Counted from the first letter of the stretch, positions 1-64,000 are shown. The stretch is DNA of 64,000 nucleotides from Cyanobacteria bacterium P01_A01_bin.123 (GCA_039815185.1 JBCBZT010000022.1:59792-123791), one strand, 5' to 3'. A program made the numbers and translations. Notes: generated by a model not told the origin, from the letters alone.

Positions 1-2
1 CG

Positions 3-3000
3 GCCAAAAGAAAACGAGGATCAAAAATCGACCCTCAAGGGCCATCGCAGATCCAACGCCAAGTCAACGCATCTGTTCAAGAACGGCAGACAGGGCGGGC
101 CATCAACCGCACCCCCTTTCCCTTCGACTATGGCCAAAGCGCTTCCTCTCGTAGCCATGTCAACCAATTTACTGGGGAAAAATGGGAAGACGGTGCGGTT
201 AGCTTAAAGGCTGAACCAGGCGCTGACCAGACCCCAACTGATACCGCGAACCCGGTGGAAAAAGGTGAGGGGGTTGCAACCCCCTCACCTGGCAAAACGG
301 CGCAACCCAGTATTCAGCGCCAAGCTAGCGAAACCGTTAAAGAAAGATGGGAAGGCGGGGCTGTTAGCCTCAAAGCCGAAAATCCTTTAGCCAGCCAGGT
401 TTCTTCCTTCTCTGGGGAGAAATGGGAAAACGGCATGGTCACCCTGAAGGCAGAATCGTCGTCGCCGGAGAAGATAGCAGAAGGGAGTCCGGATGCCCCA
501 GAAGCCGTAATTCAGGCTAAAGATGGGGACGGCAGTTTTAGTGCGGGTAGCAATATTGAAAAGCGCCTGCAAAATAGCAAAGGGGGCGGTCAGCCCCTGG
601 GTGAGGGCACTCGCGATTTTATGGAATCGCGGTTTAGCAACGACTTTGGCAACGTGCGCGTCCACACCAATACTGAAGCGGTGCAGATGAGCAAAGACCT
701 CAAGGCCCAGGCGTTTACCCACGGCAATGATGTTTATTTCAACTCTGGTAAATATAAACCTGAATCATCATCGGGCAAGCGACTCCTAGCCCACGAGCTG
801 ACTCACACGATTCAACAAACCGGGCCGTCTACCGTTAACCCCAAGCGGCTGGCGAAAAAAGCGGAGAAGGCCAACAAACAAAAGCCTGCTGAGGCGGCCA
901 AGGGGGAAGTGACCCCCTTGGCTCAACGGCTGCCGATGGCTGAGCCGCCGCAGACTGCTGCCATTTCTGAAGTTGGCACCCAATCTGCTGGTCTGTTGGA
1001 AAATTCTGCCTTAACAGTGCAGCCTGATCTGGTTGTGGGTGCCGTGGGCGATCGCTATGAGCAAGAAGCCGATCAGATGGCCGATCGCGTCATGCAAATG
1101 CAAGACTCCCACGTGGCGCGATCGCTTGACATCGAGGCTGACAGTGAGCCAGATATGCAGCTCAAGGCAGACCCAGACGCGATCGCCCTTAAGCCTCTCA
1201 CCTCAATCTCTTCAGTATCTGGGGTCGTTCAACGGGATAAAAAAGACGACATTAAAAGCGACGTCGCCGATGCGGTCAAAGGCATCAACGAAGAAGTCAA
1301 CAGCAAGAAAAAAGACAAAGAAGGTAGCGCTGGGGCTGAAAAAGCAGCCGGGTCAGGGCGCAAGCTGGCCGATGATGCCAAAGGCAAAATGGCCAACACC
1401 GACGATGAAGACAAAGCCAAGGAAGAAGCCGGAAAGCTAGAAGAAAAAAGCGACAAGGAATCCAAAAATGTTCAAGATGGAGGCGAAAAGACTAAAGAAG
1501 ACGAAGCCAAGAAGCAAGAGACCGATGATGCCCAGATTGAAGAAGAAGCCGTAGTCGAACAGGAGAAGCAAGTTCAAGAAACAGAAGCAGCGGCTCAAGC
1601 GGCTCAAATGGCGGCAGCAGCTAAAGCAGCGGGTAAAGTGGTTAAAGCACCTGTACCAGGAGCAGAAGGGGTAAAAGAAGGGGCCGAGGGCGCAACGGCT
1701 GAAAACGCAGAAGCACCCGAGGAAGCCGCTGAAGAAGGCTTAGAAGGCGATGCTGAGGCCGCCCCAGGGGATGAGGCAGTGAACGTTGCCCCAGAAGGGA
1801 TGCCTGACCCAGGAATGGTCGTAGCCCCAGAACAAACCTCTGAAAAATCCCCCGCTTCAGTAGAGGAAGATCCAGCATTCGCAGTAGCTGTTACCCAGAC
1901 TGAACAGGTCGCCGCTGAACAAAGCACCCATAAACCGGCTACAGAAAAGGCCCAAGAAGCCCAAGCCGCGGCCACAGATCCAAATCAACAAACGCGCAGT
2001 GCCCAGTCCACCCAATCCGAGGAAGCCGGGGAAAAAGAACCCCAAATCTTTGACCGTGAAGGATTCATTAATGCCCTGCTGGCGGTACTCGAATCGAATA
2101 AGCCCCAATCCCAGGGAGATGTTGAAAAGGGCAAAGGCATGGGCGGTGCTTCTGATCAAGTCACCGCAGAACTCGATAAGGCCAAGGATAGTGCCGGGGG
2201 CGGCCTCCAAGATGCTGCCACTCGCCCCCCCGATCCAACGGTAGAAGCGCCCAAGACTGTGGTGCCCACCCCAGAGGCGATCACAGAAGCTGGGGAAAAG
2301 CCCCCTGACGAGCTGATCGATCCGGTCGCGGCCACCCCCAAAGCCAAAACTGAATCCGAAGTTGAGGCACCGTTGGCTGAAACCAAGCAGTCGATCGACA
2401 CCTTAGTGCCCAAAACGGGTAGCCCTTTGCCCCCTATTCAACTGAAGCTGATGGTAGGGGCACCAGGCGATCGCTACGAGCGCGAAGCAGACAGCATGGC
2501 CGATGCCGTGATGGCCATGCCCGATGCCAAGCAAATTTCAGCCCCCCCCAAAGCGAATCAGCAATCCCCGGTTCAAGCTGCTGCCGAAACACCCGGTGTT
2601 GCTGCTCAATCCATTCAACCCCAAACGACAGAGACTCAAGATAGTGAGACTGAAGACGCAGTCGAAGACCAAAGCACATCAGAAATCACTGCAGCGGATA
2701 GTCCGACTCCTCCAGAAACCGTTCAGCGCCAGCCTGGGCCAATCAACCTGCCGGATATTCAGCTGCTACCGGGGTTATTTCTGCAACGTCAAGCCACCCT
2801 GGAAGCCGAAGCCCTAACCCAGGACGACAATCCAGTTCCCCTGGACGAGCATCGATTAGAGATGTACGAAAAGGAAGCGGGTGTCAACGCAACGGGGGCG
2901 ATCGAAGAGGGGCAGCAGCACTTTGGTGGTGATGCCCAAGCCGAATTCCGTCAGGCAGAGGCAACCCAGCAGACGAATACCCAAGCATCCCAAACTGCTT

Positions 3001-6000
3001 CCATTGCCACTAAAAATGAAGACATGTTCGCCACCCGGCAGGCGGAATTTGCCAATGTCCAGGCGACTCAGCAAGAAACCACCACCCAAGACGAGAGCGA
3101 ACGGGGCCGCGTTACCCAAGAAATTCAGGCGATTTATGACGAGACTAAGGTCAACGTCAACACCATTCTAGGGAATATGGATGCCCGCGTGGCGGCGGAA
3201 TTTGCCGCTACGGACAAACGGGCCAAGGCCGTATTTGAACGACGCCAAAAACAACTGTTCAAAGAATGGAAGCAAAAATACTACAAAGAAGAACATCCCC
3301 TGTGGATTCCATGGATGGAAGTGAAAACGGGCTGGGCCTATGTCAAGGTTCGCTTCTACATGAAGAAGTTCTTCAACACGCCGTTGTGGTTGGTCAACAA
3401 AGTCTTCACAGGCCTACCCAAAGAAGTTAACGAAATCTATGAAATCGCCCGGGAAGATTATCTCGCCGTTCAGCGGGAAGGGGTGCATCGGATTGCGGAC
3501 ATTGTTGAAGAAGGCATGAATGCGGCTAAAAAGGAAGTCGATAATGGTCGGCAACGGGTGAATGCCTATGTGGAATCTCTGCCGGATGATCTAAAGTCGG
3601 TTGGGGCAGAGGCGGCGGCCAAAGTCCAGGCCCAGTTCGACAGTTTAGAACAGTCGGTTCGCGATAAACAAGCGGCCTTAGTGGATGATCTCAAAGCCAA
3701 ATATGAGGCGTCCTTAAAAGAAATTGATGACCGGATTTCAGAACTCAAAGCCGCCAATGCCAGCTTAGTCAGTAAAATCGCCAGCGCCATTGCCGATGTG
3801 GCCAAATGGATTTTCCGCCAGGTGTTGAAGGTTTTGGAACCCCCCCTGAAGTTAATCCCAGGCATTGGATCAAAAATTGGGCAGTTCTTGGATGCCTTTG
3901 TTGATGATCCCGGTGGCATCATGAAGACCCTATTTAAGGGATTAGGGGAAGGCTTCAAAAACTTTGGAAAAAATATTAAAAAGCACCTCATTAACGGTCT
4001 GTTTGAATGGTTACTAGGGGCCGATATTCCCATTGTCTTTCCGAAAAAGTTTGACCTCCAAGGGATTATCGACATTCTGCTACAGATTTTGGGGGTCTCG
4101 AAGGACGCTATCTTTGCACTAGTCGATAGCCTGCTGCCAAGTTGGGCGGGTGAATTGCTGCGGATGATCGTGGATCAGGGCATTGGTGTGCTGTCTAACA
4201 TCATGGGGACCCTCGAAGAACTGGGGGTACCTAGCTATGTGATCGCCTTCTTTAAGGCAATGGCAGAGTTGCCCAAAAAAGGGATTATGGCCCTATGGGA
4301 TTTTCTCAAAACTGTCTTTGCCAGCCTTAAAGGGGAATTCCTCACCACCTTGATTACTGACATGATTATCCCAGAAGTGGTGATTGCAGGGATTCAGTGG
4401 CTCATGGGGTTGTTAAACCCGGCGGCAGGCATCTTCAAAATTGTGAAGGCCATCGTGGATGTGGTCATTTTCTTGTTTAACAACAAGGACATGATCTTTG
4501 AGGTGCTCAAGTCTGTCGGTAAAGCCTTCTCTGCCTTGATTACTAAGTCTTGGTCACCGGTGGCCATGGCGGTAGAAATAGCCCTCGCTAATATTATTCC
4601 GCTAGCTTTGGGGTTATTTGTTAGCCTCATCGGGTTGGGGGGTATTCCCAAACGTATCGGCAAGGTGATGGAGAAGCTGAGAAAGCCGGTCGATAAGGGC
4701 TTAACCAAAGTTCTGGATAAGATGGGCGTGCTGCTCGACCCGATAGGGGCCGTGGCTGGCGGCGTTTCAGGATTAAAGGATAAGGCAAAAAGCAAATGGG
4801 ATAAGAAGAGAGGTAAAGATACCGATTCTAAAGACAGCACATCATCGTCTAAAGATGATGACGATAAGCAATCGTCGACTCAAACTGATAAGGACGATGA
4901 CGATAAAAAGTCTGATCGTAAAACGACCGATACGCCCTCTACTAAGAAAGATAGTAAGTCTGTTGCCGATAGTCCTAGTACTACGAAAACGAGTAAAACC
5001 GATCCAAAAGATCAAACAACTGGCAAAGACAAGAAAAAAGAAGACGATGACGATACAAAGAAGAAAAAAGATGATGACGATAAGCAGAAAACTAAAGAGG
5101 AGGCAGATGATTCGAAGCAGCGCTTGAGCGCGGGAATGCAAGAAGTCGATCGAATCACAGAGCAAAAGCGCGATCCGAGCTCAGTTGAGAAAGAACTCTC
5201 CAAGGTCAAGAGCAAGCATAAGCTGGATTCATTAAAGTTAAAAAAATCACGATTTAGCAAGAAGAAGTATACCGTTACCGGTAAGGCCAAAGCTGAAACC
5301 TCAAGTTCTAAGAAAAGTTCTAAGAAAACCACAGTTAGTCGCAAACCGCTGTCGGGGGCTGCCGGAGTACCCACGTTGCAGCTAAAGTCTTCTAAAAAGA
5401 ATGACTGGAACGATAAGAGTAATGAGGTTGCGGTTAAGACAAAGCTCAATCATAAGAAGAAGAAGGGGGGCGATTTTACTGTTGATGCCGAGCTGGTTGA
5501 GCAAGATAAAATCCTCAAGGAAGTTGAGAAGAAACTCAAGCGCAAGATTAAATTCAATGCTCGGACCAAAAAGGTTGAACCCTATCTCAGAACGCTGAAG
5601 GCCCAGTATAAGCTGAAGACGCTGAAGCTCCAAAAACTCCAGCCCGATGGGGGGTACTACCGCATCGAAGGAGAACTTGATAAGAACAAGAGCACTGCCC
5701 AACGGAAGGCTATCCCAGGGGCTGGTGGTCATTTGCAACACGGTGATGCCATTGAGGCGCGCATTCAACGGGCAGCGGGCAAAGGTCAACCGCTCGTACC
5801 TAAGGTTCGTGAGCCCCTAGAAGAGGCCTTTGGGACAGATTTCAGCCCCGTGCGTATCCATGCTGGTGCCGAGGGTAACCATCTGAGTAATGTGCTACAG
5901 GCTAAGGCGTTCACCACTGGCCCCGATATCTTTTTCCGTCAAGGAGCCTATGCGCCTGACAGCCCCTCGGGCAAACACCTGTTGGCCCACGAACTAACCC

Positions 6001-7019
6001 ACGTGGTGCAACAGTCTGGAGAACGGCCTGACATTATGAGTCGGCCAGTCCCGCGAGAAGGGGCAGATCCGCCACCGATCCAGCGATCGCCCCAGCTTCC
6101 AAACCTGTGGATTCAACGGGAGGTTGACGATGGCATGTCTACGGTGATGACAACTGCTGCAGTTGTCGGAGGGAGTGTTGCTGCCGATGTGGGCATGGCA
6201 GCGGGTCGTGAGGCGATTTCGAGTGCGCTCCCTCCCGGTGCCAAAATCAAGTCCAGCATTACTCGGGACAATACCTACATGGCGATGTTTGTGACGGTGG
6301 AGGAACGGAGCCTGGATAAAAGGACAGAATCTGAAGTGCAGGATGAGATGCCGGATGAGGAAGGTCTATCCGACAGCACTGTGAGCAGCATTGTTAAGGT
6401 GATTCAAGACATCGTCAACCAAAATCCTGACGATGATACGGTGGCTCGCAAGCTCGATAAGGTGCGAGTGATGTTCGGCGTGGATTTGGTGAAGCTGGTG
6501 GGCTACGCCGAAGTGGGCGATAAGTTTGAGTACATCATCAAAATTAAAGGGCAAGCCAAATTCCTAAGGGCTAGCAAAATTGCCAACTTCTTAAAACGGC
6601 TGGGCATGAGCGCTCCCAAAACGGGGGCGGCCAGGTCGACCAAGCCGAAACAAGGTAAGTCTGCCGCATCTGCCATGGGCGATTCTCCTACCCCTATGGA
6701 CACCCCCTCAAAGTCATCCTTTCCCCAGGATCCGGGTGTTGCTGAGACGGCTAAACCCACTGAGACAGCTAACTCTGATCAATCAACTGCTGCCAACTTC
6801 AGTTCTGAATCAACGACGGGTGATTCAGGCCGCACTACAGAGACCTCTCCAGGAAAAGCCAAACCTTCGTCTAGTAAAAAAGACAGCAAGTCCAAGGCTA
6901 AAGTGGAGCAGGCTCAAGAACGCGAGATCAAAATCAACGCCAAGGTACGGCGTATTGACGCCCATACTGTGGACGTGACGATCCGTGCAACGCCTCAGAG
7001 CAAGCGTAAAACCGATTAG
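3..7019 (+). CDS. Giant DUF4157 (eCIS core domain) protein, 5'-partial; probable contractile-injection-system cargo
   Basis: The frame is open from nt 3 (AKRKRGSKIDPQ...), so the true start lies upstream of the window, not at 255. Two DUF4157 cores (GGGQPL..RVHT..AQAFT..LLAHELTHxxQQ at about 555-820 and 5750-6015), two VGxxGDRYExEADxMAD motifs, an acidic linker, a hydrophobic helical region and a K/D-rich tract. Confidence 0.85.
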   Translation, partial: AKRKRGSKIDPQGPSQIQRQVNASVQERQTGRAINRTPFPFDYGQSASSRSHVNQFTGEKWEDGAVSLKAEPGADQTPTDTANPVEKGEGVATPSPGKTAQPSIQRQASETVKERWEGGAVSLKAENPLASQVSSFSGEKWENGMVTLKAESSSPEKIAEGSPDAPEAVIQAKDGDGSFSAGSNIEKRLQNSKGGGQPLGEGTRDFMESRFSNDFGNVRVHTNTEAVQMSKDLKAQAFTHGNDVYFNSGKYKPESSSGKRLLAHELTHTIQQTGPSTVNPKRLAKKAEKANKQKPAEAAKGEVTPLAQRLPMAEPPQTAAISEVGTQSAGLLENSALTVQPDLVVGAVGDRYEQEADQMADRVMQMQDSHVARSLDIEADSEPDMQLKADPDAIALKPLTSISSVSGVVQRDKKDDIKSDVADAVKGINEEVNSKKKDKEGSAGAEKAAGSGRKLADDAKGKMANTDDEDKAKEEAGKLEEKSDKESKNVQDGGEKTKEDEAKKQETDDAQIEEEAVVEQEKQVQETEAAAQAAQMAAAAKAAGKVVKAPVPGAEGVKEGAEGATAENAEAPEEAAEEGLEGDAEAAPGDEAVNVAPEGMPDPGMVVAPEQTSEKSPASVEEDPAFAVAVTQTEQVAAEQSTHKPATEKAQEAQAAATDPNQQTRSAQSTQSEEAGEKEPQIFDREGFINALLAVLESNKPQSQGDVEKGKGMGGASDQVTAELDKAKDSAGGGLQDAATRPPDPTVEAPKTVVPTPEAITEAGEKPPDELIDPVAATPKAKTESEVEAPLAETKQSIDTLVPKTGSPLPPIQLKLMVGAPGDRYEREADSMADAVMAMPDAKQISAPPKANQQSPVQAAAETPGVAAQSIQPQTTETQDSETEDAVEDQSTSEITAADSPTPPETVQRQPGPINLPDIQLLPGLFLQRQATLEAEALTQDDNPVPLDEHRLEMYEKEAGVNATGAIEEGQQHFGGDAQAEFRQAEATQQTNTQASQTASIATKNEDMFATRQAEFANVQATQQETTTQDESERGRVTQEIQAIYDETKVNVNTILGNMDARVAAEFAATDKRAKAVFERRQKQLFKEWKQKYYKEEHPLWIPWMEVKTGWAYVKVRFYMKKFFNTPLWLVNKVFTGLPKEVNEIYEIAREDYLAVQREGVHRIADIVEEGMNAAKKEVDNGRQRVNAYVESLPDDLKSVGAEAAAKVQAQFDSLEQSVRDKQAALVDDLKAKYEASLKEIDDRISELKAANASLVSKIASAIADVAKWIFRQVLKVLEPPLKLIPGIGSKIGQFLDAFVDDPGGIMKTLFKGLGEGFKNFGKNIKKHLINGLFEWLLGADIPIVFPKKFDLQGIIDILLQILGVSKDAIFALVDSLLPSWAGELLRMIVDQGIGVLSNIMGTLEELGVPSYVIAFFKAMAELPKKGIMALWDFLKTVFASLKGEFLTTLITDMIIPEVVIAGIQWLMGLLNPAAGIFKIVKAIVDVVIFLFNNKDMIFEVLKSVGKAFSALITKSWSPVAMAVEIALANIIPLALGLFVSLIGLGGIPKRIGKVMEKLRKPVDKGLTKVLDKMGVLLDPIGAVAGGVSGLKDKAKSKWDKKRGKDTDSKDSTSSSKDDDDKQSSTQTDKDDDDKKSDRKTTDTPSTKKDSKSVADSPSTTKTSKTDPKDQTTGKDKKKEDDDDTKKKKDDDDKQKTKEEADDSKQRLSAGMQEVDRITEQKRDPSSVEKELSKVKSKHKLDSLKLKKSRFSKKKYTVTGKAKAETSSSKKSSKKTTVSRKPLSGAAGVPTLQLKSSKKNDWNDKSNEVAVKTKLNHKKKKGGDFTVDAELVEQDKILKEVEKKLKRKIKFNARTKKVEPYLRTLKAQYKLKTLKLQKLQPDGGYYRIEGELDKNKSTAQRKAIPGAGGHLQHGDAIEARIQRAAGKGQPLVPKVREPLEEAFGTDFSPVRIHAGAEGNHLSNVLQAKAFTTGPDIFFRQGAYAPDSPSGKHLLAHELTHVVQQSGERPDIMSRPVPREGADPPPIQRSPQLPNLWIQREVDDGMSTVMTTAAVVGGSVAADVGMAAGREAISSALPPGAKIKSSITRDNTYMAMFVTVEERSLDKRTESEVQDEMPDEEGLSDSTVSSIVKVIQDIVNQNPDDDTVARKLDKVRVMFGVDLVKLVGYAEVGDKFEYIIKIKGQAKFLRASKIANFLKRLGMSAPKTGAARSTKPKQGKSAASAMGDSPTPMDTPSKSSFPQDPGVAETAKPTETANSDQSTAANFSSESTTGDSGRTTETSPGKAKPSSSKKDSKSKAKVEQAQEREIKINAKVRRIDAHTVDVTIRATPQSKRKTD

Positions 7020-7033
7020 GGAGATAACTTTTT

Positions 7034-8515
7034 ATGATGCTGTCCTCTGTTGATCCTCCCCTCGAGCTAACCACCGACAACTGCTACACACTGCCCCTAG
7101 ATCGACCCATTACGCTATATACGCCGCCAGATGCTGAGGCAAATGTCGAGGGGATGGTGCCATTTACAGGAACCGCGGTGCAATTGACAGTGATCAAGGA
7201 GCCAAGCACGATGGCCCTTGAAGGCCGTTCTTTGACCATCGCCACAGCATCAGAAGATCCCATCCCTAAGGATTGTCATTTGATTTTGTCAGTGTCCCTG
7301 GCGCAATATCAGCAAATCCTAGATCAATCCCTCTTTCACCTCAAGCCCGAAGTGCGGGGGCCTCTCCAGCAGGCTGACTTTTTGCCTGACCTGCCGATTC
7401 TTTTAGAACTGGGATTACAGCCCCATCTCTTCATCCCTGGGGAGGATGCCCATGCCATCGAGGATGATTTGCCGCCCCTGGCCAGTTCCCTTGAGAATCC
7501 TGCTGAAAACCGAAAATACACCACATCTCTCGTGACTGAACTCCTCACTGTTTTAGAGCAATCACCTTCAGAGCAGTCATCTTCAGAGCAGTCACCTTCA
7601 GAGCAGTCACCTTCAGAGCAGTCACCGCCAGTCAACACAGCACCTGACTACTCCGCCAGTGACTTTCTGAAGACGCTACTAGACGATTTATCCGATGATC
7701 TTGCCCCTGACACGATTGTCCCCTGGCGAAAGACCGATGGCTGGTTATGTCGTTCAGTACAGCAGCGCCAGGCAGATCAGACCGTAGGCTATGCCACCCT
7801 CTGGGCCTACACCAACCCCGAGCAAGCCGACCCGGTGATGGCATCCGGCAGTGCAGCCCTAGAGGCGATCGCGTCCCTATTGCAAAAAACCACCGACGCT
7901 GTGAAAACCGAAGTCGAGCAAGAACTGCCCCAGCTACAACAAAACCTATCGCAATTTTCAGATCAACTGATGACGGCCCTCGAACACGTGGACTGGGAAA
8001 CCGTCATGCAGTCCTTTGAAACAGCAGCCGAAGACGCAGAACCACCGCCACCTATTTCAGAAATCGTCAAGCAGTTTTTTGACGAAGACGATTGGGCCTA
8101 TGTGCAACTCTCCGACCCGTCGATTTTGCAACTCGCCTTCCAAGGGAGTGCCGGTCGTTGGACCTGTCTTGCCCAGTGCAACAACGACGCCGCCCAAGTT
8201 GTGTTCTATTCTCTTTGCCCGATCACTGTCCCTGAAGCCAACTACGGGGCCATTGCAGAACTGCTTATGCGAGCTAACGACGGCCTGATTATCGGTAACT
8301 TTGAACTCGATTTTGCCCAAGGCGAAATCCGCTACAAAACCAGCCTAGACGTCGAAGGCGATCGCCTCACCCCAGCCCTCATGCGTTGCCTGGTTTATGC
8401 CAACGTACAAACCCTCGATACCTATCTGCCAAGCATCATGGCCGTCCTGGAGGGACAGTGTAGTCCAACTGAGGCGATCGCCAGGGTCGAGCAAAGTGAT
8501 GAGGGGATGACGTGA
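7034..8515 (+). CDS. YbjN-domain protein (T3SS-chaperone-like fold at C-terminus)
   Basis: The C-terminal ~140 aa (FFDEDDW..LQLAFQGSAGRWTC..VFYSLCP..ELLMRANDGLIIGNFELDF..GEIRYKTSLDV) match the YbjN family pattern. Starts 14 bp after the upstream stop. Confidence 0.75.
   Translation: MMLSSVDPPLELTTDNCYTLPLDRPITLYTPPDAEANVEGMVPFTGTAVQLTVIKEPSTMALEGRSLTIATASEDPIPKDCHLILSVSLAQYQQILDQSLFHLKPEVRGPLQQADFLPDLPILLELGLQPHLFIPGEDAHAIEDDLPPLASSLENPAENRKYTTSLVTELLTVLEQSPSEQSSSEQSPSEQSPSEQSPPVNTAPDYSASDFLKTLLDDLSDDLAPDTIVPWRKTDGWLCRSVQQRQADQTVGYATLWAYTNPEQADPVMASGSAALEAIASLLQKTTDAVKTEVEQELPQLQQNLSQFSDQLMTALEHVDWETVMQSFETAAEDAEPPPPISEIVKQFFDEDDWAYVQLSDPSILQLAFQGSAGRWTCLAQCNNDAAQVVFYSLCPITVPEANYGAIAELLMRANDGLIIGNFELDFAQGEIRYKTSLDVEGDRLTPALMRCLVYANVQTLDTYLPSIMAVLEGQCSPTEAIARVEQSDEGMT
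7555..7629 (+). repeat. Five tandem 15-bp repeats (AGAGCAGTCACCTTC) encoding EQSPS-like units
   Basis: Read directly from the sequence; in-frame within the YbjN-domain gene. Confidence 0.9.
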
Positions 8516-8582
8516 TGGGGGGATAGACCGTGGCTTTGTATTTTGTAGCGCCTGACTCCTCCCGAAGAGAGTTTTGACAATT

Positions 8583-8657
8583 CCCCCCCGCTCCCCTGCT
8601 CCCCCGCGCTCCCCCTCTCCTTATTTCCCCCTCCCCCGAGCTTCTTCCCCTGCTCCC
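8583..8657. repeat. C-rich (G-rich on minus strand) intergenic low-complexity tract with CTCCCC(TG) units
   Basis: ccccccgctcccctgctcccccgcgctccccctctcc...ccccctcccccg...cccctgctccc. Confidence 0.6.
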
Positions 8658-8687
8658 TAAAGACCTATGCCAACCGCCTAAAGAACC

Positions 8688-11279
8688 ATGCCAACCCCAC
8701 CCCGCCTGCCCGCCAACTTGAAGGTGCTCGGCAAGAGCAAAACGCTATCAACAGTGTCTGATAGAGCTTTGGAAACCGTTGACGAGCGGGCAGAAACTTT
8801 GTCATCACGCCACGGTGAAGACGATTTAAGCACTATTGATGCCCTGCAAGAGATGGGCGCGAGCCGGGTTGATAGCCGCATGGGGATTCTGCGCAGTCAG
8901 CTTTTCTTCATGCTCTTTAGTCGCCTGCCCTACCCGGTGATTATGGTGCTGCCTTTCATCCATAAGGATGGCAAGCTGCTCATTCGGCAGTTGCAATGGC
9001 GTAGGGGCCGTCAGAAATTGACCGATGAGGCGACTGAAACAGACACCTCGACATCCGAGGCTGTGGATAGGCAGCGTCAAACCCTGATTCAAAAGGAACC
9101 ATCCCCCTATCTGCGATATCGCTGTCCTGACCATCCATTAACCTGTTCCCAGCTCGACCAAACGCAGCCAGCAGGGGACGCGGTTAATCATTGCCAACAG
9201 TGTGGATTTCCAGGGCTACTGCCAGAAAATGCTGAAATTCGAGGCCAGCAGGGGCGGTATCGGGTGGGTCGTTTTCTGGGCAGTCGGGGGCTGGGGCGTC
9301 TCTATACTGGGCAAGACGTGAATCGTCAGCAACCCGTGGTAATTCGGGAATACTTGCTGCCGGTTCAACACTTCAACGCTGCCGAACAGCATCTCACTCG
9401 CAATACCTTTGAAACCATTGCCGGACTCAAGTTAGCAGATGGTCGAGAACAGGATTTTCGACTGATGGAGCCCTGGGACGTGATTGGCGATCGCAATGAC
9501 CCAGAGCGCTGCTATCTGATTACCAAGGGTGCCGTCGACACTTTCCCGACCTTGCGGTCTGTGTTGGTTCAGCAAGGTGCCCTGAAACCTAGCCAAGTAC
9601 GCCAGATTCTCAACCAAGTGTTGCAAACCCTGGAATCTCTCCATGGTCAGACCTATGTGTTGCCCGCGGGGCAAATTCAAAAGGGGTTGGTGCATGGCAA
9701 CCTGAACTTAGACAGCATCGTGATCTTGCCGGATGCTGATTCGTATTATGAACAGCCCCAACTCCTGGCATTTGTCAGAGACTTGGCACTCTGGGAGTCA
9801 CTGTTTATCCCGCCCCCCGCCCCCGCCCAGATTTCGCAAGCCAAAGATGACCGGGTTGCCTTGGGGCAGATTGGTTTGTCTTTGCTGGTTGGACACTGGA
9901 ACGACGAATATGGTCGTCCCCTCAAGCCCCGCAGTGCTCAAGTGTGGCCCGGCAAAGATCTGCCCTTAGAACAATTTCTACGACAGCTGCTGGATATCGA
10001 AGCGCCTACCTTTGCAAGTGCCACTGAGGCTCGACAGGCCTTGTTGCAACTGCCGCCACTACCTACAACCCCATTGACGTCGTTGCAGGCAGTGGCTCCC
10101 GCTGAGCCCACCCGCACCCGGCGGTTGCCGCTATGGGTTTGGCTCATACTGCTAGCGGGGTTGGTGGGGGTAATAGGGGCCGGATTGCTGGGATGGTGGT
10201 TGAGTCGCCGTCGGGCGATCGCGAGTCAGCCCCCGTCAGTATGCTGTATTGCCGAGGTTGCCGCTGTGCCACCCGGTCAGTTTAATTATGCTGCCGCTCG
10301 CCAAGGAATCTGGTATCCCCTGTGGCACAGCAAAAATTTAGTGGTTCAGGGTAAAACGTTAGAGCAAGTCTTAGAGGCGGAACAATCGGATTTAAATCTG
10401 CAGTTGACGCCAGTGGCGAGCAGTCAAGTGGCGATCGATCAGGTGGGGCAAGATGGGGTTGATTTTGCGATCGCGCCTTTACCCAATAACCGGCCAACCG
10501 ATGTCACCATTGAACCGATTGCTTATGATGGGCTAGCCGTTTTTGTGGCCTTTAGCTACGTAGAACGTGAACAGGGCTTACCCCACCATCTACAGGGGCA
10601 AATTAGCCTGACGCAACTGCGCCAACTTTACACGGGTGAAATCACCAACTGGCAAGCCCTAGGTGGGCCAAATCTACCCGTTAAGCTCTATCTGCCCAAC
10701 CAACCTGAGCTGATCGAAATTTTTGAAGCGCGGGTGTTGCAAACGCCAGAGGCGATTCAAACGTTCCGACGGCTGTGGGGGTTAGAGATGGGGCAAACTT
10801 CTAGTCGTGCCGACAGCTTTATTAGTCGTCCAGAGATAGAGACAACTGATGGCGAAATGCTCCCTACCTTGGAGATGTTGACACAAACCCTAGAAGACTT
10901 TGAAGCGGAGGCTCAAATTGGCAGTATTGGCTTTGCCAGCCTCAGCCAAGTCTATGGCCAATGTTCGGTCTATCCCCTGGCAATCGCAGCGGATGATGAT
11001 GATGATGGGGTTCAACCCCTGTACCAACAGGATGGCACCCCGATTTCGCCAGCCGCTGATCTTTGTAGCGATAAGGGCAACTATGGCCCGGCGCAATCGC
11101 TGTTTGCCAATCAAACGTATCCATTGGCCTACCCCCTAGCGGTGCTTTATCGGCCAGATAATAGTCGTTTACCGATTGGGCCTATCTTTGTGCAAATGAT
11201 GACCACGGATGAAGGTCAACAGATATTGGGTAAGACGGGATTGGTGCCTTTAGTGGAGCGGCAAAATCAAGTTGATTAA
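8688..11279 (+). CDS. Membrane pseudokinase fused to PstS-like (PBP2) substrate-binding domain
   Basis: Cys cluster (C..C..CQQCG). Kinase-like fold with Gly loop LGSRGLGRLY but degenerate catalytic motifs (VVIR, HGN, DLA). One TM helix (LWVWLILLAGLVGVIGAGLLGWWL). PstS-like motifs IAYDGLAVFV, QLRQLYTGEITNWQALGG and YPLAYPL. Confidence 0.75.
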   Translation: MPTPPRLPANLKVLGKSKTLSTVSDRALETVDERAETLSSRHGEDDLSTIDALQEMGASRVDSRMGILRSQLFFMLFSRLPYPVIMVLPFIHKDGKLLIRQLQWRRGRQKLTDEATETDTSTSEAVDRQRQTLIQKEPSPYLRYRCPDHPLTCSQLDQTQPAGDAVNHCQQCGFPGLLPENAEIRGQQGRYRVGRFLGSRGLGRLYTGQDVNRQQPVVIREYLLPVQHFNAAEQHLTRNTFETIAGLKLADGREQDFRLMEPWDVIGDRNDPERCYLITKGAVDTFPTLRSVLVQQGALKPSQVRQILNQVLQTLESLHGQTYVLPAGQIQKGLVHGNLNLDSIVILPDADSYYEQPQLLAFVRDLALWESLFIPPPAPAQISQAKDDRVALGQIGLSLLVGHWNDEYGRPLKPRSAQVWPGKDLPLEQFLRQLLDIEAPTFASATEARQALLQLPPLPTTPLTSLQAVAPAEPTRTRRLPLWVWLILLAGLVGVIGAGLLGWWLSRRRAIASQPPSVCCIAEVAAVPPGQFNYAAARQGIWYPLWHSKNLVVQGKTLEQVLEAEQSDLNLQLTPVASSQVAIDQVGQDGVDFAIAPLPNNRPTDVTIEPIAYDGLAVFVAFSYVEREQGLPHHLQGQISLTQLRQLYTGEITNWQALGGPNLPVKLYLPNQPELIEIFEARVLQTPEAIQTFRRLWGLEMGQTSSRADSFISRPEIETTDGEMLPTLEMLTQTLEDFEAEAQIGSIGFASLSQVYGQCSVYPLAIAADDDDDGVQPLYQQDGTPISPAADLCSDKGNYGPAQSLFANQTYPLAYPLAVLYRPDNSRLPIGPIFVQMMTTDEGQQILGKTGLVPLVERQNQVD

Positions 11280-11309
11280 GCATAAAGCGTGTTGGAAATT
11301 TCTGTACGG

Positions 11310-13178
11310 TTACTCATTCAACCCCGTTGCCTGCTTTTGCAACTGCAACGCTGCAAACGCCCGCTGAAAATGGTCTGTCGTAATTTGAATCTGCGTGGGA
11401 TCCTCACCCCCCTGAGCCCGATAATCCCGCACTGCCTCCAACGCGGCTTGATTGCTCATCAATGCCAGATCGGCTCCGTTCCAATCTTGGGTTTGCACAG
11501 CCCACACCGCCAAATCCACATCCGACAAAGGCCGCGCTTGATTATGCACTTGCAAAATCGCCAGACGGCTGTTGGTGTCCGGTAGCCCGACTTCAATCTG
11601 CAAATCTAAGCGTCCTGCCCTCAGCAAAGCCTTGTCTAACGCTGCGGGGCGATTGGTTGCACCGATCAGCAACACATTTGTCGCGGCTTGCAAACCGTCC
11701 AACTCAGTTAGTAATTGACCCACCACGCGATCGCTCACCCCAGAATCCCCAGAGAACTGTCCCCGCACTGGAGCCAATGTGTCGATTTCATCGATAAACA
11801 CCACACAGGGCGACGCCTGCCGCGCCTTCGCAAACAGTTCACGCACGGCCTGTTCTGCCGCACCCACCCAACGACTCAACAACTCTGGCCCATTGACGGC
11901 AATGAAATTAGCTCGTGCTTGCGAAGCAACCGCCTTAGCCAACAGCGTTTTACCCGTCCCTGGGGGTCCCCACAGCAGCAACCCGCGCGGCGCTTGGGCC
12001 TTAGTCTGTTGATATAGCTCAGGATAGAGTAATGCCCCTTCCACTGCTTCTTGCAAGGTCTGCTTGATCGGCTCTAATCCGCCAATTTCGTCCCACTTGA
12101 CATGGGGCGATTCCACTTCCACTGCCCGTAATACGGAGGGCTTGATCGCCTTGATCGCCTGGGCAAAATCACTTTGGTTTAAACTCATCTCATCCGGCGT
12201 GGGATGATCCAGGGAAGGGAATTGTCGGCGCAGGGCTGTATAAGCCGCTTTTTGACACAAAGCTTTGAGATCGGCCCCCACTAGACCGACCGCTTGATCC
12301 GCGATCGCTTCCAAATCCACCGTTCCATCCAGCGGCATTTGCCGAGTCAGAATCTGCAAAATCTCCAAGCGGCCCTGACGATCCGGTACGCGAAACCGCA
12401 CTTCTCGATCAAACCGACCGGGGCGACGTAGGGCAGGGTCCAGGTGATCGGGGCGATTGGTAGCAGCGAGGACAATCACCCCTTGCGTTTCGGCGAACCC
12501 ATCCATCAAACTGAGTAATTGCGCCACCAACCGCTTTTCCACTTCCCCTTCAACCTTGCTGCGATCGGGGGCGAGACTGTCGATTTCGTCGATAAACACA
12601 ATGCAGGGGGATGCCTTAGCTGCCTTTTCAAAGATGCTGCGCAGTCGCCCTTCCGCTTCACCGTAGTATTTGCCCATTACCTCAGGGCCAACAATGGCAA
12701 TGTAGTTGACGCCTAGGGTCTCCGCCAGCGATCGCGCTGTTAGCGTTTTCCCCGTCCCCGGCGGCCCCACGAGCAACACGCCACGGGTGGGTTCTAACCC
12801 CAGCTTTGCCAGTAAATCTGGGCGTTTCAGCGGAATTTCTACCAGTTCCCGCAGTTCTTGCAGCACATCTGCCAAACCACCCACGTCTTTGAGTGAAGGC
12901 GTTTTTGAGGCTTCACTGCCTGCCGCTGTGCTCTCAACGGCATCCGCTGGTGGTGGGGTAATAATCACGTCTTCAGCAGCAGGGTCTTGCTTTGGCTGAG
13001 GAGTCCGATCCATGCGGCTCACCCCAATATCATTAGGAATATTGCCCTGACGAGGAATATTACTCATCGTGCGAGAATTAATCCGCACATCGGCCTTAAG
13101 TTCGCCCTTTTCTGCCTTTTCCTCCAGGGTTTTTGCCAGCTCAATTAGTTGTTCAAAGCCTTTGAAGAAGTCGCTCAT
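11310..13178 (-). CDS. CDC48/VCP-type double AAA+ ATPase
   Basis: Two GPPGTGKT Walker A motifs, two FIDEID Walker B motifs, SRH ALRRPGRFDRE / ALLRAGRLD. ATG at 13178 preferred over TTG at 13187. Confidence 0.9.
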   Translation of the reverse strand: MSDFFKGFEQLIELAKTLEEKAEKGELKADVRINSRTMSNIPRQGNIPNDIGVSRMDRTPQPKQDPAAEDVIITPPPADAVESTAAGSEASKTPSLKDVGGLADVLQELRELVEIPLKRPDLLAKLGLEPTRGVLLVGPPGTGKTLTARSLAETLGVNYIAIVGPEVMGKYYGEAEGRLRSIFEKAAKASPCIVFIDEIDSLAPDRSKVEGEVEKRLVAQLLSLMDGFAETQGVIVLAATNRPDHLDPALRRPGRFDREVRFRVPDRQGRLEILQILTRQMPLDGTVDLEAIADQAVGLVGADLKALCQKAAYTALRRQFPSLDHPTPDEMSLNQSDFAQAIKAIKPSVLRAVEVESPHVKWDEIGGLEPIKQTLQEAVEGALLYPELYQQTKAQAPRGLLLWGPPGTGKTLLAKAVASQARANFIAVNGPELLSRWVGAAEQAVRELFAKARQASPCVVFIDEIDTLAPVRGQFSGDSGVSDRVVGQLLTELDGLQAATNVLLIGATNRPAALDKALLRAGRLDLQIEVGLPDTNSRLAILQVHNQARPLSDVDLAVWAVQTQDWNGADLALMSNQAALEAVRDYRAQGGEDPTQIQITTDHFQRAFAALQLQKQATGLNE

Positions 13179-13400
13179 AGTACTCAAGGGGTAAAGAACC
13201 GGATGCTGATAGGGTTCCCAATTACCCTATGAAGAAGACAAATCCTGGCGTAGTGAACCTTTGCAATCCGGAACCGACACCCACGGGTCAGTGTCTACCA
13301 TGATGATTGCAACACCAGTGATTGCAACATTGGGTGGCGTCAGCCTTACAAGGAGTCACCCTTTAAACTACATGCTTATCCCAAACGGAGTTCAACCAAG

Positions 13401-13943
13401 ATGGCGCTATTGAAGAAGATTGTAGGCGGCTTAGTCGGCATTGTTGTGCTGGTTATTGCCGCCGGTTTTTTACTACCGAGTACGGTGCATGTTGAGCGGG
13501 ACATCGTTATTGATGCCCCCCCAGCCAAAGTCTTTGCGCTCATCAGCGATTTTGAAGCTTGGCCAGCCTGGTCACCCTGGGCCGATCTTGATCCTGAAGC
13601 GACGATGGAGATTACTGGGTCTGGCCTGGGTCAAACGATGAATTGGACTAGTACCGATCCTGATGTCGGGATCGGCTCTCAACAAATTGTGCAGCTCGAT
13701 TCACCCAGCTTATTGAAAACCCATTTAGAGTTTGGCGAGCTCGGCATGGCCGATGCCCTGTTTGAACTCACACCCGCAGATGACCAAACTAAAGTCACAT
13801 GGTCATTGGATACGGATATGAGAGAAGGCGTACCTTTATGGCTACAACCCGTTAATACCTACCTTGGTTTTTTGATGGATTCAATGGTTGGCGAAAGTTA
13901 CGAACAAGGCCTTGAAAATCTCAAAACTGCCGTTGAGAGTTAA
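13401..13943 (+). CDS. SRPBCC/polyketide cyclase family protein with N-terminal anchor
   Basis: VERDIVIDAPPAKVFALISDF..WSPW and C-terminal YEQGLENLK; GGAG ribosome-binding site upstream. Confidence 0.85.
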   Translation: MALLKKIVGGLVGIVVLVIAAGFLLPSTVHVERDIVIDAPPAKVFALISDFEAWPAWSPWADLDPEATMEITGSGLGQTMNWTSTDPDVGIGSQQIVQLDSPSLLKTHLEFGELGMADALFELTPADDQTKVTWSLDTDMREGVPLWLQPVNTYLGFLMDSMVGESYEQGLENLKTAVES

Positions 13944-13955
13944 GCGTTAAGCGCC

Positions 13956-14129
13956 TCATTCCACCACTCGCAGGCGGCCTTGGTTCAATTCTTCGTATAC
14001 CCGATTGAGCAAGGCCGCATCATTATCGCTCAAACCACTGCTGTAAAGAGACATCAGCAGTCGTTGGTCGTAGCGGGTAATACGACGAGTCGCAAATATT
14101 TTTTCAACAGCCTCTGTAATAGACATCAT
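13956..14129 (-). CDS. Small (57 aa) cyanobacterial-type hypothetical protein
   Basis: MSITEAVEKIFATRRITRYDQRLLM..LLNRVYEELNQGRLRVVE resembles a recurrent small cyanobacterial family (recognition from memory). Confidence 0.65.
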   Translation of the reverse strand: MMSITEAVEKIFATRRITRYDQRLLMSLYSSGLSDNDAALLNRVYEELNQGRLRVVE

Positions 14130-14522
14130 AGAACTGCACAATGAACTTTTAGTCAACGGGGTTCAGAAGGTTTCTTGTAATGCCCCCTGGAAGAATTAGA
14201 AAAGAATTAGAATAAATTCTGCACTGAACCTACTGTTCCACTTTAGACAAGATAGACAGACAAAACATCAGTGATAAACCCTATTCTCAAGCTGTCTGAT
14301 GTCACCGAGCGGATAGCGGCAAAGACTTATCCAAGCTAATGATCATCGCTTAAATCAGTCGATATGTTGTTGCTGAAATGCCATCAAATTAGAACCTTCA
14401 CAGATTTTTTACTCAAGCTCAATCTTGTAAAGCGAGGATAAATCAAGCCTCTGTACTAACACTGATGTCCTTAGGTGATCTGAGCTAGCTAAATCAGGTT
14501 GATTACGCAGTTTCCGCCTGTG

Positions 14523-14627
14523 TATAGCGCTGGCCAGATTGCTTAATGCACCTAGTATCGCTGGGATGCTCAACACACAGGCAATCTGGCTCGCCGTAGC
14601 GCACAAAGCTTTGTGGCTACGGCCATA
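14523..14627 (-). mobile_element. 105-bp palindromic MITE-like element, copy 1
   Basis: Its reverse complement aligns without gaps to 16064-16168 with 11 mismatches (manual count). Internal hairpins GCCAGATTGC..GCAATCTGGC and CACAAAGCTTTGTG. Confidence 0.75.
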
Positions 14628-14786
14628 CTATTGAGTAGCCGAAATGACGAAAGCTGCTATCGGCTCGGAAAGAAATAGCCTGGAAGCCACTAAAATAAGT
14701 GTGCAACCAGGCCGAATTGAAACTCACTGTCATCTCACTTGATTAATATGTAGAAATCCACTCGTCTCGTGCATACCGATAGCAGA

Positions 14787-14930
14787 CTATGCCGACAACA
14801 AATTGGCAAGCCAGTTGCGCCGGCGCACGTCAACTAAAGCGCCACAGTGGGCACATTTCTTGATGCCTCGAACACGAATGCGTTGGAGTTTGTTATGCCC
14901 GCATTCAGGGCATTTAGATTGCTGTTTCAT
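14787..14930 (-). CDS. 47-aa C4 zinc-ribbon microprotein (below ORF-track cutoff)
   Basis: Manual translation: MKQQSKCPECGHNKLQRIRVRGIKKCAHCGALVDVRRRNWLANLLSA*, with two CxxCG knuckles. Confidence 0.65.
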   Translation of the reverse strand: MKQQSKCPECGHNKLQRIRVRGIKKCAHCGALVDVRRRNWLANLLSA

Positions 14931-15172
14931 GGTTAGAGGACATAACATCGTAATACTTTTGTTCGATTACTAATACTGTTCTAAACCTTGCGGCTTTGAA
15001 ATGACTCATGTCCAGGACACTCTTGTAGTCGTCACAGGAAAGTTGTTACAGGAACGCTACAACTTTGAGCCGTTGGCTTTCCCCATAACCATCATTGGTC
15101 GAAAAGCACTTTTTTTATTCTTCACTAGCTTTCCCTACGATTCCAGTAAAGTCCCGCGATCGCAGTAAAGTT

Positions 15173-16027
15173 TTAGTTGCCTAAGTCGCTTTGGGTCAAC
15201 TCATCAGCGACCGATTCGGGTTGAGGTAAGAGCTGCTGAGAAAAATTAGCGACATCCCAAGGGGCAGCGGAATTCACATTTCCAGATTGTGTGAGTTGTG
15301 TAATTAGAGGTCTAGAATGCTGCCAGCGTAGGGCTTTGAGGCTATCTGCCATGAGAGGAATTGCGCTCAGAGCAATTAACCCGGACGCGAGTAGGCCAAT
15401 TAGACCATCGGCCCAAACCCATTGAAACTGAGCCACTGCGATCGCCGCCAATAAAATCCCCACAGAACCAATAGCGTCGGCTAATACATGCAAAAAGGCT
15501 CCGCGTAAATTGAGATCGAGGCGGCTATGGCCATAAAGCAGCGCTGCATTAATGCCATGCACCAGTAGCCCAATCACGGCGGCAAGTATCATAGGCGTGC
15601 TGTAAACTTCTGGATTCCCAGCCTGAAGGCGTCCTAAGGTTTCCCAGACAATCCAGCCCGCCATCACTATCAACCCACCGCTGTTTACCAAAGCAGCATA
15701 AATTTCGAAGGGTTGCCCTTGAGATTGCTGGCTTTGTGGACTGGCATTTTGTAATGCTGAGCGATTCAGTTGCGATCGCTGTGCCCACCAAGCTGCCCCC
15801 AAGGCGATCGCTAACCCAAAACTATCTGACACCATATGGCCCGCATCAGCGAGTAGCGTCAAACTATGACTCGCCTGGCCCATCAACAGCTCAAAGCCAG
15901 AATACAGGCTGGCCAACAGAAATGTGATGCCTAAGCGTGTCAGCTTCCCATTTGGCAACGATTCTGCATCAACCGTCTGAGCTTGGAGCGCTTGAGTCTG
16001 GCAGTAAAGGCAGTGATGGCGGTGCAT
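15173..16027 (-). CDS. Cation diffusion facilitator (CzcD/ZitB-like) metal transporter, lacking the usual C-terminal domain
   Basis: SLTLLADAGHMVSD (TM2 HxxxD) and NLRGAFLHVLADAIGS (TM5 HxxxD); His/Cys-rich N-terminus MHRHHCLYC. Confidence 0.85.
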   Translation of the reverse strand: MHRHHCLYCQTQALQAQTVDAESLPNGKLTRLGITFLLASLYSGFELLMGQASHSLTLLADAGHMVSDSFGLAIALGAAWWAQRSQLNRSALQNASPQSQQSQGQPFEIYAALVNSGGLIVMAGWIVWETLGRLQAGNPEVYSTPMILAAVIGLLVHGINAALLYGHSRLDLNLRGAFLHVLADAIGSVGILLAAIAVAQFQWVWADGLIGLLASGLIALSAIPLMADSLKALRWQHSRPLITQLTQSGNVNSAAPWDVANFSQQLLPQPESVADELTQSDLGN

Positions 16028-16063
16028 TCGTAACTCAGTATGGATCTAGATGGAGCCAAGATT

Positions 16064-16168
16064 TATAGCAGTAGCCACAAAGCTTTGTCCGCTACTGCGA
16101 GCCAGATTGCTTGTGTACTAAGCATCCCAGCGGTACTCGGTGCATTCAGCAATCTGGCCAGCGCTATA
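16064..16168 (+). mobile_element. 105-bp palindromic MITE-like element, copy 2
   Basis: Terminal inverted ends TATAGC...GCTATA; about 90% identical to the inverted copy at 14523-14627. Confidence 0.75.
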
Positions 16169-16234
16169 TCTGCCTTGACGCAGTGCTTTAGCACCAGGGT
16201 TCCCCAGTCTATCGAGAATTAGGCATTTTCTGCA

Positions 16235-17248
16235 TCAAGCTAACCCAATTTCTTGAAGTCGCTGTTGCAAGTATTCCCCAGCGGTTAATGAGGGAAACTT
16301 AGCCACGCCTCCTGTTCGTTCAACACAGCCAGCTATGGGTGTTAGATCTACCTCACGCCGAGGATGGACAAAAAATGGCATGGAAAATCGACTGTGCTGG
16401 GGGTTGGCAACGGGGGCTTCCTCAGCTTCCTTGCCAACGATTGGGCGTGTTGTATTATTGTCGCGCGCGGCGTCAAGTGGACTAGCGGGATTGCTGACGC
16501 GGTGGGTTGTACTTTTCAGTAAGCCATTGGTTAAAAGCTGCAACATATCCCCCGTATCTACAATGATTTGTCCTGGTAGCGCCTGTACTGGTAGCCAAGT
16601 GTCATCCCGTTGGCGTAGTTCTAGACCAGGTTCAGTCGCTTCACAGAGGAGGGTAATGAAATTGATGTCTTCATGGGGAGCTGCCCGTAAGCTAGCCCTG
16701 GGTGCATCCTCAGCAACTGGCGGATAGTGAATCACCCGCAGAATCGTATCGCCCTGATCTACCATTGCTTTGAGCCAAGGGCGTGGCTGCCCCAAATATA
16801 GGGCACAGGCCTCGAGCAAGACATCTGCACAGGCTTCAAGCTGGCTGTAGAGCTGGAGTAGTGTAGTGCGGAACTCTGGGATTTCTCGGGGCCAAAGGTT
16901 GGGGAGATAAACTCCGCCAGTACCCTCCCGCCCTACATGCCAAAATTCCTTTAAGTCTGGCAGGGGGTGATCCTTAGCGTGCTCTCGTCCAAATTGAGTA
17001 AACCCCCGTTGCCCCTTTAACTCAAGCTGCTCGTACTGTCGCTTGATATCATCGGGGAGTGTAAAGAAAGTGGTAGCTGCCGCGTAGGCCGCACGAATCA
17101 ACTCAGGTTCAACTGAGTGATTCACTAGGGCAAAAAAGCCAATATCTTCGAGCGCTGTCCCCAAAGACTGGACAAAAGCAGCCTGCTGGGCCGCATTACC
17201 CTGGACAAAATCTTGAAAATCTAGAACAGAAATGGTTTGAGCTAGCAT
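16235..17248 (-). CDS. 2-oxoglutarate/Fe(II) dioxygenase, isopenicillin N synthase family
   Basis: GFFALVNH, HEDIN (HxD), distal His in STTHRV, RFS (RxS) motif. Confidence 0.9.
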   Translation of the reverse strand: MLAQTISVLDFQDFVQGNAAQQAAFVQSLGTALEDIGFFALVNHSVEPELIRAAYAAATTFFTLPDDIKRQYEQLELKGQRGFTQFGREHAKDHPLPDLKEFWHVGREGTGGVYLPNLWPREIPEFRTTLLQLYSQLEACADVLLEACALYLGQPRPWLKAMVDQGDTILRVIHYPPVAEDAPRASLRAAPHEDINFITLLCEATEPGLELRQRDDTWLPVQALPGQIIVDTGDMLQLLTNGLLKSTTHRVSNPASPLDAARDNNTTRPIVGKEAEEAPVANPQHSRFSMPFFVHPRREVDLTPIAGCVERTGGVAKFPSLTAGEYLQQRLQEIGLA

Positions 17249-17891
17249 TAAGCTTTGATATCGCCACCTTGAGCAAAGGATACCTCCGCCCCAGATGGCG
17301 AATCGGGATTAATCATTATCAGGATTTAGCGAGAGTAGGTCTGGCTCAAACGATAGGCCATCGCCCAACACAGGCTGCTGCACAGCAAAACACTGCTAGC
17401 AGAAATCAAAAGTGAATAGGAGTGGGATTGCAAAAACTCAGAAATCATAGCGCTGTTTGTTTGAAGGACAACGTAGTGGGCAAGGTCGAACCCAAGTCCA
17501 ATGCGACACCTGGAGATTTCCCCGTAAGCATCGACAATTCTGAACTGGGAGAGGCATTTAGGAGCTATCTCTAAGCTGCCCAATCTTGAGCCTTTTTGGG
17601 CCGCCTTCTAGTGAAGAAAATCAAAAAAAATGAACAAGATTGTTGTAGATACCGTAACGAGTATGAAGAGCATTTCAGAATTAGCCTAAGCTATAGCTGA
17701 ATTGGGTCTCTGCTAAATGCGGCGACCTCGTCTTAAACCTTGGCCACATCCAGATCCTATGATTTTCCCTGTAGGATTTTAGGGCCTTATGTCTTTACTT
17801 AAGGTTTCAAATCGGATGTGGTTTACACTGATGAACTTGGAAGGTTGTCTCCTGAAGTCATCTTCGTTCCTTAACCTCAAAATCGTGGATT

Positions 17892-19919
17892 ATGCAACCA
17901 CCTATTCCTGCTGGAACGGTTCTGCAAAGTCGTTACCATGTCGTTCGCCTACTGGGTCAGGGCGGGTTCGGACGAACCTACCTGTCAGAAGATCAGGGGC
18001 GGTTCAATGAGTCTTGCGCGCTGAAAGAATTTGTCCCCCTGCAGGGAGAAGATCGGTTCTCAGACAAAGCAACTCAGCTATTTCAGCGAGAAGCGTCGAT
18101 CCTGTACCAGATTCAGCATCCCCAGATTCCCCAGTTTCGGGCCACTTTTGAGCAAGATCAGCGACTATTCTTGGTGCAAGACTATATCGATGGCATCAAC
18201 TATCGGGATTTACTCAATCAGCGCCGCAGTCAGAGTAATGCTTTTTCAGAGACTGAGGTTCGGCAGTTTTTGCGCCAGATCCTACCTGTATTGGCCCACA
18301 TTCACGCGAAGGGCATCATTCACCGTGACATCAGTCCAGACAATATTATTTTGCGCAGCAGCGACCGCTTGCCGATTTTAATCGATTTTGGGGTGGTGAA
18401 AGAGGTGGTCACCCGAATTCAGCTCCCCGATACAGCCACTCAGGCTACCACTGTCGGTAAGCTAGGGTATGCCCCCAGCGAACAAATGCAAACTGGACGA
18501 GCCTACCCCAGTAGTGATTTGTATTCGTTGGCCGTGACGTCCATTGTGTTGCTGACGGGCAAAGAACCCCAAGACATGTTTGACGATGTCAATTTGATCT
18601 GGCATTGGCAGGATATTGCCCGGGTGAGTTCCCCGTTTGCTCAGGTGCTCAATCGAGCATTGAGCTATCGTCCCGGCGATCGCTACCAGAGCGTTAGTGA
18701 GATGGCTCAAGCCTTGGGCGCTTTAGATCAAGCGCCTGCTGGCCCAACTGCTTATGCAACTCCTTCGGCCTTTGCCCAACCTGGCGCCGTCCCACCGCCG
18801 GTCAGTCATGCAGCATCCCCACCGTCGGTTAGTCCTCCCAACGTCTCGCAAATGAAAACTGTGGCGGTGGGTCGCCGCTATGAGCCCACCGTTGCCCGCC
18901 CAGCCGCCGCCCGCAATATCCCTGCGCGGACAACCCCTGCGCGCACTGCACCAGCTCGTCAAAAACTCCCACCCAACCAGCAAGATACCTCGATTTGGGA
19001 AAACCCCCTCGCCGTAACGGCGCTGGGAATTGGTTTGGCATTGGTTGCGGGCACGGGTGGTTGGGCCGTTGTCAGTGCCCTTAGCAACCGTCCTGAACCC
19101 GCTCCATCAGAGGTGCCCGGCCCATCTATTACCCTCGATCCACCCAGTCAAGAGCAATCGAGCCCAGATCCAGATCCCACGCCGCCTACCAGTGAACCCG
19201 TTGAGTACAGCCAAACCTTAAATATTCGCCCAGGGCGTAACACCACTGTCAACGGGGATTTAAAGACCGGAGAAACTATCAACTACCGAGTCACGGGAGA
19301 GGAAGGTCAAACCCTGGAAGCTGCTCTAGAAGGGGATGGCGTTCTGCTGACAGTTTTAGGGCCAGATGGCGAGGTGATAGATGATGCCGAACGGGTGACA
19401 ACCTGGCAAGGCACGTTGCCTACCACAGGAGAATACACTGTTCAGCTCAAGACCGTTGAAGGGGTTGACGAAAGCAACTATGGCTTGACCGTGAGTTTGG
19501 CAGCCACAGAGGATGGGGCCGACGGTGAACCGGATGATCCTGATGCAGAGACCGAGCCAGGAACTGATGCAGAGACCGAACCGGAGGTCACTCAAACCGA
19601 TATTCAACGGCAACGGGTTCAGTTTCCTCAAGATTCTACAGAAACTCGCTTGGCCAACGACGTGGGCCGTGGACGGGTCCGTCGTTATGTCGTCAACGCA
19701 TCTGAAGGCCAAGTGATGGCGGTGCAACTGAGCAACATGAGCGGCCCTGTGACTATGGAAGTTCTCTTGCCTACGGGTGAGGTGATTCCCAACGCATCCA
19801 AAGTGCTTTACTGGCAGGGGCAACTCCAGTTTGGTGGAGATTACTGGATTGATGTGTCTTCACCCACGCCCGCAGAGTTTACTCTGGATATCAGTGTCAC
19901 CGGTGGCAGCGCTGAGTGA
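17892..19919 (+). CDS. Hanks-type Ser/Thr protein kinase with TM helix and two extracellular PPC-like beta domains
   Basis: LGQGGFGRTY, ALKE, HRDISPDN, DFG, APSEQ; TM at about aa 372-397; repeated (W)QGxL..GxY motif. Confidence 0.92.
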   Translation: MQPPIPAGTVLQSRYHVVRLLGQGGFGRTYLSEDQGRFNESCALKEFVPLQGEDRFSDKATQLFQREASILYQIQHPQIPQFRATFEQDQRLFLVQDYIDGINYRDLLNQRRSQSNAFSETEVRQFLRQILPVLAHIHAKGIIHRDISPDNIILRSSDRLPILIDFGVVKEVVTRIQLPDTATQATTVGKLGYAPSEQMQTGRAYPSSDLYSLAVTSIVLLTGKEPQDMFDDVNLIWHWQDIARVSSPFAQVLNRALSYRPGDRYQSVSEMAQALGALDQAPAGPTAYATPSAFAQPGAVPPPVSHAASPPSVSPPNVSQMKTVAVGRRYEPTVARPAAARNIPARTTPARTAPARQKLPPNQQDTSIWENPLAVTALGIGLALVAGTGGWAVVSALSNRPEPAPSEVPGPSITLDPPSQEQSSPDPDPTPPTSEPVEYSQTLNIRPGRNTTVNGDLKTGETINYRVTGEEGQTLEAALEGDGVLLTVLGPDGEVIDDAERVTTWQGTLPTTGEYTVQLKTVEGVDESNYGLTVSLAATEDGADGEPDDPDAETEPGTDAETEPEVTQTDIQRQRVQFPQDSTETRLANDVGRGRVRRYVVNASEGQVMAVQLSNMSGPVTMEVLLPTGEVIPNASKVLYWQGQLQFGGDYWIDVSSPTPAEFTLDISVTGGSAE

Positions 19920-19996
19920 GGCAGCCCGTGGTGAGGTTGTGACTATAGGATTACATCGGATTAATCGCGCAACCTCCTGATTGGAGATTGAATCAT

Positions 19997-20716
19997 ATGA
20001 CTGCAACGACAATTCAAGCTGGCACAATGGCAAAGGCGCTATTGATTGCCGGAACCGATACCGAAGTCGGTAAAACCATCGTCACTGCAACGCTGGCGGC
20101 CTATTGGCAAACCTATCGCCAGCCTCAACGCTTGGGGCTAATGAAGCCTATTCAATCAGGCGTGGGCGATCGCGAGTATTATCAGCAATACTTCGCCCTT
20201 GACCAAACGCTGGAAACCTATAATCCACTCTTCTTTGAAGCCCCTTTAGCGCCGCCCCTGGCAGCTGATTTGGCAGGCCAAACCATTGACTTGGGAGCGG
20301 TTTGGCGACCCTTAACTCAGCTTTTAGCCGAACGCGATTTTGTCTTAATTGAAGCTTTAGGCGGGTTGGGGTCGCCTGTGACCCATGAGCTGACGGTGGC
20401 GGATTTGGCTGCTCAGTGGCGGTTGCCAACGCTACTAGTAGTGCCAGTAAAACTAGGTGCGATCGCCCAAACCGTAGCCAATGTTGCCTTGGCACGCCAA
20501 AACCAGGTTCCACTGAAAGGCATTGTGCTGAATTGCCTGAGTGCAGAAGCTGAGGCCAACGTAGAACAGTGGGCCCCTGTTGCGCTGCTCGAATCCCTGA
20601 CTCAAGTGCCGATACTAGGGGTTATACCCCCCATTTCAGACAGTACCTCTCTACCCTCTCTGGCCCAGGCGGCTGGTCACTTAGAACTCAGCGCTATTCT
20701 TCCGGCACAGACTTGA
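19997..20716 (+). CDS. bioD: Dethiobiotin synthase
   Basis: [36 protein letters not shown]; exact start uncertain. Confidence 0.92.
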
Positions 20717-21063
20717 GTATCAGACCCATTTGAAAAAACAAAATTTTACGCGATTGGGCGACTCAGATCACAACGTTTCCGTAGACGAATCTTCATAATG
20801 ATTTGAAGTTCCGTTTAGTCATGTTAGGAATCTTACTGAAGAGTGACTTCTTGTGATTTCCTGATTGTGTGGAGGATTCATAGATTCTTTATCCATTCTA
20901 TCCATAGTGTGATTACTCGCTGCACAGCAAATAAAAGATATCCTTATGATCTTTTACTTTGTAGCCTCACCCAGCTTGTCCGGATTGAGCTGGCTAAGGT
21001 GGATATGAGGATGTAATCTCCCCTGCCTACCCCTGACGATCTCACCTTTTGGTGATTAAGCTT

Positions 21064-22275
21064 ATGATTTCCGCGTTTCCGCCGACCTCTGCAGATCAGA
21101 CTTCTGCCATTCGCCTCAGCATTCGTACCCTACAACCCCAACTGGTAGCCTGGCGACGACAATTGCATCAGCACCCCGAATTGGGATTTCGAGAGATTGG
21201 AACAGGTCGATTTATCAGTCAACAGCTCACCAAGTGGGGCATTGAGCATCAAACAGCCGTAGCCCAAACCGGCATTGTGGCGACGATTCATGGTGAACGC
21301 CTAGGCCCAGTCTTGGGAATTCGGGCGGATATGGATGCCCTGCCGATTCAAGAACTGAATCAGGTGCCCTATCGGTCTTTAAATGATGGCGTGATGCATG
21401 CCTGCGGTCATGATGGCCATGTCACAGTTGCGTTGGGCACAGCTCACTATTTAGCAACCCACCGCGATCGCTTTGCCGGCACCGTCAAAATTTTATTTCA
21501 ACCCGCAGAAGAAGGCCCGGGTGGTGCCAAACCCATGATTGAATCTGGGGTGCTCGAAAACCCTACGGTAGACGCCATAATTGGGTTGCATCTTTGGAAT
21601 AACTTACCCCTAGGGAGCGTCGGTGTGCGCACGGGGCCAATGATGGCAGCCACTGAACTATTTGAATTCACGATCAAAGGCAAAGGCGGTCATGGGGCGA
21701 TTCCCCATCAGACTGTTGACTCCATTGTGGTGGGCGCTCAAGTCGTGAATGCCCTACAAACAATTGTGGCTCGCAATGTTGACCCGCTCAAGTCAGCAGT
21801 GGTCACAGTGGGTAAATTTCAAGCCGGCACCGCCAAAAACGTCATTGCAGATAGTGCCGTGCTCGGAGGGACCATCCGCTATTTTGATGCCGCCTATGAG
21901 CAGTTCTTTAAACAGCGAATTGAGCAAATCCTCGCAGGGACTTGCCAAAGTCATGGCGCTGCCTATGCCTTTAACTACCAACCGCTTTATCCGCCTCTGA
22001 TTAACGATAGCGCCATGGCCGATCTGGTTCGTTCTGTGGCCCTTTCTGTGGTCGAAACCCCGGCCGGGGTCGTGCCTGAATGCCAAACCATGGGCGGCGA
22101 AGATATGGCCTTCTTTTTGCGGGAAGTGCCCGGTTGTTATTTCTTCTTAGGCGCAGCGAACGAAGCCAAAGGATTAGCCTATCCCCACCATCATCCCCGC
22201 TTCGATTTTGATGAAACGGCATTGGGGATGGGGGTTGAAATGTTTGTCCGCTGCGTTGAGAAGTTTTGCGCGTGA
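21064..22275 (+). CDS. M20D amidohydrolase (N-acyl-L-amino acid amidohydrolase family)
   Basis: HQHPELGF, RADMDALP, MHACGHDGH, FQPAEE, GGEDM, HHHPRFDFDE. Confidence 0.92.
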   Translation: MISAFPPTSADQTSAIRLSIRTLQPQLVAWRRQLHQHPELGFREIGTGRFISQQLTKWGIEHQTAVAQTGIVATIHGERLGPVLGIRADMDALPIQELNQVPYRSLNDGVMHACGHDGHVTVALGTAHYLATHRDRFAGTVKILFQPAEEGPGGAKPMIESGVLENPTVDAIIGLHLWNNLPLGSVGVRTGPMMAATELFEFTIKGKGGHGAIPHQTVDSIVVGAQVVNALQTIVARNVDPLKSAVVTVGKFQAGTAKNVIADSAVLGGTIRYFDAAYEQFFKQRIEQILAGTCQSHGAAYAFNYQPLYPPLINDSAMADLVRSVALSVVETPAGVVPECQTMGGEDMAFFLREVPGCYFFLGAANEAKGLAYPHHHPRFDFDETALGMGVEMFVRCVEKFCA

Positions 22276-22387
22276 TTAGAAAACCTATCGCCTCCCTTCT
22301 AAAGTTTCACAACGGATGATCAGCGAATGCCGTTACTATCGGTAAGCTTGACCTGTCAATTGTGAAGTCATCTCCTGGGGTTAGAAG

Positions 22388-23041
22388 ATGAAGCAGAAAT
22401 CTATCTGGGTTGCGGGTTTGGCGCTGATGGGCTTAATCGCAACATTATTTTTTAGCCAAGTCCATGGGTTTAGGGCGGTGGCGATGGCCCCTGAGGGCTG
22501 GTCTTTGACCACAGCACCCGATGCGCCAACAGTTGTGGCTCAAGCAGAGGCACCAGCAGGGGAATCAGAAACAGTAGCCCCTGCAGGGGTGCAAATTAGC
22601 GGTGATTATCAAGATCCTGAAGGTCGTTTTCAGATTGGCATTTTAGAGGGGTTCTCAGTCAATTCAGTTGCAGCCAGTCCACTGTTTGAGGCTAGAGATG
22701 GCAGTTTGGCCTACTCAGTGGTGGTTTTGCCGACTGGGGGTGATGTTGGAATCGATGCGCCACTGACCGATGCAGCTTTGGCCCAGGCAGTCAAAAATAC
22801 CTTTACCCGTGGCGAAGGTTTCCAAACCACAGGCTTCGAGGTGATTGATGGGGGCGGAGTTCAAATTGCCTGGGCAGGGCGTTTGACTAACGGCGGTTTG
22901 ACCCAACCGATGCAGGGCAAAGTTGTTGCTCGACAAAACGATAGCGATATTTATCTCTTGGCGATCGCAGCCACAGAAGCTGGCGTTCCTCAAGTTGATC
23001 CAGCCCTAGCAACCCTAGCGCAAAGTTTACAGGTGCTATAG
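22388..23041 (+). CDS. Exported hypothetical protein (possibly PsbP/DcrB-like fold)
   Basis: Signal peptide, then YQDPEGRFQIGI and a C-terminal IYLLAIAAT...LAQSLQVL pattern. Confidence 0.6.
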   Translation: MKQKSIWVAGLALMGLIATLFFSQVHGFRAVAMAPEGWSLTTAPDAPTVVAQAEAPAGESETVAPAGVQISGDYQDPEGRFQIGILEGFSVNSVAASPLFEARDGSLAYSVVVLPTGGDVGIDAPLTDAALAQAVKNTFTRGEGFQTTGFEVIDGGGVQIAWAGRLTNGGLTQPMQGKVVARQNDSDIYLLAIAATEAGVPQVDPALATLAQSLQVL

Positions 23042-23653
23042 ATCGGCCCACCGTTGCAAGACGACCTCCAGCGTTTGCTGAAGCAGCGGTAATTCCCGTG
23101 CGGTTAGTCCACCCACCACAAACCCCAGTAAATGACCTTGCCAAGATCGACCCCGTCGCAGGGGCAATAGGCCCCAGAGGGTGCTGCCATAGAGCAATCC
23201 GGCCAGTACAGCCAACGCGATCGCGCCTGGGCTGCGATCAACATAGCCCCGCATCAGTAAAAAGCCTAAATACCCAAATACGATGCCGCTAGCCCCAATG
23301 TGATTTGAGCGGGGTTGGCCAATTAGCCAGACACCCAATCCGCCGATTAGCCAAACAAGCACTGTAACTAACGCCCATGTTTGGCCCCCGCTCAGCAAAA
23401 TTAATCCGCCTAACACCAACAGCGGCAGCGTATTGGCACTTAAATGACCTAGATCGCCGTGGAGCAGTGGGGCGAACACAATGCCCCGCAGACCGATCAA
23501 TCGCCGGGGTCGTATGCCGTAGCGATTCAGAGCACCGCGCAGTAATAGGGAGTCTACTAGTTCTAAAAGCCATAGGAGTCCTACAAATCCCAGTAGAAAT
23601 TTTGCTCGGGGCAGGATTTGTTCGGCCACTTGGAGGAGTAATGCGTCAGCCAT
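23036..23653 (-). CDS. Rhomboid intramembrane serine protease
   Basis: APLLHGDLGHLSANT, HIGASG (catalytic Ser), SWQGHLLG (catalytic His). Confidence 0.9.
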   Translation of the reverse strand: MADALLLQVAEQILPRAKFLLGFVGLLWLLELVDSLLLRGALNRYGIRPRRLIGLRGIVFAPLLHGDLGHLSANTLPLLVLGGLILLSGGQTWALVTVLVWLIGGLGVWLIGQPRSNHIGASGIVFGYLGFLLMRGYVDRSPGAIALAVLAGLLYGSTLWGLLPLRRGRSWQGHLLGFVVGGLTARELPLLQQTLEVVLQRWADL

Positions 23654-23729
23654 GGTTGTGCTGTCAATTTCCGATTTTGGCTTTTGGATTTTCGATCTTG
23701 GCTTGTGAAATCCTGGCTGTCAGGCAATT

Positions 23730-24626
23730 TTAAGGTTGCAACATCGTTAGCAAAGCTAATAGCAGGGCTTCTGTCCACTCTACGACTGCGCCATAGGTGT
23801 CTCCTGTGTGCCCACCCAGTTTGTCATTAAACCAGGCTGCGCTTGAAAGTGCGATCGCCGCACCCCCGCTCCCCATCCCCAAAGCCATCCCGCCAGCGTC
23901 AGGATTGCATACCCAGGCTAATGCGCTGACGCCACCCAGCAAAAGCACACCAGGTATCCAATCTTGACCAGGGCGAATAGCAGCCTTATGAAACGCGCCC
24001 TTGCCTTCAGCTTTGAGGTAAGGATAGCGGGCGATCGCCACCACCTGTCCCCACCGTCCCCAACCGGCGATCGCCATCAGGGTCACCCATCGACCCCCAT
24101 TGAGTTCCGAAAGGGCTGCTATTTTAAGACCGAGAATCGCGATCGCTGCCATTGCGCCAAAGGCACCCGTGGCGCTGTCAGCCATGACGGTCAGTCGCCG
24201 CTCTGGATCTAGCACCGCCAAACCATCGGCACTATCCATAGCGCCATCTAAGTGGAGTCCGCCGGTCAAAGCGATGCCAACCAGCACAACGAGCACACTG
24301 CGGGTCAGTAGCGGCATCCCTAATGCCCCTAGCCCCCAATCCAAGGCTCCCAAGCTGACCCCCAGCATCACCCCAACTAAGGGTGCAAAACTGGCAATTC
24401 GGTCAAATGCAAGCGGCCAACTCTCCGGAATGGGCAGTATGGTGTAAAACGCGATCGCCCCTGTCAAACGTCCTTGAATCCGCCCAAAGATGGATAAGGG
24501 AGGAGCCGCGATCGGCAACTCTGCTGAACCCGAAGCAGCCTGAGGCCCAGAATCAGCTGGGCCTAAATTATCATCCGAGGGCTTTGGAGGCGGCATCATA
24601 GGAGCAAAACCCAATTCCCTAGTCAA
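23730..24626 (-). CDS. cobS: Adenosylcobinamide-GDP ribazoletransferase (cobalamin synthase)
   Basis: [40 protein letters not shown]; start uncertain. Confidence 0.92.
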
Positions 24627-24900
24627 TCCAATCCGTTAACCAGATCGGCGATTAAACAGCCATTCAACCTAAAAATTTGGGAAACAGATAACCCTTTTGC
24701 CCTGAATGGCATGATTTCAGTGATTTGACTGAATCCATGGCCTCAGGAGATTGTGAGAATTGTAATCGTATCCCAAGTGACCAAAAACTTGCCTAAGCGG
24801 ATCAATATCGTGAATTTCGATTATCGTGATAGTTAGGCCTGTTACGAGTCGTTCATCCATTAGACACCTGACTTGCCTGGCGGTTTATCTCTGTAGGTCT

Positions 24901-26474
<1,574 letters not shown>

Positions 26475-26780
26475 ACTCATTCTTCCTTGAATGCAACCCG
26501 GTTGCAGCCAACATCCCCGAAACAGCCCAGCGCTGGGCTAGGGCATTCTCTCTATCGTGTCGATGAAGGCAAGTAGGGGAAAGGGCCATATCTAAACACC
26601 TAATGCGACATCCAAATGTGGTTTATTGTCATTAACGACAACAGGCTACTATCAAACCCCAATTTGTTCGCATTAAGAGCTAAGTCCAGCAATTCTAATT
26701 CAAAGACTCTCAGAGTGACTTCCTAAGGAATATCACACATCCCATGATCATAGAAATGTATCAAAAACAAGGCGGCTTAC

Positions 26781-26799
26781 TTGACATATACTCTCAATA
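26781..26799. promoter_or_regulatory. Possible Fur-box-like operator overlapping a TTGACA -35 hexamer
   Basis: TTGACATATACTCTCAATA is an imperfect AT-rich dyad (TTGA..TCAA) upstream of the iron-uptake operon. Confidence 0.35.
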
Positions 26800-26845
26800 A
26801 GCTTAATTTCATCCAGTAAGACCTACATGGAGCAAGGGTGAGTCT

Positions 26846-26968
26846 GCCTTGCTTCAGGAATATGGCAGCCAACTCGAAATCCTCTATGAGTGGCGATACC
26901 GCGATGGATTAATAGGTCAGCCAACTAGTCAAGCTTCAGCGGAGTCAGTCTATGCGAGTTTGGGATAA
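26846..26968 (+). pseudogene. exbB: exbB (MotA/TolQ/ExbB) 3' remnant
   Basis: Translates ALLQEYGSQLEILYEWRY...SVYASLG*, matching the QEYGGQLELLY C-terminus I recall for cyanobacterial ExbB. Its end overlaps the exbD ATG. Confidence 0.7.
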
Positions 26969-27076
26969 CGAATCGGATGAGAAATTGGAAATTAATATTC
27001 TGCCGATGATTGATGTGATTTCACTTTGTCGACGCTGTTTTGGACGCGTATCGAAGGGCTATCGGTAAATTATTGA
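26952..27076 (+). pseudogene. exbD: exbD 5' remnant with deletion/frameshift
   Basis: MRVWDNESDEKLEINILPMIDVI, then in a shifted frame TLSTLFWTRIEGLSVN*. Compare the ExbD consensus INxxPMIDVxF...STLFLTRxEGLPVNLP. Confidence 0.8.
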
Positions 27077-27094
27077 GTTTGAGTGTTTGAGCTA

Positions 27095-28126
27095 ATGACG
27101 ACCACAGCGCGATCGCCCCATACATCTTTTCCCAGTCGGCAACGGCAGCGAGTGGTGCTAGCCACTGGGCTATTGCTTTTGGGTTTAGCGCTAGTGATCT
27201 TTCTTTCCCTCACCCAAGGCTCGGTGGCGTTGACCTGGCCAGAACTGGCCACGGCGGCGTTGCGCCAAGGCGATCGGATTCACCAAACCATTTTTTGGGA
27301 CTTGCGACTGCCTCGGGTGTTGGCAGCGCTGATTGTGGGTTCAGCTTTGGGATTGGCGGGTGCGCTGTTGCAGGGGATGTTGCGCAATGGATTAGCGAGT
27401 CCTTTCCTACTGGGTATTTCCGCTGGCGCAGGGCTGATGGTAGTGCTGACAGTAGGCGTAGGGCTACTCCAAATCTGGGTGCCTTTTGGGGCTTGGTTGG
27501 GTGCAGTTGCCACCACAATGATGGTCTATTTATTAGCCCGTGCCGGCACTACCCTATCAGTCGAACGATTGATATTAGGCGGTGTCGCCTTTAGTTCGTT
27601 TTTTGGCGCGATTCAATCTTTGATGTTGTTATTGTCTGCCGATGGTCAAATCCAGGCGGCGTTGAATTGGCTGATTGGTAGTCTTAACGGTCGGGGATGG
27701 ACAGAAGTGAAGCTGGTGGGGCCAGGGGTTCTGGTCGCTTTATTAGTGGGCTGTTCGCTCGCGCGGCAGGTCAACCTCCTCAGTTTAGGGGATGACCTGG
27801 CTACAGGATTGGGCACATCTCTGGTGCGATCGCGCTGTTTAATCGGCGCTGTCGCCACCCTGCTGGCGGCTGGCGCAGTCAGCATTGCCGGGTTGGTGGG
27901 ATTTGTGGGTTTGATTGTGCCCCATGGTGTCCGATTGCTGGTGGGTACTGACTATCGCTTGGTGTTGCCTTTTTCAGCCTTGGGTGGCGCATTGGTGCTG
28001 TCGGCGGCAGACTTAGCCGCGCGGATAGGGCCAGTGGAGTTGCCCGTTGGGGCCGTGACTGCTTTGCTGGGTGCCCCCGTGTTTATTTGGCTGCTGCACC
28101 GTCGTCGCGCTACAGGAGGTGTATAG
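27095..28126 (+). CDS. FecCD/BtuC-family iron-chelate ABC permease
   Basis: DLRLPR, RNGLASPFLLGISAGA, LGDDLATGLG, GFVGLIVPH, ELPVGAVTALLGAPVF. Confidence 0.93.
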   Translation: MTTTARSPHTSFPSRQRQRVVLATGLLLLGLALVIFLSLTQGSVALTWPELATAALRQGDRIHQTIFWDLRLPRVLAALIVGSALGLAGALLQGMLRNGLASPFLLGISAGAGLMVVLTVGVGLLQIWVPFGAWLGAVATTMMVYLLARAGTTLSVERLILGGVAFSSFFGAIQSLMLLLSADGQIQAALNWLIGSLNGRGWTEVKLVGPGVLVALLVGCSLARQVNLLSLGDDLATGLGTSLVRSRCLIGAVATLLAAGAVSIAGLVGFVGLIVPHGVRLLVGTDYRLVLPFSALGGALVLSAADLAARIGPVELPVGAVTALLGAPVFIWLLHRRRATGGV

Positions 28127-28128
28127 CC

Positions 28129-28941
28129 ATGCCGTTAGAATCGCGTCATCTCTCTGGGGGTTATGGCGATCGCCCCATTGTCGAAGCAGTCAACCTATCT
28201 CTCCAAGCGGGGGAATGGTTGAGTCTGGTGGGGGCCAACGGTTCGGGAAAATCGACACTGTTGCGTTTGCTCAGCCGCATTCTCAAGCCCCAAAAGGGCA
28301 CTGTACTCCTATCGGGTCGTGACATCCATACCCTATCATCCACGGCCATGGCGCGGCGGCTGGCCCTGTTGCCCCAGCAACAAACCCTCCCGGATGGCTT
28401 AACAGTTTATCAATTGGTGAGTCTGGGGCGATCGCCCCATCAACCCTGGTGGCGGTGGGAACTTGATGACGCTGGACGCCAGCAGGTCGAACGGGCGCTG
28501 CACTGGGCAGAATTAGACGCTTACCGCGATCGCCCTGTGACCGCTCTCTCTGGGGGTGAACGCCAACGGGCATTTCTAGCCCTAGCCCTGGCCCAAGATC
28601 CGCAAGTGCTGCTGCTGGATGAACCCACCACGTTTTTAGATATTCATTACCAGCTCCAGCTTTTGGATTTGCTCAAGCGGTTAAACCAGCAGCAGGCCCT
28701 CTCTATCATCACCGTGCTCCACGATATCAATTTAGCAGCGCGCTACAGCGATCGCCTCGCCCTGGTGCGCCAGGGCAAACTTTGGGCCGTAGGCCCACCC
28801 CATGACGTGTTGACACCAGACCTCCTCCGTCAGGTTTTCGAGGTCGAGGTGACTTTGCTGCAAACCCCGGTGGGACTACAAATTTGCCCCCTTTCTGCCA
28901 GCACTACGCTGAGTCCTGATTTAGCCGCGAGTGTCCCCTAG
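28129..28941 (+). CDS. FecE/FhuC-family ABC ATPase
   Basis: GANGSGKST, LSGGERQRAFLA, LLLDEPT, VLHDIN; GGAGG before ATG 28129. Confidence 0.93.
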   Translation: MPLESRHLSGGYGDRPIVEAVNLSLQAGEWLSLVGANGSGKSTLLRLLSRILKPQKGTVLLSGRDIHTLSSTAMARRLALLPQQQTLPDGLTVYQLVSLGRSPHQPWWRWELDDAGRQQVERALHWAELDAYRDRPVTALSGGERQRAFLALALAQDPQVLLLDEPTTFLDIHYQLQLLDLLKRLNQQQALSIITVLHDINLAARYSDRLALVRQGKLWAVGPPHDVLTPDLLRQVFEVEVTLLQTPVGLQICPLSASTTLSPDLAASVP

Positions 28942-29022
28942 GCGCGATCAAGTCCTGGCTTGCCACCCTTAGCCTTTGTTCCTCACCCCCAATTACTATC
29001 CATCTTTCGTTGTGTTGCTCCC

Positions 29023-31581
29023 ATGAAACTTTCTTTTTTAATGCGAATTATTCTTATCAATGGTCTTCCACTGGCTACCCTAGGATGGGGAATGGTTGCT
29101 CTGGCGGAAACGTCATCCGTACCCGACAATACCACCCCTAATCCACAAAAAACCTTACAAATCAGTAGCTTAGTGACAAGTGACAGACCTATTCAAGAGT
29201 TTATTGACCTTCAGCGTAATCCACTACCAATCAGTCCAGATGATATTGATTCTCAATCAAGTCTTTCCGGGGTCTCAAGAGACAGAGAAACACCAGAAAA
29301 CACAACTGTCGCCAAAACCCCTCCAGCGCAGTCCCCTTCCCTGAGTCAAGCAGCTCCGCCAAATCACTTAGCGCAGGAAAACACAGAGGTTGATTCAGGA
29401 ACAGAAGCAAATGTCACCGAAGTCGAACTGGGAGATACCCTGCGCATTACCGTGACAGGCACCCGCAACCCGACGACGGTAGATAACGTCCCCGCGACGG
29501 TGACCGTCTTTGAGTTGGAAGACTTTGAGTTTTACCAAGTCCAGACTTTGCAAGATCTGCTGCGCTATGAACCCGGCGTTTCAGTACGTAATAATCTGCG
29601 CTACGGTGCCCAAGATGTGAATATTCGGGGGATTGAGGGCAATCGCGTCCTCTTCCAAATCGACAATATTCGGTTGCCAGAGCGCTTTGAGTTTGGCCCG
29701 TTTAACATTGGGCGTGCCGACTATGTTGACTTTGCCACCCTACAGGCGGTGGAAGTACTCCGCGGCCCCGCTTCCACCCTTTACGGTAGCGATGCTCTCG
29801 GCGGCGTAGTCAGCTATCGCTCTCTAGAACCGAGTGATTTACTGGGTAGCGACGATAATTTTGCGGCTGATTTTTCCACCACTTTCTTGAGCGCTACGGG
29901 TGGGGTTGAAAACATTGCCCGAGCTGCGTTCCGGCAAGATCAATCCGAGGTAGTTTTTGTCATTAGCCGTCGGGATGGTCGAGAAGCGGATTCCTTCGCG
30001 GAAAGTCAGTTTGTCGATAGCCTAGATCGCGAGGGCACCACCTTGTACGGCAATTTGGTTCACGGACTCAATGAGTTTAGCCGTCTGGGTTTGATCGTTG
30101 AAGACTTTAACCGGAGAACGTCGCGTACCGAATCTGCGGGCAACCTCGGCACCCTCAACTTAAGCGAAAGCGAAGATATTTTGATTGATCGCACTCGTCT
30201 TAGCCTCAGCTATGAATATGACAATCCTGAGAGTCCCTCGTTTTTGCAGTTTCTCCGGACGCAACTCTTTTACCAAAGTGCTGTCACCACCGAACAGGTC
30301 GTCGAAACCCGTGCTTCTGGTTCAGGCATCTTGGCGGGGCAACCCGTGATCCGCAATACCGACAACCAGTTTATCAGTGATAGCTATGGCGGTGAGGTGC
30401 AATTGCGCAGCGATTTTGCCACGGGTAGCCTTGAACATAACCTCACCTATGGCTTTGATATTTCCAATACGTTTAATTCTAGACCCCGCGATCGCATCCA
30501 AACCAGCTTAACCACAGGCGTTTCGACCCGTGAAATTCCGCCGGATATTTTTCCCGTCAAAGATTTCCCCGACGGCAACACCCTGCGATTGGGGATTTAT
30601 TTGCAGGATGAAATTGAGATTGGTGACCTGAGTGTCATTGCCGGATTGCGGTTTGATTACTACGACCTCACCACCTCTCCAGATTTTGAGTTTTCTAGAA
30701 ACGGTGCTGAGTCAGTGGATCTTAACGCCTCGGCCCTCTCGCCGCGCATCGGCTTGCGTTACGACTTGACGCCAGAGATTTCGTTCTATGGACAATATGC
30801 TCGGGGCTTTCGGGCACCCCTCTACAGCGAAATCAACAGCGGGTTTACTAACCTGACCAGTCCTTTCTTTAAGTATGAGACCCTGTCAAACCCAGACTTG
30901 GAACCTGAAACCAGCAACAGTTTTGAAATTGGGGTACGCGGCAATTTTTCCCAGTTTAATTTTGGGATAACGGGGTTTTATAATACTTACAATAATTTCA
31001 TCCAACCCAACACAGACGCGGGTACCCGTTGTTTAGTTGCAGTTAATCCATGTCCAACTTTTAATCCGCCTATTAGCTTCGATACCCAAGAGGTTGATCG
31101 CTTCCAAACTCAAAATATTTCTAGCGCCCGGATTTACGGCGTAGAAGTCAGTGGCGAATATCGCTTTAGTCCGGAAGATTACGGGTTTAGTATTCTGGGT
31201 AGTTTGGCTTACACTGTCGGTGATGATCTCACGGCGAATCAACCCCTGACCACGATTGATCCCTTCACAGCGGTGATGGGTCTACGGTATCGTTCCCCTG
31301 AGAATATTTGGCGAGCCGAGTTGATCAGTACTTTGGTGGGGACAGCACGGGTGCCGAATAGAAGCACGACTTTTGTACCGGCGTCCTATGCGGTGTTTGA
31401 TTTGATTGGCAGCTACAACGTAACCCCTAATTTAGGCTTCAATTTGGGCATTTATAACCTACTCAACGCAGAGTATTACAACTATTCGGAGGTGCGGACG
31501 CAGCCAGCGAATAGCCCGGATATTGCCCGCTTTAGTCAACCCGGAACCAATGTCAGATTGGGGGTGAGTTTCAACTTCTAA
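29023..31581 (+). CDS. TonB-dependent outer-membrane receptor, heme/hemoglobin-receptor-like
   Basis: TonB box-like ITVTGTR, plug motifs IRG and VEVLRGPASTLYGSDALGGVV, FRAP and NPDL motifs, C-terminal Phe. Confidence 0.92.
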   Translation: MKLSFLMRIILINGLPLATLGWGMVALAETSSVPDNTTPNPQKTLQISSLVTSDRPIQEFIDLQRNPLPISPDDIDSQSSLSGVSRDRETPENTTVAKTPPAQSPSLSQAAPPNHLAQENTEVDSGTEANVTEVELGDTLRITVTGTRNPTTVDNVPATVTVFELEDFEFYQVQTLQDLLRYEPGVSVRNNLRYGAQDVNIRGIEGNRVLFQIDNIRLPERFEFGPFNIGRADYVDFATLQAVEVLRGPASTLYGSDALGGVVSYRSLEPSDLLGSDDNFAADFSTTFLSATGGVENIARAAFRQDQSEVVFVISRRDGREADSFAESQFVDSLDREGTTLYGNLVHGLNEFSRLGLIVEDFNRRTSRTESAGNLGTLNLSESEDILIDRTRLSLSYEYDNPESPSFLQFLRTQLFYQSAVTTEQVVETRASGSGILAGQPVIRNTDNQFISDSYGGEVQLRSDFATGSLEHNLTYGFDISNTFNSRPRDRIQTSLTTGVSTREIPPDIFPVKDFPDGNTLRLGIYLQDEIEIGDLSVIAGLRFDYYDLTTSPDFEFSRNGAESVDLNASALSPRIGLRYDLTPEISFYGQYARGFRAPLYSEINSGFTNLTSPFFKYETLSNPDLEPETSNSFEIGVRGNFSQFNFGITGFYNTYNNFIQPNTDAGTRCLVAVNPCPTFNPPISFDTQEVDRFQTQNISSARIYGVEVSGEYRFSPEDYGFSILGSLAYTVGDDLTANQPLTTIDPFTAVMGLRYRSPENIWRAELISTLVGTARVPNRSTTFVPASYAVFDLIGSYNVTPNLGFNLGIYNLLNAEYYNYSEVRTQPANSPDIARFSQPGTNVRLGVSFNF

Positions 31582-31599
31582 GCTTTCGGATGGGTCTCC

Positions 31600-31642
31600 A
31601 GTTCGGGATCTGGCAATGTTATGTATTGCCAGATCCTGAACT
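31600..31642 (+). terminator. 18-bp-stem intergenic hairpin after the TonB-dependent receptor (terminator or mRNA stabiliser, REP-like)
   Basis: AGTTCGGGATCTGGCAAT-gttatgt-ATTGCCAGATCCTGAACT, followed by TTT. Confidence 0.7.
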
Positions 31643-31689
31643 TTTCTCTTTATCGTTACTGTTTGGAAATTATCTCAGGACATTTCATT

Positions 31690-32634
31690 ATGGGTAAAAA
31701 AATTAATCACAAACCTAATCAACGTTGGTTTTCAATCTGGCGTTGGGCGGCGATCACGGTGTTAATCAGCGCGATCGCCGCCTGCTCTAACGCTCCAGAC
31801 CCCAATCTCACCGCATCCGATGCCGAATCAACTGAACCGATTGAAGCAGAAGTTGCAGATGCCCCACCTACTGCAACGGCAGACCGCATCGTCACCCTCA
31901 CCCCCCTCACCGCCGACCTCGTCCAAACCCTGGATGAAGATAAGCTGGTCGGGGTACCCGGCAGTCCGTTAATTCGGCAAGATTCTAGATTTGCAACCCT
32001 AGAAATTGTCAGTGAAGGCCGCACTGAACCCGATTTAGAAAAAATTATTGCCCTCGAACCTGACTTGGTAATTGGCGCATTAGGCTTTCACGACAAATCT
32101 CTAGCACGCCTACAAGAGCACGGTGTCGACACCCTAGCCGTAGACGTCACCAGTTGGGAGGCGCTCGAAGCGTTAACTGAAGACCTTGCCCAACGGACAA
32201 ACACCAACCCAGATTCGCTGCTCGCCCGCTACGACGCCTGCCTAGCCCAAGCGCCCGAGACATCCCCCGACGCCTTAGTTTTAGTCAGTCGTCAACCCTT
32301 GCTATCCCCCAACAAAGCGAGCTGGGCCGGGGACTTCTTGGCACAGTTCAACATTCAAAATGTCACCGCCGAACTGCAAGGAGAAAGCCCCTTTGATGGC
32401 TACATCACCCTATCGGAAGAGAAAGTATTAACCGCAGATCCAGATATGTTATTAGTCGTCGAAACGGATAACACACTCCGAGAGCAGCTTAAAGGCGATC
32501 CCTTTTGGGGAGAATTAGCTGCCACTCAAACCAATCAGGTTTACACCTTTGACTATTTTGGCTTAGTCAACCCCGGTAGCCTAGCCAGCATCGAAGCCAC
32601 CTGCTCAAAGCTTGCAGAACTTTCTCCTTCATGA
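31690..32634 (+). CDS. Iron-chelate ABC periplasmic binding lipoprotein
   Basis: Lipobox IAAC, EPDLEKIIALEPDLVIG, FDYFGLVNPGSL; ATG 31690 preferred. Confidence 0.88.
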   Translation: MGKKINHKPNQRWFSIWRWAAITVLISAIAACSNAPDPNLTASDAESTEPIEAEVADAPPTATADRIVTLTPLTADLVQTLDEDKLVGVPGSPLIRQDSRFATLEIVSEGRTEPDLEKIIALEPDLVIGALGFHDKSLARLQEHGVDTLAVDVTSWEALEALTEDLAQRTNTNPDSLLARYDACLAQAPETSPDALVLVSRQPLLSPNKASWAGDFLAQFNIQNVTAELQGESPFDGYITLSEEKVLTADPDMLLVVETDNTLREQLKGDPFWGELAATQTNQVYTFDYFGLVNPGSLASIEATCSKLAELSPS

Positions 32635-32676
32635 CAGCACTCACCAGACTTAGCCATGCGCTAATCCTCCTCACCA

Positions 32677-33405
32677 TTACCCCTCCGATATAGGTAGAGC
32701 CAATGCAGGGTCATACACCCGACGAATCCAATCGAGGTCAATTTCAAATAGATAATCCACCGCCCAATTTGCCCGTCGCTGCATCATCCGAAAGGGATAG
32801 GTATGAGCCACACCGACGACCTGCATTCCAGCTTGCTTGGCGGCTTTAATACCAATAAAGGAATCTTCGATGGCAAGACAGTTTTCGGGTTTAAGATTCA
32901 GCGTGGGAAAAGCAGTATTAAGCTTTTGAACCGCCAGTAGATAGCTGTCGGGTTCGGGTTTGCTGGCCTCAGGAGTTAAGTCATTGCCGCTGACGACGAT
33001 TGAGAAATGTTCTGCTAGGTTAGCCTGGGTAAGAATAGTTTCGACCTCAGGAAAAGTAGCGCCAGTCACGATAGCCATCCTGAGTTTGGCAGCACGAATT
33101 TTGAAAATTAGATCGTCAAGACCGGGATACAGCGGGAGCTTTTTTAGCTCTGAGAGTTCCGCCTGATAGCGAGCAGTCTTTTTCTGCACGAGTTTGTCGA
33201 GCATCTGGTTAGACATGACGCGCCCCCGTTTCATAAATAGATCTTTGAGACAGGCGCGATCGCTACGACCCAAGCACACCTGAGTGTATTCATCCGGGTC
33301 GGGCCGCATATTTTCTTCTAAGACGAGTTGCTCAATCAGCCGCCGATGAACCGCTAAGTCTTTGACGATAACGCCGTTAAATCCGAAGCAAACTGCCTTG
33401 AGCAT
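32677..33405 (-). CDS. HAD-superfamily hydrolase (BPGM/CbbY-like)
   Basis: KPEPDSY and AIEDSFIGI are typical. Motif I reads FGFNGV, without the usual nucleophile Asp. Confidence 0.8.
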   Translation of the reverse strand: MLKAVCFGFNGVIVKDLAVHRRLIEQLVLEENMRPDPDEYTQVCLGRSDRACLKDLFMKRGRVMSNQMLDKLVQKKTARYQAELSELKKLPLYPGLDDLIFKIRAAKLRMAIVTGATFPEVETILTQANLAEHFSIVVSGNDLTPEASKPEPDSYLLAVQKLNTAFPTLNLKPENCLAIEDSFIGIKAAKQAGMQVVGVAHTYPFRMMQRRANWAVDYLFEIDLDWIRRVYDPALALPISEG

Positions 33406-33406
33406 G

Positions 33407-34261
33407 TCAGCACCCGACTGCCACAGCGTGCGCACCTCCCACGGACCAGATGGGTTTCTGCCCTACGATTGGCTTCACACCGCGTGTCATTTGGTGAATC
33501 CACCACACGGTTTGGGTGCGCACGGCATCAAATCCGGCAGCCCCCATCCAAGCATCAATGCTGGCTTCAGCATAGGTATGAATGTAGGGTTCTTCAAAAA
33601 TATCCATCAGCCAAGGCAGTTGGCGCATGACATCTTGATTGCCGTCGAGCACTAACACTTCACCGCCTGTGGTTAAGAGGCGAAAACATTCTCGTAAAAT
33701 TCGCTGGGCAATATCCGGTGGCGTTTCGTGAAATAACAAGTTGATGGTAATCAAATCAATGGCGTTGGACGGGAGGTGGGTATCTTCAGCCAGGGCATGT
33801 TTCCACTGAATATCTAGGGTTGCCTTTTGGGCCTGATCGGCAGCGACTACCAGCATGTGGGGCGACAAGTCGAGACCAATGACTTCGGCCTCGGGAAAGG
33901 TCCTTTTGAGCATGCGGGTGCTGGTGCCTGTGCCACAACCCAAATCTAGAATACGCCGAGGCTTGCACTGAACAGCATCAATCAAGCTGCGGCGAACCCA
34001 GGTTTCATTGGGCGGTAGCACATACTGGGTGATGGGGTCGTAGGTGACGGCGGCATCGCTGGTGAGATAGCCACCTTGAATGCCGTGAAAATTTTGATTC
34101 CGGTAGTAATTGGGATAAACGAGACTGGGATCTTGCATGCGATCGCATGCAAGATCCCAGTCGATACGCCGGGAATATGCCAGCAGTGCCTCCCGATCAA
34201 TAAATTGACTGAATACAGGTGCCAGAAAACGCTCAAATAGAGGAGTGTTACCGTTTGCCAT
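33407..34261 (-). CDS. Class I SAM-dependent methyltransferase
   Basis: ILDLGCGTG, GLDLSPHML, LLFHETP; stop lies immediately before the HAD gene start. Confidence 0.9.
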   Translation of the reverse strand: MANGNTPLFERFLAPVFSQFIDREALLAYSRRIDWDLACDRMQDPSLVYPNYYRNQNFHGIQGGYLTSDAAVTYDPITQYVLPPNETWVRRSLIDAVQCKPRRILDLGCGTGTSTRMLKRTFPEAEVIGLDLSPHMLVVAADQAQKATLDIQWKHALAEDTHLPSNAIDLITINLLFHETPPDIAQRILRECFRLLTTGGEVLVLDGNQDVMRQLPWLMDIFEEPYIHTYAEASIDAWMGAAGFDAVRTQTVWWIHQMTRGVKPIVGQKPIWSVGGAHAVAVGC

Positions 34262-34387
34262 GTCCTTTGCCCACGTTGATAAAGGTTGCTCAGGGAGGGG
34301 GTGTTAATGATCCTACAGGGCATCCATAATATGAAGTTTAATAAATTTTGTGGGCAGGCGGGAAATTTGTCCGCTGGCAGTGCCTGC

Positions 34388-34849
34388 TTAGTAACCAATC
34401 GTTTTTGCGACAGAACCTTGAACCAGAGCAGGTATCTTCTCTGCTGACCGTGCGTCGAAATTGGCTGAACGTGCCCGCGCTTCCCGGAACAGATGATTGG
34501 CCCACTGCTGCACGTCATAGCAGCACAGCGCTTCATACATGGGTTGCATTAGTAACTTTTGCTCTACTTTAGGCATCACTAATGCCTGGTCAATCGCAGT
34601 ATCCATTTGACGGTTAGAGTAAGGATTAACTAAAATCGCACCCGGCATCAGCCAAAGCGGTACCGCTGGGTGTAAAGGCTGTGCCTTTTTCCAGGCAATC
34701 CAAGTACTCGCTTCAGCCCTTGAGCAGAAACTTTTCAAGGTCGGCAAAATCCCATTCGAGCTTTTCTTTTATTGATAAACCCGCTGTCCATTTTCAAGGA
34801 CTTCGTCGTAGGGTTCTCGATGATAAAGGATGATTAGTGATGATTTCAT
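34388..34849 (-). pseudogene. ggpS: Collapsed glucosylglycerol-phosphate synthase pseudogene
   Basis: Manual translation MKSSLIILYHREPYDEVLENGQRVYQ*KKSSNGILPTLKSF..STWIAWK matches the GgpS N-terminus, with TAA at 34771-34769. It then jumps to the C-terminal GAILVNPYS..YDVQQWANH. Total about 460 bp versus about 1.5 kb for an intact gene. Confidence 0.88.
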
Positions 34850-35613
34850 AATGCCAACCCTCTAAACATTCAATTGAACCAATAGAAAATTTTCAGTTCT
34901 TCGGACTTCGTATCTGAGAATACAAATCTTTTGAGCTAGGAGAGAAGCCTTATTTCTTGGACTTCAACATAACAATACCTTAGCAACTGTACTTTTGGGA
35001 AGAATAATACTTCTTATGCCTTTTAAAGGAAAATCATCTGCCTTAAGATAGAAAAATTCAATCTAGTTTTCTGTATCAAAAAAGCTTGTGGGGCATCATT
35101 ATAATCATGCTTCTTTCCCAATGAACGCAACATGTCTGTTGCACCCTAATTCCCCTTGCTAGCCTCTATCGCTAGTCTGATCTTTTCAGATATGGTGTGG
35201 GCTATGCTAATGCCGGAGTAGATGTTTACAGGAACGTTATGATCATTCGCTGACCGAGTAACTACGGATGTAAGGGATAAATAGAAGCGGTTACTTCAGC
35301 GTGCTAATTGTTGCCTAAACCATCATCTCTGGTTCTCAATCTTAGGGAGTTCTGAGGTTCTAAAAATCTTATGGGTTGGGTTTGAGAGTTTGATTTAGCG
35401 CGCAAACGCAGCTTGTTTATCCTAATCAAATTGTTTCCACCCCAGAAACTGGAGTTTTAATCATGGCAAACACTATACTTCGAGCTGGCCGCGATTCAAT
35501 CCTGCATTGAGGTTAGGGTTAGCGCAGACTAGCGTCAATCCTTTGATTCGGGTTAGATTAACGCTAACTGCGATGACATAACCAGCCGATTAAGTAGCAA
35601 AGTAACGCCCACA

Positions 35614-37068
35614 ATGGATTCAGATACCTTGACTGAGCCTCAATGTACGGAAGTGATCAGGGCAGAAGCGCCTAAGCCAGAATTTTCTAGTTTTCAGCTG
35701 TGGAATATGAATGTTGGCTTTCTAGGCATTCAGTTTGGTTGGGGGCTGCAGATGGCCAACATGAGTTCCATCTTTGAACATCTAGGGGCCAGTGCCCATG
35801 CAATTCCGATTTTGTGGCTGGCAGCACCGCTGACGGGGCTAGTGGTACAGCCAATCGTGGGTAATCTGAGCGACTATACTTGGGGCCCCTTGGGTCGTAG
35901 GCGACCCTACTTATTAGTGGGGGCAATTCTGGCATCCATAGCGTTGATACTCATGCCTAGCTGCTCAGCCCTGTGGATGGCTGTGGGGCTCCTGTGGATT
36001 CTAGATACGAGCGCTAACGTCAGCATGGTGCCGTTTCGGGCCTTTGTGGGTGACTTGTTGCCCCAGGAACAGCGGACACGGGGGTTTGCCATGCAGAGTG
36101 TGATGGTGGGCATCGGTGCGATCGCCGCTTCTAGCATGCCTTGGCTACTCAATCATCTGTTTGCAGTCGATCCCACTACCAATATGGTCCGTCGCATTCC
36201 ACTGACGGTGGAGCTGTCGTTTTACCTCGGCGCAGCCCTGTTTCTCAGCACCATCTTATGGACAATTATCACAACCCCCGAACGCCCTCCCAAAAACCTC
36301 GACCGATTTGAACAGCTCAAAGAGGAGCGGGGTGGCATTCTAAACAGCCTGCAAGAAACGTTGCAGGCACTGCAACAAATGCCAGTCACCATGCGGCAGC
36401 TTGCCTGGGTACAGATTTTTACCTGGTTGGGTATTTTCTGCTTTTTTATCTACTTTCCACCCGCGGTAGCGCGGAATATTTTTGGAGCAGTGGATTTTGA
36501 TTCGTCTCTATATAACGAAGGGATTGAGTGGGCAGGACTCTGCTTTGCTGTCTTCAATGCAGTTTGCATCGGTTTTTCATTCCTATTGCCGGTACTGACT
36601 CGCCGAATTAGCCGCAAAGTTGTCCATAGTCTTTGTTTAGCCTTGGGTGGCGCTAGTTTAATTTTGCTGCTAGTGATTCACCAACCGTTATGGCTGTTGT
36701 TATCGATGGTGGGGTTCGGCATGGCATGGGCCAGTGCACAATCGATCCCCTATGCAATTTTGACCCACGCAATTCCCACCCAACGGCGTGGTATTTATCA
36801 AGGTATTTTCAATTTCTTTATCGTGCTACCTGAAATTGGAATTTCCCTAGCCTTTGGCTGGGTGATGCAGTATCTGCTGCACGACAATCGGCTGACGGCG
36901 GTTGTGATCGGGGGTGTTTTTTTGCTGATAGCAGCTGCGCTGAACCTACTGGTACAGACACCAGCCAGCTTACCCGCTAGTGCCTCTACTGATGTCAAAA
37001 CGACTGAATCGGGCAAACTATGTACGCAGGAAGAGGCAATCGATCAATCGGTTCCATCATCTTTATAA
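35614..37068 (+). CDS. MFS sugar transporter, SLC45/SUC (sucrose/maltose) type
   Basis: WNMNVGFLGIQFGWGLQ, LWLAAPLTGLVVQPIVG..SD..GRRRPY, GIFNFFIVLPE. Confidence 0.88.
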   Translation: MDSDTLTEPQCTEVIRAEAPKPEFSSFQLWNMNVGFLGIQFGWGLQMANMSSIFEHLGASAHAIPILWLAAPLTGLVVQPIVGNLSDYTWGPLGRRRPYLLVGAILASIALILMPSCSALWMAVGLLWILDTSANVSMVPFRAFVGDLLPQEQRTRGFAMQSVMVGIGAIAASSMPWLLNHLFAVDPTTNMVRRIPLTVELSFYLGAALFLSTILWTIITTPERPPKNLDRFEQLKEERGGILNSLQETLQALQQMPVTMRQLAWVQIFTWLGIFCFFIYFPPAVARNIFGAVDFDSSLYNEGIEWAGLCFAVFNAVCIGFSFLLPVLTRRISRKVVHSLCLALGGASLILLLVIHQPLWLLLSMVGFGMAWASAQSIPYAILTHAIPTQRRGIYQGIFNFFIVLPEIGISLAFGWVMQYLLHDNRLTAVVIGGVFLLIAAALNLLVQTPASLPASASTDVKTTESGKLCTQEEAIDQSVPSSL

Positions 37069-37137
37069 AAGCAAAAGCTGCTTTTTTCATGGATCGGTGA
37101 TCGGTTCGCAAACTGACGCTACACATCAGCAAGACAC

Positions 37138-40100
37138 GTGCAACTTGTTAAACCCCAGTGGACGCAAATCCTGCCAGATCGGCTAAATCAGCTCTTGCTG
37201 CTAGCAGCAACAATGCTGATCTATAGCGTGCTGGGGATGGCGATCGGTAATTCCTTATTTGTGAGCTATGTCGGGGCTGAACACTTGCCACTGGCATTTC
37301 TGCTGATTGGGTTGTGCTCAATGCCTGCCTATGTGCTGTTTTCTCAGGTTGTCGATCGCTATAGTCGTCCTCAGTTATTTCGGTATGTGCTGCTGGGGTC
37401 AATTTTTGTTGCATTAGGGCTGCGCCTGTTGCTGTTGCAAGAAGCACCCTATGCCTATTACATTCTGCTGATCGCCGTCTTCTTTCAGTGGGACTTCCAT
37501 AACAATGTGTTGTATCCCAGCTTGCTGACTGACTATTTCACAACGCAGGAATACAAGCGGTATGCGCCTTACATTGGCATTGCCCAGGCCGTGGGGATGC
37601 TGGTAGGCGGCGGGTTAACGACACTGCTATCGCACTATCTCCGAACACGAGACTTACTGTTGTGTTTACCCATCGTGTTTGCCCTGGGCATTGCACAGCT
37701 ATTACTTTTAGAAAGTTCTCAACGCCAGTTGACCGTAACCAAATCAGAACCTGTTGTCAGCGTTTTAGAATCTCTGCAAACGTTTCCTGAGTTGGTTAAG
37801 CGTTATCCATTGGCGCTGTTTCTAGCCAGCAGTAGCTTTCTGCTGGTGATCATCTATATCAGCTCTGAGTTTTTGTGGTTTAACATCTATGGCGATTATT
37901 TCAGCGACCAGGCGCTGACTGGCTTTTTGGGCCTAATGCGAATTGTCATTAGCGTTGTACAGATGGTCGTGATTTATGGGGTGACACGACCTTTGTTAAA
38001 AACAGTGGGTGTGGCTCAGATGAATTCAGTCTATCCCCTCACAACCTTGATTAGCTTTGTTGGCTTGATGTCTCATTTTGGTTTGCCTGCGGCGATTGGC
38101 CTCCATATCAACGGGGATGCATTCTACAAAGCGATTAATTTGCCAGTCCACCAGCTCAACTACAATGCCATTCCCCGTGAATTTATTGGCCGGATTCGAG
38201 CCCTCAGTGACGGATTCATTTACGCTATCGGGCTAACACTAGCTGGGGTGCTGTTATGGGTCTGCGAAACCCATTTGAGCCTGTTACAAATTACCTGGAT
38301 AGTGGCAGGGTTAGCATTTCTGCTGATGTTGGTGCGGATACCGATGGGACGGTTTTATGCCAGCGGTCTTGAAGAGATGATTCGCTCTAACAGCATCAAT
38401 CTAGATGAATTTGATGCTTACCCGATTCCGTTGTCGCCCCAGTCTGGAGAAGCCGTCAGAGAGCTATTGACTGATACAGACCGCTATACCCAGCTTAAGG
38501 GGCTGGAGCTAGCAGCCAGAATGAACCAGGCCAGTGAGTTTTTAACTGAGGTAGAGGCGTTAGTTCCGGGCGCAGATATTCAAGTTTATGAAGCGGCGAT
38601 CGCGTTGTTTGCCAATTGCCCCGACCTGCTCAATCACTTCAAACAGCGGCTGCAAGCGCCTGCCCTAAATGCCTTTGCCTTAGAAGTTTTGCTGATCAAC
38701 CAATACATCCCGAGTCAAAGACAGGTTGACACTTGGTTAGGCAGTCCGCAAAAAGCGCTGCGAGTGCTGGGAGCTATTGCCCAAATCATCACTGACCCCT
38801 CATCTGCCCCAACCTGGCCTGTAGAACTTGATAGCATTACTGCGCGCATTGTGACTCGTGTAGTTGCCTACAGCAACAACCCCACATTGCCCCCCCTGAT
38901 TCCTCAGGTCATCCTGACTCAATCTAGCTCAGACATTATTTGTGCTGGGTTAGAAGTGCTACTACCCCTGACTCAGCGCGCTGATCAGACCGTTGCTACC
39001 ATCGCTCAAGCCAAACTAGAGCATGCGGATCCAATGGTGCGAATGGCAGCCTTTGACCTGCTGCGGGCAACCCGCTGCCCAGAACAGCTGACAGCAGTGA
39101 GCCAAGGTTTGGGGGATGCAGATCCACGGGTGCGTCAACGGGCTGCCACTGCTTTAGCCGCCTATGGTCGGTCGGGTCTAGCACTGGCCAAAGCAAGTCT
39201 GACGGCTTCAAAAGTCGAAGTCGTCAACACTGCGATTATCGCCATTGGCCTAGTGCGAACCAAATATGCCAGCAATCTATTATTCGACTATCTGGCTCCC
39301 AGTTATAAACAACTTGCCCAGACGCGTAAATGGCAGCAGCAAATTCCTACAAATGACCCCAGATGGCAACCGCTCAGGGTTGCTATTGTTGATTATCACG
39401 AGCGCTTGATTCAAAAAGTCTTGTATGTCCTCTCGGCCCTGGGATACGCTCGTACCGTGAATACGGTTAATCGATTGCTGGCAATTAATGACCAAAGCGA
39501 ACTCGAAAATGCGATTGAGGTGCTGGCCTCGCTCAACCATCGACGTTTTGTCATGCCGTTAATGCCATTGTTTGAAGAACGGAGTGCCCCTGAGCCATCC
39601 GCTAGTCGCATTCAAGCAACTCCCCAATGGCTGAGAACGAAGGGCTATCGTCTCTTGCTTGAGGCTTTAGAATCGAAGGATCGATGGATCAAAATCGGTG
39701 CCTTGATTGCCCTATCGATGGTACCTTCAGCCCTGGTGAATGATCCTGATCCGTTTGTTAAACAGGTTGCCAGTCAGATTTTTGGTGCAATTGATCAATC
39801 AACCTTACCCACGAATACTGCTATGAACCGATTGCTACTGCTCAAAAATGTAGCGCTCTTTAAGAACCTTTCCCTTGACGAGTTGCTGCTGATTGACAAG
39901 AGCCTGGAGCAAACTCAGGTATTAGCAAGCAGAACTATTTTCGCCGAAGGCGACTGGGGCTCCCACCTCTACATTATTGCTGATGGCACTGTGCAGCTGG
40001 TCAAAAATATTGATGGTAACCTCCGCAAACTCAAGCAGCTTCAGCAGGGCCAATATTTTGGCGAGGTGGCGCTATTTGACAATGCACCTCGTTGGGATGG

Positions 40101-40311
40101 AGCCATTGCGCTTGAAGATTGCACCTTACTCAAATTAGAAAAGAGCCGCTTCCTCAGCCTGATTACCCAGCGTCCCCATATCATTTTAGAAATCTGTCGG
40201 TTCCTCAGCCAACGCCTTAGAGAAACCGACAAACATCATTCTGAGAAAGCATTAGCTATCTCAACCGGATCTTCTGAATCCGATAGTAGCAAAACCATTA
40301 CCCACAACTAA
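37138..40311 (+). CDS. MFS/NTT-like membrane domain + HEAT repeats + cyclic-nucleotide-binding domain protein
   Basis: About 12 hydrophobic segments in the first ~410 aa; HEAT repeats (DPMVRMAA, DPRVRQRAATAL); cNMP domain LKNVALF..IFAEGD..LYIIADGTV..FGEVALFDNAPR. Confidence 0.82.
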   Translation: MQLVKPQWTQILPDRLNQLLLLAATMLIYSVLGMAIGNSLFVSYVGAEHLPLAFLLIGLCSMPAYVLFSQVVDRYSRPQLFRYVLLGSIFVALGLRLLLLQEAPYAYYILLIAVFFQWDFHNNVLYPSLLTDYFTTQEYKRYAPYIGIAQAVGMLVGGGLTTLLSHYLRTRDLLLCLPIVFALGIAQLLLLESSQRQLTVTKSEPVVSVLESLQTFPELVKRYPLALFLASSSFLLVIIYISSEFLWFNIYGDYFSDQALTGFLGLMRIVISVVQMVVIYGVTRPLLKTVGVAQMNSVYPLTTLISFVGLMSHFGLPAAIGLHINGDAFYKAINLPVHQLNYNAIPREFIGRIRALSDGFIYAIGLTLAGVLLWVCETHLSLLQITWIVAGLAFLLMLVRIPMGRFYASGLEEMIRSNSINLDEFDAYPIPLSPQSGEAVRELLTDTDRYTQLKGLELAARMNQASEFLTEVEALVPGADIQVYEAAIALFANCPDLLNHFKQRLQAPALNAFALEVLLINQYIPSQRQVDTWLGSPQKALRVLGAIAQIITDPSSAPTWPVELDSITARIVTRVVAYSNNPTLPPLIPQVILTQSSSDIICAGLEVLLPLTQRADQTVATIAQAKLEHADPMVRMAAFDLLRATRCPEQLTAVSQGLGDADPRVRQRAATALAAYGRSGLALAKASLTASKVEVVNTAIIAIGLVRTKYASNLLFDYLAPSYKQLAQTRKWQQQIPTNDPRWQPLRVAIVDYHERLIQKVLYVLSALGYARTVNTVNRLLAINDQSELENAIEVLASLNHRRFVMPLMPLFEERSAPEPSASRIQATPQWLRTKGYRLLLEALESKDRWIKIGALIALSMVPSALVNDPDPFVKQVASQIFGAIDQSTLPTNTAMNRLLLLKNVALFKNLSLDELLLIDKSLEQTQVLASRTIFAEGDWGSHLYIIADGTVQLVKNIDGNLRKLKQLQQGQYFGEVALFDNAPRWDGAIALEDCTLLKLEKSRFLSLITQRPHIILEICRFLSQRLRETDKHHSEKALAISTGSSESDSSKTITHN

Positions 40312-40863
40312 ACGACCTCACCCAAAAGAGTCTGTTTTTTCTAGGTTCAGCCCATAGACAGCCGTAAGGTAGATGGAGGAAGCGGTTGTTGTTCAAGCTT
40401 GGTGCATTATTTACTGGTTCATCTGCACTATTGCATCAGCTCCCAAGGCTGGCACTTTTCTTGTGGGTAGCTACATGTGACTTGCATCAACAGAACCTGC
40501 TACTACAATCACCCCAAACCTGCAAAAGAATCACCTTACTTTAAAGCCTAAATCACTTTCTGGAAGGGGCTTTCAGCTCATAATATTAGCAATTTCCGGT
40601 TGTGCAGTAGAGAAATATGGGGAAATCTATCACATCCGCTCAGGCTCTTTTAGACAGATATTTTTAACCAAAAGCAAAGAAAGGCCAGAACCCTTTATAA
40701 ATTCAGATCCCACGCTTTACTGATTCATGACTTATAAAATGAGGCGTAGTAACATTATCGCTACTCAACTTCTCCTGGGGCAGACAATCTTTGACACTAA
40801 CGGTGGCGGCACGCCCAATTTTATCTCTATAAATATCTAGTATCCTCCCATAGGAACACAACG

Positions 40864-41901
40864 ATGAAAATTTCCTCTGTTGCCTATAGTGCTCCCTCAT
40901 GGAAAGTCAGTAATCAAGACCTACTCACTTTTATTGATAAAAGCAATCCTAAAGTATCGCCTTTAAAGAAGAAGCCCTATCTCAAAATAGTTGAAAAGCT
41001 GCTCAATCAAACAGGTGCTGTTTCTAGATACTGGCGAGATCCCAATATTAAGGAAAAAGCTTCAGATTTGATTCTATCAGCAATAGAGAAGTCGTTGACA
41101 CAAGCGAATCTAGTTGCTACAGATATTGATTTACTCATTTACTGCGGAGTGGGCCGAGGCTTTTTAGAACCGGCCAATGCTTACTTTTATGCAAATGCCA
41201 GTGGCATGCACACCGCGAATTGCTTTGATGTTACTGATGCCTGTATGAGCTGGATTCGCGCGGCCCAAATCGCACAGCTAATGATGAATTCAGGCGCTTT
41301 TAAGCGGGTTATGATCATCAATGGTGAATTTCACTTAGGCTTTCATGACAATTGGGATATTAGAGATATTCGTACCCTAGAGTATTCGTTTCCGATGTAC
41401 ACCATTGGTGAAGCGGCGACAGCCACAATCTTAGAGCCTGGAGGAGACGACTGGACCTTTGCGTATTCTTCTAAACCTGAGTTTTCAGATTTGTGCACGA
41501 TTCCATTGCCGAGTCATAAAAACTTTGTTGAACCCAGTGACAAAATTAGCCACAACGGCATCTATCGCTTTGTTTCCTATGGCAGAGAGCTGTTTCAGCA
41601 GGGGGTTATTTGTTTGGGTGAGTTAGTTCAGGACACCATCAAAGATGCTAAACAGAATGTTCTTTATTTTCCCCATGCACCCTCTAAAAAAGTCTATGAG
41701 GAAGAAATGCCAAAATATGGAATTCCTGCCGAAAAAATCTACTTAGAGGTTTACCCTGAGTTTGGTAATTTGGTTTCTGCAAGTATCCCGGTTGGACTGA
41801 GTAGAGCCGCCAAAGCTGGTCAGATAAAGCGAGGCGATCCTATTGCGTTAATTCCGGCAAGTGCTGGGCTTGTTTCATCGGTGGTACAGCTTATCTTTTA
41901 A
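40864..41901 (+). CDS. OleA-like / KAS III-family condensing thiolase
   Basis: GRGFLEPANA (Glu motif like OleA YLEPSTA), FDVTDAC (catalytic Cys), FPH (His), GNLVSASIP (Asn). Confidence 0.85.
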   Translation: MKISSVAYSAPSWKVSNQDLLTFIDKSNPKVSPLKKKPYLKIVEKLLNQTGAVSRYWRDPNIKEKASDLILSAIEKSLTQANLVATDIDLLIYCGVGRGFLEPANAYFYANASGMHTANCFDVTDACMSWIRAAQIAQLMMNSGAFKRVMIINGEFHLGFHDNWDIRDIRTLEYSFPMYTIGEAATATILEPGGDDWTFAYSSKPEFSDLCTIPLPSHKNFVEPSDKISHNGIYRFVSYGRELFQQGVICLGELVQDTIKDAKQNVLYFPHAPSKKVYEEEMPKYGIPAEKIYLEVYPEFGNLVSASIPVGLSRAAKAGQIKRGDPIALIPASAGLVSSVVQLIF

Positions 41902-41940
41902 GAATTCTATTTTCATTTTCTCTATTTTGGGCGAACTGCA

Positions 41941-43050
41941 ATGCCGATTCAGACTCAACCCCGACGAGTTTTCTTGACTAGCCTTGGGTTCACCATTGCA
42001 TATATGGTTCCGGCCGTCCCTCTCATCAGCATTTGGGTGGGTCAGATAGTGGGGCATCCTAATGTTTTTGCTGCTTTGCCGCTGGCGATCGCCTATATTC
42101 TAGTGCCTATTGTTGAAGGTATTTGGCCCTATGGTATTCAGCCCATGCCAACTGAGAAATGGAATGTGACCAGCTGGCAGTTCTATTATCGAGCCTTGCT
42201 TTGGCTGAGTTTCCCGATTCAGTTGGGTATGCTGTGCATCGCTCTGCATTTTTGGTCTTTGGGTTTGCTCAATGCTTGGGGTAGCCTCGCCTATATCCTC
42301 TCGGTTGGTATCTTTAGCGGCATGTTTGCTATCACCATTGGGCATGAGCTTATTCATCACTCCCAGCCTGTTGATTGCGCTTTGGGAGGTGTTTTACTGT
42401 CAACGGTTTGTTTTGGAACCTTCAAAATTGCCCATCTCCGCATTCACCATCGGTATGTGTGTACCCCTGATGATTTTGCGACGGCTAAAAAAGGCCAGAG
42501 CATTTATCACTTTTGGTGGATCAATAGGGTCGCCAATATAACGGAGGCACTCCGTTGTGAGCGGGAGGATTTGGCTAAACAGGGGAGACAATTCTGGCAA
42601 AGTGAACTGTTGCTATGGACGGTATTGAGTTTGCTTTGGTTTGCGATCGCCATTCGATTGGGCGGTTGGTGGGGTGGATTGTTCTTTGGCCTGCAATCAT
42701 TCATTGCCATTCTTAAGCTGGACTGGACCAATTATCTGCAACATTATGGTCTTACCCGAAAGCTAGATGCTAAGGGAAAGTATGAGCCTGTTCAGCATCA
42801 CCATGCTTGGTCTGTCGGCCTTTTTATTCATGATTTGGCGATTTTTAATTTATTGCGCCACGGTGATCATCATGTCAATCCTCAGCGGCCTTATCCGTTT
42901 CTAGAGCACGACAACCGCACCCGTGAGTATCCCTATAACTATTCGGTAATGTATCTTCTTTCTCTCTTACCCGGTGTGTTTGAAAACGTTGTGCATCCCT
43001 ATTTAAACAAACCAGAAACCTTAGCCCAGCCCCTTCAAGAGGCTGCCTAA
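41941..43050 (+). CDS. AlkB-like membrane di-iron monooxygenase/desaturase
   Basis: His boxes GHELIH, AHLRIHH, NYLQHYGL (HYG motif), LLRHGDHH; also TPDDFATA and YEPVQHHHAW. Confidence 0.87.
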   Translation: MPIQTQPRRVFLTSLGFTIAYMVPAVPLISIWVGQIVGHPNVFAALPLAIAYILVPIVEGIWPYGIQPMPTEKWNVTSWQFYYRALLWLSFPIQLGMLCIALHFWSLGLLNAWGSLAYILSVGIFSGMFAITIGHELIHHSQPVDCALGGVLLSTVCFGTFKIAHLRIHHRYVCTPDDFATAKKGQSIYHFWWINRVANITEALRCEREDLAKQGRQFWQSELLLWTVLSLLWFAIAIRLGGWWGGLFFGLQSFIAILKLDWTNYLQHYGLTRKLDAKGKYEPVQHHHAWSVGLFIHDLAIFNLLRHGDHHVNPQRPYPFLEHDNRTREYPYNYSVMYLLSLLPGVFENVVHPYLNKPETLAQPLQEAA

Positions 43051-43053
43051 ACG

Positions 43054-43827
43054 ATGATTATTCTGATTACAGGGGCATCTTCAGGCATTGGCCGCAAGCT
43101 GGTGTTGCATTATCTTAAGCAGGAGCATACCGTCGTTGCCATAGCCCGCAGAGAACACAAGCTAAAGGATCTGCGGCAAGCGGTTTCCAATCCTGACAAG
43201 CTCAAGCTGTTTCCTGCAGATGTGACCGACAAAGCTCAGATGCAAGCCGCGATCGCAACAATTGAAGAAACCGTGGGACCGTTAGACTTAGTCATCGCCA
43301 ATGCTGGCGTCACGACCCAACACCTAACCCCCCAGCTGGATTTGGTCGCGTTCGAGCAGCTGATGAATACCAATGTTATGGGTTCTCTTTATACGCTGGT
43401 GCCCGCAACGCAGGCCATGATGCCGCGAGGTCACGGTCAGGTGGTGGCAATTTCTAGCTTAGCGGCCTTTCATGCCTTTCCCCGCATCAGCACCTACTGC
43501 GCGACCAAAGCCGCACTCAATGCTCAAATTTCAGGCCTTTACTGGAGCCTTAAGCCCTATGGCATCCAGGTCACCACCATTTGCCCAGGGTTTGTTGAAA
43601 CAGAAATGACCCTGGGGCAGCAAGTGCCTAAAGTGTGGTGCTTAAAAGCCGATAAAGCGGTTGAGAAAATTGTGCGTGCGATCGCGCAAAAACGCCGACT
43701 CTATCGATTTCCCTTTTGGCAATCGCAGCTGGTCGGGCTCCTTAACCTCCTGCCGCCAGCCCTCAATGGTTACCTCTATCGCACGGCTATTGAAAAAGCC
43801 TTCCCTCGCCCTGTCTTTTCAAAATAG
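43054..43827 (+). CDS. Short-chain dehydrogenase/reductase
   Basis: TGASSGIG, ANAG, ISS, YCATK, ICPGFVET; starts 3 bp after the AlkB-like stop. Confidence 0.92.
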   Translation: MIILITGASSGIGRKLVLHYLKQEHTVVAIARREHKLKDLRQAVSNPDKLKLFPADVTDKAQMQAAIATIEETVGPLDLVIANAGVTTQHLTPQLDLVAFEQLMNTNVMGSLYTLVPATQAMMPRGHGQVVAISSLAAFHAFPRISTYCATKAALNAQISGLYWSLKPYGIQVTTICPGFVETEMTLGQQVPKVWCLKADKAVEKIVRAIAQKRRLYRFPFWQSQLVGLLNLLPPALNGYLYRTAIEKAFPRPVFSK

Positions 43828-43873
43828 AGACTTTTTTGGAACCGCCTTACTCTCCCCTGAGCCCCCTCATACC

Positions 43874-45010
43874 ATGACTTCAGTTGTTGAGCCTACACAA
43901 CCTCTTCTTAATCTGGGTTATCAGCTTGGCCTAATTGGCTTTACTCGTCTGAGTAACATCATCCGGCTGAGCCACTATGCCATTGGGATGCATCCCCGCT
44001 ATCTGTTGCGCCTGCTGTTGGTGGTGAGCTCTAGTGTGGTGAGCCTGCCCCTGCGGCTGGCTGAAAAGATCTTCTATGGTCGCAAAATCACTCAAACCCA
44101 GATTGAAAATCCGCCTATTTTTATCATTGGTCACTGGCGCAGCGGCACCACCTATTTGCACAATCTTATGACTCAAGACCCTCACTTTGGTTACTTGTCC
44201 ATGTACCAAGCCGTGGTTCCTGACTGCTCACTGATTGGCCACAACTGGCTGCGGCAACTGCTTGCGAAAATTATGCCGATTAAACGGCCCATGGACAATG
44301 TGCTCTGGCCGATGGAAGGGCCACAGGAAGACGAAGTAGCCCTGGCAAAAGTCATGGCGACTGGTTTCTACACCCAATTTCTTTTTCCGAGTAAAGCCCG
44401 CCATTTGTTTCGTAAGTTTGTGCTGATGGAAGGGGCTTCGGCTAAAGATGCTGATGAATTTAAACGCAGCTATCTACAACTGATGAAAGTCGCCACGATT
44501 AAAGCCGATGGTAAACCGCTCATCCTCAAGAACCCTGTGAATACAGCGCGAATCCGGTTGCTATTAGAACTCTTTCCCGATGCCAAGTTTGTCCATATTC
44601 ACCGCTCGCCCTATGACGTATTTAAATCGGCTAGCTACTTACACCAGAAACTATCCGTGTTGACAACGCTGCAAACCATCGATGCTCAGCGAGCCGATGA
44701 AACCGTACTTATTCTCTATGAAGAGATGATGCAGAGATATCTTCAAGATCGCACACTGATTCCGGCTGGGAATTTGGTTGAAGTGCGCTACGAAGACCTA
44801 GAGAGTCGTCCTATGGATATTATCCAGCGAATCTACAGCGAGCTCGATTTGCCCAGCTTTGAAGAGAATATTCCTATCTTTGAGGCTTTTTTAGAAGCTC
44901 AAAAGTCTTATCAAAAAAATAACTTTAGCCTATCTGCTGAAGCCAAACAAAAAGTCGAACAGCATTGGGGCTTTGCGTTGTCTGAATTTGGCTATTCTCT
45001 ACCCGTTTGA
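43874..45010 (+). CDS. PAPS-dependent sulfotransferase (Sulfotransfer_3, Stf3-like)
   Basis: PPIFIIGHWRSGTTYLHNL (5'-PSB loop), LKNP, FVHIHRSPYDVFKS (3'-PB), VRYEDL; ATG 43874 preferred. Confidence 0.9.
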   Translation: MTSVVEPTQPLLNLGYQLGLIGFTRLSNIIRLSHYAIGMHPRYLLRLLLVVSSSVVSLPLRLAEKIFYGRKITQTQIENPPIFIIGHWRSGTTYLHNLMTQDPHFGYLSMYQAVVPDCSLIGHNWLRQLLAKIMPIKRPMDNVLWPMEGPQEDEVALAKVMATGFYTQFLFPSKARHLFRKFVLMEGASAKDADEFKRSYLQLMKVATIKADGKPLILKNPVNTARIRLLLELFPDAKFVHIHRSPYDVFKSASYLHQKLSVLTTLQTIDAQRADETVLILYEEMMQRYLQDRTLIPAGNLVEVRYEDLESRPMDIIQRIYSELDLPSFEENIPIFEAFLEAQKSYQKNNFSLSAEAKQKVEQHWGFALSEFGYSLPV

Positions 45011-45025
45011 CCTGAGAATGGATTC

Positions 45026-45283
45026 ATGGGGCCATTCACGCTGATGTCTAGCGCCGAGGCTGCAGATCTGCTGGCTGATCTCGAGCAAACCCTGGCTCAA
45101 GAATCTACGGTTTATCCTCATTCTCAGGGAGCTTACGTGATTGAAGCGACGGATCAAAAAGTTTCGACAACCGTCGGCCGTAGCAATTACGAAACTAGCT
45201 ATTGGGCGATGAATTATCGCGATCGCCATTTAGACTCGCTGGCTGTGCTGGACTTATTTCAACATCTTGCACTCACTGTTTGA
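45026..45283 (+). CDS. Small hypothetical protein or gene fragment inside the lipid cluster
   Basis: 85-aa co-oriented ORF filling the gap between the sulfotransferase and desaturase; no motif recognised. Confidence 0.4.
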   Translation: MGPFTLMSSAEAADLLADLEQTLAQESTVYPHSQGAYVIEATDQKVSTTVGRSNYETSYWAMNYRDRHLDSLAVLDLFQHLALTV

Positions 45284-45355
45284 GACAGGTCACTTTATTC
45301 CGATTGAAACCCCTGAGTTGTTTACTGCTCACTTAGCTAAAGCCTTGAAGACGCC

Positions 45356-46393
45356 ATGACTGCTCAATCAACAACGCACGTAACATCCTTACCCAAGACT
45401 GGCGAAGATGACTATGCAGGTAATCTAACGATTGGGCTGCCCGTTAACGTTCTGCAAGAATTGGCGAAAGTCAATGTGATCACAGCGGTGGTTGCGATCG
45501 CCTCAGAATGGCTCGCAATTTTTGGCGCGATCGCCCTCTGCCATTTTTTCTGGCATCCGCTGCTGTACCTTGTTATCGTCATGTTCATCGGTGGTCGGCA
45601 GCACGCCCTAGCCGTGTTACAACACGAGGCAGCTCACTACCACTTGCTTCCCAATCGATACTGGAATGATGGGGTAGCAGAACTGCTGCTGGCATGGCCA
45701 ATTTTGTTATCCAATCAAAATTTTCGCTCGTATCACTTTCCCCATCATCGTTATATAGGGACTGAAAAAGATGGGAATCGAGCCCAATATGGAACCCATA
45801 CTCCCGCAGGTGAACTACGACCTACTTGGTCCTTTCCTAAAGCAAAAAAGCAGTTTGCAATTTGGCTCATCATTCGCCTTTTTGGCATTGGTGGCCTTGT
45901 TTACATCCTGCGTTCTTTCCGTCGCCTCCTGACCCAGGGCTCTGTGAGCTATCGATTAGCAAATCTATTTTACTATGTCGGCATTTTGAGCCTCATTCTT
46001 TGGCTCCAGGGCGGGCAATTATTGCTGCTGTACTGGTTTGTTCCTTTGTGCACCTGGTTTATTTTTACTAATATCCTACGTATTGCTGGAGAGCATAGTG
46101 CCATCGCAACCTCTGATGCGCTTGAAACATCCCATGGATTTTATGGCCTCACCCGCACAACGCTACCCTCCTGGTTCGATCGGATCTTTGTTGTTCCTCG
46201 GCATATCTGCTACCACCTAGAGCACCATCTCTATCCCCATGTTCCCTTTTATCGTCTTCCAGATCTGCACAATCAACTCATGAACCTTGAACACTTCCAA
46301 AAACAGGCTTGTGTAACCCAGACCTATTGGCACACCTTGCAAGAATTGATTGTCTATAAATTTGTCTGGAAAATCCCTTTGAGCAAATCTTGA
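45356..46393 (+). CDS. Membrane fatty-acid desaturase family protein
   Basis: His boxes QHEAAH, YHFPHH, GEH, YHLEHHLYP. Confidence 0.9.
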   Translation: MTAQSTTHVTSLPKTGEDDYAGNLTIGLPVNVLQELAKVNVITAVVAIASEWLAIFGAIALCHFFWHPLLYLVIVMFIGGRQHALAVLQHEAAHYHLLPNRYWNDGVAELLLAWPILLSNQNFRSYHFPHHRYIGTEKDGNRAQYGTHTPAGELRPTWSFPKAKKQFAIWLIIRLFGIGGLVYILRSFRRLLTQGSVSYRLANLFYYVGILSLILWLQGGQLLLLYWFVPLCTWFIFTNILRIAGEHSAIATSDALETSHGFYGLTRTTLPSWFDRIFVVPRHICYHLEHHLYPHVPFYRLPDLHNQLMNLEHFQKQACVTQTYWHTLQELIVYKFVWKIPLSKS

Positions 46394-48099
46394 ACGTTTT
46401 CAGGATTACCTTCTTTCACCGTTGATTCGCGCAGTTGGGCAATTTCTTGTAGTTCTGCTTCATTCACATCACCATAGGCAATCGGATAAATCCGAATGTC
46501 GCTGTATTCCAAAATGCCTCGGACGTCTGTAAAGTTGTAGCCGCGATTGGCCTCACCGTCGGTTAGCAACATTAAATAAAATCGCCCATCGGGGTCAGCC
46601 TGGCGTTTTTGCATCAGTTCATTCAGCCCAATCATGACCGCGTCGTACATCGCCGTACTGCCATCTGCCCTTAAGGAATCAATAGCAGCTAACAAACGCT
46701 GGTGCTGGAGTTGATCAAAGCTGGCTAAAGGGACAAGATACTGGGGGCGATCGCCGAAAGTCACCAACCCCACCTGGTTGCCCGCATTAATCACCGAACT
46801 GGCCACCTGTAGTCCTGTTTTCACCGCCTCTAGGGGTTGCCCGTCCATGGAACCACTGGTATCCACCACGGTCATCAGATACACCGTGCGACCCCCGTCT
46901 TTGCGTTCTTTCCAATACGACTGGGCGGCGGTGAGTACCTCACCAGTCGGTACCGGCGGGAGGTCGGCTTGGCTGAGATAGGCTGTCGGTTCAAATCCCT
47001 GGCCAGTAGCCAGTTGCTGCATCGGATCAGAGGTGGCAAATTCCCCAAACTGTTGCAGGGCCGCAGTGGTTTCGCTGTCGTTCCAGTCAAATCCGATCAG
47101 GGGATTATTGTGGGGAATGCCAAAAGGGACAAACTGCACGCTCTCAAACCCCGCAATTTGCTTCAGGTTGAGGTAGTTTTGATATTCCAACGGGAAACCT
47201 TGCAGCTTATCTGGATCACGGATAAAAACGTCTTGCAAATCCAGGGTTGTCGTGGTGGTAATCAACACTTGGTCTTGAAAGGTGCTGAAGACCGAGTTCA
47301 CCTGGGGCAATTCTAAATCGGCAGCGGTCAACGCTTGGCCAGCTTCCTGTTGACCAGATGCCCGCCAAAATAAGTGATAGAGCAGGTTCAGCGAGGTGGA
47401 ACTGGTGTAAGGGTTCGGATAGCCTACGCTCAATTGGCCTGAAAGCACCCCATCCAGAATCTGTTCAAAGCTGACCTCACCGCCGCTTGCTAACTGCTGG
47501 TAAGCCACATCTTGGAGCACAAAGCCGGCTGTGTTGGGTACCAGACGCGGGACAACAACCGAAGGCGTGACGCCTTCAGATTTGAGCAGCTCTACCCATA
47601 AATCATTAGAGGGTGAATAGCCTGCGGGCTGTACCTGCCCGGCTGCAATCAGCCGCGCTGCCGTGCCGGAAGGAATTTTGCGGATGCCGACCTGAACAGT
47701 TTGGCCACTCGCTGTGGTGATGCCCTGCTGATTAAAGGCGTCGGCCACTTCAACGAGCCAGCGTTCATTTTGCTTGTCGGCATTGGCTTTTTCTGAAGAA
47801 CTGTAGATTTCTAAGTAGAGACTGTTGCCTGCGGCTATAGGGGATGCCCCGTAGACCGGAAAATCTTCAATATTGGGTAGGGGTTCAGTAATGGAGTCGG
47901 TGGTGTAGCGGCTGGCGATTTCGTCGCCGATGAAGTTTTCGTCTAGGTCAATATTGGGTACGACGCGATCGCGTAGCAGCGCCTCGGCACTTTCTAGAGA
48001 GTCTACATTAGGCACCCCCCCGCCAAAGCAACCCCAGGCAAGGCTGGCGCATAGCCCTAACACAAACCCCAATCGAACCCAAGAAAAAAGTTTTCGCAT
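46354..48099 (-). CDS. Lipoprotein with solute-binding-like domain and C-terminal VWA domain
   Basis: Lipobox-like AWGC; MIDAS DTSGSM, T in GSTAMYDA, LLTDGE. 3' end overlaps the desaturase by 40 bp. Confidence 0.85.
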   Translation of the reverse strand: MRKLFSWVRLGFVLGLCASLAWGCFGGGVPNVDSLESAEALLRDRVVPNIDLDENFIGDEIASRYTTDSITEPLPNIEDFPVYGASPIAAGNSLYLEIYSSSEKANADKQNERWLVEVADAFNQQGITTASGQTVQVGIRKIPSGTAARLIAAGQVQPAGYSPSNDLWVELLKSEGVTPSVVVPRLVPNTAGFVLQDVAYQQLASGGEVSFEQILDGVLSGQLSVGYPNPYTSSTSLNLLYHLFWRASGQQEAGQALTAADLELPQVNSVFSTFQDQVLITTTTTLDLQDVFIRDPDKLQGFPLEYQNYLNLKQIAGFESVQFVPFGIPHNNPLIGFDWNDSETTAALQQFGEFATSDPMQQLATGQGFEPTAYLSQADLPPVPTGEVLTAAQSYWKERKDGGRTVYLMTVVDTSGSMDGQPLEAVKTGLQVASSVINAGNQVGLVTFGDRPQYLVPLASFDQLQHQRLLAAIDSLRADGSTAMYDAVMIGLNELMQKRQADPDGRFYLMLLTDGEANRGYNFTDVRGILEYSDIRIYPIAYGDVNEAELQEIAQLRESTVKEGNPENVQDLLKGIFQTNL

Positions 48100-48136
48100 C
48101 TCAATCCGTCACGGTTATTGAATAGTGCAGTTGTTA

Positions 48137-48796
48137 TCAGGATGGTGGCTCTTCTGGCGGGTGCAGTGCCGTTTTGTTGGCATCAATCAATACCTGTAGT
48201 CGGTTGGGTAAACTGCCGTTGTCTGCACTGGCCTCCTGCGTTAGCTGAGACAGCACCACTTGATCGCGTAACTGCTGAAGCTGGTTGTGGGTATCCCGCA
48301 GGCGATCGCGGCTTTCGCTTAAATGCTGCTGGGTGAGGCTGCGGTAGGTATCGGTTTGCACCTGGGTCAGGGCTTCATAGCCACTAGCCACCTGATCAGT
48401 GAGGGCTTCAACGGTTACAAGGGTTTCCACCAAGTCAGGCATCAGCATCGGATCACGCGCTGCAATTTGGGTGGCAGCCCCGTGGCTGGCTTCGGCCCAT
48501 TGATAAGCTTCACGCCATTCGGGGGAATTTCCGGCTTTGATGGCCTTGGTCGCGATCGCGTCGAGTCGAGTCAAAAATAAATCTCGATCCAACACATTTC
48601 CGGTTGTGGGCACCTGTGCTCGCCGAAATTGCCAAAACCAACCGACCACCATGGTCACGGCAATCACACCACCTATTAAAAATGAAATTGGCTTAAACCC
48701 CGTAAACACTAGTAGTGTCAGGTATCCCAACCCGGCACCCACCAGCAAAAAATAGGTTTGTGAATAGCGAAACGCCCTACGCCAAAGAATCGTCAT
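48137..48796 (-). CDS. Two-TM helical hypothetical protein, partner of the VWA lipoprotein
   Basis: Two N-terminal hydrophobic helices plus coiled-coil; 37 bp upstream of the VWA gene. Confidence 0.7.
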   Translation of the reverse strand: MTILWRRAFRYSQTYFLLVGAGLGYLTLLVFTGFKPISFLIGGVIAVTMVVGWFWQFRRAQVPTTGNVLDRDLFLTRLDAIATKAIKAGNSPEWREAYQWAEASHGAATQIAARDPMLMPDLVETLVTVEALTDQVASGYEALTQVQTDTYRSLTQQHLSESRDRLRDTHNQLQQLRDQVVLSQLTQEASADNGSLPNRLQVLIDANKTALHPPEEPPS

Positions 48797-48944
48797 TCCG
48801 GTGTGAAGCCAGAGGAATCAGCACATCTAGTATTAACTGTAACGGGGGCAGCCCTAGCTAAATCTTAAGAACAGTTTTCTCTAAATGACCATAGCAACTC
48901 AAAGCGTCCCATAAAATTGAGATAGCCTGCACCTGACTTTTACC

Positions 48945-49217
48945 ATGCTGGATCAAACCGTCCAATTTCTAACGCCAGAAGAATCCGCCGAGGTTGATAA
49001 GTCGTTAATGACCAGTCCAGAGAAATTTCTCACCCGGCTGACGATTTCTACCGCTAAGCTACTTAAGGTCATTTCTAAGGACTTGGATACCCCAGTAGAG
49101 GCGTTGACTGCCAAGCAAATCATCGAGTTCTTTGAAAAAGACGCCAAACTCAAGCAGGAAAAAGGCGTTAGTGCTTCAGTCCTCAAGTGGCAAGCTCAAA
49201 ACGTCGACGACCTCTAG
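48945..49217 (+). CDS. Small cyanobacterial-type hypothetical protein
   Basis: FLTPEESAEVDKSLMTSPEKFLTRLTIS pattern; occupies its own intergenic space. Confidence 0.7.
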   Translation: MLDQTVQFLTPEESAEVDKSLMTSPEKFLTRLTISTAKLLKVISKDLDTPVEALTAKQIIEFFEKDAKLKQEKGVSASVLKWQAQNVDDL

Positions 49218-49334
49218 ACCCAACAGGATTCCTCTGATCAGCGGATCCCGAATGGACGTTAGCTGCCATTGGGTTGGGCCTAACCCCTAGGAAGCTGTCA
49301 CAACACAAAAGATGGGGCTAGATGAGGTCAAGGT

Positions 49335-50456
49335 TTAATTCAGTAAATGCTCAAACTGGGCCGCTGTGGCTGCTTGCCCCCGACGAAAGCATAGGCTGCT
49401 GTAGAGCTGAAAGGCTGAATCCCAATTGCTGGGTTTAACCCGTGCCAGATCTAAACAAGGGTTGAAGCCTGATAGCAAGTCAATATACTCTAAAGCCCCT
49501 TCTCCAAAGGCTGTGAAGTCTGACAAGATGGGACTCTTAACTTGGGCATCAATGTACTGGGTGAGGCGGTTCCAGTTGATCCGCGTAGTAGTCTGGGACA
49601 ACGCAGGCTGAACGGCATCAGCATCGCTAAAGGGATCACCCTGCTGAAACTCATAGGTGCGATCGCAGAGGCGTAAAATTGTGGATCGTCCGTATAGATG
49701 CAAGTCTAAGCAGTGGGCGTAGTCTTGGGTTTTTTGTTTCCGTTCGAGCTTTTGCCACGGCCCCAGATCGATCACACTTTCAAAGATGGGCAACAGGCCA
49801 GTGACCCGTTGATTGACCTCAGACCAGCTAAAGGTAATGGTGCCCATCTGTTTACTATCATTGGCACACACCACCACAGCGTGGGGGGCAACAGCTCGAA
49901 AGAAAAGCACCTGAAACACTTCGATATTTGTGAGATCAGCTAGCTTAGTCCAATAAACTGGGGTGTTCGCTGCTTTCAGCGCCTCACCGTAGTGTTGCAA
50001 CTCCCCAATTCCCCCCACGCGATACATGCGAAACCCTTTGCCCGGTAGCTGCATGCGCGCTGTGTAAGGGTCGAGTTTCATGACCGTAGCCAACCCCTGG
50101 GCTGCCTCAGCCCGTTGATCAGGGGCCACCGGGTCAAGTAACAATACTGCGGGCTGATCACTACCGGGGGCAGCTTTTGCTTGGGCAATCGCATCTTGGC
50201 GTTCAGCTTCCTGTGCTGCCATGATCCGTTCAATCCCTTGACGGGCCTGGGTCATGATGCGCGAATTGCGGGTCACTTTAAGCAAGTTGCGATAAGTTGT
50301 TTCAGCTGCCTTTGCCTTACCCGTGGCCTCCTGGTAACGCCCAATGTAAATCCCTAACCATGGATCCTTGGGAGACTGCTCTTGCCACTGTTTTAGGAGT
50401 TGAGCTGCGCCTTTGTAGTCGTGTTGGTCTAGCGCTGATGCGACCTCATGCTGCAT
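49335..50456 (-). CDS. TPR-containing conserved protein
   Basis: N-terminal TPR-like helices (DYKGAAQLL..DPWLGIYIGR..AETTYRNLL). Confidence 0.75.
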   Translation of the reverse strand: MQHEVASALDQHDYKGAAQLLKQWQEQSPKDPWLGIYIGRYQEATGKAKAAETTYRNLLKVTRNSRIMTQARQGIERIMAAQEAERQDAIAQAKAAPGSDQPAVLLLDPVAPDQRAEAAQGLATVMKLDPYTARMQLPGKGFRMYRVGGIGELQHYGEALKAANTPVYWTKLADLTNIEVFQVLFFRAVAPHAVVVCANDSKQMGTITFSWSEVNQRVTGLLPIFESVIDLGPWQKLERKQKTQDYAHCLDLHLYGRSTILRLCDRTYEFQQGDPFSDADAVQPALSQTTTRINWNRLTQYIDAQVKSPILSDFTAFGEGALEYIDLLSGFNPCLDLARVKPSNWDSAFQLYSSLCFRRGQAATAAQFEHLLN

Positions 50457-50656
50457 AACTCAAGTGTCTCCTTTATGTTGCCTTGAGGGGGCCAAGGCAT
50501 TGCTAGTGAAAAGTATAGTCTCCTCATTATTCTACGTGGGAGGCTCGGAGATGGCATCCTTGCCACCAGTGTTATCAGCAACTGAATGCAATGCATTGGA
50601 GCGCACTGGAATGAACTCGCTAAGCAGAAATGAAGAAATATGCCGGGTCTCGTTTG

Positions 50657-51514
50657 CTATTCTTGATAGCCCAAAGAGAGCATTTTGCTGCGACAGATAT
50701 GATTGATCCGGTCAAGATTTTTAGCGCCAAAGAAATCAATCCAAGATATATTTCGATTACCAATGGGTTGAAACTGATTATCTACGTATTCCTCAATATC
50801 AGTTGAATATTCAAGGCAGAGCTGGGTAGCAAGCCATCTAATAAATGCAACCTTGTCTGCCATAAAATCCTCATACCGAATTAGTTGTATTCTTTCTTTT
50901 TGGGTTTCATATAAGTCTATTGACGTTGTCCATCGATAAGCTAATTTCTCGATATAGTTATCCCCATCAACCTTAGGCAATTCACCTTCGAGAAGCAATC
51001 TCCAGGCGGTTCGCTCTGGCAAACTTTTCAATTGATCGTTATCCAATTGATCCAAGTTTCCTGGTATATCGAGTCGATTTAAAATGCTACGTATATTATC
51101 CCTCGGATCGCGCGCGATAAAAACAAATTGGGATTCAGAAAAGTTTTCTATTACGCTATTGATCATAAAAATAAAATATGGGTCTTTTATTATGGCTGTT
51201 GAAAAATGATGTTTGTTTTGATTAATGACTTCTTTAAAGGAGAGAGACCCTATTTGCATATCTTCTCTAATCTTGATAGAGCTATCTATCCTGTAGAAGG
51301 GATCAATCGTAACCGCTTGATTAGTTGCTTTGCCTAACAACGAGGCTATTACAGTCGTACCAGCCTTGGGATTTCCCAAGATGATTATTGGTTTAGGGTG
51401 TACAGTAGATGACCATCTTCTGTAGGCGGTCTTTAGTGACTCCAGTGGCGTGCTTAAATCACCCAGAGGATTTTTCAAAGAATATGGAAATTTTGTCATC
51501 GTTAAATATTCCAA
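50657..51514 (-). CDS. Sulfotransferase family protein (AT-rich gene)
   Basis: PIIILGNPKAGTTVIASLL, IKDP, FIARDPRDNIRS, IRYEDF. Confidence 0.82.
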   Translation of the reverse strand: MEYLTMTKFPYSLKNPLGDLSTPLESLKTAYRRWSSTVHPKPIIILGNPKAGTTVIASLLGKATNQAVTIDPFYRIDSSIKIREDMQIGSLSFKEVINQNKHHFSTAIIKDPYFIFMINSVIENFSESQFVFIARDPRDNIRSILNRLDIPGNLDQLDNDQLKSLPERTAWRLLLEGELPKVDGDNYIEKLAYRWTTSIDLYETQKERIQLIRYEDFMADKVAFIRWLATQLCLEYSTDIEEYVDNQFQPIGNRNISWIDFFGAKNLDRINHICRSKMLSLGYQE

Positions 51515-51858
51515 TTATTGAGATTGACCGTTAGTTCTAAACCAAGTTCAGTTCAGGATCTGGCGTTGCTCTATCGACAAAATTCCAGGTTTGGACTTGG
51601 GCAATCTGTATTACTGCTACTTGACCCCAAAGCACAAACTACGAATCCAGTGACTAAATCTGAATACGATGATTCATGCGCAGGGGTGTAAGTTCCCGTT
51701 GGCATCTGCACTATGCTAGAGAAGGAATCTGAGATGTGGTTTGAGAAGTCACATATGGGCTGCATTCGCCCCCTTGTATTGTTGAAAATGTGGCAGACCG
51801 TTCCCCTCTGGGTTGCACGAAACCGTATCTGTAGCTGCACTTCTGAGACTTAGTATTA

Positions 51859-53256
51859 CTAGGTCAAGTTGTCTCGTTTTGCCTGCAGCTTGAGCAGTGC
51901 TTCTGCGTGAATTTCACGGGTTAATGGGTAAAAATAGACCAGAACCAACCCACAAAGCAGCAACCCTAGAGGCACAAACCCCATACATGCTCGAATTGCC
52001 CACAGCGCAGAATCTACTTGGTCTGGGGCATCAGCTATAAATCCGGAGAACTCCAGCACTTGCCCCACTAACCAAAGCCCACCCGCTAGCCCCAATTTTT
52101 GCAGAAAGGTCATGAAGGCATAGAAGATACCCTCGCGCCGTTCGCCAGTTTCAAGTTCGTCGAGTTCAATCACATCGGGCAGCATTGCCCAGGGGACAAC
52201 ATAGGCTGTCGCCACACCAAAACTGGCCGCCATACATAGCCCATACATGAGTCCCAACTGCCCTGGCTGCAAGAAAAACAGACCCACTTGCACGATTATC
52301 CATGAGCCAGCCCCGATAAAAAATAATCCGCGTTTGCCGACCCGTTTACTAATCAGGTTACAGACAAACATCATGGGAATCGCGATACCCTGCACCAGCA
52401 AAGCCGCTAAAAAATAGCTGTCTTGCTCCATCCAGTAGTTGACATAGAACGGTAAAACGCTAGCTGTTACCTGGAGGGCTAACCAAGCAAACAGGTAGAT
52501 GCCAATCACATACAAAAAAGCGCGGTTACGGAGGGCAACTTTTAGCTGTTGTCCCAGGGGCATTGTAGTGGAGAGGTCGGCTTTGTCATGCCGTTGGATC
52601 AGCTGAGCCTGCTGGGTGCGAAAGCGCGGATAGGTGCCAAAGATGCAGGCAAAAATAGGAATTATCGACAGTGTGGCACAGACTCCCCCCAACACCAGGT
52701 ATTGGGTTTGCAAATCGGTAATGATGCCACTGATAACTAGCCCTAAAGCTAGCGCTGCGATTGCCCCAGCCAACGAAAATGAGAGTCGAAATGAGGTTAG
52801 CTCGGTACGTTCATCATAGTCTTGGGTAAGTTCGGCGGTGAGCGTGGAGTAGGGCAAGTTCACCGTCGTAAAAAAGACTTGGAATAGCACTGAAGTGATC
52901 ACGTAATACCAAAATTTTGACTGCGGCTCTTCAAACCCAGGCACAATCCAGGTCAGAAAAAAGGTCAAGCCAAAGGGCAAGGCACTGATAAACATCCAGG
53001 GATAGCGTCGTCCCCAACGGCTACGGGTGCGATCGCTCAGGATTCCAATCATCGGATCATTGACGGCATCCCAGGCTTTGCCAATGAGCAATACGGTTCC
53101 AGCCATTCCAGGACTTAACCCTGCCACGCTGGTCAAAAAAATCAAGGATGAAAACGCAATCAAATTGGTCGTCATCCCTGTGCCCATATCCCCCGCACCA
53201 TAGGCTAGCTTGGCTGCGATGGAGAAGGATGGTGGTGCCGTCGGTGTATCATTCAA
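51859..53256 (-). CDS. GPH (MelB/UidB-like) MFS transporter
   Basis: KLAYGAGD, WDAVNDPMIGILSDRTRSRWGRRYPW, ELTQDYDERT, GERREGIFY; GGAGG 8 nt before the TTG start. Confidence 0.92.
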   Translation of the reverse strand: MNDTPTAPPSFSIAAKLAYGAGDMGTGMTTNLIAFSSLIFLTSVAGLSPGMAGTVLLIGKAWDAVNDPMIGILSDRTRSRWGRRYPWMFISALPFGLTFFLTWIVPGFEEPQSKFWYYVITSVLFQVFFTTVNLPYSTLTAELTQDYDERTELTSFRLSFSLAGAIAALALGLVISGIITDLQTQYLVLGGVCATLSIIPIFACIFGTYPRFRTQQAQLIQRHDKADLSTTMPLGQQLKVALRNRAFLYVIGIYLFAWLALQVTASVLPFYVNYWMEQDSYFLAALLVQGIAIPMMFVCNLISKRVGKRGLFFIGAGSWIIVQVGLFFLQPGQLGLMYGLCMAASFGVATAYVVPWAMLPDVIELDELETGERREGIFYAFMTFLQKLGLAGGLWLVGQVLEFSGFIADAPDQVDSALWAIRACMGFVPLGLLLCGLVLVYFYPLTREIHAEALLKLQAKRDNLT

Positions 53257-53284
53257 GGACTTGACCTCCCATTCAGTTGTGGCT

Positions 53285-53800
53285 ATGTCCGACTTGTATG
53301 TTTCCTGGTCAGACTATCATCGCAAAATTGAGCAACTTGCGATTCAAATTCACCAGTCTGGCTGGCAATTTAATCAAATTGTGTGTCTTGCGAAGGGTGG
53401 CTTACGCATTGGCGATATGCTCTGTCGTTTGTTTGACCAACCCTTAGCCATTCTTTCAACGGCCTCCTATGGGGGAGAGAACAATCAGGTCAGGGGATCA
53501 ATTACCTTTTCTCGCGACCTGAGTATGACTACAGCGAATCTGGGCAGCCATATTTTATTGGTAGATGATTTAGTTGATTCTGGGATGAGCCTAAAGCGAT
53601 CGCTGGTGTGGCTCGATCGCAAATACGGCTTCTACATCGATGAAGTCCGCACTGCAGTCCTATGGCACAAAGCCTGCTCTATCTCTGAACCCGACTATGC
53701 CGTCGATTACTTAGAGGACAATCCCTGGATTCATCAACCCTTCGAAAAATATGAACTGATGGGTTTAGATGATTTGGTTCAAGATCATCAAGACACCTGA
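53285..53800 (+). CDS. Phosphoribosyltransferase (xanthine/guanine PRT-like)
   Basis: YVSWSDY, CLAKGG, LLVDDLVDSG (PRPP motif), WIHQPFE; ATG 53285. Confidence 0.88.
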   Translation: MSDLYVSWSDYHRKIEQLAIQIHQSGWQFNQIVCLAKGGLRIGDMLCRLFDQPLAILSTASYGGENNQVRGSITFSRDLSMTTANLGSHILLVDDLVDSGMSLKRSLVWLDRKYGFYIDEVRTAVLWHKACSISEPDYAVDYLEDNPWIHQPFEKYELMGLDDLVQDHQDT

Positions 53801-53820
53801 TGGAAATTTTGGCTCATGCC

Positions 53821-53856
53821 AAAAAGGCTTGGAGACATATGTCTCCAAGCCCTTTT
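53821..53856. terminator. Bidirectional intrinsic terminator between convergent genes
   Basis: Perfect 26-bp palindrome GGCTTGGAGACATATGTCTCCAAGCC flanked by A and T runs. Confidence 0.85.
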
Positions 53857-53895
53857 CAGAGTTTTTAGTACTGACGGGTAGACCGTAGCCTAAAC

Positions 53896-54750
53896 CTAAG
53901 CTGATTGACGCTTACGCCTAGCTGCAACAATGCCACCAACGGTGACTAAGCCTATGAGTGCAGAAGGCTCAGGTACAGACTCAGAATCCGTCGGATCTGC
54001 AATGAAGAACTCATAGTTACCTGCATGGGAAAAGCCATCATTGGAAACCTGGCCTGAAGCAGTGGGCTGAGCAAAGCTGTAGTAGTAATTGGTTTCACCG
54101 TTGAGGCTAACCTTCACCACTTCACTGGCGTACAACCCTGTCAACAGGCTATTGACGTTACCAGCATCGCTGTGAGCAGCCAAACCAAAAGTAACCCCGT
54201 CATCGGACTCGCTAATGTAAGCAACGTTGGGATCGCTCAGACGAGCAAAGCCACCCTGGGATGCAAAAGCGTTAAAGATGTTGTTGCTGTCACTGGCCAG
54301 GGCAGATGCAAATGGTGCGGGAGTTCCCTGGCTAATCAAATAAGCCTCGAACCGAGTTGTAATTGTGCTGCCATAAACATTCATCGCTTCAGCAAACCAG
54401 GTTTGAGCCAGGTTGCCACTGCCAAACCAGTCGTCATTGGTCAAGCTGCTGAAGGTTACTTCTCGACCACTGTCGAGATTAGCAGTCAAGGTATTAGCAG
54501 GTGCAAACAAGTCAGCACTAGCCGCGCCATCGTTGAGTTCAACGTTACCACCAGGGGCACCAGCATTGCCGTCTAGGATATCGCCCAAGTTGTAACCCGG
54601 CTCCGCCAAGAAGGTTTCAGTGCCGTTGGAATCAAATACGGTGGTGTCACCGGAGGTGCTGTAAGTGTCAGCGGCGGCTGGCGCAACGGCGATCGCTCCT
54701 GCACCAAGGACAACAGCTGCGCTCATCAGAAGATGTTTCATAGGATTCAT
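53896..54750 (-). CDS. PEP-CTERM exosortase-sorted surface protein
   Basis: Signal peptide MKHLLMSAAVVLGAGAIAVAPAAA; C-terminal VPEPSALIGLVTVGGIVAARRKRQ. Start at 54750 or 54741, not 54942. Confidence 0.9.
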   Translation of the reverse strand: MNPMKHLLMSAAVVLGAGAIAVAPAAADTYSTSGDTTVFDSNGTETFLAEPGYNLGDILDGNAGAPGGNVELNDGAASADLFAPANTLTANLDSGREVTFSSLTNDDWFGSGNLAQTWFAEAMNVYGSTITTRFEAYLISQGTPAPFASALASDSNNIFNAFASQGGFARLSDPNVAYISESDDGVTFGLAAHSDAGNVNSLLTGLYASEVVKVSLNGETNYYYSFAQPTASGQVSNDGFSHAGNYEFFIADPTDSESVPEPSALIGLVTVGGIVAARRKRQSA

Positions 54751-55415
54751 AGGTTGTGTTATGGACGTTGCGTTGTTGAATGGGGTGGTATCAAAGGGCA
54801 CGGGGTGTATCCTTCTCAATCTTGAACTTTTTGAATAGACGTTCACCCTGGAAAAACCACGTTTAGCCGTGTCTTTGATCACACTTAGTCGATCTCGACC
54901 GATTTTTTTAAGCGTGCTCTTTGTAACAGTCTTCCCAATCATATGGCAGCGCTCAACGATTCGGGTAAAGCTGCTGCTAATTGTTGTTGGTTAAATATCA
55001 AGAGCTTAAAAATTTGGCCAAAAGCTTATCAGGAGAAGTTTATGGTGCTTGCAAAAACTGCTAGAAGCCTTTGAAAAATAAGGTTTCAGAATATGAGTAG
55101 ATTTTATTTTGAGAGATTTTAGATTAAAAAATAGGATGTTTTGTCGTCACAAATCGAGTAATTTTTAGTTCTTTTCGGGAAATACTTAAATGGGTTTTAG
55201 GTCGTTTTTTTAATTCTCTAAATTTAGCTTCGGTATCTACTGAAGTCACAGTCAATAGTGGCTTACGGAGTCAAATATAAAACTCTATTATCCGTGATTG
55301 CCGAAGCAATTGAGAGTGTCTCCTCCGTATATTACAGATCATCGAACCTACAGGTTGGCAGCCGACGCTCTATCCAAGCTGCCTAGAACCTGCTTTCAGC
55401 CGCCACTGGGTGAAA

Positions 55416-55466
55416 CTCCCATTAAAAAAAAGACGCCTGGTGAGGACGTCTCTTTTTTAATGGGAG
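55416..55466. terminator. Long hairpin downstream of cysC (probable terminator)
   Basis: CTCCCATTAAAAAAAAGACG...CGTCTCTTTTTTAATGGGAG inverted repeat. Confidence 0.7.
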
Positions 55467-55545
55467 AGATTGCAAAAATCTTGCAGGCTATTAGCTCAAG
55501 CCTCTTGCCTAAGCTAAAGACTTAAGGTTTCAAGTCGGGTGTGGT

Positions 55546-56082
55546 TTAGCCCAGATACTTCAGTTCCTTAAGTTTAGCCATGACTTTGCCCACACTTTCA
55601 TCTAGGGTTTCTAAATGGGTTTGGCAGTTAACCGCTGGGTTGAGTGGCGGTTCATAGGGATCATCGATCCCGGTAAAGTTTTTGATTTCTCCAGATCTAG
55701 CCCGCTTGTACAGACCTTTTACATCTCGTTCTTCACAGACTTCGAGCGGCGCACTGACGTAAACCTCAATCATGTCGCCGATCCGCTGATGCACCTCTTC
55801 ACGGATAGCGCGATAGGGCGAAATGGCTGAAACGAGCACAATTACGCCATTGCGGGTGAGCAAGTGAGAAACAAAGCCGATGCGGCGAATATTTTCATCG
55901 CGATCTTCTTTGCTAAACCCCAGTCCCTTAGTGAGATTAGTGCGAACGATATCTCCATCAAGCACTTCTAGCTTGCAATCTAACGATCGCAGTTCTTTCT
56001 CTAGCGCATCTGTAATCGTTGATTTACCTGCTCCACTTAAACCTGTCAGCCAAACGGTGACACCACGATGTTCAACAGCCAT
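55546..56082 (-). CDS. cysC: Adenylyl-sulfate kinase
   Basis: WLTGLSGAGKST, LDGDIVR, LGFSKEDRDENIRR, RDVKGLY, FTGIDDPYE. Confidence 0.97.
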   Translation of the reverse strand: MAVEHRGVTVWLTGLSGAGKSTITDALEKELRSLDCKLEVLDGDIVRTNLTKGLGFSKEDRDENIRRIGFVSHLLTRNGVIVLVSAISPYRAIREEVHQRIGDMIEVYVSAPLEVCEERDVKGLYKRARSGEIKNFTGIDDPYEPPLNPAVNCQTHLETLDESVGKVMAKLKELKYLG

Positions 56083-56409
56083 AGCGTTTTCAATACTCCT
56101 AACGACTAAATTAACGACTAAAGTCTAGAAATTGGCTCATGATAACGGCAGGGAGTGCACCTGTAGGCCACTCAGCCTCTGGTAGAACGTCTAACCTGGC
56201 CCAGAAACAGCCCAATTTATTGATCGATCGGGCCAGCAGCACCCAGCCAAGTTGAAAGCTAAGCTTTAGCTAAGATATATGGCTGCAAATCAAGGCCCGA
56301 TGTTCCCAGAACTCAATCTACAAAACTTTATAAGATCATAAAGCTTTGTTTACCGAATCGATTAAACGCCATTGAGTAGTCATGGCGTTAGGGTGGCATC
56401 AAATCCAAT

Positions 56410-57072
56410 TTACTGACACTTTTCATCGAAATAGGGGAGTCGCTCTGGTTCTGCGATCGCGGCTTCGCTCCACTGTTGAATCGCATCAGAGGCCTGGATT
56501 GCGTCCATAAAATACTGTGCTTCGGGGATCACTGGCACACCATAGGTGATCAATCGCAGTGCTACCGGGGCATACATGGCATCGGCAATGGAAAAATCGC
56601 CAAACATCCAGGGGCCATGCTGGCCGTAGTGTTGGTGGCAATCACGCCATAGGGTTTGAATCCGCTGGAGTTGTTGTTGAGCTGTTTCAGAAAAATCCGC
56701 CGCCGATCGAGAACAGCGGGCTCGGACATTCAACGGCAATTCTCCGCGTACCGCCAAAAAACCAGAATGCATTTCAGCAACCACAGATCGGGCAGTTGCC
56801 CTGGCTTTTTTATCCGCTGGCCAGCCCTTGGCCGTAGGCACAGCCTCTAAAACGTAATCCATGATGGCCACCGATTCCCAAACGCAAAATTCGTCATCGA
56901 TTAAAACTGGCACGCATCTCGTCGGTGTGTAGGTTCCGATTTCACGGTGCCATTGATCGGTAAAGAGCGGTAAGCGGATCTCTTCAAAGGGGATTTGATT
57001 TTGTTTCAGCCAAAACCAAGGCCTGAGCGACCAAGAAGAATAGTTTTTATTGCCAATGACCAACTTAAGCAC
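56410..57072 (-). CDS. Glutathione S-transferase family protein
   Basis: LVIGNKNYSSWSLRPW, VPVL, AEMHSGF, FSIADAMYAPV; GTG 57072 is the probable start. Confidence 0.92.
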   Translation of the reverse strand: MLKLVIGNKNYSSWSLRPWFWLKQNQIPFEEIRLPLFTDQWHREIGTYTPTRCVPVLIDDEFCVWESVAIMDYVLEAVPTAKGWPADKKARATARSVVAEMHSGFLAVRGELPLNVRARCSRSAADFSETAQQQLQRIQTLWRDCHQHYGQHGPWMFGDFSIADAMYAPVALRLITYGVPVIPEAQYFMDAIQASDAIQQWSEAAIAEPERLPYFDEKCQ

Positions 57073-57486
57073 GCTGTTTTTCTGTTCGTAGTTCAAGAGA
57101 ATAGGAGCAAAGGGCAGGGAAAACACAGGTTAGGTTCTGAGGCATTGCGGGAGTGAATCTTGCCTGTCAATACCCACCATCAAGATAATATGCCCCGCAT
57201 CAAACATTGTTCGTTCTATTGGAACCGAATTTTTGGATGGATGAAGCAGACTCTAATTTTCTCGCTGTTGTCAGAGAAGTAAACGATACAATAGGGCCAG
57301 CTTCGCGGCCCATGTTGCTGTCTCTTAGTAAGAGAGGGGTTCCTCTTTGCTGAGGCATTCTGGCATGGGTATGCTTTGAGGCTTGAGTGTCGGCGAATGC
57401 CTGTGGTGTTTATCCTGGGTCAGATCGCTCAAGCGACAGAAATTAAGGCAGTCTTAACGCTGTCAGTTTGTTTAGCGTCTGAGTCG

Positions 57487-60400
57487 ATGGCAATTTTACA
57501 CGGTAGCTGGATTTTTCACGAACAGCGGTTTTTTGTCTGGGGGGAAACTTGGCGACGATTGGAGGCCAATGAATTTCCCCCATTGGTGCCTCCCGGCCCC
57601 TATCCCTATGGACTCACACAAACCGAGTTGATTGAGCTGCTACGCCCTTACGCTCAAACCCCAGGACGGGCCACACCGGATGAATCGGTGGTAATGCAAT
57701 TGCCCGCCCATCTATTTGCTGCAGATGAGATTGGCGTTTTGACACCTTCGAAACGCCGCCCCTCAAGGAATCAGGGGGGCATTAAAGCTAAAGGGCAATA
57801 CAAGAAGGCTAAGTCTGAGGAAAGCTGGCGATCGCAGGCGGTTGGTTTGCCCACTCAACAGGCTGACACGACGCTGATCCCTCGGCTTTCGACTACTGCA
57901 GAAGCCAGCGTTGCCGCAAGCGCTGAATCAACCCCCATGGCAGATCCAGTGGCAACGTCAGAGTTGACGCTATTCCCTTGGATGGTAACGGGGTTATGGT
58001 TGACACCACGAGAAGCCTTTGCCTTGCTCAAAAGCTTGCCGTTGGGAGACAGCAGTAGCGGCTTGTCGTTGATTGGGCCAGACTTGCGGTTTTGGGCCCA
58101 TGTGACCCGATGGGCTCTAGACTTAATGGCCCGGAGTAAATTTTTACCCACGGTGGAACAAGCCCCTGAAGGCGCGATCGCGATCTGGCAGCCGCTGCTG
58201 GATAGCGCTGTCGATCAGCAGCGATTGCGGCAGTATGCCCTACACATGCCTGAGGTATGTCGCACCTATCAACGGCAGCAAATTCCAAAGGCCAGCGAAT
58301 TTCCCAAACTTGATTGCCCCCCCCCTGCCTCGACCCTACTGGTGAATTTTTTAGCCGCCCTGTTAAACCAAGACATCCGCGCCACTGCCCAAAGTCAACC
58401 TTTTCCGCCTTCAACCCCTTTGGGTAATGAACTGCCCCTGCGCGACTGGTTGCAAGCGCTCGCGGCAGAAGACGTCCAATTTGCCTCCAATTTGACGGCT
58501 ACCCTGCGACTTAAGGAAGCCCTCTCTACTTGGACAGCGCCCCTACAAAATTTGCAAGCAGGGCAAACCGCTGCCTTTTGTGCCGCGTTTTGCCTCAACC
58601 CCCCCCCCCAGGGACAACTGGATTGGACGCTCAGCTATGGTTTGCAAGCCACCGATGACCCTAAGTTTTGGGTCGGGGCTGGGGTGATTTGGCAGCACCC
58701 GGTTGATAGTCTCACCCAGGGCGATCGCGTCATTGACACCCCTCAAGAAACCCTGTTAGCAGGTTTGGGACGGGCCGCTCGACTCTATGAACCAATTGCT
58801 GCCAGCCTCGATCAGCAACAGCCTCAAGCTTGTTCACTCAATCCGGTGCAGGCCTATGAATTTATTAAATCCACTGCCTGGAAGCTCCAAGACAGCGGAT
58901 TTGGCACCGTGTTGCCGCCTAGCCTGGTTGATCAAACCGGGGATTGGGCCGATCGCTTAGGGTTGAGTGTTAGGGCTGAAGCTCCTAGCCGCAAACAGCG
59001 TAAATCTTTGGGTCTCAAAAGCCTGCTTAACTTTAAGTGGGAACTGACTATCGGCGGGGAAACGCTCTCAAAAGCAGATTTTGAGCGATTGGTGGCACTC
59101 AAAACGCCCCTAGTTGAAATCAACGGCAAATGGGTTGAGTTACGACCCCAAGACATCAAAGCGGCCCAAGACTTTTTTGGCAGTCGTAAACAGCAAACGA
59201 ACTTGTCTATTGAAGATGCCCTACGCATCAGTACCGGCGATGCCCAGACCATCGAAAAGCTCCCTGTGGTTAGCTTTGAAGCCGCCGGAGCCTTGGATGA
59301 ATTGATTACCACCCTGACCACAGGTAACCAGGCGTTGGAGCCGCTGAGTGAACCAGACGGCTTTAAAGGTGCCCTGCGCCCCTACCAGGCTCGAGGGGTA
59401 TCTTGGTTAGCTTTTCTAGAACAATGGGGCTTGGGAGCTTGCTTAGCCGACGATATGGGTTTAGGAAAAACCATCCAGCTGATTGCGTTTTTACTGCACC
59501 TCAAGCAGCAAGATCTATTAGAACAACCCATTCTACTGGTGTGTCCTACCTCCGTACTGGGTAACTGGGATCGAGAAGTCCGTCGCTTTGCCCCACCGCT
59601 CAAAACCCTGATTTATCATGGCGACAAACGGCCCCACGGCAGCGCTTTTGAACGGGCTGTGACGGCTGTGAATCTGGTGATCACCAGCTATGCCCTGGTT
59701 CAACGCGACCTCAAGGATCTTAAGCGGGTAGATTGGCAAGGCATTGTGTTGGATGAAGCTCAAAATATCAAAAACCCAGAAGCTAAGCAGTCCCAGGCTG
59801 TACGCGACATTGACGCTCAGTTCCGGATTGCTTTGACGGGGACGCCAGTGGAAAATCGACTGTCTGAACTGTGGTCGATTTTGGATTTTCTCAATCCGGG
59901 CTACCTTGGCCCCCGCAACTTTTTCCAGCGGCGGTTTGCTACCCCCATTGAGCGATACGGTGATACGGCGTCGCTCAAAACCCTGCGATCGCTGGTGCAG
60001 CCCTTTATCTTGCGACGGCTCAAAACCGATCGCAGCATTATCCAAGACCTGCCTGAGAAACAAGAGATGAGTGTTTTTTGTGGCTTAACGGCAGAACAGG
60101 CTTCCCTTTATCAAAAGTTAGTGGATGATTCCCTAGCGACGATTGATGATGCCGAAGGCGTACAGCGGCGTGGTTTAATTCTGGGTTTGCTGGTCAAACT
60201 CAAACAGGTGTGCAACCATCCAGCCCACTTTTTACAGCAGAAATCTTTGGGTAAACGGGATCGTTCCGGCAAGCTCCAGCGACTTGACGAAATGCTAGAG
60301 GAATTGCTTTCAGAGGGCGATCGCGCCCTAATTTTTACCCAGTTTGCTGAATGGGGGACCCTGCTCAAAACTCACCTAGAAAGGCAACTGAGTGCAGAAA

Positions 60401-60813
60401 CCTTGTTTCTCTATGGCAGTACCTCCCAAAAACAGCGCGACGCGATGGTCGATCGATTTCAGCATGACCCCAACGGCCCGCGCCTGTTTATCTTGTCTCT
60501 TAAGGCTGGAGGGGTAGGCCTGAATCTCACCCGCGCTAACCATGTGTTTCACTTTGATCGCTGGTGGAATCCCGCTGTCGAAAACCAAGCGACTGACCGC
60601 GCCTTTCGCATCGGTCAAACCCGCAATGTTCAAGTCCATAAATTTGTCTGTACTGGCACCCTAGAAGAGCGGATTCACGAACTGATTGAAAGCAAAAAGG
60701 CCTTGTCTGAGCAAGTTGTCGGGACTGGCGAACGATGGCTCACCGAACTGGACGCGGATCAACTCAGGAATCTATTAATGCTAGATCGCAGTGCAGTTAT
60801 TCAAGACGCTTAG
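57487..60813 (+). CDS. SNF2/SWI2-family helicase-like ATPase
   Basis: MAILHGSW start; LADDMGLGKT, DEAQ, TGTPVENRL, QATDRAFRIGQ. Confidence 0.95.
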   Translation: MAILHGSWIFHEQRFFVWGETWRRLEANEFPPLVPPGPYPYGLTQTELIELLRPYAQTPGRATPDESVVMQLPAHLFAADEIGVLTPSKRRPSRNQGGIKAKGQYKKAKSEESWRSQAVGLPTQQADTTLIPRLSTTAEASVAASAESTPMADPVATSELTLFPWMVTGLWLTPREAFALLKSLPLGDSSSGLSLIGPDLRFWAHVTRWALDLMARSKFLPTVEQAPEGAIAIWQPLLDSAVDQQRLRQYALHMPEVCRTYQRQQIPKASEFPKLDCPPPASTLLVNFLAALLNQDIRATAQSQPFPPSTPLGNELPLRDWLQALAAEDVQFASNLTATLRLKEALSTWTAPLQNLQAGQTAAFCAAFCLNPPPQGQLDWTLSYGLQATDDPKFWVGAGVIWQHPVDSLTQGDRVIDTPQETLLAGLGRAARLYEPIAASLDQQQPQACSLNPVQAYEFIKSTAWKLQDSGFGTVLPPSLVDQTGDWADRLGLSVRAEAPSRKQRKSLGLKSLLNFKWELTIGGETLSKADFERLVALKTPLVEINGKWVELRPQDIKAAQDFFGSRKQQTNLSIEDALRISTGDAQTIEKLPVVSFEAAGALDELITTLTTGNQALEPLSEPDGFKGALRPYQARGVSWLAFLEQWGLGACLADDMGLGKTIQLIAFLLHLKQQDLLEQPILLVCPTSVLGNWDREVRRFAPPLKTLIYHGDKRPHGSAFERAVTAVNLVITSYALVQRDLKDLKRVDWQGIVLDEAQNIKNPEAKQSQAVRDIDAQFRIALTGTPVENRLSELWSILDFLNPGYLGPRNFFQRRFATPIERYGDTASLKTLRSLVQPFILRRLKTDRSIIQDLPEKQEMSVFCGLTAEQASLYQKLVDDSLATIDDAEGVQRRGLILGLLVKLKQVCNHPAHFLQQKSLGKRDRSGKLQRLDEMLEELLSEGDRALIFTQFAEWGTLLKTHLERQLSAETLFLYGSTSQKQRDAMVDRFQHDPNGPRLFILSLKAGGVGLNLTRANHVFHFDRWWNPAVENQATDRAFRIGQTRNVQVHKFVCTGTLEERIHELIESKKALSEQVVGTGERWLTELDADQLRNLLMLDRSAVIQDA

Positions 60814-60841
60814 CCCATTAAACCTTGTCTAAGGCCAGACC

Positions 60842-60867
60842 GGGAGTTTTGCTACGGGAAAACTCCC
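60842..60867. terminator. Hairpin after the SNF2 gene
   Basis: GGGAGTTTT-gctacggg-AAAACTCCC; no U-tract. Confidence 0.4.
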
Positions 60868-61304
60868 TATCCCTATCCCTAGCTGGACTTGGCATCGGCT
60901 AGCCTTCGGCGCAATGCAGAAATGGGAAAGGGCCAGTTTCGTAAATGTTCAGGAATCTCCATCACTCCTGCTGTAGAGATTCCTACCCCTAAGCACAGAG
61001 CAGCTGCAAAATCTATTTGCAGGCCTTTGTGTGATGCCAAGAGCACAGGACTTGTGAGCAATCAGTCGTTTGGCGATGACCTGGGTCACTCCTGTCCTCA
61101 AAGTGGTTCTCTATACTTTTGACACAGTGGGTTGAGCTGCAAACTCCAGACGATTATGACCCTGGCGCAATCGCCAGCTTAGTCAATTGGGCAGTTTTAC
61201 GGAACCCCCCACTTGTGGATAAGTCTTCACTACTTGGGAAGACTAAACCCAGAGAAACGCCATTTCTTGCCCCATCCAATCTGGAGCCACTCAGAGCAAT
61301 CGTT

Positions 61305-62576
61305 ATGATAGCCACTTCCTACCTCAACGAAGCAGAGTCCATGGTCATAGGCACTAATGCTGAGGGTCCTGAACTTCCTAAAAATCTTGATGAAGAAGCC
61401 ACAAACTTCGCCCTCGGCAATCTAAACGATGCCGACCTTGAGTCGGAAAATGAGGGGGTTAGTGCTGCTAACGTCAATTCCTCTACCCATCGGCGAACCA
61501 ACGACTTAGTTCGCCTGTATCTCCAGGAAATTGGCCGGGTGCGTTTATTGCGCCGCGATGAGGAAGTTGCAGAAGCTCAGCTGGTACAGCAGTATATGGA
61601 GCTGCTGGAGCAGCGCAATCAAGCGGCTGAAAAAGAAGGCGGTATCCTCAAAACCTATGTGGATTTGATGGAAACCCGCGATCGCTTGACGGCCCAGTTG
61701 GGTCACCGTCCTTCTCTAGAGCGCTGGGCTAAAACCGCAGGGATTGAAGCTCAAACTTTAAAGCCTTCTCTATCCCAGGGAAAGAAACACTGGGCTGAAA
61801 CGGCTTCGCTCTCGGTACAGGCACTAGAAAAAGCTATTGCCGAAGGACTACGGGCCAAAGAACACATGATCAAGGCCAACCTGAGATTGGTGGTCTCTGT
61901 GGCTAAAAAATATCAAAATCGGGGTCTTGAACTTCTAGACTTGATTCAAGAAGGCACCTTAGGGTTAGAGCGGGCGGTCGAAAAGTTTGACCCTACCAAA
62001 GGGTATCGCTTTAGCACCTATGCCTACTGGTGGATTCGCCAAGGGATTACTCGGGCGATCGCGACCCAAAGCCGCACTATTCGTCTACCGGTTCACATCA
62101 CCGAAAAACTCAACAAGATCAAAAAAGCTCAGCGCAAGATTTCCCAGGACAAGGGACGGACAGCCACTGTTGAGGACATCGGCAAGGAGCTAGACATGGA
62201 ACCCTCGCAGGTGCGTGAAGTCTTGCTGCGGGTGCCGCGGGCTGTATCTCTCGAAACGAAGGTGGGCAAAGAGCGCGATACTGAACTGGGCGATTTGCTT
62301 GAAACCGACAGCATCTCCCCCGAGGAAAGCCTGATGCGTGACTCCCTCCGCCGTGACTTGCAGCAGCTTCTAGCTGATCTGACCAGTCGCGAGCGTGACG
62401 TGATTCACCTGCGCTTTGGTTTAGGGGATGGCACTCCCTGCTCCCTAGCTGAAATTGGTCGGGTACTAGACCTCTCACGGGAGCGCGTGCGGCAAATCGA
62501 GTCCAAGGCGCTGCAAAAACTACGCCAACCCAAACGCCGTAACCGCGTTCGCGATTATCTAGAAGCCCTCAACTAG
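61305..62576 (+). CDS. sigC: Group 2 RNA polymerase sigma factor SigC
   Basis: DLVRLYLQEIGRVRLL, ANLRLVVSVAKKY, FSTYAYWWIRQGITRAIA, SRERVRQIE. The long non-conserved region and RRNRVRDYLE end fit SigC; ATG 61305 preferred. Confidence 0.88.
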   Translation: MIATSYLNEAESMVIGTNAEGPELPKNLDEEATNFALGNLNDADLESENEGVSAANVNSSTHRRTNDLVRLYLQEIGRVRLLRRDEEVAEAQLVQQYMELLEQRNQAAEKEGGILKTYVDLMETRDRLTAQLGHRPSLERWAKTAGIEAQTLKPSLSQGKKHWAETASLSVQALEKAIAEGLRAKEHMIKANLRLVVSVAKKYQNRGLELLDLIQEGTLGLERAVEKFDPTKGYRFSTYAYWWIRQGITRAIATQSRTIRLPVHITEKLNKIKKAQRKISQDKGRTATVEDIGKELDMEPSQVREVLLRVPRAVSLETKVGKERDTELGDLLETDSISPEESLMRDSLRRDLQQLLADLTSRERDVIHLRFGLGDGTPCSLAEIGRVLDLSRERVRQIESKALQKLRQPKRRNRVRDYLEALN

Positions 62577-62605
62577 TCTAGGGTTAGTTCTCTCCGCTGA
62601 TTCCT

Positions 62606-62640
62606 GTCGCTGCGAAACTTAATTCGCAGCGACTTTATTT
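62606..62640 (+). terminator. Intrinsic terminator of sigC
   Basis: GTCGCTGCGAA-acttaa-TTCGCAGCGAC followed by TTTATTT. Confidence 0.8.
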
Positions 62641-62693
62641 TGGCTACTAATGTCACACTCCCAAGCATTATTAAAATTTATCGAAGCAGCAGC

Positions 62694-64000
62694 CTATGGC
62701 CACTGTTGACAGACTTCTCGGACAGATTGAAGAATCTCTGTAAAGGCTTCATCATCGGCCAAACGAATAATCGTAGGTCTCACATTCGGCAATATTTCAA
62801 TTAGCTCTTTGCGATCCTGATAAGCCAAAATGTTGAGCATTTTCTCCCAGTCGTCAAAATGAATAGAGAGAGTCTCTAATTGAGGCAACAATTTACTTAG
62901 CACGATAGCAGAGAAGTATTGCTCCTTGAATGTCCATACACTTTCTAGAATTTTTGGCAATATCTCCGCCGGTAAATGCTTCGACATTCCAATCAGCGCA
63001 TCAGACCGAGAAGATTCAGACTGGATGCCACGTGTCACCTCTAGGGCTTCTGGCCATAGCTCCGCCGGCAAATGCTTCGACATTCTAATCAGCGCATCAG
63101 ACTGAGAAGATTCATCCTGGATGCCACGTGTCACCTCTAGGGCTTCTGGCCATAGCTCCGCCGGCAAATGCTTCGACATTCTAATCAGCGCCTGAGACCG
63201 ATAAGATTCAGACTGGATGCCACGTGTCACCTCTAGGGCTTCTGGCCATAGCTCTGTCGGCAACTGCTTCGACAGCTCAATCAGCGCACGAGACCGAGAA
63301 GATTCATTCTGGATGCCACGTGTCACCTCTAGGGCTTCCGGCCATAGCTCTGTCGGCATCTGCTTCGACAGCCCAATCAGCGCATCAGACCGAGAAGATT
63401 CATCCTGGATGCCACGTGTCACCTCTAGGGCTTCTGGCATTAGCTCCGGCAACTGCTTCGACAGCTCAATCAGCGCACGAGACCGAGACTCTTCATCCTG
63501 GATGCCACGAATCACCTCTAAGGCTTCTGGCCATAGCTCCGCCGGCAACTGCTTCGACAGCTCAATCAGCGCACGAGACCGATAATATTCAGACTGGATG
63601 CCACGTGTCACCTCTAGGGCTTCTGGCCATAGCTCTGCCGGCAACTGCTTCGACAGCTCAATCAGCGCATCAGACCGATAAGATTCAGACTGGATGCTAC
63701 GTGTCACCTCTAGGGCTTCTGGCATTAGCTCCGCCGGCAACTGCTTCGACATTCCAATCAGCGCATGAGACCGATAAGATTCATCCTGGATGCCACGTGT
63801 CACCTCTAGGGCTTCTGGCATTAGCTCTGTCGGCAACTGCTTCGACAGCTCAATCAGCGCATGAGACCGATAAGATTCAGACTGGATGCCACGTGTCACC
63901 TCTAGGGCTTCTGGCATTAGCTCTGCCGGCAACTGCTTCGACAGCTCAATCAGCGCACGAGACCGATAAGATTCAGACTGGATGCCACGTGTCACCTCTA
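62694..64000 (-). CDS. C-terminal part of a tandem alpha-helical repeat protein, probably a STAND/NLR-like protein (5'-partial)
   Basis: Frame is open to the window edge. About 11 repeats of 32 aa, then a cap ending VREVCQQWP, resembling the ends of cyanobacterial NB-ARC/NACHT repeat proteins. No NTPase domain is visible in the window. Confidence 0.75.
   Translation of the reverse strand, partial: EVTRGIQSESYRSRALIELSKQLPAELMPEALEVTRGIQSESYRSHALIELSKQLPTELMPEALEVTRGIQDESYRSHALIGMSKQLPAELMPEALEVTRSIQSESYRSDALIELSKQLPAELWPEALEVTRGIQSEYYRSRALIELSKQLPAELWPEALEVIRGIQDEESRSRALIELSKQLPELMPEALEVTRGIQDESSRSDALIGLSKQMPTELWPEALEVTRGIQNESSRSRALIELSKQLPTELWPEALEVTRGIQSESYRSQALIRMSKHLPAELWPEALEVTRGIQDESSQSDALIRMSKHLPAELWPEALEVTRGIQSESSRSDALIGMSKHLPAEILPKILESVWTFKEQYFSAIVLSKLLPQLETLSIHFDDWEKMLNILAYQDRKELIEILPNVRPTIIRLADDEAFTEILQSVREVCQQWP
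62965..64000 (-). repeat. Coding tandem array of near-identical 96-bp units (one 93-bp unit)
   Basis: GATGCCACGTGTCACCTCTAGGGCTTC, or a close variant, recurs every 96 bp from about 63025 to about 63981. Confidence 0.95.

Follow-up and report, generated by a model that had tools for sequence, protein, structure and literature searches.

A conserved ketosynthase-sulfotransferase gene core as a candidate pathway to sulfated head-to-head lipids in Cyanobacteria and other bacteria

A gene cluster from Cyanobacteria bacterium P01_A01_bin.123 encodes, one after another, a stand-alone ketosynthase (KS), an AlkB-like oxygenase, an SDR, and a sulfotransferase (ST), which, judged by their sequences, rather probably constitute a pathway to an uncharacterised sulfated head-to-head lipid. 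In relatives of the cluster, this lipid is probably chlorinated as well. The order of the four genes is kept in 17 of the 20 relatives with long enough loci, which is far beyond chance, and the core is present in at least three phyla: Cyanobacteria, Planctomycetota, and Proteobacteria. The cluster lies in a window (the whole stretch of DNA analysed) of 64,000 nt, taken from a draft genome of 133 contigs. A sequence-only reading had proposed a lipid pathway that is undescribed and lacks oleBCD. This is supported, and the genes are conserved together; no paper on the pathway, product, or expression data were found in the literature.

The first gene (40864..41901, + strand, as are all those of the cluster) encodes a KSIII-type condensing enzyme of 345 aa. 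It is followed by genes for the AlkB-like membrane diiron oxygenase (41941..43050, 369 aa), a classical SDR (43054..43827, 257 aa) with a TGxxxGIG motif and N107/S135/Y148/K152, and the PAPS-dependent ST (43874..45010, 378 aa). After an ORF at 45026-45283, the cluster ends with an accessory membrane desaturase/hydroxylase (45356..46393, 345 aa) with intact His boxes, whose 3' end runs 40 bp into a convergent VWA gene. The six closely spaced, co-oriented genes of the sequence-only reading thus keep their orientation, their spacing (39, 3, 46, 15, and 72 bp), and their upstream stretch of about 550 bp, but the fifth ORF is not a gene but a halogenase fragment, and the cluster consists of five intact genes and two remnants. 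The intergenic region ahead (40312..40863, 552 bp, + strand) is the presumed operon promoter; no sigma-70 consensus site was found on its + strand, and the promoter/terminator scan gave no useful signal (1 site versus 8.8 expected). The GC3 of the KS gene (0.40) falls at about the 5th percentile among 2895 long ORFs and the remaining genes are ordinary in GC, so that GC hints only faintly at transfer.

The 9 + 40 window ORFs scanned gave no Pfam match to an ACP, AMP-binding, or alpha/beta-hydrolase domain, as had been claimed, the tail of a hydrolase having been missed. Neither FAAL nor aminotransferase genes were found in the window, nor a rubredoxin gene in the cluster. An adenylyl-sulfate kinase gene, cysC (55546..56082, - strand), which could supply PAPS, lies 9 kb from the cluster and is the sole match in the genome; this linkage may be due to chance. 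Atlas searches returned nothing beyond generic family names, and a metagenome scan with a single-protein query gave no match.

The two remnants lie between the ST and desaturase genes. The region 45014-45277 corresponds to codons 92-179 of the gene for a SyrB2-like protein of 406 aa (68%); the Fe(II)/2OG halogenase-type remnant (45014..45283, +) retains 88 of 406 codons and misses the metal-binding part; the genome holds no other close copy. An ACP or a small accessory protein was also considered for the 85-codon ORF in this place, and both were rejected, the ORF being a halogenase fragment and giving no Pfam match. The apparent 72-bp gap is taken up by the 3' end (23-26 codons) of a gene for an epoxide-hydrolase-like alpha/beta-hydrolase of about 420 aa (62-74%), annotated as a 26-codon remnant (45279..45359, +); its stop codon and the start codon of the desaturase share the sequence ATGA, as they do in L005. 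Both genes are whole in relatives, and the cluster appears to have formerly contained the two of them, about 0.35 and 1.9 kb having been deleted in comparison with L001. The gene set recognised from the window alone was real; these remnants and the halogenase-rich cyanobacterial versions had escaped notice.

A halogenase-like gene is found in 9 of 10 cyanobacterial-type relatives, belonging to three classes (SyrB2-like, CylC-like, and flavin-dependent), and the ten other relatives gave no match to the same three queries. The SyrB2-like protein of relatives aligns with SyrB2 (E 4.5e-27), with an HQA motif at the corresponding site; HxA in place of HxD/E is a mark of SyrB2-type halogenases. The motif is present in L001, L002, L004, L007, L021, L052, and L114, was not picked up in L012, and is cut off in L008. 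Against TIGR01762 the score is 143.8 bits, below the cut-off of 226.3.

The KS adjoins the AlkB-like gene in 21 of 22 loci, and the SDR is kept in 20 of 22. Identity values of the AlkB-like protein, SDR, and ST rise and fall with those of the KS (Spearman 0.87-0.90, n 16-20, the kin not being independent). The core is broken in three of the 20 relatives: L011 has only KS and AlkB, L019 has the KS alone, and L049 lacks the ST and carries an Acyl_transf_3 gene in its place. The ST is absent from all 57 more distant KS loci, 16 of which hold a GT28 glycosyltransferase, mostly together with an SDR. Only 3 of 20 relatives have export genes behind the core, namely L015 and L017 (HlyD and FtsX, and in L017 also an ABC ATPase) as well as L049 (HlyD/RND), and none lies beside the window cluster. 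The desaturase, present in 5 of 23 relatives, does not qualify as the core gene it had been taken for; its identification as guanitoxin GntB was rejected (105.5 bits against a cut-off of 380; other gnt-like genes were not seen in the window).

Residues E102, C127, H271, and N302 of the KS align with the catalytic residues of Xanthomonas campestris OleA, confirming the OleA-type LEP glutamate and the Cys/His/Asn set, and are kept in 119, 120, 119, and 119 of 120 homologues, respectively, among the matches listed. X. campestris OleA is also its best PDB sequence match (E 4e-18). However, membership of the OleA family, as the label "OleA-like" implied, did not survive: identity to OleA is 20-24%, the score against the OleA model PRK09258 is 97.6 bits (cut-off 285), and a grouping with OleA is rejected (p-AU 0.0015, in a test with long-branch warnings). 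The phylogeny that had been suggested instead places the KS beside NocG and a PyrS-like protein, P0234, in a 19-row clade (support 100/100), within which its core clade (100/99) and the subclade of P0234 and NocG (99/100) stand apart. P0234, assigned as PyrS-like from its primer-derived ends and Cys124, stands for PpyS/PyrS in these comparisons; L052, L060 (partial), L094, L109 (no usable hit), and representatives outside 330-365 aa were excluded from the large tree. The AF2 model (pLDDT 89.8) has a thiolase fold, with TM of about 0.75-0.80 to OleA and FabH alike and no preference for OleA. An ordinary FabH is rejected, as the sequence-only reading had it, since the KS is 20.7% identical to the genome's own FabH, which lacks the Glu.

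The KS belongs to the NocG/PpyS group of head-to-head enzymes, in which the Glu stands 24-25 residues before the Cys, as E102 and C127 do, and it is predicted to be a non-decarboxylative Claisen enzyme. The product of NocG, the nocuolin A ketosynthase, is a beta-keto acid, and the enzyme depends on its Glu (PMC9486936). Like the KS, NocG is a stand-alone enzyme with Glu/Cys/His/Asn, and its orthologue in L089 (E100/C125/H275/N304, with noc neighbours) is 37.7% identical to the KS. Unlike the KS, NocG has its own FAAL-ACP (NocH) and kinase-aminotransferase (NocF); the window cluster has no nocH- or nocF-like neighbours, and an AlkB-like protein, SDR, and ST instead. PpyS/PyrS share the catalytic Glu and, by prediction, the head-to-head chemistry, and P0234 is 34.9% identical to the KS, nearly as close as NocG, which weakens the case for a NocG-like product. 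PpyS works without a dedicated ligase, and no reductase or ST is described for these enzymes in the accessible part of the source (PMC4578411). As to the remaining ole genes, the draft genome holds no oleABCD orthologue: its best HMM scores are 97.7 bits for OleA (cut-off 285) and 134 for OleC (cut-off 478), and the oleABCD set from L193 finds 30% identity at most, in agreement with the claimed lack of oleBCD.

The AlkB-like protein resembles FtAlkB over its full length (E 9e-38), with nine His in four motifs and L260/L304 corresponding to L274/L318, leucines with a role in terminal positioning in FtAlkB (PMC10110569); the nine His and both leucines are kept in 78-80 of 80 AlkB-like rows. FtAlkB E281, located near Fe1 in the same source, is replaced by Gln267, and by Gln in 80 of 80 rows. 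The protein also lacks a Glu before the second His box, and the cluster has no rubredoxin gene, all of which makes hydroxylation at the chain end uncertain. The SDR has classical motifs, does not match the OleD-like ORF of L193, and is not an OleD-type extended SDR; mycolate reductase CmrA was rejected as well (NF040690, 94.5 bits against 380, tenth among the genome's SDRs).

The ST holds a Sulfotransfer_3 domain (E 3.6e-38) with GHWRSGTT at 86 and HIHRSPY at 241, presumably its PAPS-binding motifs. It is much nearer to mycobacterial enzymes (solved structures other than Stf3, E 5e-12 and 7e-8) than to the CurM ST (E 0.003 over about 100 residues). The Stf3-like label comes from automatic names of homologues in a source database. 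In Mycobacterium tuberculosis, Stf3 sulfates a hydroxyl made by the neighbouring hydroxylase Cyp128 on the way to sulfomenaquinone (PMC7404182). The likeness is that of a hydroxylase beside a Sulfotransfer_3 enzyme; there, however, a P450 acts on existing menaquinone, whereas the window pairs a membrane diiron enzyme with a dedicated condensing enzyme. A paralogous ST (34.7%) lies three genes away from a DarB-family KS in the same genome, so the ST family is also found with ring-forming enzymes.

Under the favoured reading, the KS would join two acyl chains by non-decarboxylative Claisen condensation to an alkyl-branched beta-keto acid, with E102 as base, as in NocG, PpyS, and OleA. Since the cluster has no ligase or carrier, its substrates are probably acyl-ACPs from ordinary fatty-acid synthesis. 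The SDR would turn the ketone into a mid-chain alcohol, with CO2 lost either earlier or later, the AlkB-like enzyme would hydroxylate a chain end, and the ST would cap one or both hydroxyls, the sulfate being retained in a soap-like lipid. An SDR-ST fusion among the ST homologues (P0385) agrees with this scheme. The sulfated amphiphile that had been offered as one of two models fits best, given the mycobacterial affinity of the ST and a core without an eliminating enzyme; the acyltransferase in place of the ST in L049 and the GT28 genes of distant KS loci likewise point to capping rather than elimination. In the cyanobacterial versions, chlorinated congeners would arise through the additional genes for halogenase-like, desaturase-like, and hydrolase enzymes, and the window product, with halogenase and hydrolase deleted, would be non-chlorinated, perhaps unsaturated.

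The other model was a hybrid alkene route, in which the SDR replaces OleD and the sulfate acts as leaving group for decarboxylative elimination to an internal olefin. An OleA-type beta-keto acid from the KS, the absence of oleBCD, and a local 34% match over 119 aa between the accessory hydrolase (6 of 23 loci) and an OleB-like protein would suit it. It is nevertheless very unlikely. CurM/OLS modules also place an ST after ketoreduction on an acyl chain, but they are PKS-embedded, and the ST is paired with a TE on an ACP (PMC11837247), neither of which the core has; the hydrolase is unmatched in 11 of 17 complete cores and deleted in the window. The distance to the CurM ST and the acyltransferase of L049 argue in the same direction, the genome already has an aldehyde deformylating oxygenase, and the route leaves no role for the AlkB-like gene, the most constant partner. 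A chain-oxidised, sulfated dialkyl-alpha-pyrone, made by a PpyS/PyrS-type KS, is unlikely too: the shared 19-row clade, the ligase-free working of PpyS, and the ST near the DarB-family KS speak for it, but the core clade stands apart from P0234, and a pyrone leaves no obvious ketone for an SDR that is nearly always kept and is once fused to the ST (P0385, 45% and 53% to the window proteins).

The window copy could also be what is left of a larger halogenase cluster, in decay and no longer making any product, as its two deletions, the decayed copies in L012 and G021, and a patchy spread (1 of 40 relatives, that copy broken) might suggest. This appears improbable, because none of the five remaining genes is truncated and their motifs are intact, homologues that are near-identical or at 80-85% are found elsewhere, and in seven loci from outside the cyanobacteria the four core genes are present while the queries for halogenase, hydrolase, and desaturase matched nothing. 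The invariant Gln and missing rubredoxin, together with a superfamily whose members can desaturate or hydroxylate (PMC10110569), raise a further alternative, in which the AlkB-like protein is a desaturase or mid-chain oxygenase and only the SDR-made alcohol is sulfated, the product being an alcohol (unsaturated branched or mid-chain) with a single sulfate. The P0385 fusion, which ties sulfate to the SDR product, is consistent with it; the full-length similarity to FtAlkB and the conserved leucines make it highly improbable.

Beyond the sulfated head-to-head lipid, it is a tentative, rather doubtful possibility that these genes let bacteria make chlorosulfolipid-like compounds by a route in which KS, SDR, and terminal oxygenase would give an alkane diol and the ST its sulfate or disulfate. 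Cyanobacterial members would chlorinate it with carrier-free halogenases of three unrelated classes, the window being a natural halogenase-deletion version. Chlorosulfolipids of the danicalipin A type are chlorinated alkyl sulfates, and relatives of the core combine an ST with halogenase-like genes. The parent of danicalipin A is docosane 1,14-disulfate (PMC5632803), and a cyanobacterial origin of chlorosulfolipids has been supposed (PMC10077240). The product here would be an analogue and not danicalipin, because decarboxylative joining of two even-chain acids gives odd chains, versus an even C22. No genes for chlorosulfolipid-like compounds were found in the literature searched. Two of the core genes, those for the AlkB-like protein and the ST, are assigned by a source to a cultured strain, Pseudanabaena sp. 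PCC 6802, which makes the prediction accessible to LC-MS. The clade represents uncharacterised head-to-head ketosynthases with a fixed tailoring core, and predicts natural anionic surfactants. If the cyanobacterial versions do chlorinate, they would be a source of candidate genes for chlorosulfolipid-like compounds and of halogenases able to act with no dedicated carrier.

The cluster comprises six + strand ORFs (40864-46393), with gaps of 39, 3, 46, 15 and 72 bp in order and a 552-bp gap ahead of the first. By Pfam these are a KSIII ketosynthase (KS, 40864-41901), an AlkB-like protein matching FA_desaturase (41941-43050), a classical SDR (43054-43827), a Sulfotransfer_3 sulfotransferase (ST, 43874-45010), an ORF with no match, and a desaturase (FA_desaturase, 45356-46393). 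The sequence-only reading had listed six co-oriented close genes; the orientation and the gaps of 3-72 bp stand, but the fifth ORF, of 85 codons, is a remnant of a halogenase-like gene. That reading had also recognised no ACP, acyl-AMP ligase or alpha/beta-hydrolase, and the 40 further window ORFs indeed gave no Pfam match to ACP, AMP-binding or alpha/beta-hydrolase domains. In the source genome (G000; 8.09 Mb in 133 contigs, the window lying on G000:C9), which gene content and relatives indicate to be cyanobacterial, the only cysC match is at 55546-56082 of the window, 9 kb from the cluster.

Elsewhere in the window are found a 2254-aa ORF (255-7019) in which AT skew is strong and two stretches match eCIS core domains, a second sulfotransferase (50657-51514; low GC, 0.376) that is unrelated to the cluster ST and was probably acquired separately, and, immediately upstream of the cluster, a 1057-aa protein (37138-40311) with membrane, HEAT-repeat and cNMP-binding regions, which was not seen beside the clusters of relatives.

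The first four genes, here called the core, are a real, conserved and uncharacterised pathway, a variant of the head-to-head ketosynthase kind built from known enzyme families. Among the best 80 of 319 KS genome loci, 22 form one clade with the window (support 0.999, 219-row tree); the core-clade set (n = 23) holds 22 members placed by the tree and the partial L052 (71%), added by identity. The contigs of three stop too soon, and the order KS, AlkB-like, SDR, ST is found in 17 of the 20 scorable loci, from Cyanobacteria, Planctomycetota, Alphaproteobacteria and Gammaproteobacteria, counting L012, whose core is decayed, and L002, whose ST is frameshifted. The exceptions are L011 (KS and AlkB-like only, with an AurF-like ORF upstream, judged by eye), L019 (KS alone) and L049 (an acyltransferase where ST would stand). 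An AlkB-like gene follows the KS in 21 of 22 core-clade loci and occurs in one of the 57 KS loci outside the clade; ST is present in none of these 57. Ten of 80 metagenome loci, some of which may duplicate genome loci, gave full-length matches of at least 55%, with the core order throughout as far as contigs extend (five reach ST; two are too short for any neighbour). The sequence-only reading did not recognise the combination as a characterised pathway, and no description of it was found in the open-licence PMC and bioRxiv literature.

The core family is rare and patchily distributed, being found as a broken piece in one of 40 relatives, in three of 144 genomes of one family, and in none of the 400 genomes sampled from the phylum, where two matches were NocG-type; this spread suggests transfer. 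Homologues of the AlkB-like protein (P0415, 55%) and of ST (P0307, 60%) are attributed by one source to Pseudanabaena sp. PCC 6802. In L012 (10001-14590, a Prochloron MAG) the KS is 5'-truncated, AlkB-like and ST are split and the SDR is 27 codons long, and in L019 (9908-11038, Cohaesibacter) the lone KS is an insertion that separates the secE/nusG region from tufA.

The KS had been called an OleA-like thiolase, but the phylogeny does not support placing it with OleA. Its E102, C127, H271 and N302 do align with the catalytic residues of OleA, and each of the four recurs in 119 or 120 of the 120 KS homologues listed. However, PpyS and NocG also require their glutamates (E105, PMC4578411; E100, PMC9486936), so this residue is not peculiar to OleA. 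Two reference proteins were assigned indirectly: the KS of L089, from the phylum search, is taken as a NocG orthologue from its E100/C125/H275/N304 and its MtnB-like, kinase-aminotransferase and FAAL neighbours, and P0234 as PyrS-like from its Cys124 and its termini, which match those encoded by published pyrS primers. The window KS shares 37.7% and 34.9% identity with them, respectively, against 20-24% with OleA-family proteins and 20.7% with the FabH of G000. In a 29-row IQ-TREE tree, where pyrone synthases are represented by P0234 rather than PpyS itself, all three fall in one clade (100/100), the window KS within its own subclade (100/99). Grouping this subclade with the OleA rows was rejected (p-AU 0.0015), with long branches flagged by IQ-TREE. 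The AF2 model (pLDDT 89.8) has a thiolase fold matching FabH and OleA equally.

Several distant relatives of this KS stand in other contexts. L090 (1064-19749, genome G316) encodes a NocG-type KS, 59% identical to that of L089, in a different FAAL-rich cluster. In L066, L069-L073, L077, L078, L080 and L085 (also L053, L055, L059) a distant KS immediately precedes a hybrid histidine kinase/response regulator gene, an arrangement that a strict count finds in nine of the 57 genome loci; these are candidate pairs of signal synthase and receptor, and the KSs of L071 and L066 show a weak grouping with the PyrS-like protein. In a Spirochaete subclade (L020, L022-L028, L031-L033, L035, L036, L038, L064) the KS and a GT28 glycosyltransferase gene are divergently oriented, in most cases accompanied by an SDR; this is a candidate glycolipid pathway.

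Cyanobacterial metabolism is centred on acyl-ACP. Judging from sequence, the core would somewhat more probably than otherwise yield a capped lipid, in which KS condensation would give a branched beta-keto acid, followed by reduction, terminal hydroxylation and capping with sulfate. Similarity to FtAlkB spans the whole AlkB-like protein (E 9e-38), and ST is nearer to two mycobacterial enzymes (E 5e-12 and 7e-8) than to CurM (0.003), many of its homologues bearing the name Stf3 (JGI naming). Stf3 caps a hydroxyl produced by Cyp128 (PMC7404182), and sulfation of notonesomycin is predicted for an enzyme of the Stf3 clade (PMC7081687). SDR and ST are fused in one case (P0385). The acyltransferase in the ST slot of L049, the GT28 adjoining 16 of the 57 distant KSs and the exporter genes of L015, L017 and L049 fit a capped, exported lipid; counted against this reading are the incomplete core in three of 20 loci and the lack of an exporter adjoining the window cluster. 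A paralogue of ST (34.7%) lies in G000 three genes from a StlD/DarB-family KS (451 bits, cut-off 450), and this locus (L103:6990-11758, G000:C119) is a candidate sulfated dialkylresorcinol cluster.

Other products and fates are conceivable. A pyrone, which the shared clade with P0234 would suit but which would offer the SDR no evident ketone, is unlikely. It is equally improbable that the window copy is a dead remnant: gene remnants do follow ST, but the KS residues and the SDR tetrad are intact. An alkene is very doubtful. G000 already encodes an aldehyde deformylating oxygenase. The search for oleBCD agreed with the sequence-only reading, which had described the cluster as lacking them: OleA (best 97.7 bits, cut-off 285) and OleC (134, cut-off 478) stay below cut-off throughout G000, where the oleABCD set of L193 finds at most 30% identity, and OLS chemistry pairs ST with a TE on an ACP (PMC11837247). 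Equally remote is a desaturase role for the AlkB-like enzyme: every one of its 80 aligned rows has Gln where AlkB has a conserved Glu, but the enzyme keeps nine His and both leucines that in FtAlkB position the methyl end of the substrate (PMC10110569).

The fifth ORF corresponds to codons 92-179 of a 383-417-aa protein located after ST in relatives. Among solved structures this protein is most similar to SyrB2 (E 4.5e-27) and CytC3; its HQA aligns with that of SyrB2, it carries a hydrophobic N-terminal extension, and it scores 143.8 on TIGR01762, below the cut-off of 226.3. Positions 45279-45356 encode the C-terminal end of a ~420-aa protein resembling epoxide hydrolases, with a stop overlapping the desaturase start, as in L005. 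Relative to L001 the window cluster lacks about 0.35 kb and 1.9 kb, and G000 holds no close copy of either gene elsewhere.

Ten cyanobacterial-type loci were long enough for comparison, L001 ('uncultured bacterium') and L005 ('Rhizobium') being assigned by tree position. The SyrB2-like gene occurs in eight (with stops in L002 and L012, and flank-cut in L008), a WxWxIP-containing FAD protein in four (weak CmlS match, E 3.5e-18), and, in two, a protein with 34.7% identity over 415 aa to the gene at the expected CylC-type halogenase position of the noc locus, with no HMM match and broken in L052. The HxA and WxWxIP motifs are taken as marks of halogenases. At least one of the three halogenase-like classes is found in nine of the ten, L006 ending early, and none of the three queries matched any of ten non-cyanobacterial loci. 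Core-clade loci also carry the window-type desaturase (5/23), the hydrolase (6/23) and a second desaturase-like gene (4/23), with FMO, P450, JmjC and fatty-acid hydroxylase genes among relatives. The available part of a CylC cluster survey gives no architecture with KS and AlkB; fatty-acid intermediates are suggested there as the substrates of CylC homologues that lack a carrier (PMC8406957).

The chlorosulfolipid danicalipin A has 1,14-docosane disulfate as its parent (PMC5632803), and a cyanobacterial origin of chlorosulfolipids has been supposed (PMC10077240). It is a tentative possibility that the core family is a bacterial route to chlorosulfolipid-like compounds, of which the window locus may be a natural halogenase-less version.
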